DNA of 62,118 bases from an uncultured Selenomonadales bacterium (lineage in GTDB: Bacteria > Bacillota > Negativicutes > Selenomonadales > Selenomonadaceae): contig CAMNEX010000001.1 of NCBI GenBank assembly GCA_946536825.1, positions 1 through 62,118 on the forward strand, given 5' to 3'. Shown here in pieces: positions 1 to 62,118 of this stretch. The position numbers and the translations under genes are program-made. The notes under the pieces are model-generated. The model was not told where the DNA came from. It was given only the letters and a program-made list of their open reading frames with translations, and ran no database searches. How positions within the stretch are numbered: position 1 is the first letter of the stretch; each line of letters starts with the position of its first letter.

Positions 1-1
1 C

Positions 2-2611
2 AAAATCGAAGTCTACGCCGTCACCCGTTCGGACGGCTCCTTCCGTCAGCAATTTTTAGTCGAATTGAGTTCAGGCGGCGCGGCGTTCCCTTCCCTTGAC
101 GAATTCGAGCAGACTGAAACGCAAATTTACGCCGCAGAAGATTCACAGATAAAAATTTTTACATTCGAGGAAATTCCGCCCGATAAGCTAAAAATTTTTA
201 TGCGGAATTGGTTCGTCGAACTTTTGAAATTGCCGTGGCTTAGCCTTTTGGCGGACAAGGGCGACGATACCTTAATAAAATGGCGCGAAAAAAATTTCCT
301 CGACGACGCGCAAGATTTATTGGAGGCGTTCAGCGAGAACGAGGGAATTTTTTCAATGCTGTTGGGCGTGCGCTTCACGGCGGAGGATAAAAAATTTTCT
401 CGGCGCGTGAAAGTTCGCGAGAGAAATCAGCGGCGCATTGTCGACAACGCCATTTCAAATCTTTTCGGCGAAGAGACCGTCAATTACAGCGAAACTATTT
501 CCCGCAACGAAAAAATCGAAGAGGCAACTTTTATCGTTCAGAACGTCGCAAAATTCTTCGACATGCCGACAGATAACATAAGCATTTCGCCCGAACTCAC
601 GCGCAAATATGATCAAATCCGACTCCTGCGCCGCCTTATGCAAAAGGGAAATATGCAAATGCGGCTCGTGACTTTGGTTGAGGATTGGTATAAAAAGGAC
701 AGCGGAATTTTAATCGGCTATTACGGCGAAGAAAAAACTTTGTCGCTTTTCGTGCCGACTTCGCCCGGCAATTATAAACTCGTCACGCGGAAAAATTATA
801 ACGGCATAAAAATTACCGACGAAGTTGCAAAAAAAATCGACGCGAGCGCGTTTGAATGTTACGGCGGCTTTCCTGCGCGGGAATTGAAAATTTTCGACCT
901 GCTAAAATTTATCTTTAAGCAGTGTTGGATTGCCGATTATAAAACCGTTGTATTCGTCGGCTTGTTTTCGGGCTTGATACCGCTTGTCATGCCGATTGTC
1001 ACGGAAACAATTTTTCAAGACATAATCCCGATTTTAGACAGACAAGGCTTGGCGACCGTCACGCAAGTCACAATGGTGACAAGTTTTACAATGGCGTCGC
1101 TGGGAATTGTGCGGACGATCGCGGTCATGAGAATCACGACGCGAATAAACATGGCAACCGAGGCGGCACTTTGGAACAGACTTTTGACTTTGCCGACGAA
1201 ATTTTTTCGCCAATACACCTCCGGCGAACTGGCAAGACGTATGAGCGGCATGAACGTTATCAAAGGTCTTGTCAGCCCCGAATTTATCGGAAGTCTTTTT
1301 GGCTTTGTCTTTTCCTTCTGGTCGATTTTTTTAATGTGCTACTACAGCTTGAAATTGACGGCGGTCGCCATTGCGGTTTGGTTTGTCTATGCGATTATTA
1401 CGGCGTTTATTTATCGGCGCGTCATCGGATTCAATCGCAACTTGATTGCCGCAAACAATAAGGAAGCGGGCATAATTCAACAGATTTTCGCGGGGCTTGC
1501 AAAGTTCAGAGAACACGGCGCGGAAAAACAAGCTTATTATCTTTGGAGCAAAGTTTTCGGCGAAACGTGGAAATGGAATTTGAAATTGCGCTGGCAGGGC
1601 AATTACAATCAGATAATCGGAAGCGTTCAGCCGTTTATTTTGACAATGGCACTTTACTACATTGCGGTTTACGGCATGAACGAAGTCGGCGCGAACGGAC
1701 AAACGGTTCAAGGTATCGGCTACGCGCAGTTTATCGCGTTTCAAGCGGCGTTCACGAGCTTTAACGGAACACTAAACGGAATTATTCCGCTTGTCGGGCA
1801 ATACTTCGCGATTCAGCCGCAGATTGAAAATTTCCGCCCGATATTAAAAGAAGTTCCTGAAAGTGTCGGCGACAAACCGGACGCGGGCGTTTTATCCGGC
1901 GCGATTGAAGTTAGTCATTTGACTTTCGGCTACAATGAAGGTCGGGACGTTTTGCACGACGTGAATTTTAAAATTTCTGCGGGCGAAAACGTCGCAATAG
2001 TCGGGCGTTCGGGTTGCGGCAAGTCGACGCTGGTCAGATTATTACTCGGCTTTGAAACTCCCAAGCGCGGCGCAATTTATTATGACGGACAAGATTTGTC
2101 GGAATTAAATATGCCGAGCGTCCGAACTCAAATGGGCGTGGTTTTGCAAAACGGACAACTCATGCAGGGCGATATTTTCACGAACATAATCGGCACAAAC
2201 GCCTTGACGCAGGAGGACGCGTGGGAGGCGGCTAAAGCGGCGGGAATCGATCTTGATATTATGATGATGCCAATGGGCATGCAAACGGTTATCAGCGAGG
2301 GTAGCAAAAATATTTCGGGCGGACAGCGTCAAAGAATTTTAATCGCCCGCGCTCTGGTGACAAAGCCTTCAATTTTGATTTTCGACGAGGCAACTTCCGC
2401 GCTCGACAATCGCACTCAAGCAATCGTCACGAAGAGTTTGGACAATTTGCACGCAACGCGAATTGTTGTTGCGCACAGACTTTCCACAATCAGAAACTGC
2501 GACAAAATAATTGTCATGGACGCGGGCAGGGTCGTGGAGACGGGCGGTTTTGATGAACTTGTTGCCAAGGGCGGCATTTTCGCAAATTTCGTCAAGCGAC
2601 AAACCGCATAA
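2..2611 (+). CDS. ABC-type exporter, fused permease/ATPase with a long N-terminal extension (5' end lies outside the window)
   Basis: The frame is open from nt 2 (KIEVYAVTRSDGSF...), so the listed TTG at 65 is not the true start. A TM-rich core is followed by an NBD with Walker A GRSGCGKST, signature ISGGQRQR, Walker B ILIFDEATSALD and H-loop VVAHRLST. Confidence 0.85.
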   Translation, partial: KIEVYAVTRSDGSFRQQFLVELSSGGAAFPSLDEFEQTETQIYAAEDSQIKIFTFEEIPPDKLKIFMRNWFVELLKLPWLSLLADKGDDTLIKWREKNFLDDAQDLLEAFSENEGIFSMLLGVRFTAEDKKFSRRVKVRERNQRRIVDNAISNLFGEETVNYSETISRNEKIEEATFIVQNVAKFFDMPTDNISISPELTRKYDQIRLLRRLMQKGNMQMRLVTLVEDWYKKDSGILIGYYGEEKTLSLFVPTSPGNYKLVTRKNYNGIKITDEVAKKIDASAFECYGGFPARELKIFDLLKFIFKQCWIADYKTVVFVGLFSGLIPLVMPIVTETIFQDIIPILDRQGLATVTQVTMVTSFTMASLGIVRTIAVMRITTRINMATEAALWNRLLTLPTKFFRQYTSGELARRMSGMNVIKGLVSPEFIGSLFGFVFSFWSIFLMCYYSLKLTAVAIAVWFVYAIITAFIYRRVIGFNRNLIAANNKEAGIIQQIFAGLAKFREHGAEKQAYYLWSKVFGETWKWNLKLRWQGNYNQIIGSVQPFILTMALYYIAVYGMNEVGANGQTVQGIGYAQFIAFQAAFTSFNGTLNGIIPLVGQYFAIQPQIENFRPILKEVPESVGDKPDAGVLSGAIEVSHLTFGYNEGRDVLHDVNFKISAGENVAIVGRSGCGKSTLVRLLLGFETPKRGAIYYDGQDLSELNMPSVRTQMGVVLQNGQLMQGDIFTNIIGTNALTQEDAWEAAKAAGIDLDIMMMPMGMQTVISEGSKNISGGQRQRILIARALVTKPSILIFDEATSALDNRTQAIVTKSLDNLHATRIVVAHRLSTIRNCDKIIVMDAGRVVETGGFDELVAKGGIFANFVKRQTA

Positions 2612-2620
2612 AAAAAATTA

Positions 2621-2646
2621 TCCCCGAACGTCGGGGATTTTTTTTT
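2621..2646. terminator. Bidirectional rho-independent terminator between convergent genes
   Basis: Hairpin TCCCCGA-acg-TCGGGGA, flanked by an A-run upstream and a T-run downstream. Confidence 0.6.
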
Positions 2647-2661
2647 GCATTTCGGATAAAA

Positions 2662-3747
2662 TCAGGCGTTAGCTTTTTTGAATTGATTCATAAAATCGGC
2701 GAGAGCCTCCGCGCCTTCAAGCGGCATTGCGTTATAAATCGAAGCGCGCATACCGCCAACAGAGCGATGACCTTTCACGCCGCTCAAATTTTTCTCAAGT
2801 GCCTCCGCGACAAATTTTTTCTCTAAATCTTCGTTCGGAAGGCGGAAAGTCACGTTCATAAAGGAGCGCGAATCTTTTTCGGCGTGCCCGCGATAAAAGC
2901 CGTCGGAGCTGTCGATTGCGTCATAAAGGAGTTTCGCCTTAATCGAATTGCGCCGAGCCATTTCCGCTAAGCCGCCGCAATTTTTAATCCACGCGGCAAC
3001 TTTTCCGACAATGTAAATGCTAAAAGCGGGCGGCGTGTTGTACAGCGAATTTTTCTTGTAAAAAGTATCATAGCGCAACATCGTCGGGAGAGTTTCCAAA
3101 CTCTTTTCTATAAAATTTTTCTTAGCAACGACAATCACGACGCCTGCAGGACCTAAATTTTTTTGAACGCCCGCATAAATCAGCGAAAATTTTTTGAAGT
3201 CAACAGGACGGCTAAGCATATCGCTTGACATGTCGGCGAAAAGCGGAACGGAGCCGGTTTCGGGTATGTAATGAAATTCCGTGCCGTAAATTGTGTTGTT
3301 GTAGCAGACGTGCAGATAAGCGGCGTTCGGATTAATTTTCAGTTCGTCTTGACGCGGGACGCGCTTAAAATTTTCGTTCTTGGTCGAGGCGGCAATTTCT
3401 CCGACGCCCAAATTTTCAGCCTCTTTATAAGCATTGGAAGAAAAAGTTCCGCTCAAAACGTAGGAGCCGGGATTTTTTTTCGTCGCGAAGTTCAAAGGAA
3501 GCATTGCGAATTGCAAAGACGCGCCGCCCTGAATAAAAAGAACGTCGTAATCGTCACCGAGCTCCATAAGTTCCAAAATGTCAGCCTTGGCGGCGTTGTG
3601 AACTTTTTCGTAGGGTTTGGAGCGGTGGCTTATTTCGATAATTGACATGCCCGAATTGTCGAAGTTCAAAAACTCCGCTTGAGCCTCCTTTAAAACTTCC
3701 AGCGGCAAAGTTGCGGGTCCGGGATTGAAATTGTAAACTCTCTTCAA
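2662..3747 (-). CDS. serC: Phosphoserine aminotransferase
   Basis: N-terminus MKRVYNFNPGPATLPLEVLKEAQ and full-length class V aminotransferase look. TTG start 6 nt after GGAGGAG. Confidence 0.9.
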   Translation of the reverse strand: MKRVYNFNPGPATLPLEVLKEAQAEFLNFDNSGMSIIEISHRSKPYEKVHNAAKADILELMELGDDYDVLFIQGGASLQFAMLPLNFATKKNPGSYVLSGTFSSNAYKEAENLGVGEIAASTKNENFKRVPRQDELKINPNAAYLHVCYNNTIYGTEFHYIPETGSVPLFADMSSDMLSRPVDFKKFSLIYAGVQKNLGPAGVVIVVAKKNFIEKSLETLPTMLRYDTFYKKNSLYNTPPAFSIYIVGKVAAWIKNCGGLAEMARRNSIKAKLLYDAIDSSDGFYRGHAEKDSRSFMNVTFRLPNEDLEKKFVAEALEKNLSGVKGHRSVGGMRASIYNAMPLEGAEALADFMNQFKKANA

Positions 3748-3905
3748 AATATCTCCTCCAAAAATTTTTCTACATTCTATCAGCCAAAAATTTTTTTGTA
3801 AACGTGTAAGATTTGGTTGCCGGTTTAATTGGTCGCCGACGGCTTGACGGAGCGATTGACGGCAAATATAATTTGAAAAAGTTCACTAACAGATGAGGTA
3901 ATGAC

Positions 3906-4262
3906 ATGGACGAACGCTTTGAGCGAATAAATAATCAACAGCCGACGAATATCGCTCCGCAAAGAAAAGCAGTTGCATTGAGATACGAAGCCGAGCGCGA
4001 TCTCGCGCCCAAAGTCATAGCCAAGGGGCGCGGGCATGTCGCTGAACATATTTTGGAGACCGCGCAAAAAAATTCTGTGCCGGTTTATCAAGACAAAACG
4101 CTTGTCAATATGCTTATGGCTCTGGAAATTGATCGCGAAATTCCGCCGGATCTATACAAGGCAATAGCCGAGGTCATGGCTTATATTTATAAAATGGACA
4201 AGTCGCACGGTCAGGCAAAAGTCGCCCGCGAAATCGAAAATAAACGCATGAGACTTTTCTGA
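3906..4262 (+). CDS. FlhB C-terminal-domain-like protein (EscU/YscU/HrcU family, YlqH-like)
   Basis: 118 aa with KAVALRYEAERDLAPKVIAKGRGHVAEHILETAQKNSVPVYQDKTLVNML, typical of stand-alone FlhB-C homologs. GAGG RBS. Lies directly upstream of flgE. Confidence 0.7.
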   Translation: MDERFERINNQQPTNIAPQRKAVALRYEAERDLAPKVIAKGRGHVAEHILETAQKNSVPVYQDKTLVNMLMALEIDREIPPDLYKAIAEVMAYIYKMDKSHGQAKVAREIENKRMRLF

Positions 4263-4461
4263 AATAAAAATATTTAAGTTGTCGCCGCCAATTTTCGATA
4301 TAGTTAGCGAAGTTAAGCAACAGCTTAGCAAGAAAATTTGAAATAACACGGGTCGGACGCTTAAACCGTCGAACGGAATCTCTGAAGACATGGAACAGTC
4401 GAAAAATCTGAGCGTCGGCAGTCGCAAGACCCGCCGAATTAAAAAAGGAGAAGTGATTTTT

Positions 4462-6300
4462 ATGATGCGTTCCCTGTTTTCCGGAGTTTCCGGATTGAAG
4501 TCTCACCAATCGCGCATGGACGTTATTGGTAACAACATTGCCAACATTAACACAATCGGCTTTAAAGGCAGTCGCACAACTTTTTCCGATATGCTTTCGC
4601 AAATGCAAAGTCCTGCCGCTTCGCCGACAGACACCCGCGGCGGCGTCAACCCCAGACAGGTCGGTTTGGGCGTCAATGTCGCGAGTATCGATTTAATTTT
4701 CAGCGACTCTTCGCCGCAATCTACAGGCAAAAATACCGACCTTTCGCTTTCGGGCAACGGTTTGTTCTATCTTAAAGAAGGAGATCAATCTTATTTTACA
4801 CGCAACGGCGCGTTTTTGTTTGACGAAAGCGGCTATTATGTCATGACGGGCACCGGTCTTCGCGTGCAAGGTTGGAACGCCACCGAGGAAGGCACCATAA
4901 ACAGCAACGGCGCGTCAACGGATATTAACGTTCCCGCCGGCAAAACAATGGATGCTACCGAGACATCTCAAATCTATTACAGCGGCAACCTCGACAAAGA
5001 ATCGAAAATGATTAAATCAATCAGCTACACCGTCGCCACAAGTGACGAGGCGGACGATACCAAGGTTGTAACGAGGGACGGCGACACAATTACCAGCGTA
5101 AACGTTGACGGCGAAAACGTAGTTGCGGCAACGATAACTTTCAGAGATGATACCAAACTCAGCGTTACGGACGGTTATTACGAAGTGGGCAAAAGCGTCC
5201 CGATATCAACGCTTGCGACAATTTACGATTCATTGGGCGGCGTGCATGAAGTTGCATTGCTTATTGATAAAGACCCCGATTCAACGGGCGGAGATGCTAC
5301 GCCAACCGACGCCGAAGCTCTCGCAACAGGCAGACCGATTACCAAGTACACTTACACCGACGGCAACAACGATACCTACGACGTAACGGAAACTGTTACT
5401 TACACCTACACGGATCTTGACGGAAATGAACACACAGTCGGTGCCAACAACCGCAATATAACGCAAGATGACAACGGCAATTACACTTACAACGCCGCCG
5501 ACGGCGAGATCTATGAAGCAACTAGAGTCGTTGCTTACACTTACAAGGACGCCAATGGCGATACTCAAAATCTTGAAGAATCCGATTTAACTACAAATAC
5601 TACCACCGTTTACGACAACCGCTGGAGAGTTTATATCAAACCGGGCGTCGGCGAAGCGGGTCCCGCGAGCGAAGAATTTGCAAACACTTATACGCGCAGC
5701 GAAGCCAACGGCAATCCCGAAATGGACGGCTCCTCGACTGTCGGTACCATGAATATGGTTTCTTATATTTATTTCAATGAGCGCGGTGCGTTTGTCAGCA
5801 ACGGCACTACAGAAAATGCCTCGCTCACTTTTGAATATTCCGACGGCAACGGCGCGGCGTCCAATCAGGCAGTAATAGATTATTCCGGCTTGACACAATA
5901 CGCCAATACAACGACTTCTTTCCCGACAACCAACGGCAATACGGCGGGCACTCTCCAGAGCATTGCGGTTGACAGCAACGGCGTTGTTTCGGGCACCTAC
6001 ACGAATGGTTTAATCCGCAATGAGGCGCAAATTGCCGTTGCACAATTCACCAACTCTTCCGGTTTGACAAAGGTCGGCACAACAGTTTATCAAGAGTCGA
6101 ATAACTCCGGCGCGGCGAATATCAGAACTGTTGCCGATTTCGGATTGACTGTCATTTCTGCCGCGCTTGAAATGTCTAACGTCGATCTCGCAACAGAATT
6201 TTCCGATATGATTGTCACGCAACGCGGCTTCCAAGCCAATTCCAAAATGACGACGGTTTCCGACGAAATGCTTGAGACTCTTATCAATATGAAGAGATAA
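4462..6300 (+). CDS. flgE: Flagellar hook protein FlgE with a long central insertion
   Basis: Conserved rod/hook termini: MMRSLFSGVSGLKSHQSRMDVIGNNIANINTIGFK at the N-terminus and DLATEFSDMIVTQRGFQANSK at the C-terminus. Start moved from 4390 to ATG 4462, behind AAGGAG. Confidence 0.85.
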   Translation: MMRSLFSGVSGLKSHQSRMDVIGNNIANINTIGFKGSRTTFSDMLSQMQSPAASPTDTRGGVNPRQVGLGVNVASIDLIFSDSSPQSTGKNTDLSLSGNGLFYLKEGDQSYFTRNGAFLFDESGYYVMTGTGLRVQGWNATEEGTINSNGASTDINVPAGKTMDATETSQIYYSGNLDKESKMIKSISYTVATSDEADDTKVVTRDGDTITSVNVDGENVVAATITFRDDTKLSVTDGYYEVGKSVPISTLATIYDSLGGVHEVALLIDKDPDSTGGDATPTDAEALATGRPITKYTYTDGNNDTYDVTETVTYTYTDLDGNEHTVGANNRNITQDDNGNYTYNAADGEIYEATRVVAYTYKDANGDTQNLEESDLTTNTTTVYDNRWRVYIKPGVGEAGPASEEFANTYTRSEANGNPEMDGSSTVGTMNMVSYIYFNERGAFVSNGTTENASLTFEYSDGNGAASNQAVIDYSGLTQYANTTTSFPTTNGNTAGTLQSIAVDSNGVVSGTYTNGLIRNEAQIAVAQFTNSSGLTKVGTTVYQESNNSGAANIRTVADFGLTVISAALEMSNVDLATEFSDMIVTQRGFQANSKMTTVSDEMLETLINMKR

Positions 6301-6330
6301 AATTTAGCGGCTTAAAATAAATACAAAAAA

Positions 6331-6362
6331 ACTCCCGCGGTAAAATCGTGGGAGCTTTTTTT
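6331..6362. terminator. Bidirectional terminator between flgE and pckA
   Basis: Hairpin ACTCCCGCGG..CGTGGGAGC with an A-run before and a T-run after. Confidence 0.6.
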
Positions 6363-6384
6363 ATTTCATTTAATAGCTTGTAAA

Positions 6385-8007
6385 TTACTTGTCGAGATGA
6401 GGACCTGCCGCAACAAGGGCTTTTCCCGCCGCGTTGTATTCGTATTTCTTGAAGTTCTTGATAAAGCGGCTCGCTAAATCTTCAGCTCTTCTATCCCATT
6501 CAGTCGGGTCGGCGTAAGTGTCACGCGGGTCGAGAATATTTGTCGCGACGCCTTCAAGCACTGTCGGGACTTCAAGGTCGAAGATAGCAATTTTTTTCGT
6601 CGGAGCATTTTTAATCGCGCCGCCCAAAATCGCGTCGATGATGCCGCGGGTGTCTTTAATCGAAATGCGTTTGCCAGTGCCGTTCCAACCGGTGTTGACA
6701 AGATAAGCCTTCGCGCCGCTCTTTTCCATGCGCTTAACCAATTCTTCGGCATATTTGGTCGGGTGCAATTCAAGGAAGGCTTGTCCGAAGCACGCGCTGA
6801 AAGTCGGAGTTGGCTCGGTTATGCCGCGTTCTGTTCCTGCAAGTTTAGCCGTGAAACCGCTGAGGAAATAATATTTGCACTGTTCGGAAGTGAGAATCGA
6901 AACGGGCGGCAACACGCCGAAAGCGTCCGCGCTAAGGAAGATAACCGATTGCGCCGCGGGACCGTGACTGTCGGGGCGAACGATTTTTTTTATGTGATAA
7001 ATCGGATAGCTGACGCGGGTATTTTCCGTGACGGATTTATCTGCGAAGTCAATCTTGCCGTCCTTGTCGACAGTGACGTTTTCAAGGAGCGCGTCGCGGC
7101 GAATTGCGTTGTAAATATCGGGCTCGCTTTCTTTGTCAAGGTTGATAACTTTCGCGTAGCAACCGCCCTCGAAGTTGAAGACGCCGGTATCGTCCCAGCC
7201 GTGTTCGTCGTCGCCGATAAGCAAGCGTTTCGGGTCGGTCGAGAGAGTTGTTTTGCCCGTGCCGCTAAGTCCGAAGAAAATCGCGGTGTTTTCGCCGTTC
7301 ATGTCGGTATTCGCCGAGCAATGCATTGCGGCAATTCCCTTAAGCGGCAGGAAGTAGTTCATCATGCTGAACAAACCTTTTTTCATTTCGCCGCCGTACC
7401 ACGTGTTCAAAATGACTTGCTCTTTAGTCGTGATATTAAAAACTGTCGCCGTTTCGGAGTTGAGACCAAGTTCTTTCCAGTTGGTGACTTTCGCCTTTGA
7501 CGCGTTGAAAACTACAAAGTCGGGCTCTTGGTCGAATTCTTCCTGACTTTTCGGGCGAATAAACATGTTGGTGACGAAATGCGCTTGCCAGGCGACTTCC
7601 ATGATAAAACGGATTTTCATGCGCGTATCTTTGTGCGTGCCGCAGAAACCGTCGACTACGAAAAGGCGTTTGTTGGAGAGTTCCTTAATCGCCAATTCCT
7701 TAAGTGCCTTCCAACTTTCGACGGAGCATTTTTTATTGTCGTTGGGATATTCAGGAGTTGTCCACCAAATTTCGCCCGGCGCACCTTCTTTGGTCGTGTC
7801 GTCGTAAACAATAAATTTGTCCTTCGGCGAACGTCCCGTATAAATGCCCGTCATGACGTTAATCGCGCCCAATTCCGTCTCAACGCCCACGTCGTAGCCT
7901 TCAAGACCCGGTTTCGTTTCTTCATTGAAAAGGACTTCGTATGTCGGATTGTAAAGGACTTCAGTCGTCCCTGTTATCCCATACTTTGTGAGATCCATCA
8001 TTGGCAT
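6385..8007 (-). CDS. pckA: Phosphoenolpyruvate carboxykinase (ATP)
   Basis: Kinase-1a motif [11 protein letters not shown] and full-length PckA-like sequence. The listed start (8025) is the GGAGG RBS itself, so the start is set at ATG 8007 (MPMMDL...). Confidence 0.9.
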
Positions 8008-8194
8008 AATTTTTCTTACCTCCAAAAATATATTTCGTTAATGATAAACTTTTGAGTTGTAAATGTCAATTAAAAAGCCTGCACAGATTTTCCGCCGCCT
8101 GAAATTTTTGTTATAAAGTTCAAAGTCAAGCGTCTTGCTTACGTTTAGTTCATGCTTTATAATAAAAATCAATAGAAATACGGAGGAAAAATGC

Positions 8195-8914
8195 ATGATA
8201 GAAATAAAAGGCTTAAAAAAATCTTTCGACGACCTGCATGTTCTGAAAGGAATAGACCTTAGCATTGACGAAGGCGAAGTTGTCGTAATCATCGGACCGA
8301 GCGGCTCCGGCAAGTCGACGCTTTTGCGCTGCATAAACTTTTTGGAAGAACCTACAAGCGGTTCAATCACGGTAGACGGCATTCCACTTGACAGCGAGGC
8401 AAATATAAATAAAGTGCGCGAAGAAGTCGGCATGGTGTTTCAGCGGTTTAATCTTTTCCCGCATATGACAGTTTTGCAAAATATAACCCTCGCGCCGCTG
8501 AAAGTTCGGAAAATAAAAAAAGCTCAAGCCGAACAAAGAGCGCAGGAGCTTTTGGACAGAGTTGGCTTGGGCGATAAGGCGGACGCCTATCCTAATCAAC
8601 TTTCGGGCGGGCAACAGCAACGAGTTGCGATAGCTCGCGCCTTGGCAATGAATCCAAAAGTAATGCTTTTCGACGAGCCGACAAGCGCACTGGATCCGGA
8701 AATGGTCGGCGAAGTTCTCGACGTTATGCAACGCTTAGCCGAAAGCGGCATGACAATGATAATCGTGACACACGAAATGGGCTTTGCGCGGGAGGTCGGG
8801 ACGCGGTTAATATTCGTGGACGGCGGCTACATCGTCGAACAGGGCAAACCTAAGGAAGTTTTTGAGAATCCCAAAGAAGAACGATTAAAATTATTTTTAT
8901 CAAAGATATTGTGA
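8195..8914 (+). CDS. Polar amino-acid ABC transporter ATP-binding protein (GlnQ-like), orphan
   Basis: [11 protein letters not shown]..., Walker [39 protein letters not shown] 8195 lies 8 nt after GGAGG. No permease or binding-protein gene is adjacent. Confidence 0.85.
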
Positions 8915-8927
8915 CGGCGCGTCGCGT

Positions 8928-8956
8928 GAGGTTGAGGAAAGCAACCTCTTTTTTTT
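8928..8956 (+). terminator. Rho-independent terminator after the ABC ATPase gene
   Basis: GAGGTTG-aggaaag-CAACCTC followed by T8. Confidence 0.6.
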
Positions 8957-8970
8957 GTCAAGGGAAAATC

Positions 8971-8979
8971 TGATATAAT
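8971..8979 (+). promoter_or_regulatory. Extended -10 promoter (TGaTATAAT) for the 9014 gene
   Basis: TG at 8971-8972 and TATAAT at 8974-8979, about 35 nt upstream of ATG 9014. The listed ATG 8978 overlaps this box. Confidence 0.4.
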
Positions 8980-9013
8980 GGGGCGCGAAAAATTTTTTGG
9001 AAGGAGATTTTCA

Positions 9014-12000
9014 ATGGCGGAAACATATTTTCCCATGCTACCGAAAGTCAACGAAGAAATATCAAAAGTTCTCAAGGACACGGCGGGCGAATGGAAGGAA
9101 ACGGATATAAATTTTCTGCAGGGATTGGCGAACAGCCTTGACTGCGGGGAATCGATAAAGGAAATGGGCTCGGTTGATTCAATCCCTGACATGTGGGCGC
9201 GTCCTTTGCTGTTCAAAATGGCACTGTTCGATTTGGAGCCGACAAAACAATTTGTGACGGGCTTGCATGAAAAAGTTCGCGGGGAGTGGCGTGCACTTTT
9301 GGCAATGTTCGCGCTGAAAAATTACAAGCAACTCGACTTGAAGGCGGAGCAGGTAAATTTACTTGAAGAAAAATCCGAACTTGGAGAAATTTTAAAATCG
9401 CTCGCGCCGCAAGAATCATTGACGGGAAATAAAAATGCGTGGCTGACGGACGTATACATAATTTATTTTAACGGACAGCCGCTGGCAATGACTTCGCCAA
9501 CGACGTTGGTAACCTGCGCGGCGGATTATGAAAACGTATTCGCAGGGAAAATTTTCACGCCGTGGAGCGCGAATCAAAGAACTTTAAGCGACCCGATAAA
9601 ATTTTTAACGCCCGACGAACTTGCCGCGCTGAAAATTTGGTTGGAAAATCTTTACGAGAAAATACAGCGAGCGGAAAAAATCGGGGCGAAGGCAAAGGAA
9701 ATATCGAACGCGCTTTTGAAATGCTTGGCGGAATATGAGCGCGACGTAGCTTCCGCGCAGACTTCCGGGACGCAGAATTTTGAATTTGTCGCGTCGAATT
9801 TAAATTTACATGTGGGAGTGGCGCGGCTCCTCGACGAAACGATTAAAGGCAGGGAGGCGCGTTTTGAAGATTCCGCCGTCAGACTGCTGAACGGCGAGAA
9901 AAATTTGCTGTTGGTGTCGCCGGAATTGGTCAGAGATTTTGCGCGGTTTGAAGGCGTCGACGCGGCGCGGCTGGTCGTGTGGCAGGGAATAAGCGCGAAC
10001 GAAATAACCGACGAAAAACTTTCCGACAGGAAAAAAATCGGGCGAACAGCTTTAAAAGGCGCGGAATTTCGCAAGCCCGAAGATTTTTTCTTTGAGCGTA
10101 TGGCAGTCGTCGAGCCGGCGAACGCCTTCCCGAACTCACCGAAAATTCAAGGCGCGGAAACTTTATCGGAAAAAGATTTGACGCCGATTTTGCCGCTCAA
10201 GCGCGAGCTGTTTGAAATATTTTCGCCCGAAGAAATATCTGCGCGGCTGGGAATTTCGGACGATAAGGAAAATTTTTATCTGCATTTCAATTTCCCGCTC
10301 AGCGGAGTTGACGGCGACGGGAAAAATTTCCGCTGGACGAAGACTTATCCCAAGCGCGAGCTTATTTACATTGACCAGGAAGTTCCAGTCATTGAGATTT
10401 TCCCCGACTTTCGCCGCGCAGGTTGGAAGAATTATTTTCTGTACTATGAAAATTATCGGGCGCAATCGGGCGAAGAAAATCTTGCCGCGGATATTTATTT
10501 TGTTGAGCCGCTGAATCACGCGGAAAATTTCTTGACGAACAGATTCACGGCGCGGCTTGAGGCTTTCCCCGAAATTTTAATTTGCAAATACAATCCGCCG
10601 CCGCATGTCGGCAAGCCGCCTTACGAAGTGGGAGCAATCCTTTTGAATAAGCCGAAAAAAATCGAGCGGAATGCGGGCTTGAGTTGGAAAATCGGCGTGG
10701 ACTTCGGCACAAGTTCGACGATGGTTTTTTATGCCGAGAACGAAAATTCTCCGCGCCCATTGAATTTTTCGCCGCATTTGTACAAAGTCACCGAGAGCGG
10801 CGGAGCGCGTGCGCAAACTTATCGGCATTTCATACCGTCGCAAATGCCTGCGCGGGCGGACGGTTCATTTCTAAGCATATTCCATTTGCTCAATATCGGG
10901 GAGCTGAAAAAAATTCGGGCGTTGCAGGACGGGCACGTTTTCTTATTGAGCACGGAAAATACGCGGGTATTCGAGCAAATGGCGGCGCAAATCGACGCGA
11001 ATTTAAAATGGGCGGACGACACGCGGCAACGACGCAAAACGGCGGCTTACATAAGTCAAATTTGCCTGCAGGCGTCGGCGGAGGCGGTTGCAGTCGGTGC
11101 GGACAATATCCAATGGAATTTTTCATATCCGACGGCGTTTTCACAGGCGCAGAAAATTTCGTTCCAAGAAATATGTCGGGAGGCAGTCGGCGGCGCGGCT
11201 AATTTTTGGACGGAGAGCAAAGCGGCGGCGTATCACTTCAACAAAATGGACGGCAAAGCGGGCAATTTCGCGCAGGGTGCAATTTGCGTCGACATAGGCG
11301 CGGGCACGACCGATATTTCCGTAATCAGCGGGGAGCCGCCGCGCATTGTCTATCACACGTCGATAAGATACGCGGCGCGGCAAATGTTCAAGCCGATTTA
11401 TGACAATTACGAGCTGTTCGCGGGCGAAAAAATTTCCGACAAACTCCAAGACGAAACTAAGCGGCAAGCGGTAATTGATGCGGACATGCGCGAGCACAGC
11501 GAAAAATATTTGGCGGATTTAAAATATAAAACGGGCGTGGAGCAAATTAAAAACGTCCTGCAGGCGGCACAATTCGCGACGGCGGGCTTATTCCACTATC
11601 TGGGCGAGCTGATTAAAATTCTGCATGACTACGGGCATTATCGCGAGAAAAAAATCCCGCATGTATTCGTTGGCGGCAACGGCGCGAGGATTTTTAAATG
11701 GTTAGCGGGCGGCACCGAGCTTGACGGCAATATTTATCTCAACGTCCTTGAAAAAATTTTCGTGGCGGCGACCGGGCTTGAGGGTTACAAGAAATTTAAT
11801 CTACACATGAGTGCGCAACCGAAAATCGAGGTGGCGGCGGGCATGATAGTCGAGAAACCTGCCAACGACGAGGAATTTTTTGACGAAGAGAAAATTAATC
11901 GGGAAATGTTCGGAGCGGCGGACGAAATAATTTACTCGGCGGTATTGGCGGGCGCGGATTTTAATCAGGGCGGCGAGCGGCAAGCGGCGTTGTCGTTTAT

Positions 12001-12715
12001 CAGTGCGCATGACATTTCCGAGGGCGTCACGATTCAAACTTTGCGGGAGTTCAAAATTTTTGCCGAGCGATTTAACGGGGCGCAAAAACTTTGGGCGGCA
12101 GGAATTGATTTTGAGGAAGAAGAAATTGTCCGCGACGCCAATAATTTTTACGTTGACAAAAAGGGGCGCGATGTTAAAAAACTTTTGATCGAGCCGATTT
12201 TTATCGCCGAATTGAAAATGTTTTTAGGGACAAGGAATTTGGGCACGGGGAAAAGTAAAATTTCTTTGGCAGAAAAAAAATTTACGAGCGCAGAAAAATC
12301 CGTCGGAGAAAATTTTGTCAACGACTTCAACGCGCTGGAGAAATTAAGCGGCTTCAGTTCGCGACAGGCGCGGGAGAAATTTTTGACGCGCTACAAAGTG
12401 CGGGCGTTCAGCTGTGCGAACGTCGAAGAGCGCATGAACAATCCGAAAGTTGCGCCGAAATTTTCAACGGCGGCGAGCGTGGCGGGCGGCGATTTCTGGG
12501 CTTGTGCAGTCGACGGAAATATTTTCGCGGTCGTCCCCAACCTCAAGACTTACACGGAAAATCACCACACGGAGCGGGCGTTCGGAGCGGTTTTTGAATC
12601 GAATTTTGCGGACGGCACTTATTCGCGACTTCGCGTCGAGCGGGCGGCAGTCTTCGAGCTTGTCGGCAACGAGTGGATTTTAAAATTCGCAGGCAAAATC
12701 ATTTTGAGTAAATAG
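9014..12715 (+). CDS. Giant (1233 aa) Hsp70/actin-fold ATPase-like protein with large N- and C-terminal extensions
   Basis: Phosphate-1-like GVDFGTSSTMVF, phosphate-2-like CVDIGAGTTDISVI, adenosine-like HVFVGGNGARIF, in the canonical order. ATG 9014 lies behind GGAAGGAG. Own promoter and upstream terminator. Confidence 0.65.
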   Translation: MAETYFPMLPKVNEEISKVLKDTAGEWKETDINFLQGLANSLDCGESIKEMGSVDSIPDMWARPLLFKMALFDLEPTKQFVTGLHEKVRGEWRALLAMFALKNYKQLDLKAEQVNLLEEKSELGEILKSLAPQESLTGNKNAWLTDVYIIYFNGQPLAMTSPTTLVTCAADYENVFAGKIFTPWSANQRTLSDPIKFLTPDELAALKIWLENLYEKIQRAEKIGAKAKEISNALLKCLAEYERDVASAQTSGTQNFEFVASNLNLHVGVARLLDETIKGREARFEDSAVRLLNGEKNLLLVSPELVRDFARFEGVDAARLVVWQGISANEITDEKLSDRKKIGRTALKGAEFRKPEDFFFERMAVVEPANAFPNSPKIQGAETLSEKDLTPILPLKRELFEIFSPEEISARLGISDDKENFYLHFNFPLSGVDGDGKNFRWTKTYPKRELIYIDQEVPVIEIFPDFRRAGWKNYFLYYENYRAQSGEENLAADIYFVEPLNHAENFLTNRFTARLEAFPEILICKYNPPPHVGKPPYEVGAILLNKPKKIERNAGLSWKIGVDFGTSSTMVFYAENENSPRPLNFSPHLYKVTESGGARAQTYRHFIPSQMPARADGSFLSIFHLLNIGELKKIRALQDGHVFLLSTENTRVFEQMAAQIDANLKWADDTRQRRKTAAYISQICLQASAEAVAVGADNIQWNFSYPTAFSQAQKISFQEICREAVGGAANFWTESKAAAYHFNKMDGKAGNFAQGAICVDIGAGTTDISVISGEPPRIVYHTSIRYAARQMFKPIYDNYELFAGEKISDKLQDETKRQAVIDADMREHSEKYLADLKYKTGVEQIKNVLQAAQFATAGLFHYLGELIKILHDYGHYREKKIPHVFVGGNGARIFKWLAGGTELDGNIYLNVLEKIFVAATGLEGYKKFNLHMSAQPKIEVAAGMIVEKPANDEEFFDEEKINREMFGAADEIIYSAVLAGADFNQGGERQAALSFISAHDISEGVTIQTLREFKIFAERFNGAQKLWAAGIDFEEEEIVRDANNFYVDKKGRDVKKLLIEPIFIAELKMFLGTRNLGTGKSKISLAEKKFTSAEKSVGENFVNDFNALEKLSGFSSRQAREKFLTRYKVRAFSCANVEERMNNPKVAPKFSTAASVAGGDFWACAVDGNIFAVVPNLKTYTENHHTERAFGAVFESNFADGTYSRLRVERAAVFELVGNEWILKFAGKIILSK

Positions 12716-12741
12716 CGCGGTCTTGAAGAGATACCGTTTAT

Positions 12742-12769
12742 TTGACAAAAAATTTTGCGCGGCTAAAAT
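12742..12769 (+). promoter_or_regulatory. Sigma-70-type promoter for sufCB
   Basis: TTGACA (12742-12747), 16-nt spacer, TAAAAT (12764-12769). Confidence 0.4.
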
Positions 12770-12801
12770 AATTTTAAACTTTACACGGGAGGCGAATAAT
12801 T

Positions 12802-13536
12802 TTGCTTGAAATAAAAAATCTGTACGTCAAGGCGGGCGAAAAAGAAATTCTGCGCGGACTGAATTTAAGCGTTGGCAAGGGCGAAGTTCACGTCATCTTG
12901 GGACCGAACGGCTCCGGCAAGTCGACGCTGATGAATGTCATTATGGGACACCCGAAATACGAAATCACGAGTGGCGAAATTTTTTTCGAGGGCGAAGACT
13001 TAACCGCGCTGAAAACTTTCGAGCGGGCGCGGCGCGGCATTTTTTTATCATTCCAAACGCCCGAAGAAATTCCGGGGATAACCGTTGAAAATATGTTGCG
13101 GACGGCGAAGCAGGCGATAAGCGGCGAGAAGATAAAAATTTTGCAATTCCGCAAGGAACTTCGCGCAATCATGAGCGAGTTGAAAATTAATCCCGAATAC
13201 GCAAGTCGATATATGAACGTCGGGTTCAGCGGCGGCGAAAAAAAGCGAAATGAAATTCTTCAGCTCCTCGTCCTCAATCCCAAACTCGCGCTCCTTGACG
13301 AAACGGACAGCGGCTTGGACGTCGACGCGGTGGAAATTGTTTCTGGCGGCGTCGCCAAATTTCACAACGAAAATAATTCCTGCGTAATAATCACACACAA
13401 CGCGCAGATTTTAAAGCATTTGCCAGTTAATCGGGCGCATATTTTTTTGAGCGGGCGAATTGTAAAAAGCGGCGGCGCGGAACTCGTCAGCGAAGTTTCG
13501 GAGCACGGCTACGCGCCTTACGAGGTCGAGTCATGA
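12802..13536 (+). CDS. sufC: Fe-S cluster assembly ATPase SufC
   Basis: GPNGSGKST, FSGGEKKR, LLDETDSGLD, and MGHPKYEITSGEI typical of SufC. TTG start after GGGAGG. Confidence 0.9.
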   Translation: MLEIKNLYVKAGEKEILRGLNLSVGKGEVHVILGPNGSGKSTLMNVIMGHPKYEITSGEIFFEGEDLTALKTFERARRGIFLSFQTPEEIPGITVENMLRTAKQAISGEKIKILQFRKELRAIMSELKINPEYASRYMNVGFSGGEKKRNEILQLLVLNPKLALLDETDSGLDVDAVEIVSGGVAKFHNENNSCVIITHNAQILKHLPVNRAHIFLSGRIVKSGGAELVSEVSEHGYAPYEVES

Positions 13537-14930
13537 AAAAAAATTACATACAGGATATTGAGCGGGCACTTTATGACGTTCGCGACGAAGATAAATCGAT
13601 TTACAAAAGCGACGCGGGCTTGACCGAGGAAATTATTCGCGATATATCTGCGCGGAAAAAAGATCCGCCGTGGATGCTTGAGTTTCGGTTGAAGTCGCTG
13701 GAGGTTTATAAAAAAATTGAGCTACCGATTTGGGGTCCCGATATAAGCGAACTCAACATGAACGAAATCGTCACCTACGTCAAGCCGAACGCCAAACAAG
13801 TCAACGATTGGTCGCAGGTGCCCGAAGAAATTAAAAAGACTTTCGACAGGCTGGGTATTCCCGACGCCGAAAAAAAATCGCTCGCGGGCGTCGGGGCGCA
13901 ATATGATTCGGAGGTCGTCTATCACAGCATAAAAAAAAGATTGACGGATCAGGGCGTCGTCTACACCGACATGGAAACCGCGCTTGTCGAACATGAAGAC
14001 ATTGTCCGCGAATATTTTATGACGCTCGTCCCGCCCAAAGATCATAAGTTCGCCGCGTTGCATGGCGCGGTTTGGTCGGGCGGAAGTTTTGTTTACGTTC
14101 CCGCGGGCGTCGATGTGAAAATTCCTTTGCAATCTTATTTCCGATTAAATGCGGCGGGCGCGGGGCAATTTGAACACACGCTGATAATCGTTGAGCCGGG
14201 CGCGAAGTTGCATTTTATCGAAGGCTGTTCTGCTCCGCGCTACAACGTCACGAATTTACATGCGGGTTGCGTCGAACTTTTTGTAAAGGAGGGCGCGAGG
14301 CTCCGTTATTCGACGATTGAAAATTGGTCGCGCAACATGATGAATTTAAATACCAAACGCGCCCTGGTTGAGAAAAACGCGCTTGTCGAGTGGGTCAGCG
14401 GTTCTTTTGGCTCGCATGTCTCAATGCTTTATCCTTGTAGCGTTTTGCACGGCGAAGGGGCACGTTGCGAATTTACGGGAGTGACTTTCGCGGGCAAAGG
14501 GCAAAATCTAGACACGGGCGCGATTGTGATTCATGCCGCTGCGAAAACTTCCGCGAACATTAACACGCGCACAATTTCAAAATCGGGCGGCGCGGCAACT
14601 TATCGTTCGGCTGTCAAGGTTACGAAAAACGCGCCCTTTGCAAAGTGCTCCGTCAACTGTGAATCGCTCATGCTTGACGACAAATCGCGCTCCGACACTT
14701 TGCCCGTTATGGATATTGAAGGCGACGAGGCGGACATTGGTCACGAGGCTAAAATCGGGCGGATTTCCGAGGAGGCAGTTTTTTATCTTATGGCTCGCGG
14801 CATTTCCGAGGAAGAGGCGCGGGCAATGATCGTTCGCGGCTTCGTCGAGCCCATTGCAAAGGAACTCCCGCTTGAATACGCGGTCGAAATGAACAATCTG
14901 ATTAACCTTGAACTTGAAGGGCAATTATAA
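13533..14930 (+). CDS. sufB: Fe-S cluster assembly scaffold SufB
   Basis: 465 aa, overlaps the sufC stop by 4 nt. SufB-type sequence throughout (…GCSAPRY…, C-terminal IVRGFVEPIAKELPLEYAVEMN). Confidence 0.9.
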   Translation: MKKNYIQDIERALYDVRDEDKSIYKSDAGLTEEIIRDISARKKDPPWMLEFRLKSLEVYKKIELPIWGPDISELNMNEIVTYVKPNAKQVNDWSQVPEEIKKTFDRLGIPDAEKKSLAGVGAQYDSEVVYHSIKKRLTDQGVVYTDMETALVEHEDIVREYFMTLVPPKDHKFAALHGAVWSGGSFVYVPAGVDVKIPLQSYFRLNAAGAGQFEHTLIIVEPGAKLHFIEGCSAPRYNVTNLHAGCVELFVKEGARLRYSTIENWSRNMMNLNTKRALVEKNALVEWVSGSFGSHVSMLYPCSVLHGEGARCEFTGVTFAGKGQNLDTGAIVIHAAAKTSANINTRTISKSGGAATYRSAVKVTKNAPFAKCSVNCESLMLDDKSRSDTLPVMDIEGDEADIGHEAKIGRISEEAVFYLMARGISEEEARAMIVRGFVEPIAKELPLEYAVEMNNLINLELEGQL

Positions 14931-14940
14931 AAAAAAACGG

Positions 14941-14968
14941 CTCGCACCGATTGGTGCGAGTCTTTTTT
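14941..14968. terminator. Bidirectional terminator
   Basis: CTCGCACC-gatt-GGTGCGAG followed by TCTTTTTT, preceded by an A-run. The T-tail overlaps the stop of the convergent gene. Confidence 0.65.
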
Positions 14969-16037
14969 AATCGGAGTGCAAACATTTTTCGTAAAATTCG
15001 TCGCAAAATTTATAAAGAATTTTATCGCCGCGCTCAAGCGCAATTTGCTCAAGCAACTCAAAAAAATCTGCGTATTCTTCGCAATCAAGGTCGGCGATAT
15101 TCAAAATCACCCGACAATAATCGGCAATAATTTCCAAAGGAATTTTCCCGCGCCGCAATTTTTTTATTAAAGTCGCTGTGGTAGAAATGTATTTGGTTGT
15201 CATTTCGTCGGGAAATTTTTTTGACAAATAAATTTGAATCTGCGCGGTTACAAGGGCGTCGCTCAAGGCGTCGTGGGCGTTGTGATTGAGTTCAAATTTT
15301 TTGGCGACAGTGCCGAGTTGAATATTTTCCAGCTCCGCTAAATTCTCGTCGAGTTTTTGACAGGCGCGAACGTTCGCCAAGATGTCAAAGGCGTCAAAAT
15401 TCGGATGAGGAATTTTATAGCGGTCAAGCGTCGCGAAAAGATAATGCAAATCGGAGGAAAGTCCATAGGCGGCGATAGTTTTTCCTTCGATAAATTTTTT
15501 TATGTACCCCCACAACTTTTTAAAGGTCGGCTTATTTTTCACGTCCTTGAAAGTTATTCCGTGAATTTCAGTGGCGGTGAATTCTTTGTAAGGCGGGCGA
15601 ATCAAAAAATTTTCCTGCGCCGTCACCGAATTATTTTCGACGACGACAATCCCCATTTGGCAAATCGAATCGGAAGCGTGATTGGCGTTTTCAAAATCAA
15701 TCACCACAAAATTTTTCGGCACGGAGTCGGGAAAAGAAATTTCGCAACCGTAAGGATTAAGTCGCGGCGCAGTTTTCAGCGCGACTTTGATTTTCTCCGC
15801 GTCCAATTCAAAAACTCCCAGCTCAAAAGCCAGGCGATACATATGATTACAGGGCTTGTGGCGATGAAAAAATTCCGAGCAAGTGCAACTTTCAAGCGAG
15901 ACACTTTGCTTTCCGATTTTGCCCGTCTGCCCGTCGAAGTCCACAGAATCCATTTTCAAATTCAAGGCTCTTCTTTGTCGCTTTAACTGTCCGTATTCCG
16001 CATGCACTGGATTATCGCTTGCCGAAAAAAATGTCAT
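14967..16037 (-). CDS. SWIM zinc-finger plus DEDDh (DnaQ-like) 3'-5' exonuclease domain protein
   Basis: SWIM-like CTCSEFFHRHKPCNHMYRLA. Exo I FVVIDFENAN and Exo III HNAHDALSDA motifs. GGAGGG RBS. Confidence 0.7.
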   Translation of the reverse strand: MTFFSASDNPVHAEYGQLKRQRRALNLKMDSVDFDGQTGKIGKQSVSLESCTCSEFFHRHKPCNHMYRLAFELGVFELDAEKIKVALKTAPRLNPYGCEISFPDSVPKNFVVIDFENANHASDSICQMGIVVVENNSVTAQENFLIRPPYKEFTATEIHGITFKDVKNKPTFKKLWGYIKKFIEGKTIAAYGLSSDLHYLFATLDRYKIPHPNFDAFDILANVRACQKLDENLAELENIQLGTVAKKFELNHNAHDALSDALVTAQIQIYLSKKFPDEMTTKYISTTATLIKKLRRGKIPLEIIADYCRVILNIADLDCEEYADFFELLEQIALERGDKILYKFCDEFYEKCLHSD

Positions 16038-16170
16038 TGATTCTGCCCTCCAAAATTTTTCTTTGATTTTATTGCGCCTGTCTGATTTTTGAGTGAACTG
16101 CTTTTAAAATTTTTCGTTAGGGTGTAAAATGGGCGCGTTGAAATTTTCATGGCAAAGGAGAAAAATTTTT

Positions 16171-17808
16171 ATGCCCGTAATGGAATACTTGGAGCGCAAT
16201 GCCATGCTTTACGGAGACGAGGTTGCGCTTGTGGAATTAAATCCCGCCGTGGCGGACGGACGCCGCATGAGCTGGAAAGAATTTAGTTTGATTGAATCGA
16301 ATAGTTTTGCGCCGTATCGTCGAGAAATAACCTGGCGCGTTTTCGACGAGAAAGCTAATCGCTGTGCAAATTTGCTGATTGAACGCGGCGTTCATCGAGG
16401 AGATAAGGTCGCAATCCTGATGTACAACTGCCTTGAATGGCTCCCGATTTATTTCGGCGTCCTCAAGGCGGGCGCGATTGCCGTGCCTTTTAATTTTCGC
16501 TACGACGCGGCGGAGATTTTGTACTGCGCGGAGCTTGCTGAAGTCGACGTTATAATTTTCGGTTCGGAATTTATCGGACGCATTGAGACCAATGCCGAAC
16601 GACTTTCCAAAGGGCGACTTCTGATTTATGTCGGCGACAACTGTCCGAGTTTCGCGGAAAGTTATCATATCATGGTTGACGATTGCTCAAGTTTAAAGCC
16701 AATGGTCGGCGGAATAACCGAAGACGATTTCGGCGCGATTTATTTTTCGTCGGGGACGACGGGTTTTCCCAAGGCTATTCTCCATAAACACCGCAGTTTA
16801 ATGCAAGCCGCGCAGATGGAACAAAAACACCATTTGACAAGTCGCGAAGATAATTTTTTGTGCATACCGCCGCTTTACCACACGGGCGCGAAATTTCATT
16901 GGATGGGGAGTTTAGTCGCGGGCAGTAAAGCCGTCCTGCTGAAAGGCACGAAGCCCGAAATAATTTTGGACGCGGTATCGAAGGAACATTGCACAATCGT
17001 CTGGCTGTTGGTACCTTGGGCGCAGGATATTGTTGACGCACTTGACCGCGGCGACATTAAGCTTGAGAATTATAATCTTAAGCAATGGCGGCTCATGCAC
17101 ATTGGCGCACAGCCCGTGCCGCCGAGTTTAATTCGTCGCTGGAAAAAATATTTCCCTAACCACGACTACGACACAAATTACGGCTTGAGCGAATCGACGG
17201 GACCGGGTTGCGTTCATTTGGGTTTGGAAAATATAGAAAAAGTCGGAGCAATCGGCGTGCCCGGTTATCGTTGGCAATGTAAAATCGTCGACGAACAAGG
17301 CGCGGAAGTTCAAAAGGGCGATGTCGGAGAATTATGCGTCAAAGGTCCGGGCGTCATGACTTGCTACTACAACGACCCGAAGGCAACCGCCGAAGTTCTC
17401 AAAAACGGTTGGCTTCTGACGGGTGATATGGCTATGCAGGACGAGGACGGCTTTTATTTCCTTGTCGACAGGAAAAAGGACGTTATCGTCAGCGGCGGCG
17501 AAAATATTTATCCCGTGCAGATTGAAGACTTCCTGCACAAATTCGACAAGATTAAGGACGTGGCGGTTATCGGCTTGCCCGACCGCCGGCTCGGAGAAAT
17601 TTCCGCGGCGATTGTCGAAATAAAATCCGGCGTCGAGTGCACCGAGGAGGAAATAAATAATTTCTGTCTCGACTTGCCGCGCTACAAACGCCCGAAGAAA
17701 ATTATTTTCGCCGAAGTGCCGCGCAATGCTACAGGCAAAATCGAAAAGCCGACTCTGCGCAAAAGATACGGCGCGGACAAATTGGTTGCCTTGGAAAATC
17801 GGAGCTGA
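16171..17808 (+). CDS. AMP-dependent acyl-CoA synthetase/ligase (adenylate-forming enzyme)
   Basis: AMP-binding motif IYFSSGTTGFPKAILHKH, plus …TGDMAMQDEDGFYFLVDRKKDVIVSGGENIYP… and C-terminal GKIEK. Start set at ATG 16171 after AAGGAG. Confidence 0.8.
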   Translation: MPVMEYLERNAMLYGDEVALVELNPAVADGRRMSWKEFSLIESNSFAPYRREITWRVFDEKANRCANLLIERGVHRGDKVAILMYNCLEWLPIYFGVLKAGAIAVPFNFRYDAAEILYCAELAEVDVIIFGSEFIGRIETNAERLSKGRLLIYVGDNCPSFAESYHIMVDDCSSLKPMVGGITEDDFGAIYFSSGTTGFPKAILHKHRSLMQAAQMEQKHHLTSREDNFLCIPPLYHTGAKFHWMGSLVAGSKAVLLKGTKPEIILDAVSKEHCTIVWLLVPWAQDIVDALDRGDIKLENYNLKQWRLMHIGAQPVPPSLIRRWKKYFPNHDYDTNYGLSESTGPGCVHLGLENIEKVGAIGVPGYRWQCKIVDEQGAEVQKGDVGELCVKGPGVMTCYYNDPKATAEVLKNGWLLTGDMAMQDEDGFYFLVDRKKDVIVSGGENIYPVQIEDFLHKFDKIKDVAVIGLPDRRLGEISAAIVEIKSGVECTEEEINNFCLDLPRYKRPKKIIFAEVPRNATGKIEKPTLRKRYGADKLVALENRS

Positions 17809-17854
17809 AAAATTTTTTATAAATAAACTGTCATTCCATTTGGAAAAAATAAAA

Positions 17855-17897
17855 AGACCGCTACTATTTTTCTGGAGCGGTCTTTGTCTGTTTTTAT
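17855..17897 (+). terminator. Terminator after the acyl-CoA ligase gene
   Basis: AGACCGCT..(13 nt)..AGCGGTCT followed by a T-rich tract. Confidence 0.5.
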
Positions 17898-17898
17898 T

Positions 17899-18215
17899 CG
17901 GACAAAAATTATTTGAGTTTGGAAAATTGCTCGTCGACGGGTTCAAGCCAGCCGCTTTAAAAGCGGCGGAACAGTTAGCGCGTTGCAACTTCTCGAAAAG
18001 TTCAATGTTATCACCGCGCTTAATTGTCCGGACAAAAATTATTTGAGTTTGGAAAATTGCTCGTCGTCGACGGGTTCAAGCCAGCCGCTTCAAAAGCGGC
18101 GGAACAGTTAGCGCGTTGCAACTTCTCGAAAAGTTCAATGTTATCACCGCGCTTAATTGTCCGGACAAAAATTATTTGAGTTTGGAAAATTGCTCGTCGT
18201 CGACGGGTTCAAGCC
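17899..18215. repeat. Tandem repeat: two full units (130 and 133 bp) plus a partial third copy that is the genuine cupin gene 3' end
   Basis: Units start at 17899, 18029 and 18162. They are near-identical apart from one 3-bp (TCG) indel and one T/C change. Each unit holds the last 14 cupin codons, the stop, and about 75 bp including the hairpin GCCGCTT(t/c)AAAAGCGGC. Confidence 0.9.
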
Positions 18216-18576
18216 ACTCGTTGGAAGAATTTTCAGCGGGAATTTCAACCGCCAAATGAGAAAACCAACTGTCAGCCGCCGCGCCGTGCCAATGCTTGAC
18301 TTCGGGCGCAATGTTGACTACGTCGCCGGGCTTGAGGGCTTGCGGAGCTTTGCCCCATTCCTGATACCAGCCGCGTCCGCCCGTCACCAAAAGAATTTGC
18401 CCGCCCTTGTGGTGTATGTGCCAATTATTTCTGCAACCGGGCGAAAATGTCACGTTGGCGATTGCGCCGCCCTCTTTAGTCAGCGGATTCAAATACGCCT
18501 GTCCGATAAAATATTTGCTAAACTGTTCGGGGAGCGGCTTGCCCACTTCAAACACACTCGGATTTTTAATTTCCAT
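18172..18576 (-). CDS. Cupin domain protein
   Basis: 134 aa. Cupin motifs …PGCRNNWHIHHKGGQILLVTGGRG… and …GDVVNIAPEVKHWHGA…. AAGGAG RBS. Confidence 0.8.
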   Translation of the reverse strand: MEIKNPSVFEVGKPLPEQFSKYFIGQAYLNPLTKEGGAIANVTFSPGCRNNWHIHHKGGQILLVTGGRGWYQEWGKAPQALKPGDVVNIAPEVKHWHGAAADSWFSHLAVEIPAENSSNEWLEPVDDEQFSKLK

Positions 18577-19744
18577 TGTTATACACTCCTTTTCCTAAAC
18601 TGTGAAAAATTTTTTCTTGAGACTTAATAAATTCCTGCCTGAAGGAAATGACATGCTCGCCATAAACAAGCCCTTTATTTTCAATCGCCGCAATCAGCGA
18701 CTTATCATAATCCGTCGTAAGCACAAGGTGTGGCAACTCCTCGCGAGTTGTATCGCGGATTAAATCGCGGAAATTTTCTTCGTCATAAATAAAAATCTTG
18801 TCGGCAAGAAAATTTTTCTCCCTCAATAACCCTGCCAAAATTTTCATTGATTCGGGCGAACGTATGACGCGGACGGAGGCGAAAAATTTTTTCGGCAGAT
18901 ATTCAAGAAGGGATTCTCCGCGCTTAATTCTTCTAAGCAACCGTTCAAATGCCAATTTTATAAGCGTAAGGGACATCATATTTGCTTCATAATCTTGATT
19001 AGCCATTTGAGAGCGGAGCGGACGCAAATCATAGCCGAGTTGCGAAAAAACTTCAACATAAAAATCCGCGTTAAAATTATGCCAGTTATGACAACCAAAA
19101 GGCAAATTCCCGCCCAGTTTTTTTACACAGCGTTCGGGATACCATTCCATTGAAAAAGCTTTGGCGACTTTGACGGGCGCGGTGTGGAAATCAACTTCAC
19201 TTGCCGCACCGCATAAGGCGAAGAACGTGTCTTCTATAAATTTTTGAGGAAGTTTATCCCAATCCGAAGAACATTTTGTCAAAAGTTTGTGGCAAGCCTT
19301 GACTTTGCGAAGAGAAAAGCCGCCGTTGCCGACTCGCGGCGTTTTTTTTATTTTCACAGTGCGATAACTCGAAGCATTCCAAGAAGGATAAGGCCACGGC
19401 GCACCGATGTAATCATAACCGAGCGAGCAAAAATCCTCCAGCGCGTCATAGAAAACAAAGGCGTCGAGCTGATAAATCAGTATGTAATCGAAAATCAAAA
19501 ACGGTTCATAGAAAAACGGCGACAACAAAAGTTGGCTGTAGGTTTCGCGACTTTGGAAATATTGCGGGTGGAATTGAACAAGCATATCGCCGGGCTCAAG
19601 GTAAGAAATTTTTTTATCTTGAGGCGCGACAAAGATAATCGGATACCTTCCCAAAACTTTTCTGACCTGCGCGAGCGAAATTTTTTCCAGCTCGTTAATT
19701 TCTTCTTTGTAAATCGGGATAACCACAGCGACATTTGCTGACAA
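18566..19744 (-). CDS. DUF5672-like putative glycosyltransferase, tandem paralog B
   Basis: 392 aa. Motifs …YDYIGAPWP… and …VGNGGFSLRKV…. TTG start after AAGGAG. Overlaps the cupin start by 11 nt. Confidence 0.55.
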   Translation of the reverse strand: MSANVAVVIPIYKEEINELEKISLAQVRKVLGRYPIIFVAPQDKKISYLEPGDMLVQFHPQYFQSRETYSQLLLSPFFYEPFLIFDYILIYQLDAFVFYDALEDFCSLGYDYIGAPWPYPSWNASSYRTVKIKKTPRVGNGGFSLRKVKACHKLLTKCSSDWDKLPQKFIEDTFFALCGAASEVDFHTAPVKVAKAFSMEWYPERCVKKLGGNLPFGCHNWHNFNADFYVEVFSQLGYDLRPLRSQMANQDYEANMMSLTLIKLAFERLLRRIKRGESLLEYLPKKFFASVRVIRSPESMKILAGLLREKNFLADKIFIYDEENFRDLIRDTTREELPHLVLTTDYDKSLIAAIENKGLVYGEHVISFRQEFIKSQEKIFHSLGKGVYNNGN

Positions 19745-19750
19745 AATTTT

Positions 19751-20908
19751 TCACTCCTTGCCCAAGCTATGGAAAATTTTTTCTTGAAACTTAATAAACT
19801 CTTTCCTGAAGGAAATGACATGCTCGCCGTAAACAAGCCCTTTATTTTCAATCGCTTCGATTAAAGACCTGTCATCATTTTCAGCGATTATCAGATGCGG
19901 CAGTTTTTCGCGAGTCACGTCGCGGATTAAATCGCGGGAATTTTTTTCGTCATAAATAAAAATCTTGTCGACAAGAAAAATTTCCTCCGTCAACAGGTGC
20001 GCCAAAAGTTTCATGGCGGCGGGCGAACGTATGACGCGAATTGAAGCGAATTTTTTTGCAGGCAGATATTGCAGGAGAGTTTTATTTTTGAGGTCGCGAA
20101 TAAGCCGCTCCATTGCAATCATTTCCAAGGAACGCGGCAAAAACCATTCGTAATCGTTCGTATGCATTTGAGAGCGGAACGGGCGCAAGTCGTAGCCGAG
20201 CTGAGCAAAAAGTTCAACGTAAAAATCCGCGCTGAGCTTCGTCCAGCCGTGGCAACCAAAAGGCAAATTCCCGCCAGATTTTTTTAAATAGCGGTCGGGA
20301 TAATGTTCCATTGCAAAGAGATTTGCGACTTCGACGGGCGCAGAATGAAAATCAAAATTTTTATCCGCTCCGCAGTAAGTAAAAAAGCTATCCTCGGAAT
20401 CGCTTACAACGCCGTACAACGCGAAAAAGCTGTCTTGTGCAAGGTTATTTTCCCAATTCGGCAGAAAAGAACATTCGGTTAAAAGTTTATGGAACGCTTT
20501 GACTTTGCGAAGAGAAAAGCCGCCGTTGCCGACGCGTTTAACGCCCCACGAGACAGGCCACGGCGCACCGATATAATCATAACCGAGCGAGCAAAAATCC
20601 TCCAGCGCGTCATAGAAAACAAAGGCGTCGAGCTGATAAATCAACATGTAATCGAAAACCAAAAACGGTTCATAGAAAAACGGCGACATTAAAAGTTGAC
20701 TGTATGTCATGCCGCTTTGGAAATATTGCGGGTGGAATTGAACGAGCATATCGCCGGGCTCAAGGTAAGAAAATTTTTTACCTTCGGGCGCGACAAAGAT
20801 AATCGGATACCTTTCCAAAACTTTTCTGACTTGCGCGAGCGAAATTTTTTCGAGGTCGTCAATTTCCTCTTTGTAAATCGGAATAACCACAGCGACATTT
20901 GCTGACAA
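19751..20908 (-). CDS. DUF5672-like putative glycosyltransferase, tandem paralog A
   Basis: 385 aa. The first ~118 aa are ~90% identical to paralog B and share its motifs. TTG start after GGAAGGA. Confidence 0.55.
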   Translation of the reverse strand: MSANVAVVIPIYKEEIDDLEKISLAQVRKVLERYPIIFVAPEGKKFSYLEPGDMLVQFHPQYFQSGMTYSQLLMSPFFYEPFLVFDYMLIYQLDAFVFYDALEDFCSLGYDYIGAPWPVSWGVKRVGNGGFSLRKVKAFHKLLTECSFLPNWENNLAQDSFFALYGVVSDSEDSFFTYCGADKNFDFHSAPVEVANLFAMEHYPDRYLKKSGGNLPFGCHGWTKLSADFYVELFAQLGYDLRPFRSQMHTNDYEWFLPRSLEMIAMERLIRDLKNKTLLQYLPAKKFASIRVIRSPAAMKLLAHLLTEEIFLVDKIFIYDEKNSRDLIRDVTREKLPHLIIAENDDRSLIEAIENKGLVYGEHVISFRKEFIKFQEKIFHSLGKE

Positions 20909-20914
20909 AATTTT

Positions 20915-22375
20915 TCATCCTTCCATGTTGGTGCGCGTTTTATGGAGCAAACTCATTTTCATATCGTAGTAATCGGGCGTCATATCCAAGTAGTGTCGGT
21001 GCGGATTCTCGAAACGTTGCTCCTCCTGCCAAATTTCGTGTTCAAGCTGATATTTAACGTAGTCGCGAATTTCATTGAGCGGCGGCAAATTTTCTGTGCG
21101 CCGCCCGTCCTTGACGTAAAGCCGCGAAAGTTTTTTTGCAGTGCAGTTTGCAAAGGCGCGATTTTTCCACGGCTTGACCGGATCGACGTAGCGATAAGGC
21201 GTCATCATGTCAACAGGCTCGTCCATAAGCGCAATTAAATCTGCCACGGCGTGCCCGTCCTCGTTGTACACGCGATAAATATTTTTCAAGCCGGGGTTGG
21301 TGATTTTCTCGACGTTTTCGCTGACTTTAATTCGCGGAATAAATTTTCCGCCCTCCTCAACCGCAACGATTTTATAAACCGCGCCGAATACAGGTTCAGA
21401 CTTCGCAGTTATCAAACGTTCGCCGACGCCGAAACTGTCAATCGCCGCGCCTTGACTTATCAGAGAAGTTATCGTGAATTCGTCGAGGCTGTTTGACGCG
21501 ATAATTTTGCAATCGTTCAAGCCCGCGTCGTCAAGCATTCTGCGAATTTTTTTAGACAGATAAGCCAAGTCGCCCGAATCAATTCTGACGCCTTTAAGAC
21601 GCTTGCCTTGCGGCTCCAAAACTTCTTTGGCGACGCGAATTGCGTTGGGTATGCCGCTGTGAATTACGTCGTAGGTATCGACAAGGAGCATTGTGGCGTT
21701 GGGATAAACTTCCGCGTATTTTTTGAAAGCCTCGAACTCATCGCGGAAATACATAACCCAACTGTGCGCCATTGTGCCGTTGACGGGAATATTAAAAAGT
21801 TGTCCTGCCGAGACAGTCGCCGTGCCGTTCACTCCGCCGATAAAAGCCGCTCGCGCTCCGTAAGTTGCGGCGTCCATGTTGTGAGCGCGGCGGGCTCCGA
21901 AGTCGGAAACGAAGCGTCCTTCCGCCGCCCGAACAATTCTGCGCGCCTTGGTTGCGATAAGCGATTGATGATTTATCTGCGCCAAAATCGCCGTCTCGAC
22001 CAGTTGCGCGTCGATTAAATCCGCCACGACCGTCATAAACGGTTCGTTAGGATACATTATCGTACCTTCGGGGAAGGCGTAAATATCCCCGCGGAAATGA
22101 AAATCTTTGAGGCTCTCAAGAAAATCTTCGTTGAAAATTTTTTGCCCGCGCAGATAGTCAATATCCGCCGCGCTGAACTGCATATTTTCCACGTATTCGA
22201 TAACCTGTTCAAGTCCCGCGAAAATCGCGAAGCCGCCGGCGTCGGGGTTTCGCCGATAGAACACGTCGAACGCTACGCGAGTATTTTCGCCGCCCTGCAC
22301 AAAATAGCCGTTCGCCATCGTCATTTCGTAGAAATCCATCATCATGCTGATATTTCTTTTATCAAATTGCGACAT
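20915..22375 (-). CDS. pncB: Nicotinate phosphoribosyltransferase
   Basis: MSQFDKRNISMMMDFYEMTMANGYF... is a typical NAPRTase N-terminus. ATG 22375 lies behind GGAGG. The listed 766-aa ORF extends spuriously upstream, antisense to ftsZ. Confidence 0.85.
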   Translation of the reverse strand: MSQFDKRNISMMMDFYEMTMANGYFVQGGENTRVAFDVFYRRNPDAGGFAIFAGLEQVIEYVENMQFSAADIDYLRGQKIFNEDFLESLKDFHFRGDIYAFPEGTIMYPNEPFMTVVADLIDAQLVETAILAQINHQSLIATKARRIVRAAEGRFVSDFGARRAHNMDAATYGARAAFIGGVNGTATVSAGQLFNIPVNGTMAHSWVMYFRDEFEAFKKYAEVYPNATMLLVDTYDVIHSGIPNAIRVAKEVLEPQGKRLKGVRIDSGDLAYLSKKIRRMLDDAGLNDCKIIASNSLDEFTITSLISQGAAIDSFGVGERLITAKSEPVFGAVYKIVAVEEGGKFIPRIKVSENVEKITNPGLKNIYRVYNEDGHAVADLIALMDEPVDMMTPYRYVDPVKPWKNRAFANCTAKKLSRLYVKDGRRTENLPPLNEIRDYVKYQLEHEIWQEEQRFENPHRHYLDMTPDYYDMKMSLLHKTRTNMEG

Positions 22376-22592
22376 ATAAAATTCCTCCGTAAAGCTAATA
22401 AAAAAATTAATTTGATTTATTCTGTTGCCGATAAAAATTTCCTTCAAAAAATTTTTCCCAATAAAAGCAAGGCGGGAAATTTTATTTAAAAGCACGACTC
22501 CGAAAATTAATTTTGTGTTATAGGTTTTTTTCATTAAGCTATGGTAAACTTTTAACGCTTGCGTAGAAAATTTTTTCACGGAGGGGAAGTAA

Positions 22593-23762
22593 ATGTTTGA
22601 AATCGAAGACCCTACATTAGACCAACTGGCGAAAATAAAAGTAATTGGAATAGGCGGCGGCGGCTCCAACGCCGTAAACAGAATGATTGAGTCGGGATTG
22701 GAGGGCGTGGAGTTCATTGCGGTTAATACAGATTCGCAAGCCCTGCTTATGAGTAAATCGCCCAAGAGAATGCAAATCGGCGAAAAATTGACAAGGGGAT
22801 TGGGCGCGGGAGCTCGTCCGGATATTGGCGAACGCGCCGCGCAAGAAAGTCGCAATGATATTCTTGAAGCTCTGCGCGGGTCGGATATGGTTTTCATAAC
22901 GGCGGGCATGGGCGGCGGAACGGGAACAGGCGCGGCTCCGGTTGTGGCTGAATGCGCTCGCGAAGTCAACGCGCTGACTGTAGCCGTTGTTACTCGCCCG
23001 TTTACTTTTGAAGGTCCCAAACGTAAAAAAAATGCCGACGCAGGCATTGAGAAATTAAAAAAGAATGTCGACGCGATTATCACAATCCCCAACGACAGAC
23101 TTTTGCAAGTTGTCGATAAGAAAACGCCAATGACAAAAGCTTTTACGATAGCCGACGATATTTTGCGCCAGGGCGTCAAGGGCATTTCGGATTTAATCGC
23201 GGTGCCGGGCGTCATAAATCTTGATTTCGCGGACGTTCAATCGATAATGAACAACGCAGGCTCCGCGCTTATGGGCGTTGGCGAGGCTTCGGGCGATAAT
23301 GCCGCGGTTGAGGCAGTTAAAAAAGCTATTGCCTCCCCGCTTTTGGAAACGAGCGTTGACAGTGCCCGCGGAATTCTTTTGAATTTCATGGGCGCGACCG
23401 ATTCCCTGTCAATGATGGAAGTCAATGAGGCGTCGACTACCGTTCAAGAGGCGGCACACCCCGACGCCGAAATTATTTGGGGCGTCAGCGTCGACGAATC
23501 CTTGGGCGATACCATTGTCGTAACGATTATTGCGACGCGCTTCGGCGAGGAAGAAGAAGTTCCCGTCAAAAAAGAAATTCCCGCAACAAAATTTTATCCC
23601 CCGCCGACTCAACAAAATCAACAACAATACACACAGCCGACTTCGGAGCCGCAACCTTATAACAGAACGCCTCAGCCAAGACAGGAGGAGCCGCCGCAAT
23701 CCAGAAATACTTTCGCGAATATAATCCCCGACTTCATGACCAATCGCCGCAACAGAAGATAA
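22593..23762 (+). CDS. ftsZ: Cell division protein FtsZ
   Basis: [10 protein letters not shown], tubulin signature GGGTGTG (nt 22911-22931), T7 loop NLDFADV, Q/P-rich linker and C-terminal peptide IIPDFM. Confidence 0.95.
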
Positions 23763-23779
23763 TTTTTGACGGAGGGTTG

Positions 23780-24598
23780 ATGATGTTTGAAAACAATATA
23801 GATAACCGATTTGTAAAAATTAAAGTTGTCGGCGTCAACACTGCGGACGAAGAAAAACTTTCGGGCGGGCTTGCCGCCGTTAATTATATGTTGGGAAAAA
23901 ATTTGCAGGGTGTGAATTATCTGGCAGTCGACAGGCAGGACGTTAAAAATCTTGAAGGTTGCAACGCGATTCACAAATTTCGACTGCTGAATTCCGACGA
24001 CGAAAAAATTTTAACAGAAAATCTGCGCGGAGCAGATTTAATTTTTATCGCGGCAGATGAGGTCTGGGAAAATATAAAAGCTGTCGCGCTTGTTGCTCAT
24101 TGCGCGAAGAAAATCGGCGTGCCCGTGATTTTTATAGCGGGCGGAAATTTCGAGGACGCGGAAGATGAAATTATTTTCGACGCGCTGATAAAATTGCCCG
24201 GTAAAAATTTTGAATTTGACTCCTGTAAGGTCGTTCAAAATTTTGTCGAGATAATAACTTTGGAGGGACAGCCGAAACTTGATATTAAAGTTTTTTCGGA
24301 GCTCGTGAAGGATTCCGGCGCGTGTATAGGTTACGGCGAGCGCGAAGGGAAAAATGCCGTCGTGAAAGCCGCCAAAGCCGCGCTTGAGCAGGTTGAAAAT
24401 TCTTCGGAAAATTTCAAAGCCGCCGAAAAAATTTTATTCAACATAACCGCCGCCAAAGGAAATTTATCTCTGGAGGAGGCGCAAAAACTTTCGCGGCTTT
24501 TTAAACGCCACGCGCCCAAAGCAGAAATTTTATTCGGCTTTTCAATCGATGATTGGCTTGTCGACAAAGTAAAATTTTTACTCGTCACAGTGCAATAG
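23780..24598 (+). CDS. Degenerate FtsZ-like paralog lacking GTP-binding and T7 catalytic motifs
   Basis: Collinear with FtsZ: IKVVGV / GVNYLAVD / ADLIFIAA / VPVIFIAGGNFE / GACIGYGEREGKNAVVKAAKAAL / ILFGFSIDD. The GGGTGTG position reads ADEVWEN. GGAGGG RBS 14 nt after the ftsZ stop. Confidence 0.75.
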   Translation: MMFENNIDNRFVKIKVVGVNTADEEKLSGGLAAVNYMLGKNLQGVNYLAVDRQDVKNLEGCNAIHKFRLLNSDDEKILTENLRGADLIFIAADEVWENIKAVALVAHCAKKIGVPVIFIAGGNFEDAEDEIIFDALIKLPGKNFEFDSCKVVQNFVEIITLEGQPKLDIKVFSELVKDSGACIGYGEREGKNAVVKAAKAALEQVENSSENFKAAEKILFNITAAKGNLSLEEAQKLSRLFKRHAPKAEILFGFSIDDWLVDKVKFLLVTVQ

Positions 24599-24602
24599 AA
24601 AA

Positions 24603-24632
24603 ATCCCTGCAAAATCGGCAGGGATTTTTTTT
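24603..24632 (+). terminator. Rho-independent terminator after the ftsZ-like gene
   Basis: ATCCCTGC-aaaatcg-GCAGGGAT followed by T8. Confidence 0.65.
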
Positions 24633-24715
24633 GATTAATAGCCGCGCTTTACTTTAAACCGCGTTAAGAATATAATTCGCGGGTAAAAATTTTTAGTTTC
24701 AATGAGGTGTTTGGT

Positions 24716-26386
24716 TTGAAAAATCATAAAAAATACAGCAAAGGCTATTTTCTGCCGCCCGAAATGATTTGGGATTGGGTGCACAAGGAATATCCCGAAA
24801 AAGCTCCGGTGTGGTGTAGCGTCGACCTGCGCGACGGAAATCAATCGCTGATTATTCCAATGAGTCTCGACGAAAAAATCGAGTTCTATAAAACGCTCGT
24901 CAAAATCGGATTCAAGGAAATTGAAGTCGGCTTTCCCGCCGCCAGCGATACCGAATACGCGCTCCTTCGCAAGCTGATTGAAGATAATTTAATTCCCGAC
25001 GACGTAACCGTTCAGGTTTTGACGCAAGCGCGGGAACATATCATAAAAAAAACTTTCGACGCACTTAAGGGCGCGAAAAATGCAATCGTCCATGTTTACA
25101 ATTCGACTTCCGTGGCGCAACGCGAACAGGTTTTCAGAATGTCAAAGGACGAAATAAAAAATATCGCGGTTGACGGCGCGAAACTTCTGCTTGAATTGAC
25201 GGAAAAAGCCGGCGCGGATTATCGCTTTGAATATTCGCCCGAAAGTTTCACGGGCACCGAGCCGGAATACGCCCTTGAAGTTTGTAACGCCGTCCTTGAC
25301 GTTTGGGAGCCGGTTATTGACCGCCACCCGATTATAAATATTCCCGTGACTGTCGAAATGAGTTTGCCGCATATTTACGCCGCGCAGGTTGCTTACATAA
25401 ATAAATATCTCAAGTTCCGCGACAAAGTTGTTTTGAGCCTCCACCCGCACAACGACCGCGGTTGCGGCGTCGCCGATTGCGAGCTGGGACTTTTGGCGGG
25501 CGCGGACAGAATAGAAGGTACGCTTTTCGGCAACGGCGAACGGACAGGCAACGTCGATATTGTTACGCTGGCAATGAATATGTTCGCCCTCGGCGTCGAC
25601 CCCGAACTTGATTTTACGAATATGCCCGCGCTTGTCGAAATGTATGAGCGCGTCACAAGAATGAGAGTTCACGACCGTCAGCCTTATGCGGGCGCGTTGG
25701 TGTTTACGGCTTTCAGCGGCAGTCATCAGGACGCCATTGCAAAGGGAATGCATTGGCGCGAGGAAAAAAATCCGGACCGTTGGACTGTTCCTTATCTGCC
25801 AATCGACCCGAAGGACGTCGGCCGCGAATACGACAGCGACGTTATCAGAATCAATTCGCAGAGCGGCAAAGGCGGCGTCGGCTTTATCATGGAGCAAAGA
25901 TACGGCGTCGAAATGCCCAAGAAGATGCGCGAGGACTTCGGCTATTGCGTCAAAGCCGTTTCCGACCACAAGCACAAAGAACTTTTGCCCGACGAAATTT
26001 ATCAGATTTTCCACGACCAATATGTCAATGTCGACAAGCCATATAAATTGATTGAATTCCATCTCCGCAAGGAGCCGGGCGGCGCGAGAGTCGGCAGCGT
26101 TGATTTGGAAGTCAACGGCGACCGCGTGACGTATATGGCTCGCGGCAACGGACGACTTGACGCCATTTCAAACGCCCTGCAAAAAAATCTCGGCATAAAA
26201 TATTCCAATCTGACTTACAACGAACACGCTCTTGAAATCGGACAATCTGCGCGGGCAATCGCGTATATTTCAATCACGGGCGAGGACGGAAAAGTCACCT
26301 GGGGCGCGGGCATGGATACCGATATTATCACCGCGTCGATTCAAGCTTTGCTCAGCGCGATTAATCGCATGGTTACCGCCAAATAA
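24716..26386 (+). CDS. leuA: 2-isopropylmalate synthase (long form)
   Basis: …WCSVDLRDGNQSLIIPMSLDEKIEFYKTLVKIGFKEIEVGFPAAS…, HPHNDRGCGVA, and a C-terminal LeuA dimerisation/regulatory region. Start set at TTG 24716, 6 nt after GAGGTG. Confidence 0.85.
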   Translation: MKNHKKYSKGYFLPPEMIWDWVHKEYPEKAPVWCSVDLRDGNQSLIIPMSLDEKIEFYKTLVKIGFKEIEVGFPAASDTEYALLRKLIEDNLIPDDVTVQVLTQAREHIIKKTFDALKGAKNAIVHVYNSTSVAQREQVFRMSKDEIKNIAVDGAKLLLELTEKAGADYRFEYSPESFTGTEPEYALEVCNAVLDVWEPVIDRHPIINIPVTVEMSLPHIYAAQVAYINKYLKFRDKVVLSLHPHNDRGCGVADCELGLLAGADRIEGTLFGNGERTGNVDIVTLAMNMFALGVDPELDFTNMPALVEMYERVTRMRVHDRQPYAGALVFTAFSGSHQDAIAKGMHWREEKNPDRWTVPYLPIDPKDVGREYDSDVIRINSQSGKGGVGFIMEQRYGVEMPKKMREDFGYCVKAVSDHKHKELLPDEIYQIFHDQYVNVDKPYKLIEFHLRKEPGGARVGSVDLEVNGDRVTYMARGNGRLDAISNALQKNLGIKYSNLTYNEHALEIGQSARAIAYISITGEDGKVTWGAGMDTDIITASIQALLSAINRMVTAK

Positions 26387-26442
26387 AAATCAACTTTGCA
26401 AATGAAAAAGCCTCCTCCGATTTTGGAAGAGGCTTTAATTTT

Positions 26443-27042
26443 TCAGACGGGCACGCGATTTTCTATTGCCTTGGCGATTGTCAAGCTGTCCGTTCCGGCG
26501 AAGTCCGCACCGACCGCCAAACCCCGCGCAAGTTTCGTGACTTTGACGCCCGCAGGATTTAAAAGCCGCGAAATAAAAAGCGAAGTCGCATCGCCCTCAA
26601 CCGTCGGTTCAAAGGCGATTATCACTTCCTGAACTTTATCTTCGCTGACGCGCTTAATCAATTCGCGCAGATGAATATCGTTCTGCGAAATGCCCGCCAT
26701 AGGCGAAATTAATCCGCCCGTCACGTGATATTTTCCGTCGAAAGAACCCGCGCGTTCAATCGCGTCGAGGTCTTTGGCGTCTTTGACGACGCAAATAATT
26801 TTCCCGTCGCGTTTATCCGAAGCGCAAATGTCGCAGATATTTTTTTCGGCGTCAATGGTGTTGAAGCAAATTTCGCAAGCATGAGTGTCCAGCTTGACCG
26901 AGCGAATCGCCGCCGCTAAATTTTCCACGTCGTCGGCTTTCATTTCCGCGATATGATAAGCGAGCCGAGCGGCAGTTTTAATCCCGACGCCCGGCAATTT
27001 TGTAAGCGACTCCACAAGAGCCGCCATTGCTTTTGATGACAT
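26443..27042 (-). CDS. recR: Recombination protein RecR
   Basis: LPGVGIKTAARLAYHI helix-hairpin-helix, C4 zinc finger CEICFN..CDIC, and a Toprim region. Confidence 0.9.
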   Translation of the reverse strand: MSSKAMAALVESLTKLPGVGIKTAARLAYHIAEMKADDVENLAAAIRSVKLDTHACEICFNTIDAEKNICDICASDKRDGKIICVVKDAKDLDAIERAGSFDGKYHVTGGLISPMAGISQNDIHLRELIKRVSEDKVQEVIIAFEPTVEGDATSLFISRLLNPAGVKVTKLARGLAVGADFAGTDSLTIAKAIENRVPV

Positions 27043-27056
27043 AAAAATTTTTCCCG

Positions 27057-27434
27057 TTAAGCTTTAGGTCCGCCCAAAAATTTTCCAAGTAAATCGTTCA
27101 TGTTGCCCAAATCACCCAGACCGCCGAGCGCATTGCCCGCGAATGCCGACATGTTCGCCGAAATCTTTTTATCAATCTCCGCATTTGCCGCATTGACCGC
27201 GCTGACAACCAAATCTTCAATCGCGCTGACATCGCCGTCTTGCACGAGTTCGGGCGCGATTTTTATTTCTTTGACAACTTTTTCTCCGTCAACAGTTGCG
27301 CTGACCATGCCGCCGCCGACTTGCGCCGTTGCCGTCTCTTTTTTGAGCCGCGCTTTATTTTCCTCAAAACTCCTCTGCAAAGCTTGCGCCTGCTTCAATA
27401 TCGCATTTAAATCGAATCCCTGTTGTGCCATCAA
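27057..27434 (-). CDS. ybaB: YbaB/EbfC nucleoid-associated protein
   Basis: 125 aa between dnaX and recR. Motif …VGGGMVSATVDGEKVVKEIKIAPELV…DLVVSAVNAA…. Confidence 0.85.
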   Translation of the reverse strand: MMAQQGFDLNAILKQAQALQRSFEENKARLKKETATAQVGGGMVSATVDGEKVVKEIKIAPELVQDGDVSAIEDLVVSAVNAANAEIDKKISANMSAFAGNALGGLGDLGNMNDLLGKFLGGPKA

Positions 27435-27444
27435 AAATCTCTCC

Positions 27445-28896
27445 TCAATTTGTAATTTTCGTTAAGTCGGACGCGCCAAAAATATTCATTGCGCCGACAA
27501 GATAAGAGCGTTCGTGCTCAGGCATATTCTTCAAAATCGGCGGCGGCAAATTTTCATCAACCGTAACGGAAATTTTTATCGGTCGCTTTGCAATTTCCGT
27601 CGCTGTCTGTTCAAATTTCTTTTGAAACTTTCTTAGCCTGTCCGCCATAAACGGCGATTTAAAAGCCAAGTTCAAAACGTCGCCCGAAAAACTCATGATT
27701 ACTGCCTTGTCAAAAGCAGTTTGCAAACCCGCGTCTTCGCCCTTTAATATTTCTGCCGTATCATAAAAAATTTTTCGCCCTGCGTCAAGATTTTCATTGG
27801 GCGAAACGTAAATCTGCGCGGGCGGCGGGACGATAAAATTCTGTTCGGGCGCGGCGAGTTTCATAAGCGTCATTTCCAAAATAATATCGGGAATGCCGGA
27901 GCCGAACATTTCCCCGACAGATTTTCTCAGCGCGTCGATAAAATTATCAAGCTCAGCAAAATTTTTTTCGCCGCCGTCAAGCATTTCAAATTCGATATCC
28001 CTTAGCCGCGTGATTAACGATTCGGCGATTATATTTGCCGACAAGCCCGAACGAAAAGCTTGAGTAATCGCCCGCCCGACCGCCGCCCTGTCCTTTGCCT
28101 TGACTGCGGAAATTATTTCGTCAAGATTTTCATCGGAGATTAAGCCGAGCGTTTCGTTGACGTTGTCGAGAGTAATTTCCTTGTCCGCCATTGCGTAACA
28201 TTGATCCAGATAAGTCAGCGCGTCGCGCATTGAGCCTTCCGCAAGCCGCGCAATTTTTTTAGCCGCCTCCTCTTGCAAGCCAACGCCCAATCTCCTTGCC
28301 AACGTCGAAAGATACGGCGCGATTGTCGGCGGCGGTATCAGTCGGAAATTTAAAACCTGACAGCGCGAGCGGATTGTCATGGGAACTTTATTTATTTCCG
28401 TCGTCGCCAAAAAAAATGCCACATTCGGCGGCGGCTCCTCGATTAATTTTAAGATTGAATTGACTGCCTCGAAAGACAGCATGTGAACTTCGTCGATTAT
28501 GAACGTTTTGACGCGGGCGCGTAGCGGCATAAGATAAGCCGTCGATAAAAGGCGCGTCACGTCCTCGACTGAACGATTTGACGCCGCGTCGAATTCCACA
28601 TTGTCGGGCGAAGAATCATAAGCCAGACATGATTCGCATTTGTTGCAGGGAATCTCTTTTTTGTCGAGCGGACGCCCTGCAAGTTGCGCCTCGTGCACTC
28701 TGTCGCAATTCATTGCCTTGGATAAAAGTCGCGCCGTGGAAGTTTTGCCCGTGCCGCGAGTCCCGACCAATAAATAAGCGTGAGAAAGTCTGTTGGCGGA
28801 AATTGCACGCGCCAAGGCGTTTGAAATGTGCTCCTGCCCGATTAAATGCGATAAAGTTTTCGGGCGTCCGCGGGTATATAATGCCTCATATGCCAT
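27445..28896 (-). CDS. dnaX: DNA polymerase III subunit gamma/tau
   Basis: GTRGTGKTS Walker A, zinc module CNKCESC, DEVHML, SRC motif TIRSRC. Start set at ATG 28896 behind GGAGGAAA. Confidence 0.9.
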   Translation of the reverse strand: MAYEALYTRGRPKTLSHLIGQEHISNALARAISANRLSHAYLLVGTRGTGKTSTARLLSKAMNCDRVHEAQLAGRPLDKKEIPCNKCESCLAYDSSPDNVEFDAASNRSVEDVTRLLSTAYLMPLRARVKTFIIDEVHMLSFEAVNSILKLIEEPPPNVAFFLATTEINKVPMTIRSRCQVLNFRLIPPPTIAPYLSTLARRLGVGLQEEAAKKIARLAEGSMRDALTYLDQCYAMADKEITLDNVNETLGLISDENLDEIISAVKAKDRAAVGRAITQAFRSGLSANIIAESLITRLRDIEFEMLDGGEKNFAELDNFIDALRKSVGEMFGSGIPDIILEMTLMKLAAPEQNFIVPPPAQIYVSPNENLDAGRKIFYDTAEILKGEDAGLQTAFDKAVIMSFSGDVLNLAFKSPFMADRLRKFQKKFEQTATEIAKRPIKISVTVDENLPPPILKNMPEHERSYLVGAMNIFGASDLTKITN

Positions 28897-28927
28897 AAAT
28901 TTTCCTCCGTTAAATTTTCTGTGCAAA

Positions 28928-28956
28928 ATTCTACAAAAGACTTTTCCGCCCGTCAA
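28928..28956 (-). promoter_or_regulatory. Sigma-70 promoter for dnaX-ybaB-recR
   Basis: On the minus strand: TTGACG, 17 nt, TAGAAT, about 30 nt upstream of the dnaX start. Confidence 0.5.
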
Positions 28957-28960
28957 CAAT

Positions 28961-29105
28961 AAAAAAAATCTCAGCTGTCAACGCAAAGACCTGACCTCAA
29001 CTCCGAAGCTGCGCTACAATAACCTCTCGTTGCTGCGTATGCCCTGGCGAGATTGTCAGTACAGTTTGTGTTCGGCGAAACCAAGTCTCTGCGTTCACAG
29101 CTGAA
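28961..29105 (-). ncRNA. Candidate structured small RNA (family unassigned) ending in a U-tract
   Basis: On the minus strand, the 19-nt segment CAGCTGTGAACGCAGAGAC pairs with GTCTTTGCGTTGACAGCTG (one mismatch, one GU) and encloses ~94 nt. GAGATTTTTTTT follows immediately. An alternative pairing partner GTTGACAGCTGAA lies upstream. Confidence 0.35.
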
Positions 29106-29289
29106 GAAAAAATAATCAAAAGTTTCAGCTGTCAACTACTCCTTAAAGAGCTTGCAGTTAGGATTACTCCCACCGCGTTTGGCTGGTTGACTACAGCCGC
29201 GCAGTTTTTACATGCGCCATTAATTGTCTTTCGACAAAGCCGGGTGCCTTTACGCTCTAGCGATTAACCGTTTTCCCGATAGCCAGAAA

Positions 29290-29381
29290 TGGCGGAGAGT
29301 GAGGGATTTGAACCCTCGGTGCGCTATCAACGCAACACACGATTTCCAGTCGTGCTCCTTAAGCCGCTCGGACAACTCTCC
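29290..29381 (-). tRNA. tRNA-Ser (anticodon GGA), CCA encoded
   Basis: Minus strand reads GGAGAGT-TG-TCCGAGCGGCTTAAGGAG-CACGA-CTGGAAA-TCGTG, then a long variable arm, then CGAGGGTTCAAATCCCTC-ACTCTCC-G-CCA. Confidence 0.9.
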
Positions 29382-29430
29382 GCAACGCCGCAAAGTTTAT
29401 CATTCAAATTATTAACTGTCAAGAAATTTT

Positions 29431-30057
29431 TCAATATTCGGCGGGTGGAATGAAAATTTTGTTTATCGGGACTTCGTTAATCGGGAGATCTCCGTCCGCC
29501 TCGCTCAAGATGCCCCTTGAACGCCCGATTATCAATTCGTTGTGATTCCGCGCCCAGTCCAATATCGCCCGATAAAATTTGTACATTACATCTTTGCTGG
29601 AAAATTTTTTTAAATCCTGCGGCTCGCCTGAAGTATCTTTATCCAACGCGCCCCATGTGTCGTCCAAATCGATTTTCTCGACAACTTGCACCGTCATATT
29701 TTTTAAATCGAATTTCAACATTTCCGAACGCCCGACAAGTTTGTCGTAGCCTTGCGTCGAAAGTTTTTTCCAACGTCTTTTCTGTATCACGTCATCAATT
29801 AAAATGTTGTCGTAAATGTAAATCGCCGGAACCATCAGCGTATTTAAATCCAACGTCCCGTCCGCCTTGATACGATAGCCGATTTGTTGATAATTGAACC
29901 AATAATTTGCTCGCGGTGTCGATTGAACCCACTTGTAAATTTCCGTCGGGACTTCCGTTATGACTTCGCCTTCCTCATAATATTCTGCGTGAGTCGGGCT
30001 TGCCGTGAAAATTATTGCCACTGACACCATCCCTGCAAAAAATTTTTTTAACTGCAT
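29431..30057 (-). CDS. Secreted hypothetical protein (signal peptide)
   Basis: N-terminus MQLKKFFAGMVSVAIIFTASPTHA-EYY is a signal peptide. Start placed at the second ATG (30057) for RBS spacing; ATG 30066 is possible. Confidence 0.55.
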   Translation of the reverse strand: MQLKKFFAGMVSVAIIFTASPTHAEYYEEGEVITEVPTEIYKWVQSTPRANYWFNYQQIGYRIKADGTLDLNTLMVPAIYIYDNILIDDVIQKRRWKKLSTQGYDKLVGRSEMLKFDLKNMTVQVVEKIDLDDTWGALDKDTSGEPQDLKKFSSKDVMYKFYRAILDWARNHNELIIGRSRGILSEADGDLPINEVPINKIFIPPAEY

Positions 30058-30115
30058 ATTTTTCATCCTCTCCGCGCAGATTATATCAGTTATCGGCGAA
30101 AATCACAAAATTTTT

Positions 30116-30583
30116 TTATTTCAGCTTGGCGACGTCAACCCGCCCCGCGCTTTTTATGTATTTCTCAAGCTCGTCGAGTTTGAATCGCGCGCAACTTTTA
30201 TCGTTGCCCGCCGCGGGATAAATCACGTCGAAACGTTCTAACGAAACGTCTAAATAAATCGGGACGCCCTCATTGACAGCGAACGGACAAACTCCGCCCA
30301 CCGCGTGACCGATTAAATTTTCCACTTCGTCAACCGGTATCATATGCGGACGACAGGAAAATTGCGCCTTGAATTTTTTATTGTCGATTTTCATATCGCC
30401 CGACATCAAAATCAGAATCGGCTTTTTGTCAACGAAAACCGAAATTGTCTTTGCAATGCGTCCGACTTCGCAACCGAGAGCCTGCGCGGCAAGTTCGCTC
30501 GTCGCCGTCGATTGTTCAAACTCAATCACTCGTTCCGGCTCGCCAATTTCCGCAAAATATTTTTTTACCTTCTCAATGGACAA
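30116..30583 (-). CDS. YbaK/EbsC-type aminoacyl-tRNA editing domain protein
   Basis: 155 aa. Motifs …IAKTISVFVDKKPILILMSGDMKIDNKKF… and …GHAVGGVCPF…. Confidence 0.7.
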   Translation of the reverse strand: MSIEKVKKYFAEIGEPERVIEFEQSTATSELAAQALGCEVGRIAKTISVFVDKKPILILMSGDMKIDNKKFKAQFSCRPHMIPVDEVENLIGHAVGGVCPFAVNEGVPIYLDVSLERFDVIYPAAGNDKSCARFKLDELEKYIKSAGRVDVAKLK

Positions 30584-30598
30584 TTTAATTCCTCCTGT

Positions 30599-31282
30599 TT
30601 AAATTTTTTCAAGCTTATCAAAATCAATTTTGCTAAAAATTTCTTGCGGCGTATCGATTATAATTTCCGCGCCGCTCTCGACGAGTTCATTGCGCGGACG
30701 AAAACCCCACGTCACTCCGATTGCCAAAAAGCCCGCGTTGAGTGCCGTTTGAATGTCAACTGCCGTATCGCCGAAATACGCAACGTCCGCCGCCGCCACG
30801 CCAAAATTTTTTGCAATTTCAAGGGCGCGAGTCGGGTCGGGCTTTCGCGGACGACCGGATTCGTCGCCGCTCACTGCAGAAAATTTTATCGGCGCGAGAA
30901 TTTTTTCCGCTATCGCCACCGCCGCGAAGTGTTGCTTATTTGTGCAAATGCCGAGCGGAATTTTTTTTGCCTCAAGCGTCGCCAAAAGTTTCATGACGCC
31001 CGCATAAGGACGAACTTTTTTTAAACAATTCCGAGCATAACAATCGTTATAAAAATTCAACGCCTCATCAACAAAATTTTCGTCGGAAATTTTTTCGGCG
31101 GGCAAACTCCTAAGCATTAATTTTCTTGCGCCGTTGCCGACGAATTGCCTGACTTCGTCGAGCGTCCTGCGCGGAAAATTGTAATGAATCAGCATTTCGT
31201 TGACGCTGTCATATAAATCGGCGAGCGTGTCCGTCAAAGTGCCGTCCATGTCGAAAATCGCCGCCCGATAAATTTTTTTCAT
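30599..31282 (-). CDS. HAD-superfamily phosphatase (phosphoglycolate phosphatase-like)
   Basis: Motif I AIFDMDGTLTDT, motif II …GICTNK…, motif IV YFGDTAVD. Overlaps the murI stop by 4 nt. Confidence 0.75.
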   Translation of the reverse strand: MKKIYRAAIFDMDGTLTDTLADLYDSVNEMLIHYNFPRRTLDEVRQFVGNGARKLMLRSLPAEKISDENFVDEALNFYNDCYARNCLKKVRPYAGVMKLLATLEAKKIPLGICTNKQHFAAVAIAEKILAPIKFSAVSGDESGRPRKPDPTRALEIAKNFGVAAADVAYFGDTAVDIQTALNAGFLAIGVTWGFRPRNELVESGAEIIIDTPQEIFSKIDFDKLEKI

Positions 31283-32061
31283 GTCAAAGCCTCCATATCG
31301 TCGAGCCGTTTTAAATATTTTTCAAGCCGCGCAAGCTCCGCCGCGTCCGTCACGAGCTTTTTGGAATAAAAAAATTTCACCGAAGAAAATTCCTTCGCCC
31401 GCGCAGATTTTAATTTCGTCCGCCGGATTAATTCGTTGACTGTGCCCGCGTTGCCGTCCAAAATTTTTACTTGCGAAGGCAAAATCTTTCTCAACGTGTC
31501 CTTGAAATAATTAAAATGTGTACAGCCCAAAACCAGCGACGAAAATTTTTCAAAGTCATAATCGGCAAGCTCTCCGCGCAGATAATTTTCTACTTCCGCT
31601 GAGTTGAATTCCTGCCGCTCCGCAAATTCGACGAGTCGGGGCAACGCTTTTAATTCTACGAAATTTTTCGCGTCAAGTCGTTCGATTAATTCAAAAATTT
31701 TTTCGCCCGTGATCGTTATCGCCGTCGCCGCTACCAAAACTTTCCGTTCGGGATATAAATCCAACGCAACTTTCAACGCCGGCTCCATTCCGATTATTGG
31801 CAACGAATATTTTTCGCGCATTTTTTTTACTGCCACCGAGGTTGCCGTATTGCAAGCCACGACTATTGCCGAAACTTTTTGCCCGATTAAAAATTTAAAT
31901 GCCTCGTCCACAAATTGCAAAATTTCTTCGCGGCTTTTCGTGCCGTATGGAACATTTTCTTCGTCTGCAAAAAAAATAAATTCCTCTCGCGGCAACATTC
32001 CCATTGCGTGATGTAAAACCGATAAACCGCCAATCCCCGAATCGAAAAACGCTATCTTCAA
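31279..32061 (-). CDS. murI: Glutamate racemase
   Basis: IAFFDSGIGGLSV, catalytic VVACNTATS and LGCTHFNYF. Confidence 0.9.
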   Translation of the reverse strand: MKIAFFDSGIGGLSVLHHAMGMLPREEFIFFADEENVPYGTKSREEILQFVDEAFKFLIGQKVSAIVVACNTATSVAVKKMREKYSLPIIGMEPALKVALDLYPERKVLVAATAITITGEKIFELIERLDAKNFVELKALPRLVEFAERQEFNSAEVENYLRGELADYDFEKFSSLVLGCTHFNYFKDTLRKILPSQVKILDGNAGTVNELIRRTKLKSARAKEFSSVKFFYSKKLVTDAAELARLEKYLKRLDDMEALT

Positions 32062-32073
32062 AAACTTTTCCTC

Positions 32074-33396
32074 CTAGACGCTTAAGCCCGCCGCCTTGAT
32101 TAAAATAAATATCGCAAGCCCGACAACCGAGCCGACGATTGAACCGTTTAATCTTATCCAGATAAAATCTTGCTCCGCCTTGTCGTAAACCAAATTGTTT
32201 AATTGCTCCTCGGTCAGCCGCTCCAACGCCGATTTTGCGACCGTCCCGACAAGCGGTTGCGCGTGAAGTGCCGCCCGCGCTGTCAATTCGTCGACAAATT
32301 TTTCAAAGGCATTTTTCGCTGCAGAATTTTCCCGCAAAAGCCGCAAAAGATTGTCGTATTCTTCATTGAATATGCCTATCAGCAGAACGCCCAAACTTTT
32401 TGTCTGCAATTTTTTTGGCGAACGCGCCCTTTCCAAACTTTCTTCCAAATCGGTTGTCGTTATCTGATTTTCTATGTGAATCAGCGCGAGTTCTATCGCC
32501 TCTTCCAACGGCAATTCGTTCGCCGCGTCAATTTGTATTCGCTCGACCAAATCTTTAAATTCGGGCGTGTCGCTCAGCTCCGAAATTTTTTTGCGGCATT
32601 CGTTAAAGGTTCGGCGGTGTATTTGCGTATCCAATGACAATTCGTCCAACAATTTCAACAGCTGAACTTGCATTATCCGCGCCGCTTCCTCAAAATTCAC
32701 CAAATCCAACATTTGCGCGAGCCCCGCCATTAAAATCGAAAAGCCGCCCATGTTTTTTGTTTTTTCTTCCGCGTATTTTTCTAAAACATCTTGAAGTTTG
32801 TCGCAAGTTTCGGGCTTTGCCGCCGTCCGACGCATTGCCTTGATTATTCCGATAAAAATTTCTTTGTCCTTGCCGGTTTTTTTGAACTTCGCGCCGAAAT
32901 CGTTTATAAAATTCTGCGCGGGCAAGTCGCGAATAATCCGCCGCAATTCGTTGGCAATTTCCTTGGAACGCTTTTCCTTATTCTGCGCCGTGACAAATTT
33001 TTTTACAACGTTGAAAAGTTCCCCGACAATAATTTTGCGCGTCGAATCCTTTGCAAGATAATCGACAATGCGCGGCATAAGTTTAAAATCGCCGAGCTTT
33101 TTAAAAATATTTCTTCGCGAAAAAAATTCCTGCTGAACCATTACTACCGACGCTTTTATAAAATCTTTTCTTCTGCGCGGCAAAATCGCCGTGTGAAAAG
33201 GAAAGCCCAGCGGTTTTTTGAAAAGTGCCGTCACCGCGAACCAGTCCGCTATTCCGCCGACGAGTGCCGCCTCCGTGACAAATAAAAAACCTTCCGAGAC
33301 GACGCTTCCCGGAAACGTAATTTTTATTCCGACTGCCGCCAAAAAAAACAACGCGGCGCAAAGTAAAGTTGTATCCGCCGTGTTCCACCTGTTCAA
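32074..33396 (-). CDS. DUF445-family membrane-associated protein, paralog 1
   Basis: GGIADWFAVTALFKKPLGFPFHTAILPRRRKDF near the N-terminus and IRLNGSIVGSVVGLAIF at the C-terminus. TTG start after GAGAGGTG. Confidence 0.7.
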   Translation of the reverse strand: MNRWNTADTTLLCAALFFLAAVGIKITFPGSVVSEGFLFVTEAALVGGIADWFAVTALFKKPLGFPFHTAILPRRRKDFIKASVVMVQQEFFSRRNIFKKLGDFKLMPRIVDYLAKDSTRKIIVGELFNVVKKFVTAQNKEKRSKEIANELRRIIRDLPAQNFINDFGAKFKKTGKDKEIFIGIIKAMRRTAAKPETCDKLQDVLEKYAEEKTKNMGGFSILMAGLAQMLDLVNFEEAARIMQVQLLKLLDELSLDTQIHRRTFNECRKKISELSDTPEFKDLVERIQIDAANELPLEEAIELALIHIENQITTTDLEESLERARSPKKLQTKSLGVLLIGIFNEEYDNLLRLLRENSAAKNAFEKFVDELTARAALHAQPLVGTVAKSALERLTEEQLNNLVYDKAEQDFIWIRLNGSIVGSVVGLAIFILIKAAGLSV

Positions 33397-33411
33397 AAAT
33401 TTTCACCTCTC

Positions 33412-34806
33412 TCAACGTGCAAAATTTTCTATGACTTGAGCAACGAGATATAAAAACATGCCGACAATCGCGCCGCAAACCGAACCATTGATACGAATCA
33501 TTTGCAAATCGTCCGCAACATGCCCCTCAACAAATTCCGTCAATTCGTCGTCACTGAACTTATCCAATCGCTCGCGAATCATCAGCGGTATTTGTCCGCG
33601 ATATTCTTCCAACAAATTTTCCACAAAATCTTTTATCATCGCGTCAAATTTTTTCTGGAACTCTTGATTCTGTATGAACTCGTCAATCTTCGCGTCAACC
33701 AGAAAGTCCGCCGCGTCCTTCCAAATTACCGGCTTGCGCTCAATTTCCACAATCCGCGACACGTTCGGATTAGCCGCCTGTTGCCGACGCAGTTTTTCCA
33801 AAATTTTCGGGTCGGTCTCGCCTTTAACATTAACGTCAAGCCACGTCTTTATAAAATTCTCCGAGTCAAATTTCTGCAGGAAAAGATTTTTAAGGTCCTC
33901 AAGAAATTTTTTCGTGTTCAGACTGCCCATCGCCGATTTCACGAAGCCGCCAAAAGTTTGAATCATTTCGTCCGCCGCCCGCGCAGTTTCGCTGTCAACC
34001 ATGCCCGTCATATTTAAAACCTTTTCCGCATCGTTAATCTTTTTGTCGACAGTCTCGTTGAGGATATTTAAAATTTTTTCGTCCGTCAAATCCATACTCG
34101 ACAAAACCAACGCCCGCCCCGCCGACTCGCCTTCGTAAGCCTCGCGCAATTCGGTTATCTTCTTCAAAATTTCTTCCTGCATGTGTTCGCTTTGCAAAAT
34201 TTTGTGTCCCGTGTCGAAAAGCGCGATTAAAATTTTTCGGCTGTGCTTATCGCTCGTCACGACTTTTATCACCGCGGCGAAAAGTTTTTCCGCGTCCAGA
34301 TTTTTAATTTCGTTCTCCAAAATCGGCGCAACGTCCCGCGAAATTTTCTTTGTATCCAGTTCGCTGAAAAGTTCATTTAAAACTTCCCGAACCAAAACTT
34401 TTGTCTTGGCGCGTCCGTTATTCTGCTCAAAATAATCAATCAAAAGTTGCGCGGTATTTTCGTCGCGAACGGTTTCCATAATATTTTTCGTGTTCAAAAG
34501 GTCGGTGCCGACAAATTCGACAATCGCGTCCATAATTCGTCCGCGATTGCGCCTCAAAATTTCCGTGTGAAAACCAATTCCCAACGGCTTGCGGAAAAGT
34601 GCAGTCACGCCGAACCAGTCAGCCATGCCGCCGATTGTCGCCGCCAAAAATCCATGATTCAAAAGTCCGAGCGCAAAATTTCCGCCCGCGCCCGACAAAA
34701 TAAATCTGAGCGGAGAAATTTCCGGCAAAGTCGAGACCGCCAAAAGTGCACTCGCCGCCAAAGTTGCCGTCGCCTTTGTTTTGTTTTGCAAAAAGTTCAC
34801 CTCCAT
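33412..34806 (-). CDS. DUF445-family membrane-associated protein, paralog 2
   Basis: GGMADWFGVTALFRKPLGIGFHTEILRRNRGRI and IRINGSVCGAIVGMFLY. The true start may be TTG 34791, since the listed ATG-GAG-GTG looks like its RBS. Confidence 0.7.
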   Translation of the reverse strand: MEVNFLQNKTKATATLAASALLAVSTLPEISPLRFILSGAGGNFALGLLNHGFLAATIGGMADWFGVTALFRKPLGIGFHTEILRRNRGRIMDAIVEFVGTDLLNTKNIMETVRDENTAQLLIDYFEQNNGRAKTKVLVREVLNELFSELDTKKISRDVAPILENEIKNLDAEKLFAAVIKVVTSDKHSRKILIALFDTGHKILQSEHMQEEILKKITELREAYEGESAGRALVLSSMDLTDEKILNILNETVDKKINDAEKVLNMTGMVDSETARAADEMIQTFGGFVKSAMGSLNTKKFLEDLKNLFLQKFDSENFIKTWLDVNVKGETDPKILEKLRRQQAANPNVSRIVEIERKPVIWKDAADFLVDAKIDEFIQNQEFQKKFDAMIKDFVENLLEEYRGQIPLMIRERLDKFSDDELTEFVEGHVADDLQMIRINGSVCGAIVGMFLYLVAQVIENFAR

Positions 34807-34876
34807 TTTTTTTATTTATTTTATCACGAATTTTTCCCCGTGTCTTCAAAAATTTTTCAGGAAAATTTCCGACGAC

Positions 34877-34905
34877 TTGCCTTGCCTAAATTTTTTCGCT
34901 AAAAT
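34877..34905 (+). promoter_or_regulatory. Sigma-70 promoter for hisIE
   Basis: TTGCCT, 17 nt, TAAAAT, about 25 nt upstream of the AAAGGAGG RBS. Confidence 0.4.
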
Positions 34906-34929
34906 AAGCAAGTTAAAGGAGGCTTTTAT

Positions 34930-35628
34930 ATGGATATTGACATCAGCAAAGTTAAATTCAATCAGCACGGCTTGATTCCCGCGATTATTCAGGAGGAAAG
35001 CGGGCAAGTGCTCATGCTCGCTTACATGAACGAAGAATCACTGAAGAAAACTGTTGAAACAGGTTACACGCATTTTTACAGCCGCAGTCGCAAAACTCTT
35101 TGGAAGAAGGGCGAAACAAGCGGCAACGTTCAGCAAGTCAAAGCCCTTTACTACGACTGCGACGGCGACGCGCTTTTAATTAAAGTTCATCAAACGGGCG
35201 TCGCCTGTCACACGGGAACTTATTCCTGTTTCAGCGGGCGCAGACTCGATGAAAATAAAAATTTGCCCGCCGTTATCGATCAGCCGCCCGAAGATTTATC
35301 GCTCGTCCTCTACGAACTTTATTCCGTTATCAAAGATCGTCAGCGTCACCCCGTTGAAGGCTCCTACACAAATTATCTTTTCAACATGGGGCACGACAAA
35401 ATTTTAAAGAAAGTCGGCGAAGAGGCGGTCGAAACAATTATCGCGTCGAAAAATAACAACGTGGAACAAATTTTGTACGAAATGGGCGACCTCTGGTATC
35501 ATTGCCTGGTTTTGCTGGCGTGGCACGGCATTAAACCCGAAGATCTTTTCGCGGAGTTGGTAAATCGTCGCAAAGGCGGAAATTATCACAAGTTCACGGG
35601 CAAAACCGGCGAACGCCCCGCCGATTGA
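34930..35628 (+). CDS. hisIE: Bifunctional phosphoribosyl-AMP cyclohydrolase / phosphoribosyl-ATP pyrophosphatase
   Basis: HisI part: [25 protein letters not shown]…[17 protein letters not shown]…DCDGDALL…CH. HisE part: …SYTNYLF…[12 protein letters not shown]…DLWYH. Confidence 0.9.
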
Positions 35629-35629
35629 C

Positions 35630-36421
35630 ATGAGAAAAATTTTTTTAATCGCGCTGATTATTTTTGGACTCGGCTTTTATCACTCGCAAGCGCAAAACCT
35701 CGACGAGATAGACGAAATTGCCGCGGGCTCAAAAATTCTCGTGCTGAATTATCATCAGATAGACAATAAAAATACTTCGCTCTCCGTCACGATAAGCGAT
35801 TTTGATGCGCAGATGAAATTTCTGGCGGACAGCGGTTGTGTCACAATAACGCCCGACGAACTTTACGCCGGCTTGAACGGAGAAATTGAACTGCCGCCTA
35901 AGCCCGTTCTGATAACTTTCGATGACGGCTATATCGACAACTACACGAACGCTTTCCCGATTTTAAAAAAATACAATCTGCGGGCGACGATTTTTATTAT
36001 CCCCGCGTTCACGAGCGTTTATCCCAACTACATGACGTGGGAACAGCTCAAAGAAATGGAAGCGAACGGCATAACGATTGAATCGCACACGCTGACCCAC
36101 CCGAAACTTGAGGAATTGCCCGACGACGAAATTCGCAACGAACTTTTAAACTCTAAAAACATGTTGGAAGAACAAATGGGTCACCCGATTGAGTTTTTGG
36201 CTTATCCGACGGGCACTTACAATTTACATATCGCGGGCATTGCGCAGGATTTGGGCTATAAAGGCGCGTTCACGATAAAATATGGCGTCGTCGACAAGGG
36301 AAGCAATTTCTTTGCATTGGAGCGCGTCCCGATTTTCCACACACAAACCACAATGAAAGATTTTTATGAACGAATTGCCTGGCGACAAAGCTTTGAAGAA
36401 TTCGGTTGGATAAAAAAATAA
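35630..36421 (+). CDS. Polysaccharide deacetylase (NodB homology domain), secreted
   Basis: Signal-like N-terminus MRKIFLIALIIFGLGFY, NodB motif VLITFDDGYIDNY, and ESHTLTHP. Confidence 0.8.
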   Translation: MRKIFLIALIIFGLGFYHSQAQNLDEIDEIAAGSKILVLNYHQIDNKNTSLSVTISDFDAQMKFLADSGCVTITPDELYAGLNGEIELPPKPVLITFDDGYIDNYTNAFPILKKYNLRATIFIIPAFTSVYPNYMTWEQLKEMEANGITIESHTLTHPKLEELPDDEIRNELLNSKNMLEEQMGHPIEFLAYPTGTYNLHIAGIAQDLGYKGAFTIKYGVVDKGSNFFALERVPIFHTQTTMKDFYERIAWRQSFEEFGWIKK

Positions 36422-36536
36422 AAATCTCCTGATTAGACGAAACTTTATTTGACAGCGTAAAAGTCGTGATATAAAATTCAACGCGAAAATAAGCTTGTAC
36501 TCTCGGCGGAGAGACGAGACTTGGAGGTTTTCGCTA

Positions 36537-36812
36537 ATGAAAAAAAATAGTGGTGCGTCAATGAGCGATGCGCAAAAGTTCAGCTTGGTCAAACGCGAGG
36601 CGATTTACACGGGGCTTGCGTTGGTCGGGCTGATTATTTTTTGGTTAATCGCGGGATTCGGCACGGCGTCGCTTGACGTGAAAATTTTTCATTTGCCGCT
36701 GTGGGCATTGCTCGGCAGTATTGGCGTTTGGTTTTTCGCGATAATTATCAGCGCGATTTTGAGCAAAGTTTTGTTCAAGGACGTTGAGTTGGGGGGCGGC
36801 GAAGATGAATGA
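36537..36812 (+). CDS. Small two-TM membrane protein, YhdT-like (DUF997), partner of the symporter
   Basis: Two hydrophobic helices (LALVGLIIFWLIAGF and ALLGSIGVWFFAIIISAIL). Its stop overlaps the symporter start (ATGAATGA). ATG 36537 lies 9 nt after GGAGG. Confidence 0.55.
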   Translation: MKKNSGASMSDAQKFSLVKREAIYTGLALVGLIIFWLIAGFGTASLDVKIFHLPLWALLGSIGVWFFAIIISAILSKVLFKDVELGGGEDE

Positions 36813-38286
36813 AGGCAATCTCTCCGCGCTCCTGCCGCTGATTTTTTTTATGGCGGTCATGGTCGGGATAAGTATTTTTGTCCGACATAAGCAGGCGGGA
36901 AAAAATTTCGTCAGCAATTATTTTATCGGCAATCGCGAATTGGGCGGCTTTGTCTTGGCAATGACGACGGTCGCAACTTACAGCTCAGTTTCAAGTTTTG
37001 TCGGCGGTCCCGGCATGGCTTTTCAAGTCGGCTTCGGCTGGATTTATATGGCGGTCGTGCAGGTGACGGCGATTTTTCTTGTGCTTGGGATTTTCGGCAA
37101 GCGCGTCGCGTTATTGGCGCGGAAATTAAACGCGGTGACGGTCGTCGATATAATTCGCGCAAGGTTTCAATCTGATTTTTTGGCGGCGGTTGCGGCGTTC
37201 GTGATAGTTTTATTTTTCTGCGGAACGATGACGGCGCAATTTGTCGGCGGCGCAAAATTATTTTCGGCAGTGACGGGTTACAGCTACGAAGCGGGCTTAA
37301 TCTTATTCGGCTTGGTCGTCGTCGTTTATACTTCGATAGGCGGCTTCCGCGCCGTCGCGCTGACTGATACTTGTTGCGCTTTAATAATGATGGTCGGAAT
37401 AGTTTTGCTTTTGCATTACGTTTTGGAGGCGGGCGGCGGCTATTCGCAAATTATGACGACGCTTGAAATAAACAACCCCGAAATTTTTGAGCCGTTCTCC
37501 TTCGGGAATATGCCCTGGACGATTTATTTTACTCAATGGCTCCTGGTCGGCATTTGCACAATCGCCTTGCCGCAATCGGTTGTTCGCGGCATAAGCTACA
37601 AAAATACTCAAGGACTTCATCAAGCCATGTTGATTGGCACGGTTGTTGTCGGTTTTATGAATATCGGGATAAATTTCACGGGGATTTTGGCGCATGGAGT
37701 TTTGCCCGGAAGCGCGGCGGATTATGGCGGAGTAGATAACATTATTCCGACGGCGATTGTCAAAGCCATGCCGCCCGAATTGGTTGGGCTCGCGATAATC
37801 GGACCTTTAGCGGCGTCAATCTCGACAATTTCGGGACTTTTAATCGTGGCGTCGAGCGCGATTATCAAAGACGTTTATTTACACTACGCCGAGAAAAATA
37901 ATCACGTCGTGACGCCTGCGCGGGTAAAAATTTTATCGATAGCGGCGACGGCGATAATTGGCGCGGCGGTTTTCGTGATAGCTTTGACGCCGCCGAGTTT
38001 AATTTGGCTGATAAACATGTTCGCATTCGGAGGATTGGAGACGGCGTTTTTCTGGACGCTACTTTTGGGCTTGTTTTGGAAAAAGGCGAACAGATTGGGC
38101 GCGATGCTTTCCATGACGGGCGGCACGATAATTTACTGCGCGACACAAGCGGCGGGCTTTAAAATTTTAAATCTGCACCAAATTACAATCGGGATAAGTT
38201 GTTCACTGATTTTATTTTTAATCGGCTCGTATATCGGCAAGCGTTCGGACGACGCAACTTTAGAAATTTTCTTCCCGAAAAATTAG
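36805..38286 (+). CDS. panF: Sodium:solute symporter family transporter (pantothenate symporter-like)
   Basis: ~13 predicted TM segments and SSS-family look. Translationally coupled to the YhdT-like gene, as in yhdT-panF. Confidence 0.6.
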   Translation: MNEGNLSALLPLIFFMAVMVGISIFVRHKQAGKNFVSNYFIGNRELGGFVLAMTTVATYSSVSSFVGGPGMAFQVGFGWIYMAVVQVTAIFLVLGIFGKRVALLARKLNAVTVVDIIRARFQSDFLAAVAAFVIVLFFCGTMTAQFVGGAKLFSAVTGYSYEAGLILFGLVVVVYTSIGGFRAVALTDTCCALIMMVGIVLLLHYVLEAGGGYSQIMTTLEINNPEIFEPFSFGNMPWTIYFTQWLLVGICTIALPQSVVRGISYKNTQGLHQAMLIGTVVVGFMNIGINFTGILAHGVLPGSAADYGGVDNIIPTAIVKAMPPELVGLAIIGPLAASISTISGLLIVASSAIIKDVYLHYAEKNNHVVTPARVKILSIAATAIIGAAVFVIALTPPSLIWLINMFAFGGLETAFFWTLLLGLFWKKANRLGAMLSMTGGTIIYCATQAAGFKILNLHQITIGISCSLILFLIGSYIGKRSDDATLEIFFPKN

Positions 38287-38309
38287 AATCAAAAATAATA
38301 CAAAAAAAA

Positions 38310-38340
38310 GTCCGCTTAAGAAAAACAAGCGGGCTTTTTG
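38310..38340 (+). terminator. Terminator after the symporter gene
   Basis: GTCCGCTT..(9 nt)..AAGCGGGC followed by TTTTT. Confidence 0.55.
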
Positions 38341-38423
38341 ATTTATAAAAATCTGCGTTGCAAGGAAGTTGCCGCATAACCGATTAGAAATTTATAGCGG
38401 TTGACAGCCGACAGAAAATCTCT

Positions 38424-38987
38424 TCAAAGGGAATTGCCCTGCGCGACCGCCTTGCCGAGTTCGTAAGCGTCATTTAATTCTTTGTGCCCTTTAATGTCGC
38501 CGACTTTCATAACGCCGCCTGCCAATACGTGACCGCGTTCCGTCCAGCCTAAATGTTTCATGAGATTTTGATAATATTGCAGGGCGTCGTCGAAGCCGTA
38601 ACCTTCAGCCGCCATTAACAGGACGGATTCTTTTTTCGGATTGGCGTAATTCGGATCGCACTCGGCAACGGCAAACAATCTGTCAAAAGCCGTGCGAAGT
38701 TGTCCGCTAAAATTCCAATAATAAAGCGGCGTAGCCAAAACTACAATGTCAGCGGCTTTGTAAGCGGGATAAATTTTGTCCATGTCGTCTTTCTGAACGC
38801 AAGGGCTGTCGGGATTTTTTCCGCCGCCGAAACAACCTTTGCAACCGTGAATATTCATTTTGTCCAGGAAAAAAATTTCAACCTCGCAACCGGCTTCGCG
38901 TGCTCCTTTGGCAAATTCTTCGACAAGCGCAGAAGTATTTCCCTTTTTGCGCGGACTGCCATTCAAAACAACAACTTTTCTGCTCAT
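38424..38987 (-). CDS. Flavodoxin-like fold NAD(P)H-dependent FMN reductase family protein
   Basis: MSRKVVVLNGSPRKKGNTSAL… and …ADIVVLATPLYYWNFSGQLRTAFDR…. Start set at ATG 38987; the listed upstream extension overlaps the divergent promoter region. Confidence 0.75.
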   Translation of the reverse strand: MSRKVVVLNGSPRKKGNTSALVEEFAKGAREAGCEVEIFFLDKMNIHGCKGCFGGGKNPDSPCVQKDDMDKIYPAYKAADIVVLATPLYYWNFSGQLRTAFDRLFAVAECDPNYANPKKESVLLMAAEGYGFDDALQYYQNLMKHLGWTERGHVLAGGVMKVGDIKGHKELNDAYELGKAVAQGNSL

Positions 38988-39081
38988 TAAAATCACTCTC
39001 CCAATTCTTGTGCTCAGTGATATAATAGCAAAAAAAATTTTTTTAACAATATGAATAAAAATATAAGACGGAGGGGATTTA

Positions 39082-39426
39082 ATGACTCGCTGCATAGGAA
39101 ATGAAAGCTTCAAAGACACGGGATTATTTTACACGCTGAAATTAATCAAGGGGAAATACAAATTGCGGGTCTTGTATACGTTAATGGAATTCGGCGTTGT
39201 GCGTTTCGGCGAAATGAAACGATATATCGGCAATGAAATTTCGTTTTTCATGTTGAATCGGACGTTAAAAGAATTGGAAGCGGACAATTTGGTAAAAAGA
39301 AAAGAATATAACCAACTTCCGCAAAAAGTGGAGTACTCGCTGACGGAGCGCGGAAAGTCATTAATTCCCCTGCTTGACGGATTATGCACATGGGGCGACG
39401 AGCATAAACCGCAAGAAATTACTTAA
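39082..39426 (+). CDS. HxlR-family transcriptional regulator
   Basis: …LIKGKYKLRVLYTLMEFGVVRFGEMKRYI…LNRTLKELEADNLVKRKEYNQLPQKVEYSLTERG…. Divergent from the flavodoxin-like gene. Confidence 0.85.
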   Translation: MTRCIGNESFKDTGLFYTLKLIKGKYKLRVLYTLMEFGVVRFGEMKRYIGNEISFFMLNRTLKELEADNLVKRKEYNQLPQKVEYSLTERGKSLIPLLDGLCTWGDEHKPQEIT

Positions 39427-39510
39427 TAAGCAAAAGGATTTTTATCAAAAGTTGCGAATAAAATTTATAAAAATTATTGGCAGATTAGTAACGGTTATTT
39501 TTTGAGAGGA

Positions 39511-40671
39511 ATGTTTTTCTTGGCAAACAGAATTATTCTTAACGAAACCTCGTACTTCGGACCCGGAGCCATCAAAGAGATTGCAGGCGAGATTAAGGGG
39601 CGCGGCTGTAAAAAAGTTATGCTCGTTACCGACAAAGACCTTATCAAGTACAAAGTCGCAACGAAGGTAACGGAACTTTTGGAAGCAAGCGGCATTGTTT
39701 TTGAGATTTACGACAACATAAAGGCGAATCCGACTATCGAAAACGTTCAAGAGGGCGTTGCCTTCTGCAAGAAATGCGGCGCGGATATTATCGTCGCGGT
39801 TGGTGGCGGCTCGGCTATAGACACGAGTAAAGCCATTGCCATTATCATGACAAATCCCGAATTCGCAGATGTCAGAAGTCTTGAAGGCGTTGCCCCGACT
39901 AAAAATAAGGCTATGCCGATTATCGCAGTTTCCACAACTTCGGGCACCGCCGCGGAAGTTACGATTAACTATGTCATAACCGACGTTGAGAAAAATCGCA
40001 AATTCGTCTGCGTAGATCCTCATGATATCCCGGTCGTCGCGGTTGTCGATTCCGAAATGTCCGCCTCAATGCCGCCAAAACTCTGCGCGGCTACCGGTAT
40101 GGACGCGCTTGTTCACGCCATTGAAGGTTACATTACCAAGGGGGCGTGGGAATTAACCGATATGGTTCACCTCAAAGCTATCGAAATTATTTCCAAATAT
40201 CTGCGTTCCTCTGTCAAAGGTGACCCGAAAGGTCGCGAGCAAATGGCTTTGGGGCAGTATATTGCCGGCATGGGCTTTTCTAATGTCGGGCTCGGAATAG
40301 ATCATTCTATGGCGCACCCGCTTTCGGCGGTTTATGATATTCCGCACGGAACAGCCTGCGCGATTTTGCTTGCGCCCGTTTTGAAGTTCAATGCACCGGC
40401 TACAGGCGAACGTTATCGCGAAATTGCCCGCGCTATGGGCGTCAAAAACGTCGACGAAATGGATCAAGAAACTTACAGAAAAGCCGCAATCGACGCGGTT
40501 GCAAAACTCAGTTCGGATGTCGGCATTCCGACGAAACTTTCCGATTTGGGCGTTAAGGAAAAAGATATTGATTTCTTGGCTCAATCCGCGCTTGTTGACG
40601 CCTGCACTCCCGGAAATCCTCGCGACGTTACAAAGGAAGAAATTGCAGAAATTTATCGGTCCATTTTGTAA
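39511..40671 (+). CDS. Iron-containing alcohol dehydrogenase (lactaldehyde reductase FucO-like)
   Basis: …ANRIILNETSYFGPG…, GGGSAIDTSKA, and metal-site HSMAHPLS. By RBS spacing and FucO N-termini the start may be TTG 39520. Confidence 0.85.
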   Translation: MFFLANRIILNETSYFGPGAIKEIAGEIKGRGCKKVMLVTDKDLIKYKVATKVTELLEASGIVFEIYDNIKANPTIENVQEGVAFCKKCGADIIVAVGGGSAIDTSKAIAIIMTNPEFADVRSLEGVAPTKNKAMPIIAVSTTSGTAAEVTINYVITDVEKNRKFVCVDPHDIPVVAVVDSEMSASMPPKLCAATGMDALVHAIEGYITKGAWELTDMVHLKAIEIISKYLRSSVKGDPKGREQMALGQYIAGMGFSNVGLGIDHSMAHPLSAVYDIPHGTACAILLAPVLKFNAPATGERYREIARAMGVKNVDEMDQETYRKAAIDAVAKLSSDVGIPTKLSDLGVKEKDIDFLAQSALVDACTPGNPRDVTKEEIAEIYRSIL

Positions 40672-40695
40672 TTGTTATCCGTTTGATAAAAAAAT

Positions 40696-40723
40696 TAGAG
40701 CTGATTTTTGTCAGCTCTTTTTT
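40696..40723. terminator. Bidirectional terminator (ADH / helicase, convergent)
   Basis: AGAGCTGA-tttttg-TCAGCTCT followed by T7, with an A-run upstream. Overlaps the helicase stop codon. Confidence 0.6.
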
Positions 40724-42213
40724 TATATTCGTCCGCTCAAAAGTTTCGCTCGGCGTTCCTGCCACTTATGCCACGCCCAACCCTTTTGATAGCCGCAAAC
40801 TTGAGCAATATGCAAACAATCTTCGTAAGAGGTTGCGTATTCAAGCGCATTGTAAGCAACCCAGCCGACTTGATAATTTTTGGCTTTGGCAATTTCCATA
40901 AAATCTTCCGGAGATCTCGGCGCGTGAGTTATCCGCTGTTGCCTCGCCGCGTAAATTTCACGCTGAATATAACTGAGAATACCTTCATGTTCTCTAAGGC
41001 GTTCTTCTTCGTCCTCTTCCGTAACGAATTTATAACCGCACTCTGGACAAGTTTTCGTGGCAAAAGGAACGACAAGTTCGCAATCGGGACATGTTTTGAC
41101 GGGAGCCGGATGATGCCTTTTTGGCGGATTGGGGTCAAGCGACCACTCGTGAACGGTGTTAGGCAATCCGAAGCGCAAATAGTTTTGAACGTGATCGATA
41201 ATGACAGCTACTTTATCCGGATCGTCTTTATCGGGACGTAGCGGGCGCATTGCCTGCTGAATGTAAAGGGTCAAAGAGCGCGTCGGACGCGCGAGGATAA
41301 CGGCTTGACAGCGCGGCACGTCAAAACCCTCTGAAAACAACTCGGCATTGCAGAGAACTTTAATTTTTCCCTGCCGAAAATCTTCAACAAGATATTCGCG
41401 TTCTTTTTTAGGAGTTTCGCCGTCAACATGCGCGGTGGGAATGTTTGCACGGAGGAAAGATTCGCTGACCATTTTTGAGTGATTGACGTTGACGCAATAA
41501 CAAATGGCGGATTTATTCTTCGCAAGCTTTTTGTAATGGGCAACGATGTCGCCGATAATACATCTGCTACTCATAACCTGCGCAAGCTCCGAATTTACAT
41601 ATTCGCCAAATTTGGTATGGACGTGGCTCAAGTCAATGTCAGTTTCGGGCGCGAAATAATTAAAATCAGTAAGGTTGCCGAGCTTGATAAGTTCGTCGAC
41701 GCTCGGACCTTCAACCATGGAAGTAAAAACGTCACCGAGATTAATTCCGCCCATGCGTTGAGGAGTAGCAGTGACACCAACCAAAAAAGCATCCTTCCAT
41801 TTGTTGATAATCTTTTTGTAAGTGTTCGCGAGAATGTGGTGGCATTCGTCACAGATAAGGAAATCGGGAGCGGGAATTTTATCAAGGCGACGAGCGAGCG
41901 TCTGAACGCTTGCAATTTGAACAGGCAAGTCTAATTGCATAGGAGTTCCCGCCGCAATTATTCCGTGCTCAACGCCAAGTCTGTCAAATGTTTCAGAAGT
42001 CTGACTAATGAGTTCGTGTCTGTGAACGAAGAAGATTGAACGCTTGCCGCGCCGCGCAGATTCACGAATCATCCAGCCTGTCATGATAGTTTTACCTGCG
42101 CCGCATGGCGCAACTCCGACTATGCGCTTGTGATTTTTGCGAAATTCGGCGCGAACGTCGTTAATGAATTGTTTCTGATATGGGCGAAGAGAAATTTTAT
42201 CCACGATAAACAC
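40723..42213 (-). CDS. Superfamily-2 DEAD/DEAH-box helicase with C-terminal zinc ribbon (phage-type)
   Basis: Motif I APCGAGKT, motif II ICDECHH, motif III GVTATP, motif VI IQQAMRPLR. Zinc ribbon CPDCE…CPECG. Confidence 0.75.
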   Translation of the reverse strand: MFIVDKISLRPYQKQFINDVRAEFRKNHKRIVGVAPCGAGKTIMTGWMIRESARRGKRSIFFVHRHELISQTSETFDRLGVEHGIIAAGTPMQLDLPVQIASVQTLARRLDKIPAPDFLICDECHHILANTYKKIINKWKDAFLVGVTATPQRMGGINLGDVFTSMVEGPSVDELIKLGNLTDFNYFAPETDIDLSHVHTKFGEYVNSELAQVMSSRCIIGDIVAHYKKLAKNKSAICYCVNVNHSKMVSESFLRANIPTAHVDGETPKKEREYLVEDFRQGKIKVLCNAELFSEGFDVPRCQAVILARPTRSLTLYIQQAMRPLRPDKDDPDKVAVIIDHVQNYLRFGLPNTVHEWSLDPNPPKRHHPAPVKTCPDCELVVPFATKTCPECGYKFVTEEDEEERLREHEGILSYIQREIYAARQQRITHAPRSPEDFMEIAKAKNYQVGWVAYNALEYATSYEDCLHIAQVCGYQKGWAWHKWQERRAKLLSGRI

Positions 42214-42345
42214 CTCATTTCAGTCAAATTCAGCGATTTTTTTATTTTAGTCTTTGAATTGCTTTTTAGTCAAATAATTTTTGATTGCAAAAAAAAAATT
42301 GCATGAATTTTTATCCATACAAACTTTTTATCGGGACAAATTTTT

Positions 42346-43230
42346 TCAGAGCAAAGCAAAATGTGTATCGCCGACTTGTTTCATAGTTGCGCTTGCGTAA
42401 TTTACATTGCTTGAATCATAAAGTAGCGGACGGCGATTTTTTTCGACTCGCGGATTGGGATACGGCACGGCGGACAGCAAACTTTTCGTGTAAGGGTGAA
42501 CGGGATTTGAAAAAATTTCCTGCGTCGAGCCGGTCTCTACAAGATAGCCCAAATGCAGAACGCCGATTCTGTCCGAAATGTATTTTACCATGCTCAAATC
42601 GTGCGCAATGAACAGATAGGCGCATTGCGTCTGCGCTTGAATATCTTTCATTAGGTTGACGACTTGCGCTTGAATTGAAACGTCCAAAGCCGAAATGCAT
42701 TCGTCGGCAATTATCAATCGCGGTTTCATGACAAGGGCGCGAGCAATTCCGACGCGTTGCCTTTGTCCGCCCGAAAATTGATGAGGATAACGCTCGGCGT
42801 GAGCGGGAGATAATCCGACCTTTTCCAAAATCTCGCCGATAATATTGTTGCGCTCTTTCTTACTTGAGTAAAGCCCGTGAATATCAAGCCCCTCGCCGAT
42901 AATGTCGCCGATTTTTTTTCGCGGATTCAAACTCGACATGGGATCTTGGAAAATCATTTGCATATTTTTCCGCAACATGCGACGAGTCTTTCTATCGAGT
43001 TCGCCGGAAATTTTTCTATGGTTGAAAATAATTTCGCCCGCCGTCGGGTCGTAAAGCCGAATAATACTGCGCCCGATTGTCGTTTTGCCCGACCCCGATT
43101 CCCCGACAAGTCCGTAAGTTTCACCGGGATAAATTTCAAACGACACGCCGTTGACAGCTTTGACCGTGAAATTTCTGGAAACTTTAAAATGTTGGTAAAG
43201 ATTTTCAACCTTCAGCAAAGGTTCGCTCAT
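42346..43230 (-). CDS. oppF: Oligopeptide/dipeptide ABC transporter ATP-binding protein
   Basis: GESGSGKTT, FSGGQRQR, IIADECISALD, and an Opp C-terminal extension (…HPYTKSLLSAVP…). Confidence 0.85.
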   Translation of the reverse strand: MSEPLLKVENLYQHFKVSRNFTVKAVNGVSFEIYPGETYGLVGESGSGKTTIGRSIIRLYDPTAGEIIFNHRKISGELDRKTRRMLRKNMQMIFQDPMSSLNPRKKIGDIIGEGLDIHGLYSSKKERNNIIGEILEKVGLSPAHAERYPHQFSGGQRQRVGIARALVMKPRLIIADECISALDVSIQAQVVNLMKDIQAQTQCAYLFIAHDLSMVKYISDRIGVLHLGYLVETGSTQEIFSNPVHPYTKSLLSAVPYPNPRVEKNRRPLLYDSSNVNYASATMKQVGDTHFALL

Positions 43231-44291
43231 AAAATATCAGCCGCCTTTCTTGCCCGCGCCAATCTCAAGCGCAATTCTTTTGGCAACTCGATTTTCGGGG
43301 CGTCGGGGTGTAAAAGCCACGTCGCTGCAAAATGCGTTTCCGAAATTTTAAACATCGGCGGTTCCTCGCGTTCGTCGATTTTCATTGCAAATTTATTTCG
43401 GGCGGCAAAGGCGTCGCCTTTCGGCTCGTGTAAAAGATTTGGCGGACTGCCGGGGATTGAATAAAGTCTGGCATCTTGAGTTTCTAAATCCGGCATTGCC
43501 GAGAGCAAACCCCACGTGTAAGGGTGGCGCGGGTCATAAAAAATTTCGTCGACCGTGCCCTTCTCAATAATTTTTCCCGCGTACATGACATTGACAAAAT
43601 CGGCGACTTTCGCCACGACGCCTAAATCATGCGTGATATAAATTACCGACAAGCCCATTTTCGTTTGAATATCTTGGATTAAATCCAAAATCCGCGCCTG
43701 AATTGTCACGTCAAGAGCGGTGGTCGGCTCGTCGCAAATTAAAATTTTCGGCTCGCAAGAAAGGGCTATCGCAATTACGACGCGCTGACGCATGCCGCCC
43801 GAAAGTTGGTGCGGATAATTCTTCATGCGCTTTTCCGGATCTGTTATTCCGACGAGTTTCAAAAGCTCGACGGCTTTTTCTTTTGCCTCCGCCGCCGAAA
43901 TTTTTTTGTGGAGAAACATGCATTCGGTAATTTGCGAACCGATTTGCATTGTCGGATCCAAACTCGTCATCGGGTCTTGAAAAACCATTGCGATTTGTTG
44001 CCCGTTGATTTTTCGCCGCAATTCTTTTTTGCTAAGTTTTAGCAGGTCGATAAAATTTTCTTCGCCCGTCCGATAAAAAATTTCTCCGTTATTGACTGTG
44101 GCATTGTCGTCCAAAAGCCCTGCGACGGCTTTCATTGTGACGGATTTGCCTGAACCCGACTCCCCGACCAGCGCGAGTGTTTTACCTGTCGGCAATTCAA
44201 AATCGACGCCGCGTATTGCGTGAACTTTCCCCGCATTCGTCCGAAATGTTATATCCAAATTTTTTACTGATAAAATTATATTTTTTCCCAT
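43227..44291 (-). CDS. oppD: Oligopeptide/dipeptide ABC transporter ATP-binding protein
   Basis: GESGSGKS, LSGGMRQR, LICDEPTTALD, …HPYTWGLLSAMP…. 4-nt overlap with oppF. Confidence 0.85.
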   Translation of the reverse strand: MGKNIILSVKNLDITFRTNAGKVHAIRGVDFELPTGKTLALVGESGSGKSVTMKAVAGLLDDNATVNNGEIFYRTGEENFIDLLKLSKKELRRKINGQQIAMVFQDPMTSLDPTMQIGSQITECMFLHKKISAAEAKEKAVELLKLVGITDPEKRMKNYPHQLSGGMRQRVVIAIALSCEPKILICDEPTTALDVTIQARILDLIQDIQTKMGLSVIYITHDLGVVAKVADFVNVMYAGKIIEKGTVDEIFYDPRHPYTWGLLSAMPDLETQDARLYSIPGSPPNLLHEPKGDAFAARNKFAMKIDEREEPPMFKISETHFAATWLLHPDAPKIELPKELRLRLARARKAADIL

Positions 44292-44447
44292 TGCATAACC
44301 TCAAGTCTCCGATTTATTTCTAAAAAATTATAGAAAACGCTGTAAAGAAAGTCAACGAAAAAAATTCATATTTTCTCCATTTAACTTGACAGTTACTTTT
44401 TTAAGCTGTTATCATAATAAAAATTTCATGAAAAGGAAGTGATTCAT

Positions 44448-45053
44448 TTGGAAAGATTTGGCATTACAGAAATTAACGACGAAATTTTTTCAAGAATCGC
44501 GGGAAAATCTTACAAGGTAAATTGCCCGCTGCCGCTCGGCGAATTGCGATATCTCAAGCTCCTGCACAAAAATTTGAGTGGAGAAATTTTAAGCGGCGAA
44601 ATGATTTGCAACGTCAAAATTGCTGAGGTTGTTCTTGACATTTTCCAGAAACTTTTCGCGGCAAATTACCCGATTGAAAAAGTTCGCCTTATCGACGAAT
44701 ACGACGCCGACGACGAACTTTCCATGCGCGATAATAATTCTTCGTGTTTTAATTTCCGGTTCGTCTCCCACACCAACAGAATTTCTCTGCACGGCTACGG
44801 GCTCGCGGTCGATATCAATCCGCTTTACAATCCCTACATCAAAACTGTTGACGGCAAAAAAATTATCGCGCCCGATAATTCGGTCGACTTTGAAGACCGC
44901 GAAAAAATTTTCCCCTACAAAATCACGGAGGACGATCTATGTTGCCGCCTGTTTCGCGAGAAAAATTTTTTATGGGGCGGTAATTGTTGGGACGACGAAA
45001 AAGATTATCAACATTTCTTTATCAATGCTTGGGAGGGTTTGGAACGTGTTTAA
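44448..45053 (+). CDS. M15-family zinc peptidase (D-Ala-D-Ala dipeptidase/carboxypeptidase-like)
   Basis: ISLHGYGLAVDINP (SxHxxGxAxD) and DYQHF. Start at TTG 44448 (8 nt after AAGGAAG) or GTG 44439. TGtTATCAT extended -10 with TTGACA upstream (44386-44415). Confidence 0.7.
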   Translation: MERFGITEINDEIFSRIAGKSYKVNCPLPLGELRYLKLLHKNLSGEILSGEMICNVKIAEVVLDIFQKLFAANYPIEKVRLIDEYDADDELSMRDNNSSCFNFRFVSHTNRISLHGYGLAVDINPLYNPYIKTVDGKKIIAPDNSVDFEDREKIFPYKITEDDLCCRLFREKNFLWGGNCWDDEKDYQHFFINAWEGLERV

Positions 45054-46692
45054 AAAATTTTTTATGCTAATTTGCGCGGCTCTGCTGATAGCGGGTTGCG
45101 GCGGCGGCGAAGAGTCCGCCAATAACAAATTGAGCGTCATGCTCGCTTCAAATGTCGTGTCGCTCGACAGCGGGCAATGCACTGATGTCGCGTCGTTTGA
45201 AGTTATCGCCGACTGCATTGACGGCTTAACGCAACTCGACGCCGACGGGAAAGCGATTCCCGCCATTGCCGAGAGTTTCGACGTTTCTCAGGACGGCAAA
45301 ACTTATACCTTCCACCTGCGCGACGCCAAATGGTCTAATGGAGACGACGTTACCGCCGACGATTTTGTATTTGCTTGGCGGCGTCATTGTCAAAAGGCGG
45401 AAGAATACGCCTATATTATGGACTCGACGGTTGCTTGTGTTAAAAATGCCGACGCCGTTATCAAAGGCGGCGACCCGACAACTTTGGGCGTAAGCGCACC
45501 CGACCCCAAAACTTTTGTTGTTGAACTCGACGCGCCCGTTTCCTTTTTCCCCGCGCTTATGAGTTTCCCGACTTTTTATCCGATTAACGAAAAATTTTAT
45601 AACAGCCTCGACAGCGGCACTTACGGAACAACGCCCGATACATTTTTGTCGAACGGCGCGTTTGTCCTCAGCGATTATTTGCCCGGCACCGCCAATATCC
45701 AGCTTAAGAAAAATGACAGCTATTGGAACGCCGATAAAATTTCTCTCGACGCCTGGCAATATCAAGTCGTCTCCTCCTCCGACAACGCTTTGATCGCTTT
45801 TAAAAACGGCACTTTAAATCTTGTCACGATAAGCGGCAGTCAAGTCGAACACGTCCAAGCCGACGCTGAACTTTCCAAAAATCTCAAGAGCATTCCTTCG
45901 GGCGCGTTGAGTTATCTCACATTCAATCAAGATCCTAAAAATCATCACGCGGGCGCACTTGCAAATGTCAATCTCCGCCTCGCAATTTCAAACGCCATTG
46001 ACCGCGAATCTCTTACAGAAAATTACGTTATGAACGGCTCGACGCCCACTTACACCGCCATTCCGATTCACTTCGCGCCCAATGCCAAGACCGGAAAATT
46101 TTTCGCCGAAGATCAAAATCAATTTGCCGATTATGTCGGCTTCGACGTTGATAAAGCTCGCGGCTTTTTTGAAAAGGCAAAATCCGAACTCGGCAAAGAC
46201 AGTTTTGAACTTGAAGTGATTTACTCCAATGACGGCGGCGGCAGTACAAAAGTTATTCAAGCGATTAAGTCGCAAGTCGAAGAAAATTTGCCCGGCGTAA
46301 TTTTAAAACTTCAGCCCATGCCCAAAGCCGAATATCTCGACAAAGTCACCACCAACAGTTTCGACCTCGCGCTGACGGATTGGGTGCCCGATTACGATGA
46401 CCCGATGACTTTCTTGACGCTTTGGACAACCGAAGGTTGCGAAATTTGCGAACACTGGAGCAACGCCGATTACGACAAAATTATTGCCGATTGCACAAGC
46501 GGTTCACTCGCCGCCGATTACGACGCCCGTTGGAACGCAATGTACGACGCCGAAAAAATTCTTCTCGAAAATGCTGTTATCGCGCCCCTTTTCACGAATG
46601 CCAATGCAATTCTGATTGCCCCGAATATCAGCGGCGTTGATTTTCATGTCGCGGGCGTCAATCGCGTTTTCAAATCAGCGACGATAAAATAA
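45046..46692 (+). CDS. oppA: Peptide ABC transporter substrate-binding lipoprotein (family 5)
   Basis: GTG 45046 after GGGAGGG gives VFKKFFMLICAALLIAGC-GGG, a signal peptide with lipobox. The listed 690-aa ORF start (44620) lies inside the M15 gene. Confidence 0.8.
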   Translation: MFKKFFMLICAALLIAGCGGGEESANNKLSVMLASNVVSLDSGQCTDVASFEVIADCIDGLTQLDADGKAIPAIAESFDVSQDGKTYTFHLRDAKWSNGDDVTADDFVFAWRRHCQKAEEYAYIMDSTVACVKNADAVIKGGDPTTLGVSAPDPKTFVVELDAPVSFFPALMSFPTFYPINEKFYNSLDSGTYGTTPDTFLSNGAFVLSDYLPGTANIQLKKNDSYWNADKISLDAWQYQVVSSSDNALIAFKNGTLNLVTISGSQVEHVQADAELSKNLKSIPSGALSYLTFNQDPKNHHAGALANVNLRLAISNAIDRESLTENYVMNGSTPTYTAIPIHFAPNAKTGKFFAEDQNQFADYVGFDVDKARGFFEKAKSELGKDSFELEVIYSNDGGGSTKVIQAIKSQVEENLPGVILKLQPMPKAEYLDKVTTNSFDLALTDWVPDYDDPMTFLTLWTTEGCEICEHWSNADYDKIIADCTSGSLAADYDARWNAMYDAEKILLENAVIAPLFTNANAILIAPNISGVDFHVAGVNRVFKSATIK

Positions 46693-46693
46693 G

Positions 46694-47638
46694 ATGAGCA
46701 AATACATAACAAAAAGAATTTTAATGTCCGTGCTGACGCTGTTTTTGATAATTTTCGTGCTGTTCGTTTTGATCAGGATTGTGCCCGGCAACCCGTTCCC
46801 CGTCGAACGCATGAGCGCGGAAATGATTTTGCAAAAACGCGCAGAACTCGGACTCGACAAACCGATTTTAATTCAGTTCGTCGATTATATGTCAATGTTG
46901 TTGCAGGGGAGTTTCGGCAACGGGACTTCCCTCTACAACGGCGCACCGATTAAGCCGATAATGATGATCTGCCTTGAAAATTCCTTTAAAATCGGCGTGT
47001 TGTCGATTCTGTTCGGAACGGCGGCGGGGCTTTTCCTCGGCATAATCGCCGCACTTAACCGCGGAAAATTTTTGGACGGCTTGTGCACTGTCGTTTCAAT
47101 TTTGGGCGTTTGCATTCCGTCCTATGTTTTTATGATTTTCCTGCAGTATTTTTTCTCGTACAAAATTTCGTTCTTCCCGTATTTCTTCGACGCGTCAAGA
47201 TTTTTATTCTCCTCGATAATGCCAGCACTGTCGCTTAGTTTGTTCGCGATTGCCACGGTTGCGCGATTTACCCGCAACGAAATGATTGAGGTTATGAACA
47301 GCGATTACGTCAAACTCGCCGAGGCGAAAGGGCTTTACGGCTTTGAACTCATGCGCAAACACGTTCTTAGAAACGCGCTGATTCCCGTCGTGACGGTTAT
47401 CGCGCCGCTTGTCGTGGGTTTATTGACAGGCGCAATGGTCACAGAAAAAATTTACGGCATAAACGGCGTAGGCAAACTCATGGTTGACGCGATTGCCGGC
47501 GAGGGCGTCGATTACAATTATGTTTTGGCGTTGAGCATAGTTTTTTCGGCGTTGTATATCGGGATAATGTTGCTGTTGGATATTCTTTACGGAATAATCG
47601 ACCCGCGCATAAGGTTGACGGCAAAGGAGGCGGCTTGA
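46694..47638 (+). CDS. oppB: Peptide ABC transporter permease
   Basis: Six TM segments. N-terminus MSKYITKRILMSVLTLFLIIFVLFVLIR and an EAA-like loop …DYVKLAEAKGL…. Confidence 0.85.
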   Translation: MSKYITKRILMSVLTLFLIIFVLFVLIRIVPGNPFPVERMSAEMILQKRAELGLDKPILIQFVDYMSMLLQGSFGNGTSLYNGAPIKPIMMICLENSFKIGVLSILFGTAAGLFLGIIAALNRGKFLDGLCTVVSILGVCIPSYVFMIFLQYFFSYKISFFPYFFDASRFLFSSIMPALSLSLFAIATVARFTRNEMIEVMNSDYVKLAEAKGLYGFELMRKHVLRNALIPVVTVIAPLVVGLLTGAMVTEKIYGINGVGKLMVDAIAGEGVDYNYVLALSIVFSALYIGIMLLLDILYGIIDPRIRLTAKEAA

Positions 47639-47641
47639 ATT

Positions 47642-48631
47642 TTGGAAAAAAATTACACGCCCACGGCGGACGACTTTGAATTTATTTCCGACAGAGATTT
47701 GAGCGTCGATTTAAATTTTGCCTCGCAGGGTTATTGGAAAGGCGTTGCTATTCATTTTTTCCGCAGTAAACTTGCTGTGGCGGGCGTGATTATCGTTAGC
47801 TTGATTATTTTGTTCGCGATCCTCGCGCCGATTTTCAGCTCCTACAGCTATCAGGAAATTGTTTCCGTGAACAGCGCGGCGGGCAAGGAAATTGTTGCCA
47901 AAAGTTTGCCGCCGCAATTCGGAGACGGCTCCGCCCAAAATCTTTTCTCCGATAAAACTTTCCTGTTCGGTACCGACGACATGGGGCGCGATCTCTGGAC
48001 AAGAACTTGGCAAGGAGCGCGAGTTTCTTTGATTATCGCGTTCGTCGCGATTCTGATTGATATGATTATCGGCACGAGTTACGGATTGATTTCCGGCTAC
48101 TTCGGCGGGCACGTTGATAATATTCTGCAACGTTTCATTGAAATTGCGGGCAGTATCCCGACGCTGGTTATCATTTCGATTTTGGCAATTTTCATGGAAA
48201 AGGGTATCGGGCTGGTTATCGTGTCGCTACTTTTAACCGAATGGATCGGCATGAGCAAAATTGCGCGGGCGGAGTGCTTAAAGCTAAAGGAGCGCGAATA
48301 CGTCCTTGCCAGTCGGACGCTCGGCGCGGGCAGTTTCCACATCATTTTTAAGCAGATTTTGCCCAACACAATCGGACCGATAATTACTCAAGTCATGTTT
48401 TCGATACCGGTTGCGATTTTCACCGAAGCTTTTTTAAGTTTCGTCGGCGTCGGCATTGTCCTGCCGCAATGTTCGCTCGGCTCGCTGATTGAGGCGGGTT
48501 TCAACAACATAACTGTTTTGCCCTATCAAATTCTGCCGCCAATTTCTGTTCTGGCACTTTTAATGCTCGGATTTAATTTAATCGGCGACGGTTTTCGCGA
48601 GGCTCTCGCACCCAAAATCGAAAACATGTGA
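47642..48631 (+). CDS. oppC: Peptide ABC transporter permease
   Basis: OppC-type N-terminal domain and the loop …EYVLASRTLGAG…. TTG start downstream of AAGGAGG. Confidence 0.85.
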   Translation: MEKNYTPTADDFEFISDRDLSVDLNFASQGYWKGVAIHFFRSKLAVAGVIIVSLIILFAILAPIFSSYSYQEIVSVNSAAGKEIVAKSLPPQFGDGSAQNLFSDKTFLFGTDDMGRDLWTRTWQGARVSLIIAFVAILIDMIIGTSYGLISGYFGGHVDNILQRFIEIAGSIPTLVIISILAIFMEKGIGLVIVSLLLTEWIGMSKIARAECLKLKEREYVLASRTLGAGSFHIIFKQILPNTIGPIITQVMFSIPVAIFTEAFLSFVGVGIVLPQCSLGSLIEAGFNNITVLPYQILPPISVLALLMLGFNLIGDGFREALAPKIENM

Positions 48632-48701
48632 GCCGCCCGAAAAAGTAATTCTATTCGGTACAAAAAGTTATCTACGAGGTAACCACATAAAAAATTTTTT
48701 G

Positions 48702-48741
48702 TGTTATAATCTTTCAGCTGAAAAAATTTTTTGGCTGAAAG
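48702..48741 (+). promoter_or_regulatory. Extended -10 promoter (TGtTATAAT), immediately followed by a perfect inverted repeat (candidate operator)
   Basis: TG at 48702-48703 and TATAAT at 48705-48710. Inverted repeat CTTTCAGC (48711-48718) / GCTGAAAG (48734-48741) flanks the palindromic core AAAAAATTTTTT. Confidence 0.45.
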
Positions 48742-48764
48742 ATTTTTTTGACGGGAGGATTTTT

Positions 48765-49748
48765 GTGAACAGCTTTGATAAATTTGATGATATAGAACAT
48801 TTGGTTGAAGGGGTTCTCGTCGGGTTGCGGGCGCGAAAGGAAATTGAGCCGCTCCGAAAAAGAATTTCCGAGCTTGAAAAAGCGATAGAGGCTTTCCGAG
48901 AAGAGTGCATTAAACTGCGCGAGGAAAGAGATTTTGAAGCGGATTTGTATAAGGCTCTCAAAAATGATTACGACGAAATTAATCAGCAACTCGACGACGA
49001 ACAAAAAATTTCTTCGGAGCTTAAACGTTCGGTAAAAGCTTTGAGCGAGGAGCGCGACAAGTTGCGCGACGAAAAGGATTTTGAGACAAAGCTTTATAAA
49101 ATTCTCAGAAAAGATTATGACGAAGCCAATCAGCAACTCGACGAAGAGCAAAGAATTTCTTCGGAGCTTAGGCGTTCGGTAAAAACTTTAAGCGGCGAGC
49201 GCGATAATCTGCGCGATGAAAAAATTTCTCTGGAAAAGCAGGTCAAAACTCTGACGAATCGCCTTGACGACGCGAATAAAAAAATTTCCGAATCGGAAGC
49301 GAAACGCCGCGACGCCGAAGGCACCGCAAATTTCTATCGCGACACTTACGGCGAACTCGACGCGGCTTATAAAATTTACTCGACGCTGAACGGCGAGACG
49401 CGCTTTGATTTGGCGGGGATTTTCGGGGCGGGCGATACCGCAAAAGGTTTTTTGAGCGGCGCGGTTCAGGAGTCGCATTTGAATTCTTTCTGGGATTATG
49501 TCAGCCGCCACCCCGACGAAGAAAATTTGCAACGCCTGTTCGATTTTTGCTTTGCGGCGTTAAATCTCGGATTTCGCGAGGCTCCCTACACGCGGCTAAA
49601 CGTCGCCTGCGGAAATGATTTTGATGATGAATTCATGCGGCGCACTTCGCAAAGTCCGCAAATGGGCAACGTCGTCCGCGTCGTGTTTCAAGGCTATCGT
49701 TATTCTTCCGGCAACGTCGTCAAGAAAAGCGTTGTCGAATTGGGTTGA
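48765..49748 (+). CDS. Coiled-coil protein with a GrpE-like C-terminal domain (candidate nucleotide-exchange factor)
   Basis: GTG 48765, 6 nt after GGGAGG. ~190 aa of heptad-rich helix including two 49-aa repeats. C-terminus CGNDFDDEFMRRTSQSPQMGNVVRVVFQGYRYSSGNVVKKSVVEL follows the GrpE beta-domain pattern. Confidence 0.45.
   Translation: MNSFDKFDDIEHLVEGVLVGLRARKEIEPLRKRISELEKAIEAFREECIKLREERDFEADLYKALKNDYDEINQQLDDEQKISSELKRSVKALSEERDKLRDEKDFETKLYKILRKDYDEANQQLDEEQRISSELRRSVKTLSGERDNLRDEKISLEKQVKTLTNRLDDANKKISESEAKRRDAEGTANFYRDTYGELDAAYKIYSTLNGETRFDLAGIFGAGDTAKGFLSGAVQESHLNSFWDYVSRHPDEENLQRLFDFCFAALNLGFREAPYTRLNVACGNDFDDEFMRRTSQSPQMGNVVRVVFQGYRYSSGNVVKKSVVELG
48915..49208 (+). repeat. Two in-frame 147-bp (49-aa) tandem repeats inside the coiled-coil gene
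   Basis: LREERDFEADLYKALKNDYDEINQQLDDEQKISSELKRSVKALSEERDK versus LRDEKDFETKLYKILRKDYDEANQQLDEEQRISSELRRSVKTLSGERDN. A third unit begins but diverges. Confidence 0.8.
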
Positions 49749-49762
49749 GAAAGGAAAATTTT

Positions 49763-52700
49763 ATGGATACAAAAAAAATCGCCGTCTTTCCCGTCGACGA
49801 AAAAACTTTTGCCGATTACAGCGACGCCAAACTCAAGCGCGTTATCAGCTTGGCGAGTGATAATTTCTCGGAAAAATTTTCGGAACTCTGCGCGGAATTC
49901 AAGACGCGCTTTGCCGCCAACGAATGGATTCAAATGGGCAACAAGGACGTTTATTATATCAACGATATTGTCGGGCTCATGCCCAATTTATATAATTTTG
50001 ATTCTGCTGGTCACTCTGAATATTATGGTTACAGTGAATCAACTGACAGATATAAATTCGGGGGATTCCAAGGCGATTTAATGACTGGAAACGAAGCTCG
50101 TAAGTGTTTCAATGACAGAATAAATTATTTCAGAAACAGTAACGGTTATATTGCTCATAAAAATGGAAATTGGTACGAAGGATTAACTTATAAAGATGGT
50201 TCGGAGTATTGGTGGATGTACACTAACAATTCTTATAAATATTCCATTGGTCTCCATAATACCAGAATGAATTACTATCATTACAATGTTTCTATGTTAA
50301 GCGTTCCGATTTATCGCTTTAACGGCAAGGACAGTTCGCCTGCGACAGCACTCGCCGCAATTTTTTATTGGTTTGAATACAACTTAACGCCCAAAACTGT
50401 CAAGTCAGCCAATACAAAAAAACTTTTTAACGAGCTGAAGATTTTCTACGCCACGCAAAAAGAATTCTTGAAAACTCAATGCGAGCAAATTGCCCTTGAC
50501 GAGAAAAAACTTTTCGAGGCAGTCAAGGCGGGCAAAACCTTCGATTTTCTGAAACTCGACTTCCTCAAGGAAAAAACTATCGACGGGCGCGAATACGAAA
50601 CTAATCTGCGCGACGAACTTTTATCCTGCGACAATCGGCGAGTGGCTCTTGACCGCTACGACGAAAAAATTTTGACCGATCCAAATCGCGGACACTGGGA
50701 TTTATGGGACTTGCCCGAAGAAGACGAGCACGGCATTAAACTCAATGAAACGATTTACGCCCGCAACCCCGCCGCCGATGTCAACACCGCCGGTATCGTC
50801 GGAATTGATTTCGGGACAAAATCAACCGTCGTAGTCTATGAAAACGAACGCGGCGAAATTATTCCGTTGCAGGTCGGCAAGGGCGATTACTCAAAAGGCA
50901 TCAAGGCTGAAAATTACGAGAACCCGACAATTATTGAATTCCGCCACATTGAAAATTTCCTTGAGGCATATTCCGCCCGCGCAGGTCGTCCAAAAACTTC
51001 GTGGAACGACGTAACTGTTTCGCACACCGCCCGAACAAATTTGCAGAACACCAACGACAGCAGTTTGTTCGCGTCCTTCTTCGAGAATATCAAGCAGTGG
51101 TGCGGCAATATCCAATACACGACAAAAATCCGCGACCACGACGGCACGGAAAAAGATTTGCCGCCCTTCCTCGACATTTCCAAGGACGAATTCAATCCCC
51201 TGGAATATTACGCCTATTATCTCGGCTCCTATATCAATCACATGCTCCGCCCCAATCATATTTTCATGAAATACATTTTGAGTTTCCCCGTCATGTACGA
51301 ACGCAATATCCGCGAGCGCATGTTGAAGGCTTTCCGCGCAGGCATTTTAAAATCTCTGCCGACCGCGCTTTTGGACAACGAAGACGCAATGAAAGATTTC
51401 CAAGTCGTCGAGGGCACGAGCGAGCCCGCCGCTTATGCTGTCACTGCGCTTGACGGTTACGGCTTTTTGAATGGCGAGGAAAATGACGGCGTTTATTATT
51501 CGGTCTTCGACTTCGGCGGCGGCACGACAGATTTTGATTTCGGCGTCTTGAAACTCGCTGAAGATGACGACGCAGATTTTTATGATTATGTCCTGACGCA
51601 TTTTGGGGCACACGGCGACAGGACGCTGGGCGGCGAAAATCTTTTGCGGCTTATGGCGTTTGAAATTTTCAAGGCGAACAGCGACAAACTTTTGAAGCCG
51701 CGAGAAAATTCCAAAGTGAAAATCCCGTTCACATGGGCGGCAGAAAAAACCGAGTTCGCCGGCTCTGAAGGCTTAATTCGTTCGTCGCAGGAAGCCAACC
51801 TCAATATGCATAATCTTATGGAGGCGTTGCGCCCAATTTGGGAGGCTCCAAACTCCGACGACGCTAAAAAAATTCTGGAATCGGGCACCGTAACTTTAAC
51901 GGTCTTCGACGACGCCGGAAAAGAACTCACCGGCTTTACTCTGTCAATCGGCTCGCAAAAAACCCCCGACGAAGTTAATCCCCTGCCGACAGTGCGGGCT
52001 AAGCCGACAACAACCGCCTTTGAAGTTCCTGCAACAGAATTCAACAAAATTTATAGTCAAGCGTGGGAAGAAGGGGATTTCAATGCAATAAAACAATTAG
52101 GCGAATGGGCAATCCGCGGACACAATGAATCGCTTGTAAATCTTGAAAAGCTTAGCACTGCCGATTATGTTAACGCAACTGAAATTTTATGGAAGCTTAA
52201 AGCAGATAAAAAAATTCCCGACGCGGAGCCGGAAGTCAAAGTTGAGCCGAAGAAAATTGCGCCGCTCGTCGACCTGAACAAAATTTTGCGCGAGAGAATT
52301 TGCCGCGGCATTGACAACTTTTTTATTTCCCTGCGTGACGCCTTCGACAAGATCAGCGGCGGCGAAGATAACGGCGTTGCGGCATTGAGCGACGTGACGG
52401 AGATTGGGATTTTCCTTGCGGGCAATTCGACGAAATCCGCGCTCGTCAAGAAACTTTTCGAGGAATACATTGACACGGAAAAGGGCAAGGCACGCAAGCT
52501 TTTGGGTTTCGGCAATCCGCAGAAAATGCCGCGTTTTGTTTTGTATTCGCCGCTGGGCACCGACGAGGCATATAAAATTCAGGAGTCAAAAGACTTGCCT
52601 GTCGACAAAAATAATTTCGCCGCTCCGACGGGCAAAACAGGCGTGGCGTTCGGGCTGTTGCGTTGCAGAGACGGCTCGGCAATTCGCGTCGTCGACATCA

Positions 52701-53044
52701 GCCCCGAAGGCAAGGACAAAAAGCAAGTTCCTTTCCAATTTTACGTCGGGCGGGCTCGCATGGGAAAATTTAAAATTGTGCTTGATAAGTCGACAAAGCT
52801 CGGCAAATGGTGTAAATTCATAGGCTCGAAGCTCGGAGTTTTCGACCTGCTTTACACCGACCAAAGCATTGCGGCGACGAATAACGCGCCCGCGTCTATT
52901 GCAAAGCGTTTGACAATTCACGTTGACGCCGACGCCGAAGCGAACGTTTACATAAAGGCGGTTGAATCGAACAAAATTTGTTATGCCGTTTCAAAGGGCG
53001 AGCCGACTGTTGAAATTGAAGGAAAGCTGATAACGTTGGATTAA
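49763..53044 (+). CDS. Giant (1093 aa) Hsp70/actin-fold ATPase-like protein
   Basis: GIDFGTKSTVVVYE (phosphate 1), VFDFGGGTTDFDFGVL (phosphate 2), HGDRTLGGENLL (compare DnaK GDTHLGGEDFD), IFLAGNSTKSALV (adenosine). ~330-aa N-terminal and ~250-aa C-terminal extensions. ATG 49763 after AAAGGA. Confidence 0.65.
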   Translation: MDTKKIAVFPVDEKTFADYSDAKLKRVISLASDNFSEKFSELCAEFKTRFAANEWIQMGNKDVYYINDIVGLMPNLYNFDSAGHSEYYGYSESTDRYKFGGFQGDLMTGNEARKCFNDRINYFRNSNGYIAHKNGNWYEGLTYKDGSEYWWMYTNNSYKYSIGLHNTRMNYYHYNVSMLSVPIYRFNGKDSSPATALAAIFYWFEYNLTPKTVKSANTKKLFNELKIFYATQKEFLKTQCEQIALDEKKLFEAVKAGKTFDFLKLDFLKEKTIDGREYETNLRDELLSCDNRRVALDRYDEKILTDPNRGHWDLWDLPEEDEHGIKLNETIYARNPAADVNTAGIVGIDFGTKSTVVVYENERGEIIPLQVGKGDYSKGIKAENYENPTIIEFRHIENFLEAYSARAGRPKTSWNDVTVSHTARTNLQNTNDSSLFASFFENIKQWCGNIQYTTKIRDHDGTEKDLPPFLDISKDEFNPLEYYAYYLGSYINHMLRPNHIFMKYILSFPVMYERNIRERMLKAFRAGILKSLPTALLDNEDAMKDFQVVEGTSEPAAYAVTALDGYGFLNGEENDGVYYSVFDFGGGTTDFDFGVLKLAEDDDADFYDYVLTHFGAHGDRTLGGENLLRLMAFEIFKANSDKLLKPRENSKVKIPFTWAAEKTEFAGSEGLIRSSQEANLNMHNLMEALRPIWEAPNSDDAKKILESGTVTLTVFDDAGKELTGFTLSIGSQKTPDEVNPLPTVRAKPTTTAFEVPATEFNKIYSQAWEEGDFNAIKQLGEWAIRGHNESLVNLEKLSTADYVNATEILWKLKADKKIPDAEPEVKVEPKKIAPLVDLNKILRERICRGIDNFFISLRDAFDKISGGEDNGVAALSDVTEIGIFLAGNSTKSALVKKLFEEYIDTEKGKARKLLGFGNPQKMPRFVLYSPLGTDEAYKIQESKDLPVDKNNFAAPTGKTGVAFGLLRCRDGSAIRVVDISPEGKDKKQVPFQFYVGRARMGKFKIVLDKSTKLGKWCKFIGSKLGVFDLLYTDQSIAATNNAPASIAKRLTIHVDADAEANVYIKAVESNKICYAVSKGEPTVEIEGKLITLD

Positions 53045-53117
53045 AAAATATTTTCTGCGCGGCTTTTCATGTTGACGGCGGCGCAATAAATTGATAATTT
53101 TTATGGAGGAAAATTGA

Positions 53118-53465
53118 ATGGCAGATTTTTTGACGGAGCGAACGAAATTTTACTGCGTGGCGGCTCCGGCGGTGAATTTCTCAATTTCAATGTCGGGTAA
53201 AGTCACGCACCGAGGCGCAAAAGTTTTGACGACGGCGGCGAAGTTGTCAGGCAAAGGACTTTGTCCGAAATTAACGGCGTTTATGCAATCTCCGCAACAG
53301 TGCCAATTCAAACAAACGCCGTGGCTGAATTTCGATTTAAAATGCAAAGCCGAATCAAAAAATTTGTTGATGGCGGATTCCTTTTGTAGCTGTCCTGTAC
53401 CTATATGCGCCGGCACGGTCGTGAAAGTCCGCTTGGCAAGGGCGCAAGGATTTAAACAAGCATAA
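53118..53465 (+). CDS. PAAR-like (DUF4280-like) small Cys-patterned protein
   Basis: 115 aa. FYCVAAP…GKGLCPKL…CQFKQTPW…SFCSCPVPICAGTVVKV resembles the DUF4280 Cys/Trp spacing. ATGGAGG RBS. Confidence 0.45.
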   Translation: MADFLTERTKFYCVAAPAVNFSISMSGKVTHRGAKVLTTAAKLSGKGLCPKLTAFMQSPQQCQFKQTPWLNFDLKCKAESKNLLMADSFCSCPVPICAGTVVKVRLARAQGFKQA

Positions 53466-53477
53466 GGAGGAAAATTT

Positions 53478-55730
53478 ATGGCGAACACATGGGATAAAAT
53501 TCCGCAAACACATCGGGCGATTTTGTTCGAGGAGTTCACTCACCCCGCTGACACTTCGGCGAAAAATTTATACAGTATTTTAGACCTATACGACGACTTC
53601 GATCCAGGCAATAATGAACTGCACAAAGACATTGAGAAAAAGCTTGAGGTTCGGAGTTTCAACGAATTTTTGGAAAAGTTTCAGCCGAAAGTTTTTGAGT
53701 GCGTCACGGGCACGGAAAACGACGTTCCGTTTTTTCAGTACACCGACGACCCAATGGAGGCAAAGAAAAATAACGGGCGCGAAATAAAAATAACCTGTCA
53801 CGCCTATTACGAAATGCTCGTGAACATGTACACCCAAAAAGGCGACAGCGGCATTGCAAACATTGAATTCGATGATGAAAAAATTCGCGAGATACTCACG
53901 CCCAAGCGCGAGATTGAAGCCCTTTACGATACGCGCCAAAAAATTCCCCTGCTCATGGAAAAATATGATGAACGACTTGCCAAAAATGAAAATGCCGCGC
54001 CCATTGCCAAACGTCTGAAGGCAATTCGCAGAAACGCCCTTGACCAGCTGAAAAATCCCAGGACGTTAATGGCAATCAGCCTTGACGATACCGAGAGGAA
54101 AATTAAGGCGGCAGATGAAAAACTTCTGCAGTTGAAGGCGGCAGAATCAAATAGCGACGACAAGCCAAAAAAATTACTCAGCGGACGCGGCGGTTTCGAT
54201 CAAGACGGACATTGGATTTTAATTCCCGCCAAGGCAAGTACGCCCGACTCCGACGAAAGTAGCGACGCAAAAAGCGACCCCGACGGCGACAACGCAAACA
54301 AATTTGCCAAAATAATTCAAGGCGATTTAAATAAACACGCGGCGGACGAAAGTAATTTCACGAAAGCTTTGGTTGTCTCGGCTTACACCGGCAGAGAACT
54401 TACCAATCCGTTTGAGAATAAGGACAGCACCGCGCTCGCCGTATATCGCGCCGAACTCGTCGAGAATAAAAAAATTATTCAAAACAGTTTCAAGCAGGCG
54501 CAGGAAGCTTTTATAAAAGTTCTGTCCGACAGCGTCCGGAAAATGTTGTGCGTGAAAATTTTCTTCGATCATGCCACGGTTGGCAAGGGCGGCGATGACG
54601 CAAAACTCCCGAAGGTCGGCTTAATCGTCGCGAATTGCAAGGCGGATAAACTCATTGACAATAAAATCAAAGGCAAATTTGAAGCTACAATGCAACATTT
54701 GGGCTTGGGCGTCAGCGACAAAAATAAACTCTGGTTCGCGATTTTGCCGCATGTCTTTCACGAAGATTTTTCGGACGGCGGCGGCGCAAGTCAAAATGCC
54801 GATCTTGATGACGATTTATATGACGACGACGACAATCAAGATATAACTTCTGCGAACGGCACGGATTTTTCTGCGGCGAAGTCGATTTTAAGAATCATGG
54901 AAGATTGCAAGATTATGACGGTTTTTAACTTCGCGTCCACCAGTCCTTCAATGACTTTTTCGGGCATTAACTCGGAAGTCATAAAAAAGCTTGAGGACGA
55001 ACTTGAGCCGCTCAATTACGAACACGCGGTTTACGCCCTGCCGAATTTTACGATTATGAAAGAAGGGACCGTTTCTCTCGGCAAAAAAAATGAAACCGAC
55101 GCGCCGAAAATTTCCGTCCCCGCAATGTACATTGACGCGGCGTATGTGGCGGCGGGTTTGCTTATCGCCGCTCAGCAACCGGAATTTTGGATAAACAACG
55201 GCTTTAAGGACGCCTTCATAAAAGAAAATTCCTGCGTTCGCATTGACCTTGAGGAAGACAAAATTACCGCCAAATTGCTGACGAAATTTAATCGCGAACG
55301 CTCAATCGCCTGGAGCGCGGACGTTATCAATGCTTTCACGGCGAATCGTTTCGGCTTTGCCTTCGACGGCGATCAAAGATACGACGAACGAGCGGACAGA
55401 TTTATTAACCGCACTTACATTCTTAACGCCAGAACGCTCAAGCGCAAGGACGGCGAATATCAAGCGATTTTCCGCACGCTCATGAAAGATTTTATCAAAG
55501 CTTATTTGAAAACTTACGGCTCAAAACTCAAAGCTCCGCAACGCGACGATTTCCTTAACAAAGTCGTTGCCGAGTGGAAGCAGCAATCCAAAAAATATAA
55601 ATCTAAGGGCGATATAATCAATCTCATGCTCCGAGACGGCGAAGATATTTCCAAGGAAGAAAATACCAGCAATTTGAAAGTTGAACTTTCGGGCGGCGAG
55701 GAAATGCTTGACGTTGAAATTGTCGATTAA
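53478..55730 (+). CDS. Candidate fused TssB/TssC-like contractile sheath protein
   Basis: N-terminus has a TssB-like segment KKLEVRSFNEFLEKFQPKVFECV. The C-terminal ~330 aa follow the TssC-like order of hydrophobic blocks (…ILRIMEDCKIMTVFNFAS…, …AVYALPNFTIM…, …MYIDAAYVAAGLLIA…, …TYILNART…). Two acidic low-complexity linkers lie between. AAGGAGG RBS. Confidence 0.4.
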   Translation: MANTWDKIPQTHRAILFEEFTHPADTSAKNLYSILDLYDDFDPGNNELHKDIEKKLEVRSFNEFLEKFQPKVFECVTGTENDVPFFQYTDDPMEAKKNNGREIKITCHAYYEMLVNMYTQKGDSGIANIEFDDEKIREILTPKREIEALYDTRQKIPLLMEKYDERLAKNENAAPIAKRLKAIRRNALDQLKNPRTLMAISLDDTERKIKAADEKLLQLKAAESNSDDKPKKLLSGRGGFDQDGHWILIPAKASTPDSDESSDAKSDPDGDNANKFAKIIQGDLNKHAADESNFTKALVVSAYTGRELTNPFENKDSTALAVYRAELVENKKIIQNSFKQAQEAFIKVLSDSVRKMLCVKIFFDHATVGKGGDDAKLPKVGLIVANCKADKLIDNKIKGKFEATMQHLGLGVSDKNKLWFAILPHVFHEDFSDGGGASQNADLDDDLYDDDDNQDITSANGTDFSAAKSILRIMEDCKIMTVFNFASTSPSMTFSGINSEVIKKLEDELEPLNYEHAVYALPNFTIMKEGTVSLGKKNETDAPKISVPAMYIDAAYVAAGLLIAAQQPEFWINNGFKDAFIKENSCVRIDLEEDKITAKLLTKFNRERSIAWSADVINAFTANRFGFAFDGDQRYDERADRFINRTYILNARTLKRKDGEYQAIFRTLMKDFIKAYLKTYGSKLKAPQRDDFLNKVVAEWKQQSKKYKSKGDIINLMLRDGEDISKEENTSNLKVELSGGEEMLDVEIVD

Positions 55731-55745
55731 GGAAGGGGTTTCCAA

Positions 55746-56174
55746 ATGATTTATTACGAATTGAAAATTGAGTCCTCAAGCGAGACTATCGAGATTAACG
55801 AAGACAACGCGATTGATTATGCAGATGTTGTGCTTGACACGCTCGACAACAGCACGCAGAAAAAATCCAGTTCACTTTTGGCGCGAATGACCATTCAAGG
55901 CAACATAACTTCTTCGATTAATGACAGCCTGATTAAAATTTCGGAATGGGCTCGCGACCTCAAAAAAGAGACGACTTATCGCAAGGTAACTTTGGTGATA
56001 AAGGAGGACAAAGCGGGCGTTATCCTGCGGACGTATGAAATTCCCGATATGTTTGTCTGCGACTACAGCGAAATTTACCATACGCCCAAAGAAGGCACCG
56101 ATCCGGAGCCGTTTCAATTCGTGCTCTCTCTCAATCAAAGAGAAAATAAGCTTGAAGAATTCAACACGTATTGA
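55746..56174 (+). CDS. Hcp/TssD-like tube protein
   Basis: 142 aa. The pattern …ARMTIQGNITSS…LIKISEWA…YRKVTLVIKEDKAGVILRTYEIPDMFVCDYSEIYH…PFQFVLSLNQ… mirrors Bacteroidetes-type TssD proteins. Sits between the sheath-like and VgrG-like genes. Confidence 0.5.
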   Translation: MIYYELKIESSSETIEINEDNAIDYADVVLDTLDNSTQKKSSSLLARMTIQGNITSSINDSLIKISEWARDLKKETTYRKVTLVIKEDKAGVILRTYEIPDMFVCDYSEIYHTPKEGTDPEPFQFVLSLNQRENKLEEFNTY

Positions 56175-56189
56175 TAGGGAGAAATTTTA

Positions 56190-57593
56190 ATGAAAGTTCG
56201 TGGCTTGGGCGAGGAAAATTATTTTGAAAAAATTTTGGTCGGCAAGGCGGCTAATCGGCACAGCTTTTGCGAATTCAGACAGCGCACGCCCGAAGAAAAT
56301 TTTTCTGTTTATCAAAATGCAGTAGGTAAAGAAATAGGCGTCGAAACGGACAGCGGACGCCCAATTTTTTTTGGCGAAGTGACGGAAGTTTTAATCGAGC
56401 AAACCTACCACGGCAATTACGTCGAAATTCGCGCCGAATCAACTTCGCTGAAAACCGACGAGGAGCCGCAGACGCGCATTTTCCAAAATCCCGAAAAAAA
56501 ATTCGGCGAAGTTTTGAACTCTGAACGCTTGAAACTCAAAAACTGCGCGGTTGCGCTTGACGATAAGTTGAAGTCGCAACCTTGCAAAGAAATTATTCTG
56601 CAGGACGCCGAAACAAATTTTGAGTTCGTGAAAAGATTGGCGGCGTGGCAGGGGCGGCGCGTTTGGGTAAAGGACACGTGGCAAGGGAAATGCGAATTAA
56701 AAGTTGCGGCTTGCTCCGACGAATCGGCGAATAAAATTTCTCAAGACGAAATCATCAGCTTGAAAGTCGGTCGGCGCGGGAAAATTCGCACAGCCAAACT
56801 TGTCGCGCAGAAATATTTTGAGCTCGGTCGCATTTTGAGTTTGGGCGATAATCCCTGCAAATATTTGATCGTTGGGCTTGAAATTTATCAGGAACGCGGC
56901 GTCGACAGAATGTGCTACGCTTTGGAGGAATTTAAAAATCTTGAGCCGGCAAAACTTTGCTCCGCGACGCCGATTAAGCTTAAGGCGACAGTCAAAGACA
57001 TAACCGACAAAGAAAATTTCGGACGGCTTCAAGTGCAATTCGAGATTGAGGACAAGGACGAAAAAAAATCGTGGTTGCCTTATCGGACGCCTTACAGCGG
57101 AATAATTTTTTTGCCGGAAATCGGCGAGACTGTCGAAATTTTTTACACGCAGGGCGAATGCTACATTGCCTCGACTTTGCGGACGAAAACTCTTGACGAC
57201 GAATTTAAAAACGTCAAGGATAAATTTATCGGCAATAATCGCAAGCAAAGAATTTTTTTCCGCGAGAAATCGCTTGAGATTAAGTCGCTTGAAACTTCGA
57301 TTTTCATGGACGAAAAAAAAATTGTCCTGAGCGTCGGCACAAATAAAATCGTTATGGACGAGCAGGGAATATCGATAAAAACGGGCGGCAAGCTCAATGC
57401 GGAAATCGCCAAGGAAGTTTTGCTGAAGGCGGGCGAATCCTTAACCGAGCAAATCGGCAAAGATATTTCGTCGAAGGCGGGCGGAAAAATTTCTGTCGAT
57501 AGCGGCGGCAATACTTCGTTCAAAGTCGGCGGGAAATTCGAGGCGGAAGCGAGTTCTGCAAAAATTAAAGGTAGCAGTGTCGAGTTGGGATAG
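56190..57593 (+). CDS. VgrG-like spike protein (gpD/gp27-like plus gp5 OB-fold plus short beta-helix), no effector extension
   Basis: OB-fold hallmark …ATVKDITDKENFGRLQVQFEIEDKDEKKSWLPYRTPYSGIIFLPEIGETVEIFYTQGE…IAS. C-terminal repeats of the K-x-GGK type. Confidence 0.7.
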   Translation: MKVRGLGEENYFEKILVGKAANRHSFCEFRQRTPEENFSVYQNAVGKEIGVETDSGRPIFFGEVTEVLIEQTYHGNYVEIRAESTSLKTDEEPQTRIFQNPEKKFGEVLNSERLKLKNCAVALDDKLKSQPCKEIILQDAETNFEFVKRLAAWQGRRVWVKDTWQGKCELKVAACSDESANKISQDEIISLKVGRRGKIRTAKLVAQKYFELGRILSLGDNPCKYLIVGLEIYQERGVDRMCYALEEFKNLEPAKLCSATPIKLKATVKDITDKENFGRLQVQFEIEDKDEKKSWLPYRTPYSGIIFLPEIGETVEIFYTQGECYIASTLRTKTLDDEFKNVKDKFIGNNRKQRIFFREKSLEIKSLETSIFMDEKKIVLSVGTNKIVMDEQGISIKTGGKLNAEIAKEVLLKAGESLTEQIGKDISSKAGGKISVDSGGNTSFKVGGKFEAEASSAKIKGSSVELG

Positions 57594-57604
57594 GAGGAAA
57601 TTTA

Positions 57605-58696
57605 ATGGAAATGACGCGGCAGGAGGCGGAAAAATTTTTAAAGCGAGTCGAAAAGGAATTAAACGCCGAGCAAAAGGAAACTTTAAAAAAATTGAAGAGC
57701 CGCGTAGAAGAAGAATTGCGCGGCGCGGAAAAATTTATCGAGGTTGTGACGGACGTGGAGGAGACAGAAAATCTTTTGCCGCTTGAAGTCGGCGACGGAA
57801 TTTTTTTCGCTAATCAGCCGCCGCTTGAAACAGGCGAGCCGAAAACGCTTCCTTACGAGCCGTTTTTTTTATGCGTACCTTACGAAGAATTTTTTTCCTT
57901 ACTGAATAAAGATTTTCGCGGCGCGGGCTTTACCTATCAGCTCAAGCCGGATTATCGTTTTGTCGAGGTGGAGGAAAAAATTTATCGGGCGGCGAGCCTT
58001 TACAATGTGCCGTTGCAAATTTATTCGCCGTATGCAAGGCGGGCGGTCGACATTTGCATTTTCGGCGAAACTACCGAGCTTAATTTCAAGCTGTCGGAAA
58101 ATAATTTGGCGGGCAAATTGCTTACGGATAAAAAATTTTATTGGAATGTCGAAATAGATTCTGTGTCGTGGGATTCAATGCAGACGGTCGGGAAGCTTTA
58201 TGAATATCGCTGTTCGGCGGAGGATTTAAGTTTTGTCCTGCCCTGCCGCGATTCTTCGCTTGACGCCGATATAGAAGTTAGGCGAGCCGACGGGCAAATT
58301 ATTTTTCGGACGCCGCGAGAATTCCCGACGGAAAAGGGCGAGCGCATAAAAATTTTGCCGATAAAAAATAAAATTGCGTCGAGAATTTTGAGCAAAAAAA
58401 GACTTCGGACGCAAGGCGATATTGAGTTTGTCTTGAGCGGACTTTCTCGCGACGGCTATTCCTGTCACTTCGGGCAATTCGGCGACGCGGCGGAAAATAT
58501 CACGCCATACACGGCGGAGCATAAATATTTTTCTTCGGCGGACGAAAATTTGTTGCGGGCTAAAAAATATCTGCCGCAATGCACGGTTAAATTTGTCGGC
58601 GCGGAATTTTTCCTGGCGGATTATGCGAACTTTGTCCTGAAATTTTTGGAGGAAAATTATCCTGAATTTAATTGGGCGGGTGAGCGCGATGGATAA
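57605..58696 (+). CDS. Hypothetical protein (363 aa), operon member
   Basis: TAGGAGG RBS, 11 nt after the VgrG-like stop. Helical N-terminus (EKFLKRVEKELNAEQKETLKKLK), then a mixed domain. No motif recognised. Confidence 0.6.
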   Translation: MEMTRQEAEKFLKRVEKELNAEQKETLKKLKSRVEEELRGAEKFIEVVTDVEETENLLPLEVGDGIFFANQPPLETGEPKTLPYEPFFLCVPYEEFFSLLNKDFRGAGFTYQLKPDYRFVEVEEKIYRAASLYNVPLQIYSPYARRAVDICIFGETTELNFKLSENNLAGKLLTDKKFYWNVEIDSVSWDSMQTVGKLYEYRCSAEDLSFVLPCRDSSLDADIEVRRADGQIIFRTPREFPTEKGERIKILPIKNKIASRILSKKRLRTQGDIEFVLSGLSRDGYSCHFGQFGDAAENITPYTAEHKYFSSADENLLRAKKYLPQCTVKFVGAEFFLADYANFVLKFLEENYPEFNWAGERDG

Positions 58697-59153
58697 GGAA
58701 GAATTATTCGTCACGGCGGAGGAAGTCGCAAGAGATTTTCGCGGCGGCTTAAAAAATCTGCGCGGGAATTTTATCGAAGAACTTTTACGCGAGGAATTGA
58801 ATCAAGGTTATTACGGCGCGGAGGCTAAAAAAATTTTCGGCGCATTGACGCAAGCCGAGCAAGATTTAATTTTGCGGGCACTGAAACTCCAAGAGCAATG
58901 CGAAGGTCGGCAATTAAAATTCATGTTGGCGTTGAAAAGTCTTTTCCCGCACAGCGAAATTTATTTTCACACCGGAAAATTTTTGTTGTGTTTGCCCGAA
59001 GAAAAATCAGCGGCGGCGTTGGAGAAAATCGAACTGATAAAAATTTTGTTTATGGCGGCGGGCAATTCGGAGCTTGAAATTTATTTCGGGGAACATTTCG
59101 GGGTATTCGGCACGCCGCGGACAATGCGCCTCGACGAAATGATTTTGTATTGA
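58689..59153 (+). CDS. Hypothetical protein (~154 aa), translationally coupled
   Basis: Overlaps the upstream stop by 8 nt (or by 17 nt if GTG 58680 is used). Mostly helical. No motif recognised. Confidence 0.55.
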   Translation: MDKEELFVTAEEVARDFRGGLKNLRGNFIEELLREELNQGYYGAEAKKIFGALTQAEQDLILRALKLQEQCEGRQLKFMLALKSLFPHSEIYFHTGKFLLCLPEEKSAAALEKIELIKILFMAAGNSELEIYFGEHFGVFGTPRTMRLDEMILY

Positions 59154-59167
59154 ACGGAGGTTTTTTT

Positions 59168-60742
59168 ATGGGAGTGGCAATCGGTTTGGACTTCGGCACG
59201 ACAAATTCCGTTGTGACTTACGAAGATAAGGACGGGAAATTGAAAAGCTTTAAAGTAAACGGCTCGCCGCTTATCCCCAGCGTGATTTTTTTCAAGACGC
59301 GGGAAGATTATCTTATCGGGCAAAAGGCGTTGAACAGGAGCGGGCAAAATCCCGCGGGCGCAATTTCCGGCTTCAAAACCAAACTCAACGAAGACAATAT
59401 GCCCTATGAAGTGATTTTATCAGACGGCTCAAAGTTTAAAATTCTGCCGAAGGTCGCCGTAAAATATTTTTTGAACAAATTGATGAGCGAAGTCCAAGAA
59501 TATTTGCTGAAGAAAAGAATTGCCGACGCGGCGATTGACCGCGCAGTCATAACCGTGCCGACAAAATTTAACGACAAGGCAAATCAAGCAATAAAATCGG
59601 CGGCGGCGCAGGCAATGAATTTGAGTTTCAAACAAATAAAACTCGTCTACGAGCCGACAGCGGCGGCAGTTGCGGCGCATAGTGACGACGAACCCGACGC
59701 AAAAAATTTATTGATTTACGACTTCGGCGGCGGGACTTTCGACGTTTCCTTGATTCAAAAGGACGGCAAAGTTTTCAAGCAGATAAAAACCGACGGCGAC
59801 CCGAAATGCGGCGGCGATTTACTCACCGGCATATTGGCGAAAAATTTGTTGGAAGGCGCGAACGACGAATACGGAACGGATTTTCCGTGGGATTTTGAAG
59901 ACCTCGACGAAGACAGCCTCAGCGAACTTAAATATAAAGAAAATATTGCGGCGATTGTCAAAGAGGCGAACACGGCGAAAATTTATCTCAGCGAAAATAC
60001 CGATACGGACGTTACGTTTCCGTTTTGGATATCGGAATCGAGGAGCGAAAATTACAATGTCAACGTGAGCCGCAAAGATTTTGAAAGAATGATTCGCAAG
60101 GAAATAAATCACACGGCGGAAATAACGCGGCGCGTTGTCGACAGCGACGAGGCAAAAGCGGCGGGCGGCATTGACAAAATTATAATTGCGGGCGGGTCGG
60201 GGCAAATTCCCATGATTCGCGATGTCTTAAGGGATAAACTCGGAAATTTCTCAATCAATCGCTCGGAAGAAATTTCGACGCTGATAAGTCGCGGCGCGGC
60301 GATTCTGGCAAAAAATATTGAGTCGCTGGAAAATGTGACTGCGCAAAAAACTACGGTGCAGTTGGGAATTTCTTCGACACAAGGCATGGGCTACGGAATT
60401 TTTCAAACGATTATCGAGGCGGAGCGCGATCTTCCCTGCGAAAATTCTTGCGATTTCCGATTAATGGAAGATAATCAGCGGCTGTTGAAAATTTCTTACT
60501 ACGAGCGCGACATTAAAAATTATCCCCGCGCCGAACGCATTGACGACGCGGGAATTACGCAAGTTGACGAACTCGAAGTGGAATTGCCGCCGGGGCTGAA
60601 AAAATCTGACACCGTGATTAAAATTACTTTCGCCGTGCAAAAGGATTCAAGTCTTGAACTTTCCGCCGAGGTTTTGAGGAACGACGGAAGCAAAATCAGC
60701 GAGGAGAAACTTAAAGTCAACAAAGTTTCCGATTTGTTCTAA
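59168..60742 (+). CDS. Hsp70-family protein (NBD plus beta substrate-binding domain, no helical lid or EEVD)
   Basis: GLDFGTTNSVV, IYDFGGGTFDVSLI, DGDPKCGGDLL, IIIAGGSGQIPMIRD. SBD-beta-like end …TVIKITFAVQKDSSLELSAEV…. ATG 59168 after GGAGG. Confidence 0.8.
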   Translation: MGVAIGLDFGTTNSVVTYEDKDGKLKSFKVNGSPLIPSVIFFKTREDYLIGQKALNRSGQNPAGAISGFKTKLNEDNMPYEVILSDGSKFKILPKVAVKYFLNKLMSEVQEYLLKKRIADAAIDRAVITVPTKFNDKANQAIKSAAAQAMNLSFKQIKLVYEPTAAAVAAHSDDEPDAKNLLIYDFGGGTFDVSLIQKDGKVFKQIKTDGDPKCGGDLLTGILAKNLLEGANDEYGTDFPWDFEDLDEDSLSELKYKENIAAIVKEANTAKIYLSENTDTDVTFPFWISESRSENYNVNVSRKDFERMIRKEINHTAEITRRVVDSDEAKAAGGIDKIIIAGGSGQIPMIRDVLRDKLGNFSINRSEEISTLISRGAAILAKNIESLENVTAQKTTVQLGISSTQGMGYGIFQTIIEAERDLPCENSCDFRLMEDNQRLLKISYYERDIKNYPRAERIDDAGITQVDELEVELPPGLKKSDTVIKITFAVQKDSSLELSAEVLRNDGSKISEEKLKVNKVSDLF

Positions 60743-60755
60743 GGAGGTATTTATT

Positions 60756-61499
60756 TTGTCGTTATGGGAATGGATTAAAAATTTACTTTATCGCCTGCGC
60801 GGCGGCAAGCCGAAACGTTCGCCAAAAAAAATTATTCAAAGTCACAGACCGCAAATTAAATCGGAACCGCCGCCGTGGAAGTCCGTTTATTCGTCGCCAA
60901 TCTCTGAACCGCGGCGGGAAGAAATTTCCGAGCCAAAGAAAGAATTCGTCTTGGACATAAGAAACGAAGCCGACATGGAAAATTATTTGGGCAAGTTGAG
61001 AAATCGCGGTGCCTTTGAAAGTTTTCGGCGCGATTTTCCATTGCCGTGGCTGAATACACATTTATCCAGAGCGGACGACGTTTTGTCGAAAATCGCTTTG
61101 CTTAAAGATTTTGATGAGGAGGAATTTAATTCAAAATTGGCGAGCAAGGTTTGCAATTTGTCAAAACACATGCTCGCCATTTACAGAGACGCGGAAAATT
61201 CTCCTCAGCTCAACGAAAACTCGCGGCAACTGCTAAGAAGTCTTGTCGAAAATTATCTTTCGGAAATTGGCTTGACGAAAAAAATTTTTAAAGTCGGCGA
61301 CGCTTACAACGATTGGGCAGATTTGAATCTGGATACTTCTTCTGCCGAATTTATCGCTACCGATAATCGGACTTTGGGCTCGACCCTTGCCGCAATAAAA
61401 ATTCAACCGCATGTAATTTCTTATCGGAACGAGTTCGGCGAAATTAAACAGCTTATTTTCGGCGGCTTGTGCAGAGCTTACAAATTTAAGGAGGTTTGA
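60756..61499 (+). CDS. Hypothetical protein with a basic/Pro-rich N-terminus and a possible GrpE-like C-terminal end
   Basis: TTG 60756, 8 nt after AAGGAGG. C-terminus VGDAYNDWADLN…LAAIKIQPHVISYRNEFGEIKQLIFGGLCRAYKF loosely follows the GrpE beta-domain pattern. Confidence 0.35.
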   Translation: MSLWEWIKNLLYRLRGGKPKRSPKKIIQSHRPQIKSEPPPWKSVYSSPISEPRREEISEPKKEFVLDIRNEADMENYLGKLRNRGAFESFRRDFPLPWLNTHLSRADDVLSKIALLKDFDEEEFNSKLASKVCNLSKHMLAIYRDAENSPQLNENSRQLLRSLVENYLSEIGLTKKIFKVGDAYNDWADLNLDTSSAEFIATDNRTLGSTLAAIKIQPHVISYRNEFGEIKQLIFGGLCRAYKFKEV

Positions 61500-61502
61500 G
61501 AG

Positions 61503-62118
61503 ATGGCTCTTTTCGGATACGAATTATATACCAACGATGACCGGCGCGAAATTAAAAGTTGGATTAAAAGCAGCGATGACAAATTGCGTGGGGACATGAA
61601 AAATCTGGACGCTTTCGTAAACCAACAACTTAGTCAGTATGACGCGGAGTTTAAATCTCAACTGAATATTTTTCAATCTGAACTGAACAACGAAATTTCT
61701 TCTTTAAAACGAGATATTACTTCGCTCAGAATTTCTTTTGCGTCGGCAGTGGAAGTCGATGCGCTCAAAAAAGAGGTCGGCACTTTGAAATATGAAATTG
61801 ATTCTTTGAAACCGTCAATCGAAACCGACGTTCTCAAAAAAGATATGGTCGCGCTCAAGGCTGAACTTGCCGTTTTGAAAAATATTCCAAAATCTTCGAC
61901 AAGCTCCGACGCGCTTAAACAAGAACTCGTCGCACTTAAAGGCGAACTCGCCGCGTTAAAACAATCTCCCGCGCAGTCCGCCGAAATTGCCGCGATTAAA
62001 TCCGAACTCGCCGCGCTTAAACAATCTCCCGCGCAGTCCGCTGAAATTGCCGCGATTAAATCCGAACTCGCCGCGTTAAAACAATCTCCCGCGCAGTCCG
62101 CTGAAATTGCCGCGATTA
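61503..62118 (+). CDS. Coiled-coil protein with 20-aa tandem repeats (3' end outside the window)
   Basis: ATG 61503, 3 nt after the previous stop and behind AAGGAGG. Not in the ORF track because no stop is reached. Sequence is heptad-like …LKRDITSLR…LKKEVGTLKYEIDSLK…, then (ELAALKQSPAQSAEIAAIKS)n. Confidence 0.7.
   Translation, partial: MALFGYELYTNDDRREIKSWIKSSDDKLRGDMKNLDAFVNQQLSQYDAEFKSQLNIFQSELNNEISSLKRDITSLRISFASAVEVDALKKEVGTLKYEIDSLKPSIETDVLKKDMVALKAELAVLKNIPKSSTSSDALKQELVALKGELAALKQSPAQSAEIAAIKSELAALKQSPAQSAEIAAIKSELAALKQSPAQSAEIAAI
61944..62118 (+). repeat. Near-perfect 60-bp in-frame tandem repeat, at least 2.9 copies, cut by the window edge
   Basis: Units start at 61944, 62004 and 62064. 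Only 2-3 synonymous differences between copies. Confidence 0.9.

What the first reader, a model, noticed from the sequence alone, without database searches (positions are those of the whole stretch)
53478..55730. Single 750-aa ORF that looks like a TssB-TssC (VipA-VipB) sheath fusion with acidic disordered linkers
Seen: the N-terminal ~190 aa contain KKLEVRSFNEFLEKFQPKVFECV and IEFDDEKIREILTPKREIEALYDTRQKI. These resemble the TssB hallmarks as I recall them: a basic residue, then I/V-x-x-x-x-F-x-x-V/F-M/L-x-x-x-x-P, and a C-terminal DF-x-P...L...R..L helix. The C-terminal ~330 aa follow the TssC-like succession of blocks (ILRIMEDCKIMTVFNFAS; AVYALPNFTIM; MYIDAAYVAAGLLIAAQQPEFW; RFGFAF; TYILNARTL; FRTLMKDFIKAYLKTY; a terminal beta-like LKVELSGGEEMLDVEIVD). 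Between them lie low-complexity acidic stretches (PDSDESSDAKSDPDGDNANK and NADLDDDLYDDDDNQD). Established: in T6SS the sheath is built from two separate proteins. Inference: a natural fusion carrying an acidic insert would be an unusual sheath architecture. The acidic loops could be the handle recognised by the neighbouring Hsp70-like ATPases, in place of the ClpV-binding TssC N-terminal helix. The assignment rests on pattern memory, not on an alignment.
Basis: inference. Interest (0 to 1): 0.7.

Follow-up and report, generated by a model that had tools for sequence, protein, structure and literature searches.

The report
Divergent single-chain contractile sheath, Hsp70-linked
The 750-residue protein is very probably the contractile sheath of an unannotated phage-tail-like toxin-injection machine found across Firmicutes (including Gram-positive species) that always travels with Hsp70-type ATPases, but it could not be shown to be a TssB-TssC fusion.

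Summary
The 'sheath' reading is supported. A confident AlphaFold model (pLDDT 84, pTM 0.84) finds the PVC sheath as its only notable PDB neighbour. Its best viral neighbours are myophage tail sheaths. The next gene (142 aa) models as an Hcp/eCIS tube protein: all 50 listed PDB hits are Hcp, CIS or phage tail tube or tube-like chains. A VgrG-like gene follows and a DUF4280 (PAAR-like) gene precedes.

The specific 'TssB-TssC fusion' reading is not established. There is no Pfam or NCBIfam hit. Profile-profile comparison with TssC equals the reversed control. Comparison with TssB gives only a marginal collinear match (P about 0.02). No T6SS sheath chain is among the 50 PDB hits listed.

The single-chain form is the norm for a large family: 462 clusters at 50% identity and 177 species. 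These include Selenomonadaceae, Clostridium, Paenibacillus and Ruminococcus. The core is conserved: sheath, tube, two unknown proteins and an Hsp70-like ATPase (62 of 63 loci). Relatives carry a PAAR-nuclease toxin with its immunity gene, or a J-domain protein. The acidic loops are disordered and variable. Their role as an Hsp70 handle is unproven.

The parts
53478..55730 (+). 750-aa single-chain sheath-like protein (the finding)
   Evidence: ORF. AlphaFold model pLDDT 84.4, pTM 0.84. Foldseek: PVC sheath 6j0c_A, E=6.4e-3, prob 0.99. Eight of the nine best viral hits have prob 0.94-1.00; five of them are named tail sheath or sheath tube.
53478..53867 (+). N-terminal alpha/beta module (aa 1-130), candidate TssB-like part
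   Evidence: Secondary structure. Marginal collinear hhalign match of aa 55-190 to TssB 18-153, P=0.02. Conserved N-terminal strand motif QTHRxILFEEF.
53877..54575 (+). Helical middle module (aa 134-366), including a 50-residue helix at 317-366 and a beta-hairpin at 237-249
   Evidence: Length 204-276 aa across the family.
54237..54275 (+). Disordered acidic loop 1 (aa 254-266)
   Evidence: pLDDT below 50. Over the wider alignment span aa 250-270 the family length is 4-42 aa and the median D/E fraction is 0.24. No enriched motif.
54774..54851 (+). Disordered acidic loop 2 (aa 433-458) with a DDDL(F/Y)D-like motif
   Evidence: pLDDT below 50. Over the wider alignment span aa 430-460 the family length is 9-66 aa and the median D/E fraction is 0.32. 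An acidic-hydrophobic-acidic motif is present in 97 of 206 members, against 57 +/- 5.5 in shuffles.
54585..55727 (+). C-terminal alpha/beta region (aa 370-750), inferred sheath core
   Evidence: The Foldseek match to the 354-aa PVC sheath spans 303 alignment columns including gaps. It therefore cannot bridge the 233-aa helical module. Only this region is long enough to hold it (inference).
55746..56174 (+). 142-aa inner-tube protein (Hcp/eCIS tube fold)
   Evidence: AlphaFold pLDDT 84.4, pTM 0.80. All 50 Foldseek PDB hits listed are Hcp, PVC, AFP, other CIS or phage tail tube or tube-like chains, prob 0.99-1.00, TM 0.43-0.57. The tube gene starts within 400 nt downstream of the sheath gene in 71 of 75 loci.
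56190..57593 (+). 467-aa VgrG-like spike
   Evidence: Pfam Phage_base_V E=8.8e-8, with weak Phage_GPD and DUF2345. NCBIfam VgrG_rel, TssI and vgr_GE, all below cutoff.
53118..53465 (+). 115-aa DUF4280 (PAAR-like) tip protein
   Evidence: Pfam DUF4280 E=8.7e-4, below cutoff. Orthologous position in relatives: DUF4280 E=1e-7, fused to an AHH-like nuclease and followed by Imm11.
57605..58696 (+). 363-aa conserved protein of unknown fold (candidate baseplate part)
   Evidence: Present in 60 of 63 loci with enough downstream sequence. No Pfam or PDB sequence hit.
58680..59153 (+). 157-aa conserved protein of unknown fold (candidate baseplate part; about 230 aa in most relatives)
   Evidence: Present in 61 of 63 loci. 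No Pfam or PDB hit. hhalign against TssE gives P=0.3.
59150..60742 (+). 530-aa Hsp70-like ATPase (match covers positions 1-486 of the 599-position Pfam model)
   Evidence: Pfam HSP70 E=2.2e-52, profile positions 1-486 of 599. An Hsp70-like gene is present in 62 of 63 loci.
49745..53044 (+). 1099-aa protein with an Hsp70/actin-like ATPase core
   Evidence: Weak HscA/DnaK matches at aa 549-648. Motifs VGIDFGTKST and DFGGGTTD are visible. Conserved upstream of the sheath in Selenomonad-type loci.
48699..49748 (+). 349-aa coiled-coil protein, first gene of the cluster
   Evidence: Only coiled-coil-type matches. Same position in L011 and L001.
60756..61499 (+). 247-aa conserved protein of the Selenomonad-type cluster
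   Evidence: No family hit. Conserved after the Hsp70 gene in L001, L011, L020, L021 and L033.
61503..62118 (+). Coiled-coil repeat protein that runs off the window end; the cluster continues beyond it
   Evidence: Translation. Gene call in L089. In L011 and L001 the next genes are a coiled-coil protein and two more Hsp70-like ATPases.

Best explanation
The ORF encodes the sheath subunit of a phage-tail-like contractile injection system that public annotation does not recognise. Proposed mechanism: the 750-aa protein polymerises around a tube of the 142-aa Hcp-like protein. The tube is capped by the VgrG-like spike and sharpened by the DUF4280 (PAAR-like) tip. Sheath contraction expels the tube and spike together with their cargo. 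In relatives the tip protein is fused to an AHH-like nuclease and is followed by an Imm11 immunity gene, so the usual job is probably to kill competing bacteria.

The sheath is one chain with three parts: an N-terminal alpha/beta module, a helical middle module, and a C-terminal core that carries the sheath fold. It has two exposed, disordered, mostly acidic loops. The Hsp70-like ATPases that accompany the sheath almost without exception probably handle assembly or post-firing disassembly of the sheath. Clostridium-type loci also carry a J-domain protein. ClpV or ClpB does that disassembly job in known T6SS.

Shown: the sheath and tube folds, the gene order, and the family-wide conservation. 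Inferred: polymerisation, contraction, secretion and the Hsp70 role.
For: Sheath fold. The model is confident. The only PDB hit with high probability is the PVC sheath (6j0c_A, E=6.4e-3, prob 0.99, 303 columns of a 354-aa chain). In the viral structure library, eight of the nine best hits have prob 0.94-1.00; five are named tail sheath or sheath tube and three carry no informative name. A haloarchaeal virus sheath appears at rank 18.

Independent context. The adjacent 142-aa protein has the tube fold: all 50 listed hits are Hcp, CIS or phage tail tube or tube-like chains. A VgrG-like gene and a DUF4280 gene flank the pair.

Conservation. There are 462 clusters at 50% identity and 177 species-level genomes. 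The tube gene lies directly downstream in 71 of 75 loci. Hsp70-like genes are present in 62 of 63 loci, p363 in 60 of 63 and p157 in 61 of 63.

Effector logic. DUF4280-AHH plus Imm11 lie directly upstream of the sheath gene in Anaerovibrio lipolyticus, Ruminococcus flavefaciens and a metagenomic relative.

J-domain protein next to the tube genes in Clostridium beijerinckii (DnaJ E=1.3e-25).

A 2021 survey noted Phage_GPD genes next to DUF4280 genes in Gram-positive Firmicutes that lack known eCIS or T6SS genes. [quoted passage not shown]
Against: The fold matches for the sheath are modest (E 1e-3 to 1e-2, TM 0.18-0.37) and rest on a predicted model. No sequence profile (Pfam, NCBIfam, PHROGs, PDB) recognises it as a sheath.

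No baseplate (TssE/F/G/K or gp25/gp6), membrane-complex, tape-measure, tail-fibre or AAA+ gene was detected in the cluster. None of the cluster proteins in the window has a predicted transmembrane segment. How the machine is anchored or released is therefore unknown.

Clostridium- and Paenibacillus-type loci lack a detectable VgrG or PAAR gene and carry FHA and PP2C regulators instead. Not all members need be secretion systems.

The Hsp70 role rests on synteny alone.
Confidence: 0.72

Rival explanations
1. It is a true TssB-TssC (VipA-VipB) fusion. On this reading it descends from canonical T6SS sheath genes that were joined head to tail, with the TssB C-terminal helices and TssC N-terminal helices now forming the middle module.
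For: The domain order is alpha/beta, then helical, then large alpha/beta core. To my knowledge a TssB-to-TssC chain would have the same order. The best of 32 profile comparisons, reversed controls included, is the N-terminal part against TssB: score 19.6-20, P 0.02-0.08, collinear over 100-125 columns. It pairs 'F.D..I.EILTP' with TssB 'L.F.smdDFsP'. The Hcp-like, VgrG-like and PAAR-like neighbours fit a T6SS.
Against: There is no signal against TssC: P=0.3-0.5, equal to the reversed profile. No Pfam VipA or VipB hit was found in 45 members. No T6SS sheath chain is among the 50 PDB hits listed, whereas the PVC sheath is present. No split form was seen among 462 clusters. No other T6SS core gene and no ClpV is detectable. 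The same topology would arise from an ancestral unsplit sheath or from an independent helical insertion.
Confidence: 0.15
2. It is the tail sheath of a prophage, tailocin or extracellular CIS that is released by lysis, not a cell-anchored secretion system.
For: The nearest fold neighbours are eCIS and myophage sheaths. No membrane-anchoring protein is encoded in the window cluster. The first gene gives weak tape-measure-like coiled-coil matches.
Against: tblastn finds no match in 50,697 phage records or 72,556 plasmids. The scanned ORFs contain no capsid, terminase, tail-fibre, lysis or eCIS AAA+ gene. The cluster lies between chromosomal housekeeping genes. The same gene order is kept across many families of Bacillota. 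To my knowledge PAAR-toxin/immunity pairs are typical of contact-dependent T6SS-style antagonism.
Confidence: 0.08
3. It is not a sheath. On this reading the fold hits are chance or reflect a shared sub-domain, and the protein has another role, for example a scaffold or regulator working with the Hsp70-like ATPases. Some databases name its homologues 'transcriptional regulator'.
For: The Foldseek E-values are weak and the TM-scores low. No sequence-level link to any sheath family was found. Many loci lack VgrG and PAAR genes and carry signalling genes instead.
Against: High-probability hits in two independent libraries include named sheath proteins and no other named family. The invariably adjacent gene is a clear tube protein. 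The public names are inconsistent and come with no supporting domain hit.
Confidence: 0.08

Closest known systems
T6SS sheath TssB/TssC (VipA/VipB; IglA/IglB in Francisella)
   Same: It works next to an Hcp-like tube, a VgrG-like spike and a PAAR-like tip. Relatives carry toxin-immunity cargo. The order of modules matches TssB followed by TssC (my knowledge of the VipA/VipB structure). A dedicated chaperone-type ATPase is encoded alongside, as ClpV is in canonical T6SS and as ClpB is used in Francisella (PMC7182274).
   Different: It is one polypeptide, not two. No significant sequence-profile similarity to TssB or TssC was found. There is no ClpV; Hsp70-like ATPases are present instead. No TssA, E, F, G, J, K, L or M gene is detectable. 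It occurs in Bacillota, including monoderm genera.
eCIS sheaths (Photorhabdus PVC Pvc2; Serratia Afp2-4)
   Same: This is the best solved-structure neighbour of the sheath model (6j0c_A). PVC and AFP tube proteins are among the best neighbours of the adjacent tube protein. Both are single-chain sheaths.
   Different: The target is about twice as long. Roughly 366 extra N-terminal residues comprise an alpha/beta module and a helical module. No eCIS baseplate, tail-fibre, tape-measure or AAA+ gene was detected. It is not matched by the Pfam sheath models.
Myophage tail sheaths with extra domains (T4 gp18, phage 812; BFVD hits such as Bacillus phage G gp178)
   Same: They share a sheath core with added domains. 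The literature describes a conserved core, built from N- and C-terminal parts, that is interrupted by insertions (PMC9230969). They are the best viral fold neighbours.
   Different: The added domains of phage sheaths are mostly beta-rich or Ig-like (PMC9230969), whereas here the added module is helical with acidic disordered loops. There is no phage context.
Cytoplasmic CIS of Streptomyces and thylakoid-anchored CIS of cyanobacteria
   Same: These are chromosomal CIS that are neither classical T6SS nor classical eCIS. Their tube proteins are fold neighbours of p142 (9gts, 7b5h). Like the Clostridium-type loci here, they may act inside the producing cell (my own knowledge, not tested here).
   Different: To my knowledge those systems have recognisable Pfam sheath and baseplate genes and no Hsp70 partners.

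Membership tests
T6SS sheath TssB/TssC (VipA/VipB) | Sheath built from two separate polypeptides (small TssB, large TssC) | tested here: not met
   It is a single 750-aa chain. Nearly all of the 150 best family representatives are 700-800 aa and match end to end.
T6SS sheath TssB/TssC (VipA/VipB) | Match to the curated TssB/TssC sequence models (Pfam VipA/VipB, NCBIfam tssB/tssC) | tested here: not met
   No family was found for the protein. No sheath family appears among the listed matches for 45 family members scanned at E up to 10.
T6SS sheath TssB/TssC (VipA/VipB) | Profile-profile similarity of the N-terminal part to TssB | tested here: inconclusive
   hhalign aligns aa 55-190 with TssB 18-153: score 19.6, P=0.022, probability 2%. 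This is the best of 32 comparisons; controls reach at most 17.7.
T6SS sheath TssB/TssC (VipA/VipB) | Profile-profile similarity of the C-terminal part to TssC | tested here: not met
   The score against TssC is 16.3-16.8 (P 0.3-0.5). The reversed TssC control scores 17.0-17.7.
T6SS sheath TssB/TssC (VipA/VipB) | ClpV/TssH AAA+ unfoldase partner and the other core genes (TssA, E, F, G, J, K, L, M) in the locus | tested here: not met
   Pfam and NCBIfam scans of all cluster ORFs in the window and of relatives' loci show none. Hsp70-like ATPases are present instead. Structure-level homology of p363 and p157 to baseplate parts was not tested.
T6SS sheath TssB/TssC (VipA/VipB) | Genomic association with an Hcp tube, a VgrG spike and a PAAR tip | tested here: met
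   Tube fold. VgrG-like domains and DUF4280.
Contractile sheath superfamily (phage tail, eCIS, T6SS) | Conserved sheath core fold | tested here: met
   Foldseek: PVC sheath prob 0.99. Eight of the nine best viral hits have prob 0.94-1.00, five of them named sheath. E-values are modest and the query is a predicted model.
Contractile sheath superfamily (phage tail, eCIS, T6SS) | Match to the Pfam Phage_sheath models | tested here: not met
Contractile sheath superfamily (phage tail, eCIS, T6SS) | Tube gene adjacent to the sheath gene | tested here: met
   71 of 75 loci. Tube fold.
Contractile sheath superfamily (phage tail, eCIS, T6SS) | Inter-subunit 'handshake' of N- and C-terminal strands, helical polymerisation and contraction | not testable with these tools
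Only the conserved N-terminal strand (aa 11-20) and the C-terminal strands (723-744) were seen.
Extracellular CIS (Afp/PVC type) | gp25/gp6/gp7-like baseplate, tape measure, tail fibres, cap and AAA+ ATPase genes in the locus | tested here: not met
   None was detected by Pfam, NCBIfam or PHROGs in the cluster. Only sequence-level tests were run.

The most novel reading that the evidence does not exclude
This is the sheath of a previously unrecognised branch of contractile injection systems. It would be a T6SS-like, toxin-delivering machine of Bacillota that also operates in monoderm (Gram-positive) bacteria such as Ruminococcus flavefaciens. Its sheath would be assembled or recycled by dedicated Hsp70-like ATPases, with a J-domain protein in Clostridium-type loci, instead of a ClpV/ClpB AAA+ unfoldase. 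The exposed acidic DDDLFD-type loop would serve as a docking motif.
Probability: 0.35. Interest if true: 0.9.

Novelty: new variant of a known kind. Interest (0 to 1): 0.8.

Why it matters
To my knowledge, contractile secretion of the T6SS type is regarded as a trait of Gram-negative bacteria. [quoted passage not shown]

This work identifies the missing sheath and tube of that system. Both belong to large families: 462 sheath clusters at 50% identity and 2078 tube clusters at 90% identity. The families are present in rumen and human-gut Selenomonads (Megamonas, Anaerovibrio), Clostridium, Paenibacillus and Ruminococcus. In public databases the proteins are named 'hypothetical', 'transcriptional regulator', 'membrane-associated protease 1' or 'normocyte-binding protein'.

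If the system works as proposed, three things follow. It extends contractile injection to new cell-envelope types. It offers a second, Hsp70-based solution to sheath handling. It also gives a testable case of how a sheath might look before, or without, the TssB/TssC split.

Tried and rejected
1. Direct sequence searches of the protein and of a 45-sequence profile against PDB chains gave only noise.
2. Pfam, NCBIfam and PHROGs scans of the protein, and a Pfam scan of 45 family members, gave no sheath family.
3. hhalign of the family against single E. coli TssB and TssC sequences gave nothing. I then built TssB (9-sequence) and TssC (11-sequence) profiles from ten annotated T6SS loci. TssC gave no signal and TssB was marginal.
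4. hhalign of the tube family against Hcp, and of p157 and p363 against TssE, gave no signal. The tube was settled only by structure.
It was replaced by an alignment of database proteins obtained with a profile search.
6. PDB profile searches and Pfam scans of the p363 and p157 families gave nothing. Their roles stay unknown.
7. tblastn of the sheath against the phage and plasmid collections gave no match.
8. Eight literature searches were run, seven aimed at a description of this system (Hsp70, VgrG, DUF4280, Gram-positive or monoderm CIS) and one at the database name 'membrane-associated protease 1'. None found a description; PMC9424270 proved unrelated.
9. I considered a domain-only remodelling of residues 370-750 but spent the last structure job on the tube protein, because that gave independent evidence.
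10. I rejected the reading of the acidic loops as canonical Hsp70 substrates. This rests on my knowledge of DnaK peptide preference and on the loops' variability.
Full report
OBSERVATION. The window holds an ATG-initiated ORF at 53478..55730 on the + strand that encodes 750 residues. The two acidic low-complexity stretches lie at aa 256-275 and 440-455. The ORF is a real gene. The word-indexed search found 83 homologues, nearly all 720-757 aa and aligned over 97-100% of the query, and none carries a Pfam domain. An exhaustive profile search of 1.84 billion cluster representatives found 462 clusters at E<=1e-3 and 243 at E<=1e-30, again almost all 700-800 aa and matched end to end. The single-chain architecture is therefore the rule for a large family, not a local fusion or an assembly artefact.

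SEQUENCE-LEVEL IDENTITY. No sequence library recognises the protein. Pfam, NCBIfam and PHROGs give no meaningful hit. A Pfam scan of 45 family members lists no sheath family. Neither phmmer nor a 45-sequence profile against all PDB chains returns anything above noise. tblastn against 50,697 phage records and 72,556 plasmids finds nothing. Public records call the homologues 'hypothetical protein' or, inconsistently, 'transcriptional regulator'.

STRUCTURE. An AlphaFold2 model built on a 45-sequence alignment is confident: mean pLDDT 84.4, pTM 0.84. Its only low-confidence segments are aa 254-266 and 433-458, which are the two acidic stretches. The layout has three parts. Residues 1-130 form an alpha/beta module. 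Residues 134-366 form a helical module, with a 50-residue helix at 317-366 and a small hairpin at 237-249. Residues 370-750 form a large alpha/beta region.

Foldseek against the PDB gives one hit with high probability: the contracted PVC sheath 6j0c_A (E=6.4e-3, prob 0.99, 303 columns of a 354-residue chain). No T6SS sheath chain is among the 50 hits listed. Against predicted viral structures, eight of the nine best hits have probability 0.94-1.00. Five of them are named tail sheath or sheath tube and three have no informative name. A haloarchaeal virus sheath follows at rank 18. The E-values (about 1e-3 to 1e-2) and TM-scores (0.18-0.37) are modest. However, among the named high-probability hits no family other than sheaths appears in either library. 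A 303-column alignment cannot bridge the 233-residue helical module, and only the C-terminal region is long enough to hold it. I therefore infer that residues 370-750 carry the sheath core.

CONTEXT. The flanking genes give independent support. The gene immediately downstream (55746..56174, 142 aa) has no sequence-family hit. Its AlphaFold model (pLDDT 84.4, pTM 0.80) matches Hcp, PVC, AFP, other CIS and phage tail tube or tube-like chains in all 50 PDB hits listed (prob 0.99-1.00, TM 0.43-0.57). Next comes a 467-aa VgrG-like protein (Phage_base_V E=8.8e-8, weak Phage_GPD and DUF2345, NCBIfam VgrG models below cutoff). Immediately upstream is a 115-aa DUF4280 (PAAR-like) protein.

The co-directional cluster starts at 48699, directly after an oligopeptide ABC transporter operon. 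In order it contains a coiled-coil protein, a 1099-aa protein with an Hsp70/actin-type ATPase core, the PAAR-like protein, the sheath, the tube, the VgrG-like protein, two conserved unknowns (363 and 157 aa), a 530-aa Hsp70-like ATPase (Pfam HSP70 E=2.2e-52), a 247-aa unknown, and a coiled-coil repeat protein that runs off the window end. The rest of the window that was scanned is ordinary chromosomal DNA: PEP carboxykinase, SufB, a flagellar hook-like protein, ABC transporters and others. None of the cluster proteins in the window has a predicted transmembrane segment.

DISTRIBUTION AND CONSERVED CORE. A scan of one genome per species found relatives in 177 genomes. The closer ones (30-80% identity) are from Selenomonadaceae, including Quinella, Anaerovibrio lipolyticus and many rumen MAGs, plus one Desulfovibrionaceae MAG. 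A cluster look-up adds Megamonas hypermegale. Full-length relatives at 23-28% identity occur in Clostridium (beijerinckii, neonatale, lundense and others), Paenibacillus, Aneurinibacillus, Ruminococcus flavefaciens, Lachnospiraceae, Halanaerobacter, Sporomusa, Pelosinus and a Fusobacterium MAG.

I analysed 79 loci by ORF calling and iterated HMM searches. The tube gene starts within 400 nt downstream of the sheath gene in 71 of 75 loci. Among 63 loci with at least 9.5 kb downstream, p363 is present in 60, p157 in 61 and an Hsp70-like gene in 62. A VgrG-like gene is detected in only 21 of the 63, and a PAAR-like gene in 19 of 59 loci with enough upstream sequence.

Two locus types emerge. The Selenomonad/Ruminococcus type has PAAR, sheath, tube, VgrG, p363, p157 and Hsp70, followed by coiled-coil proteins and further Hsp70-like genes. 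In Anaerovibrio lipolyticus, R. flavefaciens and a metagenomic relative, the gene directly upstream of the sheath gene is a DUF4280 domain fused to a weakly matching AHH-type nuclease, followed by an Imm11 immunity protein. That is a polymorphic toxin-immunity pair, which argues for antibacterial effector delivery.

The Clostridium/Paenibacillus type reads sheath, tube (usually twice), a J-domain protein (DnaJ E=1.3e-25), two FHA proteins, a PP2C phosphatase, a 612-aa PP2C-related membrane protein, p363, p157, and a 770-880-aa Hsp70-like protein. It has no detectable VgrG or PAAR gene.

IS IT A TssB-TssC FUSION? I fetched ten annotated T6SS loci (E. coli Sakai, Campylobacter, Rahnella, an E. 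coli plasmid, Ralstonia, Skermanella, Rhizobium, Leisingera, Vibrio) and built TssB (9 sequences) and TssC (11 sequences) profiles. I compared these by hhalign with a 206-sequence family alignment and its N-terminal, middle and C-terminal thirds, using reversed profiles plus Hcp and TssE as controls.

TssC gives no signal: scores 16.3-16.8 against 17.0-17.7 for its reversed control. TssB gives the best score of all 32 comparisons (19.6-20, P=0.02-0.08, hhalign probability about 2%). That alignment is collinear over aa 55-190 and TssB 18-153. It pairs the target's 'IKITCHAYYEML' helix with TssB's 'IDkdNFdxVM', and 'F.D..I.EILTPK.E.E' with TssB's 'L.F.smdDFsP..v..q'. This is a lead, not a demonstration.

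To my knowledge, the TssB/TssC protomer has its helical third domain built from the C-terminus of TssB and the N-terminus of TssC. On that basis, a TssB-to-TssC chain and a single-chain sheath with an N-terminal extension or helical insertion would look alike. The literature also describes sheath cores built from N- and C-terminal parts with inserted extra domains, mostly beta-rich (PMC9230969). The evidence here cannot separate three possibilities: an ancestral unsplit form, a secondary fusion, or an independent elaboration. What can be said is that no split form was seen in the family, and that no other T6SS core gene and no ClpV is detectable. I therefore do not file it as TssB/TssC.

THE ACIDIC LOOPS AND Hsp70. 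Both loops are disordered in the model and vary across the family. Over the span aa 250-270, loop 1 is 4-42 residues long with median D/E 0.24. Over aa 430-460, loop 2 is 9-66 residues long with median D/E 0.32. Loop 2, but not loop 1, is enriched for an acidic-hydrophobic-acidic motif such as DDDLFD. The motif is present in 97 of 206 members, against 57 +/- 5.5 (maximum 71) in composition-preserving shuffles. Relatedness among the sequences inflates this contrast. That pattern looks like a short linear docking motif, but the partner is unknown. To my knowledge, canonical Hsp70 substrate sites are hydrophobic with basic flanks, so an acidic loop is not an obvious Hsp70 client site.

The link between the system and Hsp70-type ATPases is strong at the level of gene association: 62 of 63 loci, several paralogues per locus, and a J-domain protein in the Clostridium type. 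This makes an Hsp70-driven assembly or disassembly step the most economical hypothesis, by analogy with ClpV, and with ClpB in Francisella (PMC7182274). It remains an inference.

WHAT IS MISSING. No baseplate, membrane complex, tape measure, fibre or lysis function was recognised. p363 and p157 are nearly universal and are the obvious baseplate candidates. They have no Pfam or PDB sequence match and no hhalign similarity to TssE. How the machine is anchored in a diderm Selenomonad, or crosses a thick Gram-positive wall, is open. The Clostridium-type loci may serve a different, perhaps intracellular, purpose.

LITERATURE. Eight full-text searches were run. Seven sought a description of a sheath/tube/Hsp70 system of this kind and one queried the name 'membrane-associated protease 1'; none found a description. 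The nearest statement is in PMC8651086. [quoted passage not shown] Subscription-only literature was not searchable.

VERDICT. The interpretation 'sheath' is supported. 'TssB-TssC fusion' and 'acidic loops as Hsp70 handle' are not established. The object is best described as a divergent single-chain contractile sheath. It belongs to an unannotated, Hsp70-associated contractile injection system that is widespread in Bacillota. I classify it as a new variant of a known kind and of high interest, because it points to T6SS-like toxin delivery outside the classical Gram-negative setting and to a non-AAA+ way of handling the sheath.

Noticed in passing
window 61503-62118 (+), runs off the window end: A coiled-coil ORF ends in a 60-nt tandem repeat (61936-62118, 3 copies, 94% matches) that encodes repeated 'AALKQSPAQSAEIAAIKSEL' units. 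In relatives this position holds a 470-566-aa coiled-coil protein, followed by further Hsp70-like genes.
   Followed up: partly
window 8978-12715 (+): A 1245-aa ORF lies far from the cluster. It has an MreB/Hsp70-type ATPase signature (Pfam MreB_Mbl E=2.7e-6). It shares the phosphate-binding motifs (IGVDFGTSST, DIGAGTTD) with the cluster's 1099-aa protein. It is a second giant actin/Hsp70-fold protein of unknown role.
   Followed up: partly
L042 12232-22142 (Clostridium beijerinckii); also L051, L052, L053, L047: Clostridium, Paenibacillus and Sporomusa versions of the locus insert five genes between the tube genes and p363: a J-domain protein, two FHA-domain proteins (one membrane-bound), a PP2C phosphatase and a 612-aa PP2C-related membrane protein. 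They lack detectable VgrG and PAAR genes. To my knowledge this recalls the Fha/PppA threonine-phosphorylation control of Pseudomonas H1-T6SS.
   Followed up: partly
L033 7668-9993; L001 7639-10014; L035 8065-9977: In Anaerovibrio lipolyticus, a metagenomic relative and Ruminococcus flavefaciens, the DUF4280 tip protein is extended by a weakly matching AHH-type nuclease region and is followed by an Imm11 immunity gene. The window's own tip protein is only 115 aa and has no toxin domain.
   Followed up: yes
database names of family members: Public names for parts of this system look like misannotations. The tube is 'membrane-associated protease 1', p363 is 'normocyte-binding protein', p157 is 'iron-dependent peroxidase', and the sheath is 'transcriptional regulator'. 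No paper uses the first name.
   Followed up: partly
window 58680-59153 (+): The window's p157 (157 aa, GTG start overlapping the end of p363) is about 75 residues shorter at the N-terminus than most family members (about 230 aa). The closest relative, L011, is also short (133 aa).
   Followed up: no
window 18566-20908 (-) and 32074-34806 (-): There are two tandem paralogue pairs outside the cluster: two DUF5672 proteins (392 and 385 aa) and two DUF445 proteins (464 and 440 aa).
   Followed up: no
L020 (Desulfovibrionaceae MAG) and L054 (Fusobacterium MAG): Family members turn up outside Bacillota in two metagenome-assembled genomes. This could reflect horizontal transfer or binning error. The Desulfovibrionaceae locus is of the Selenomonad type, with a 630-aa PAAR-like fusion protein.
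   Followed up: no
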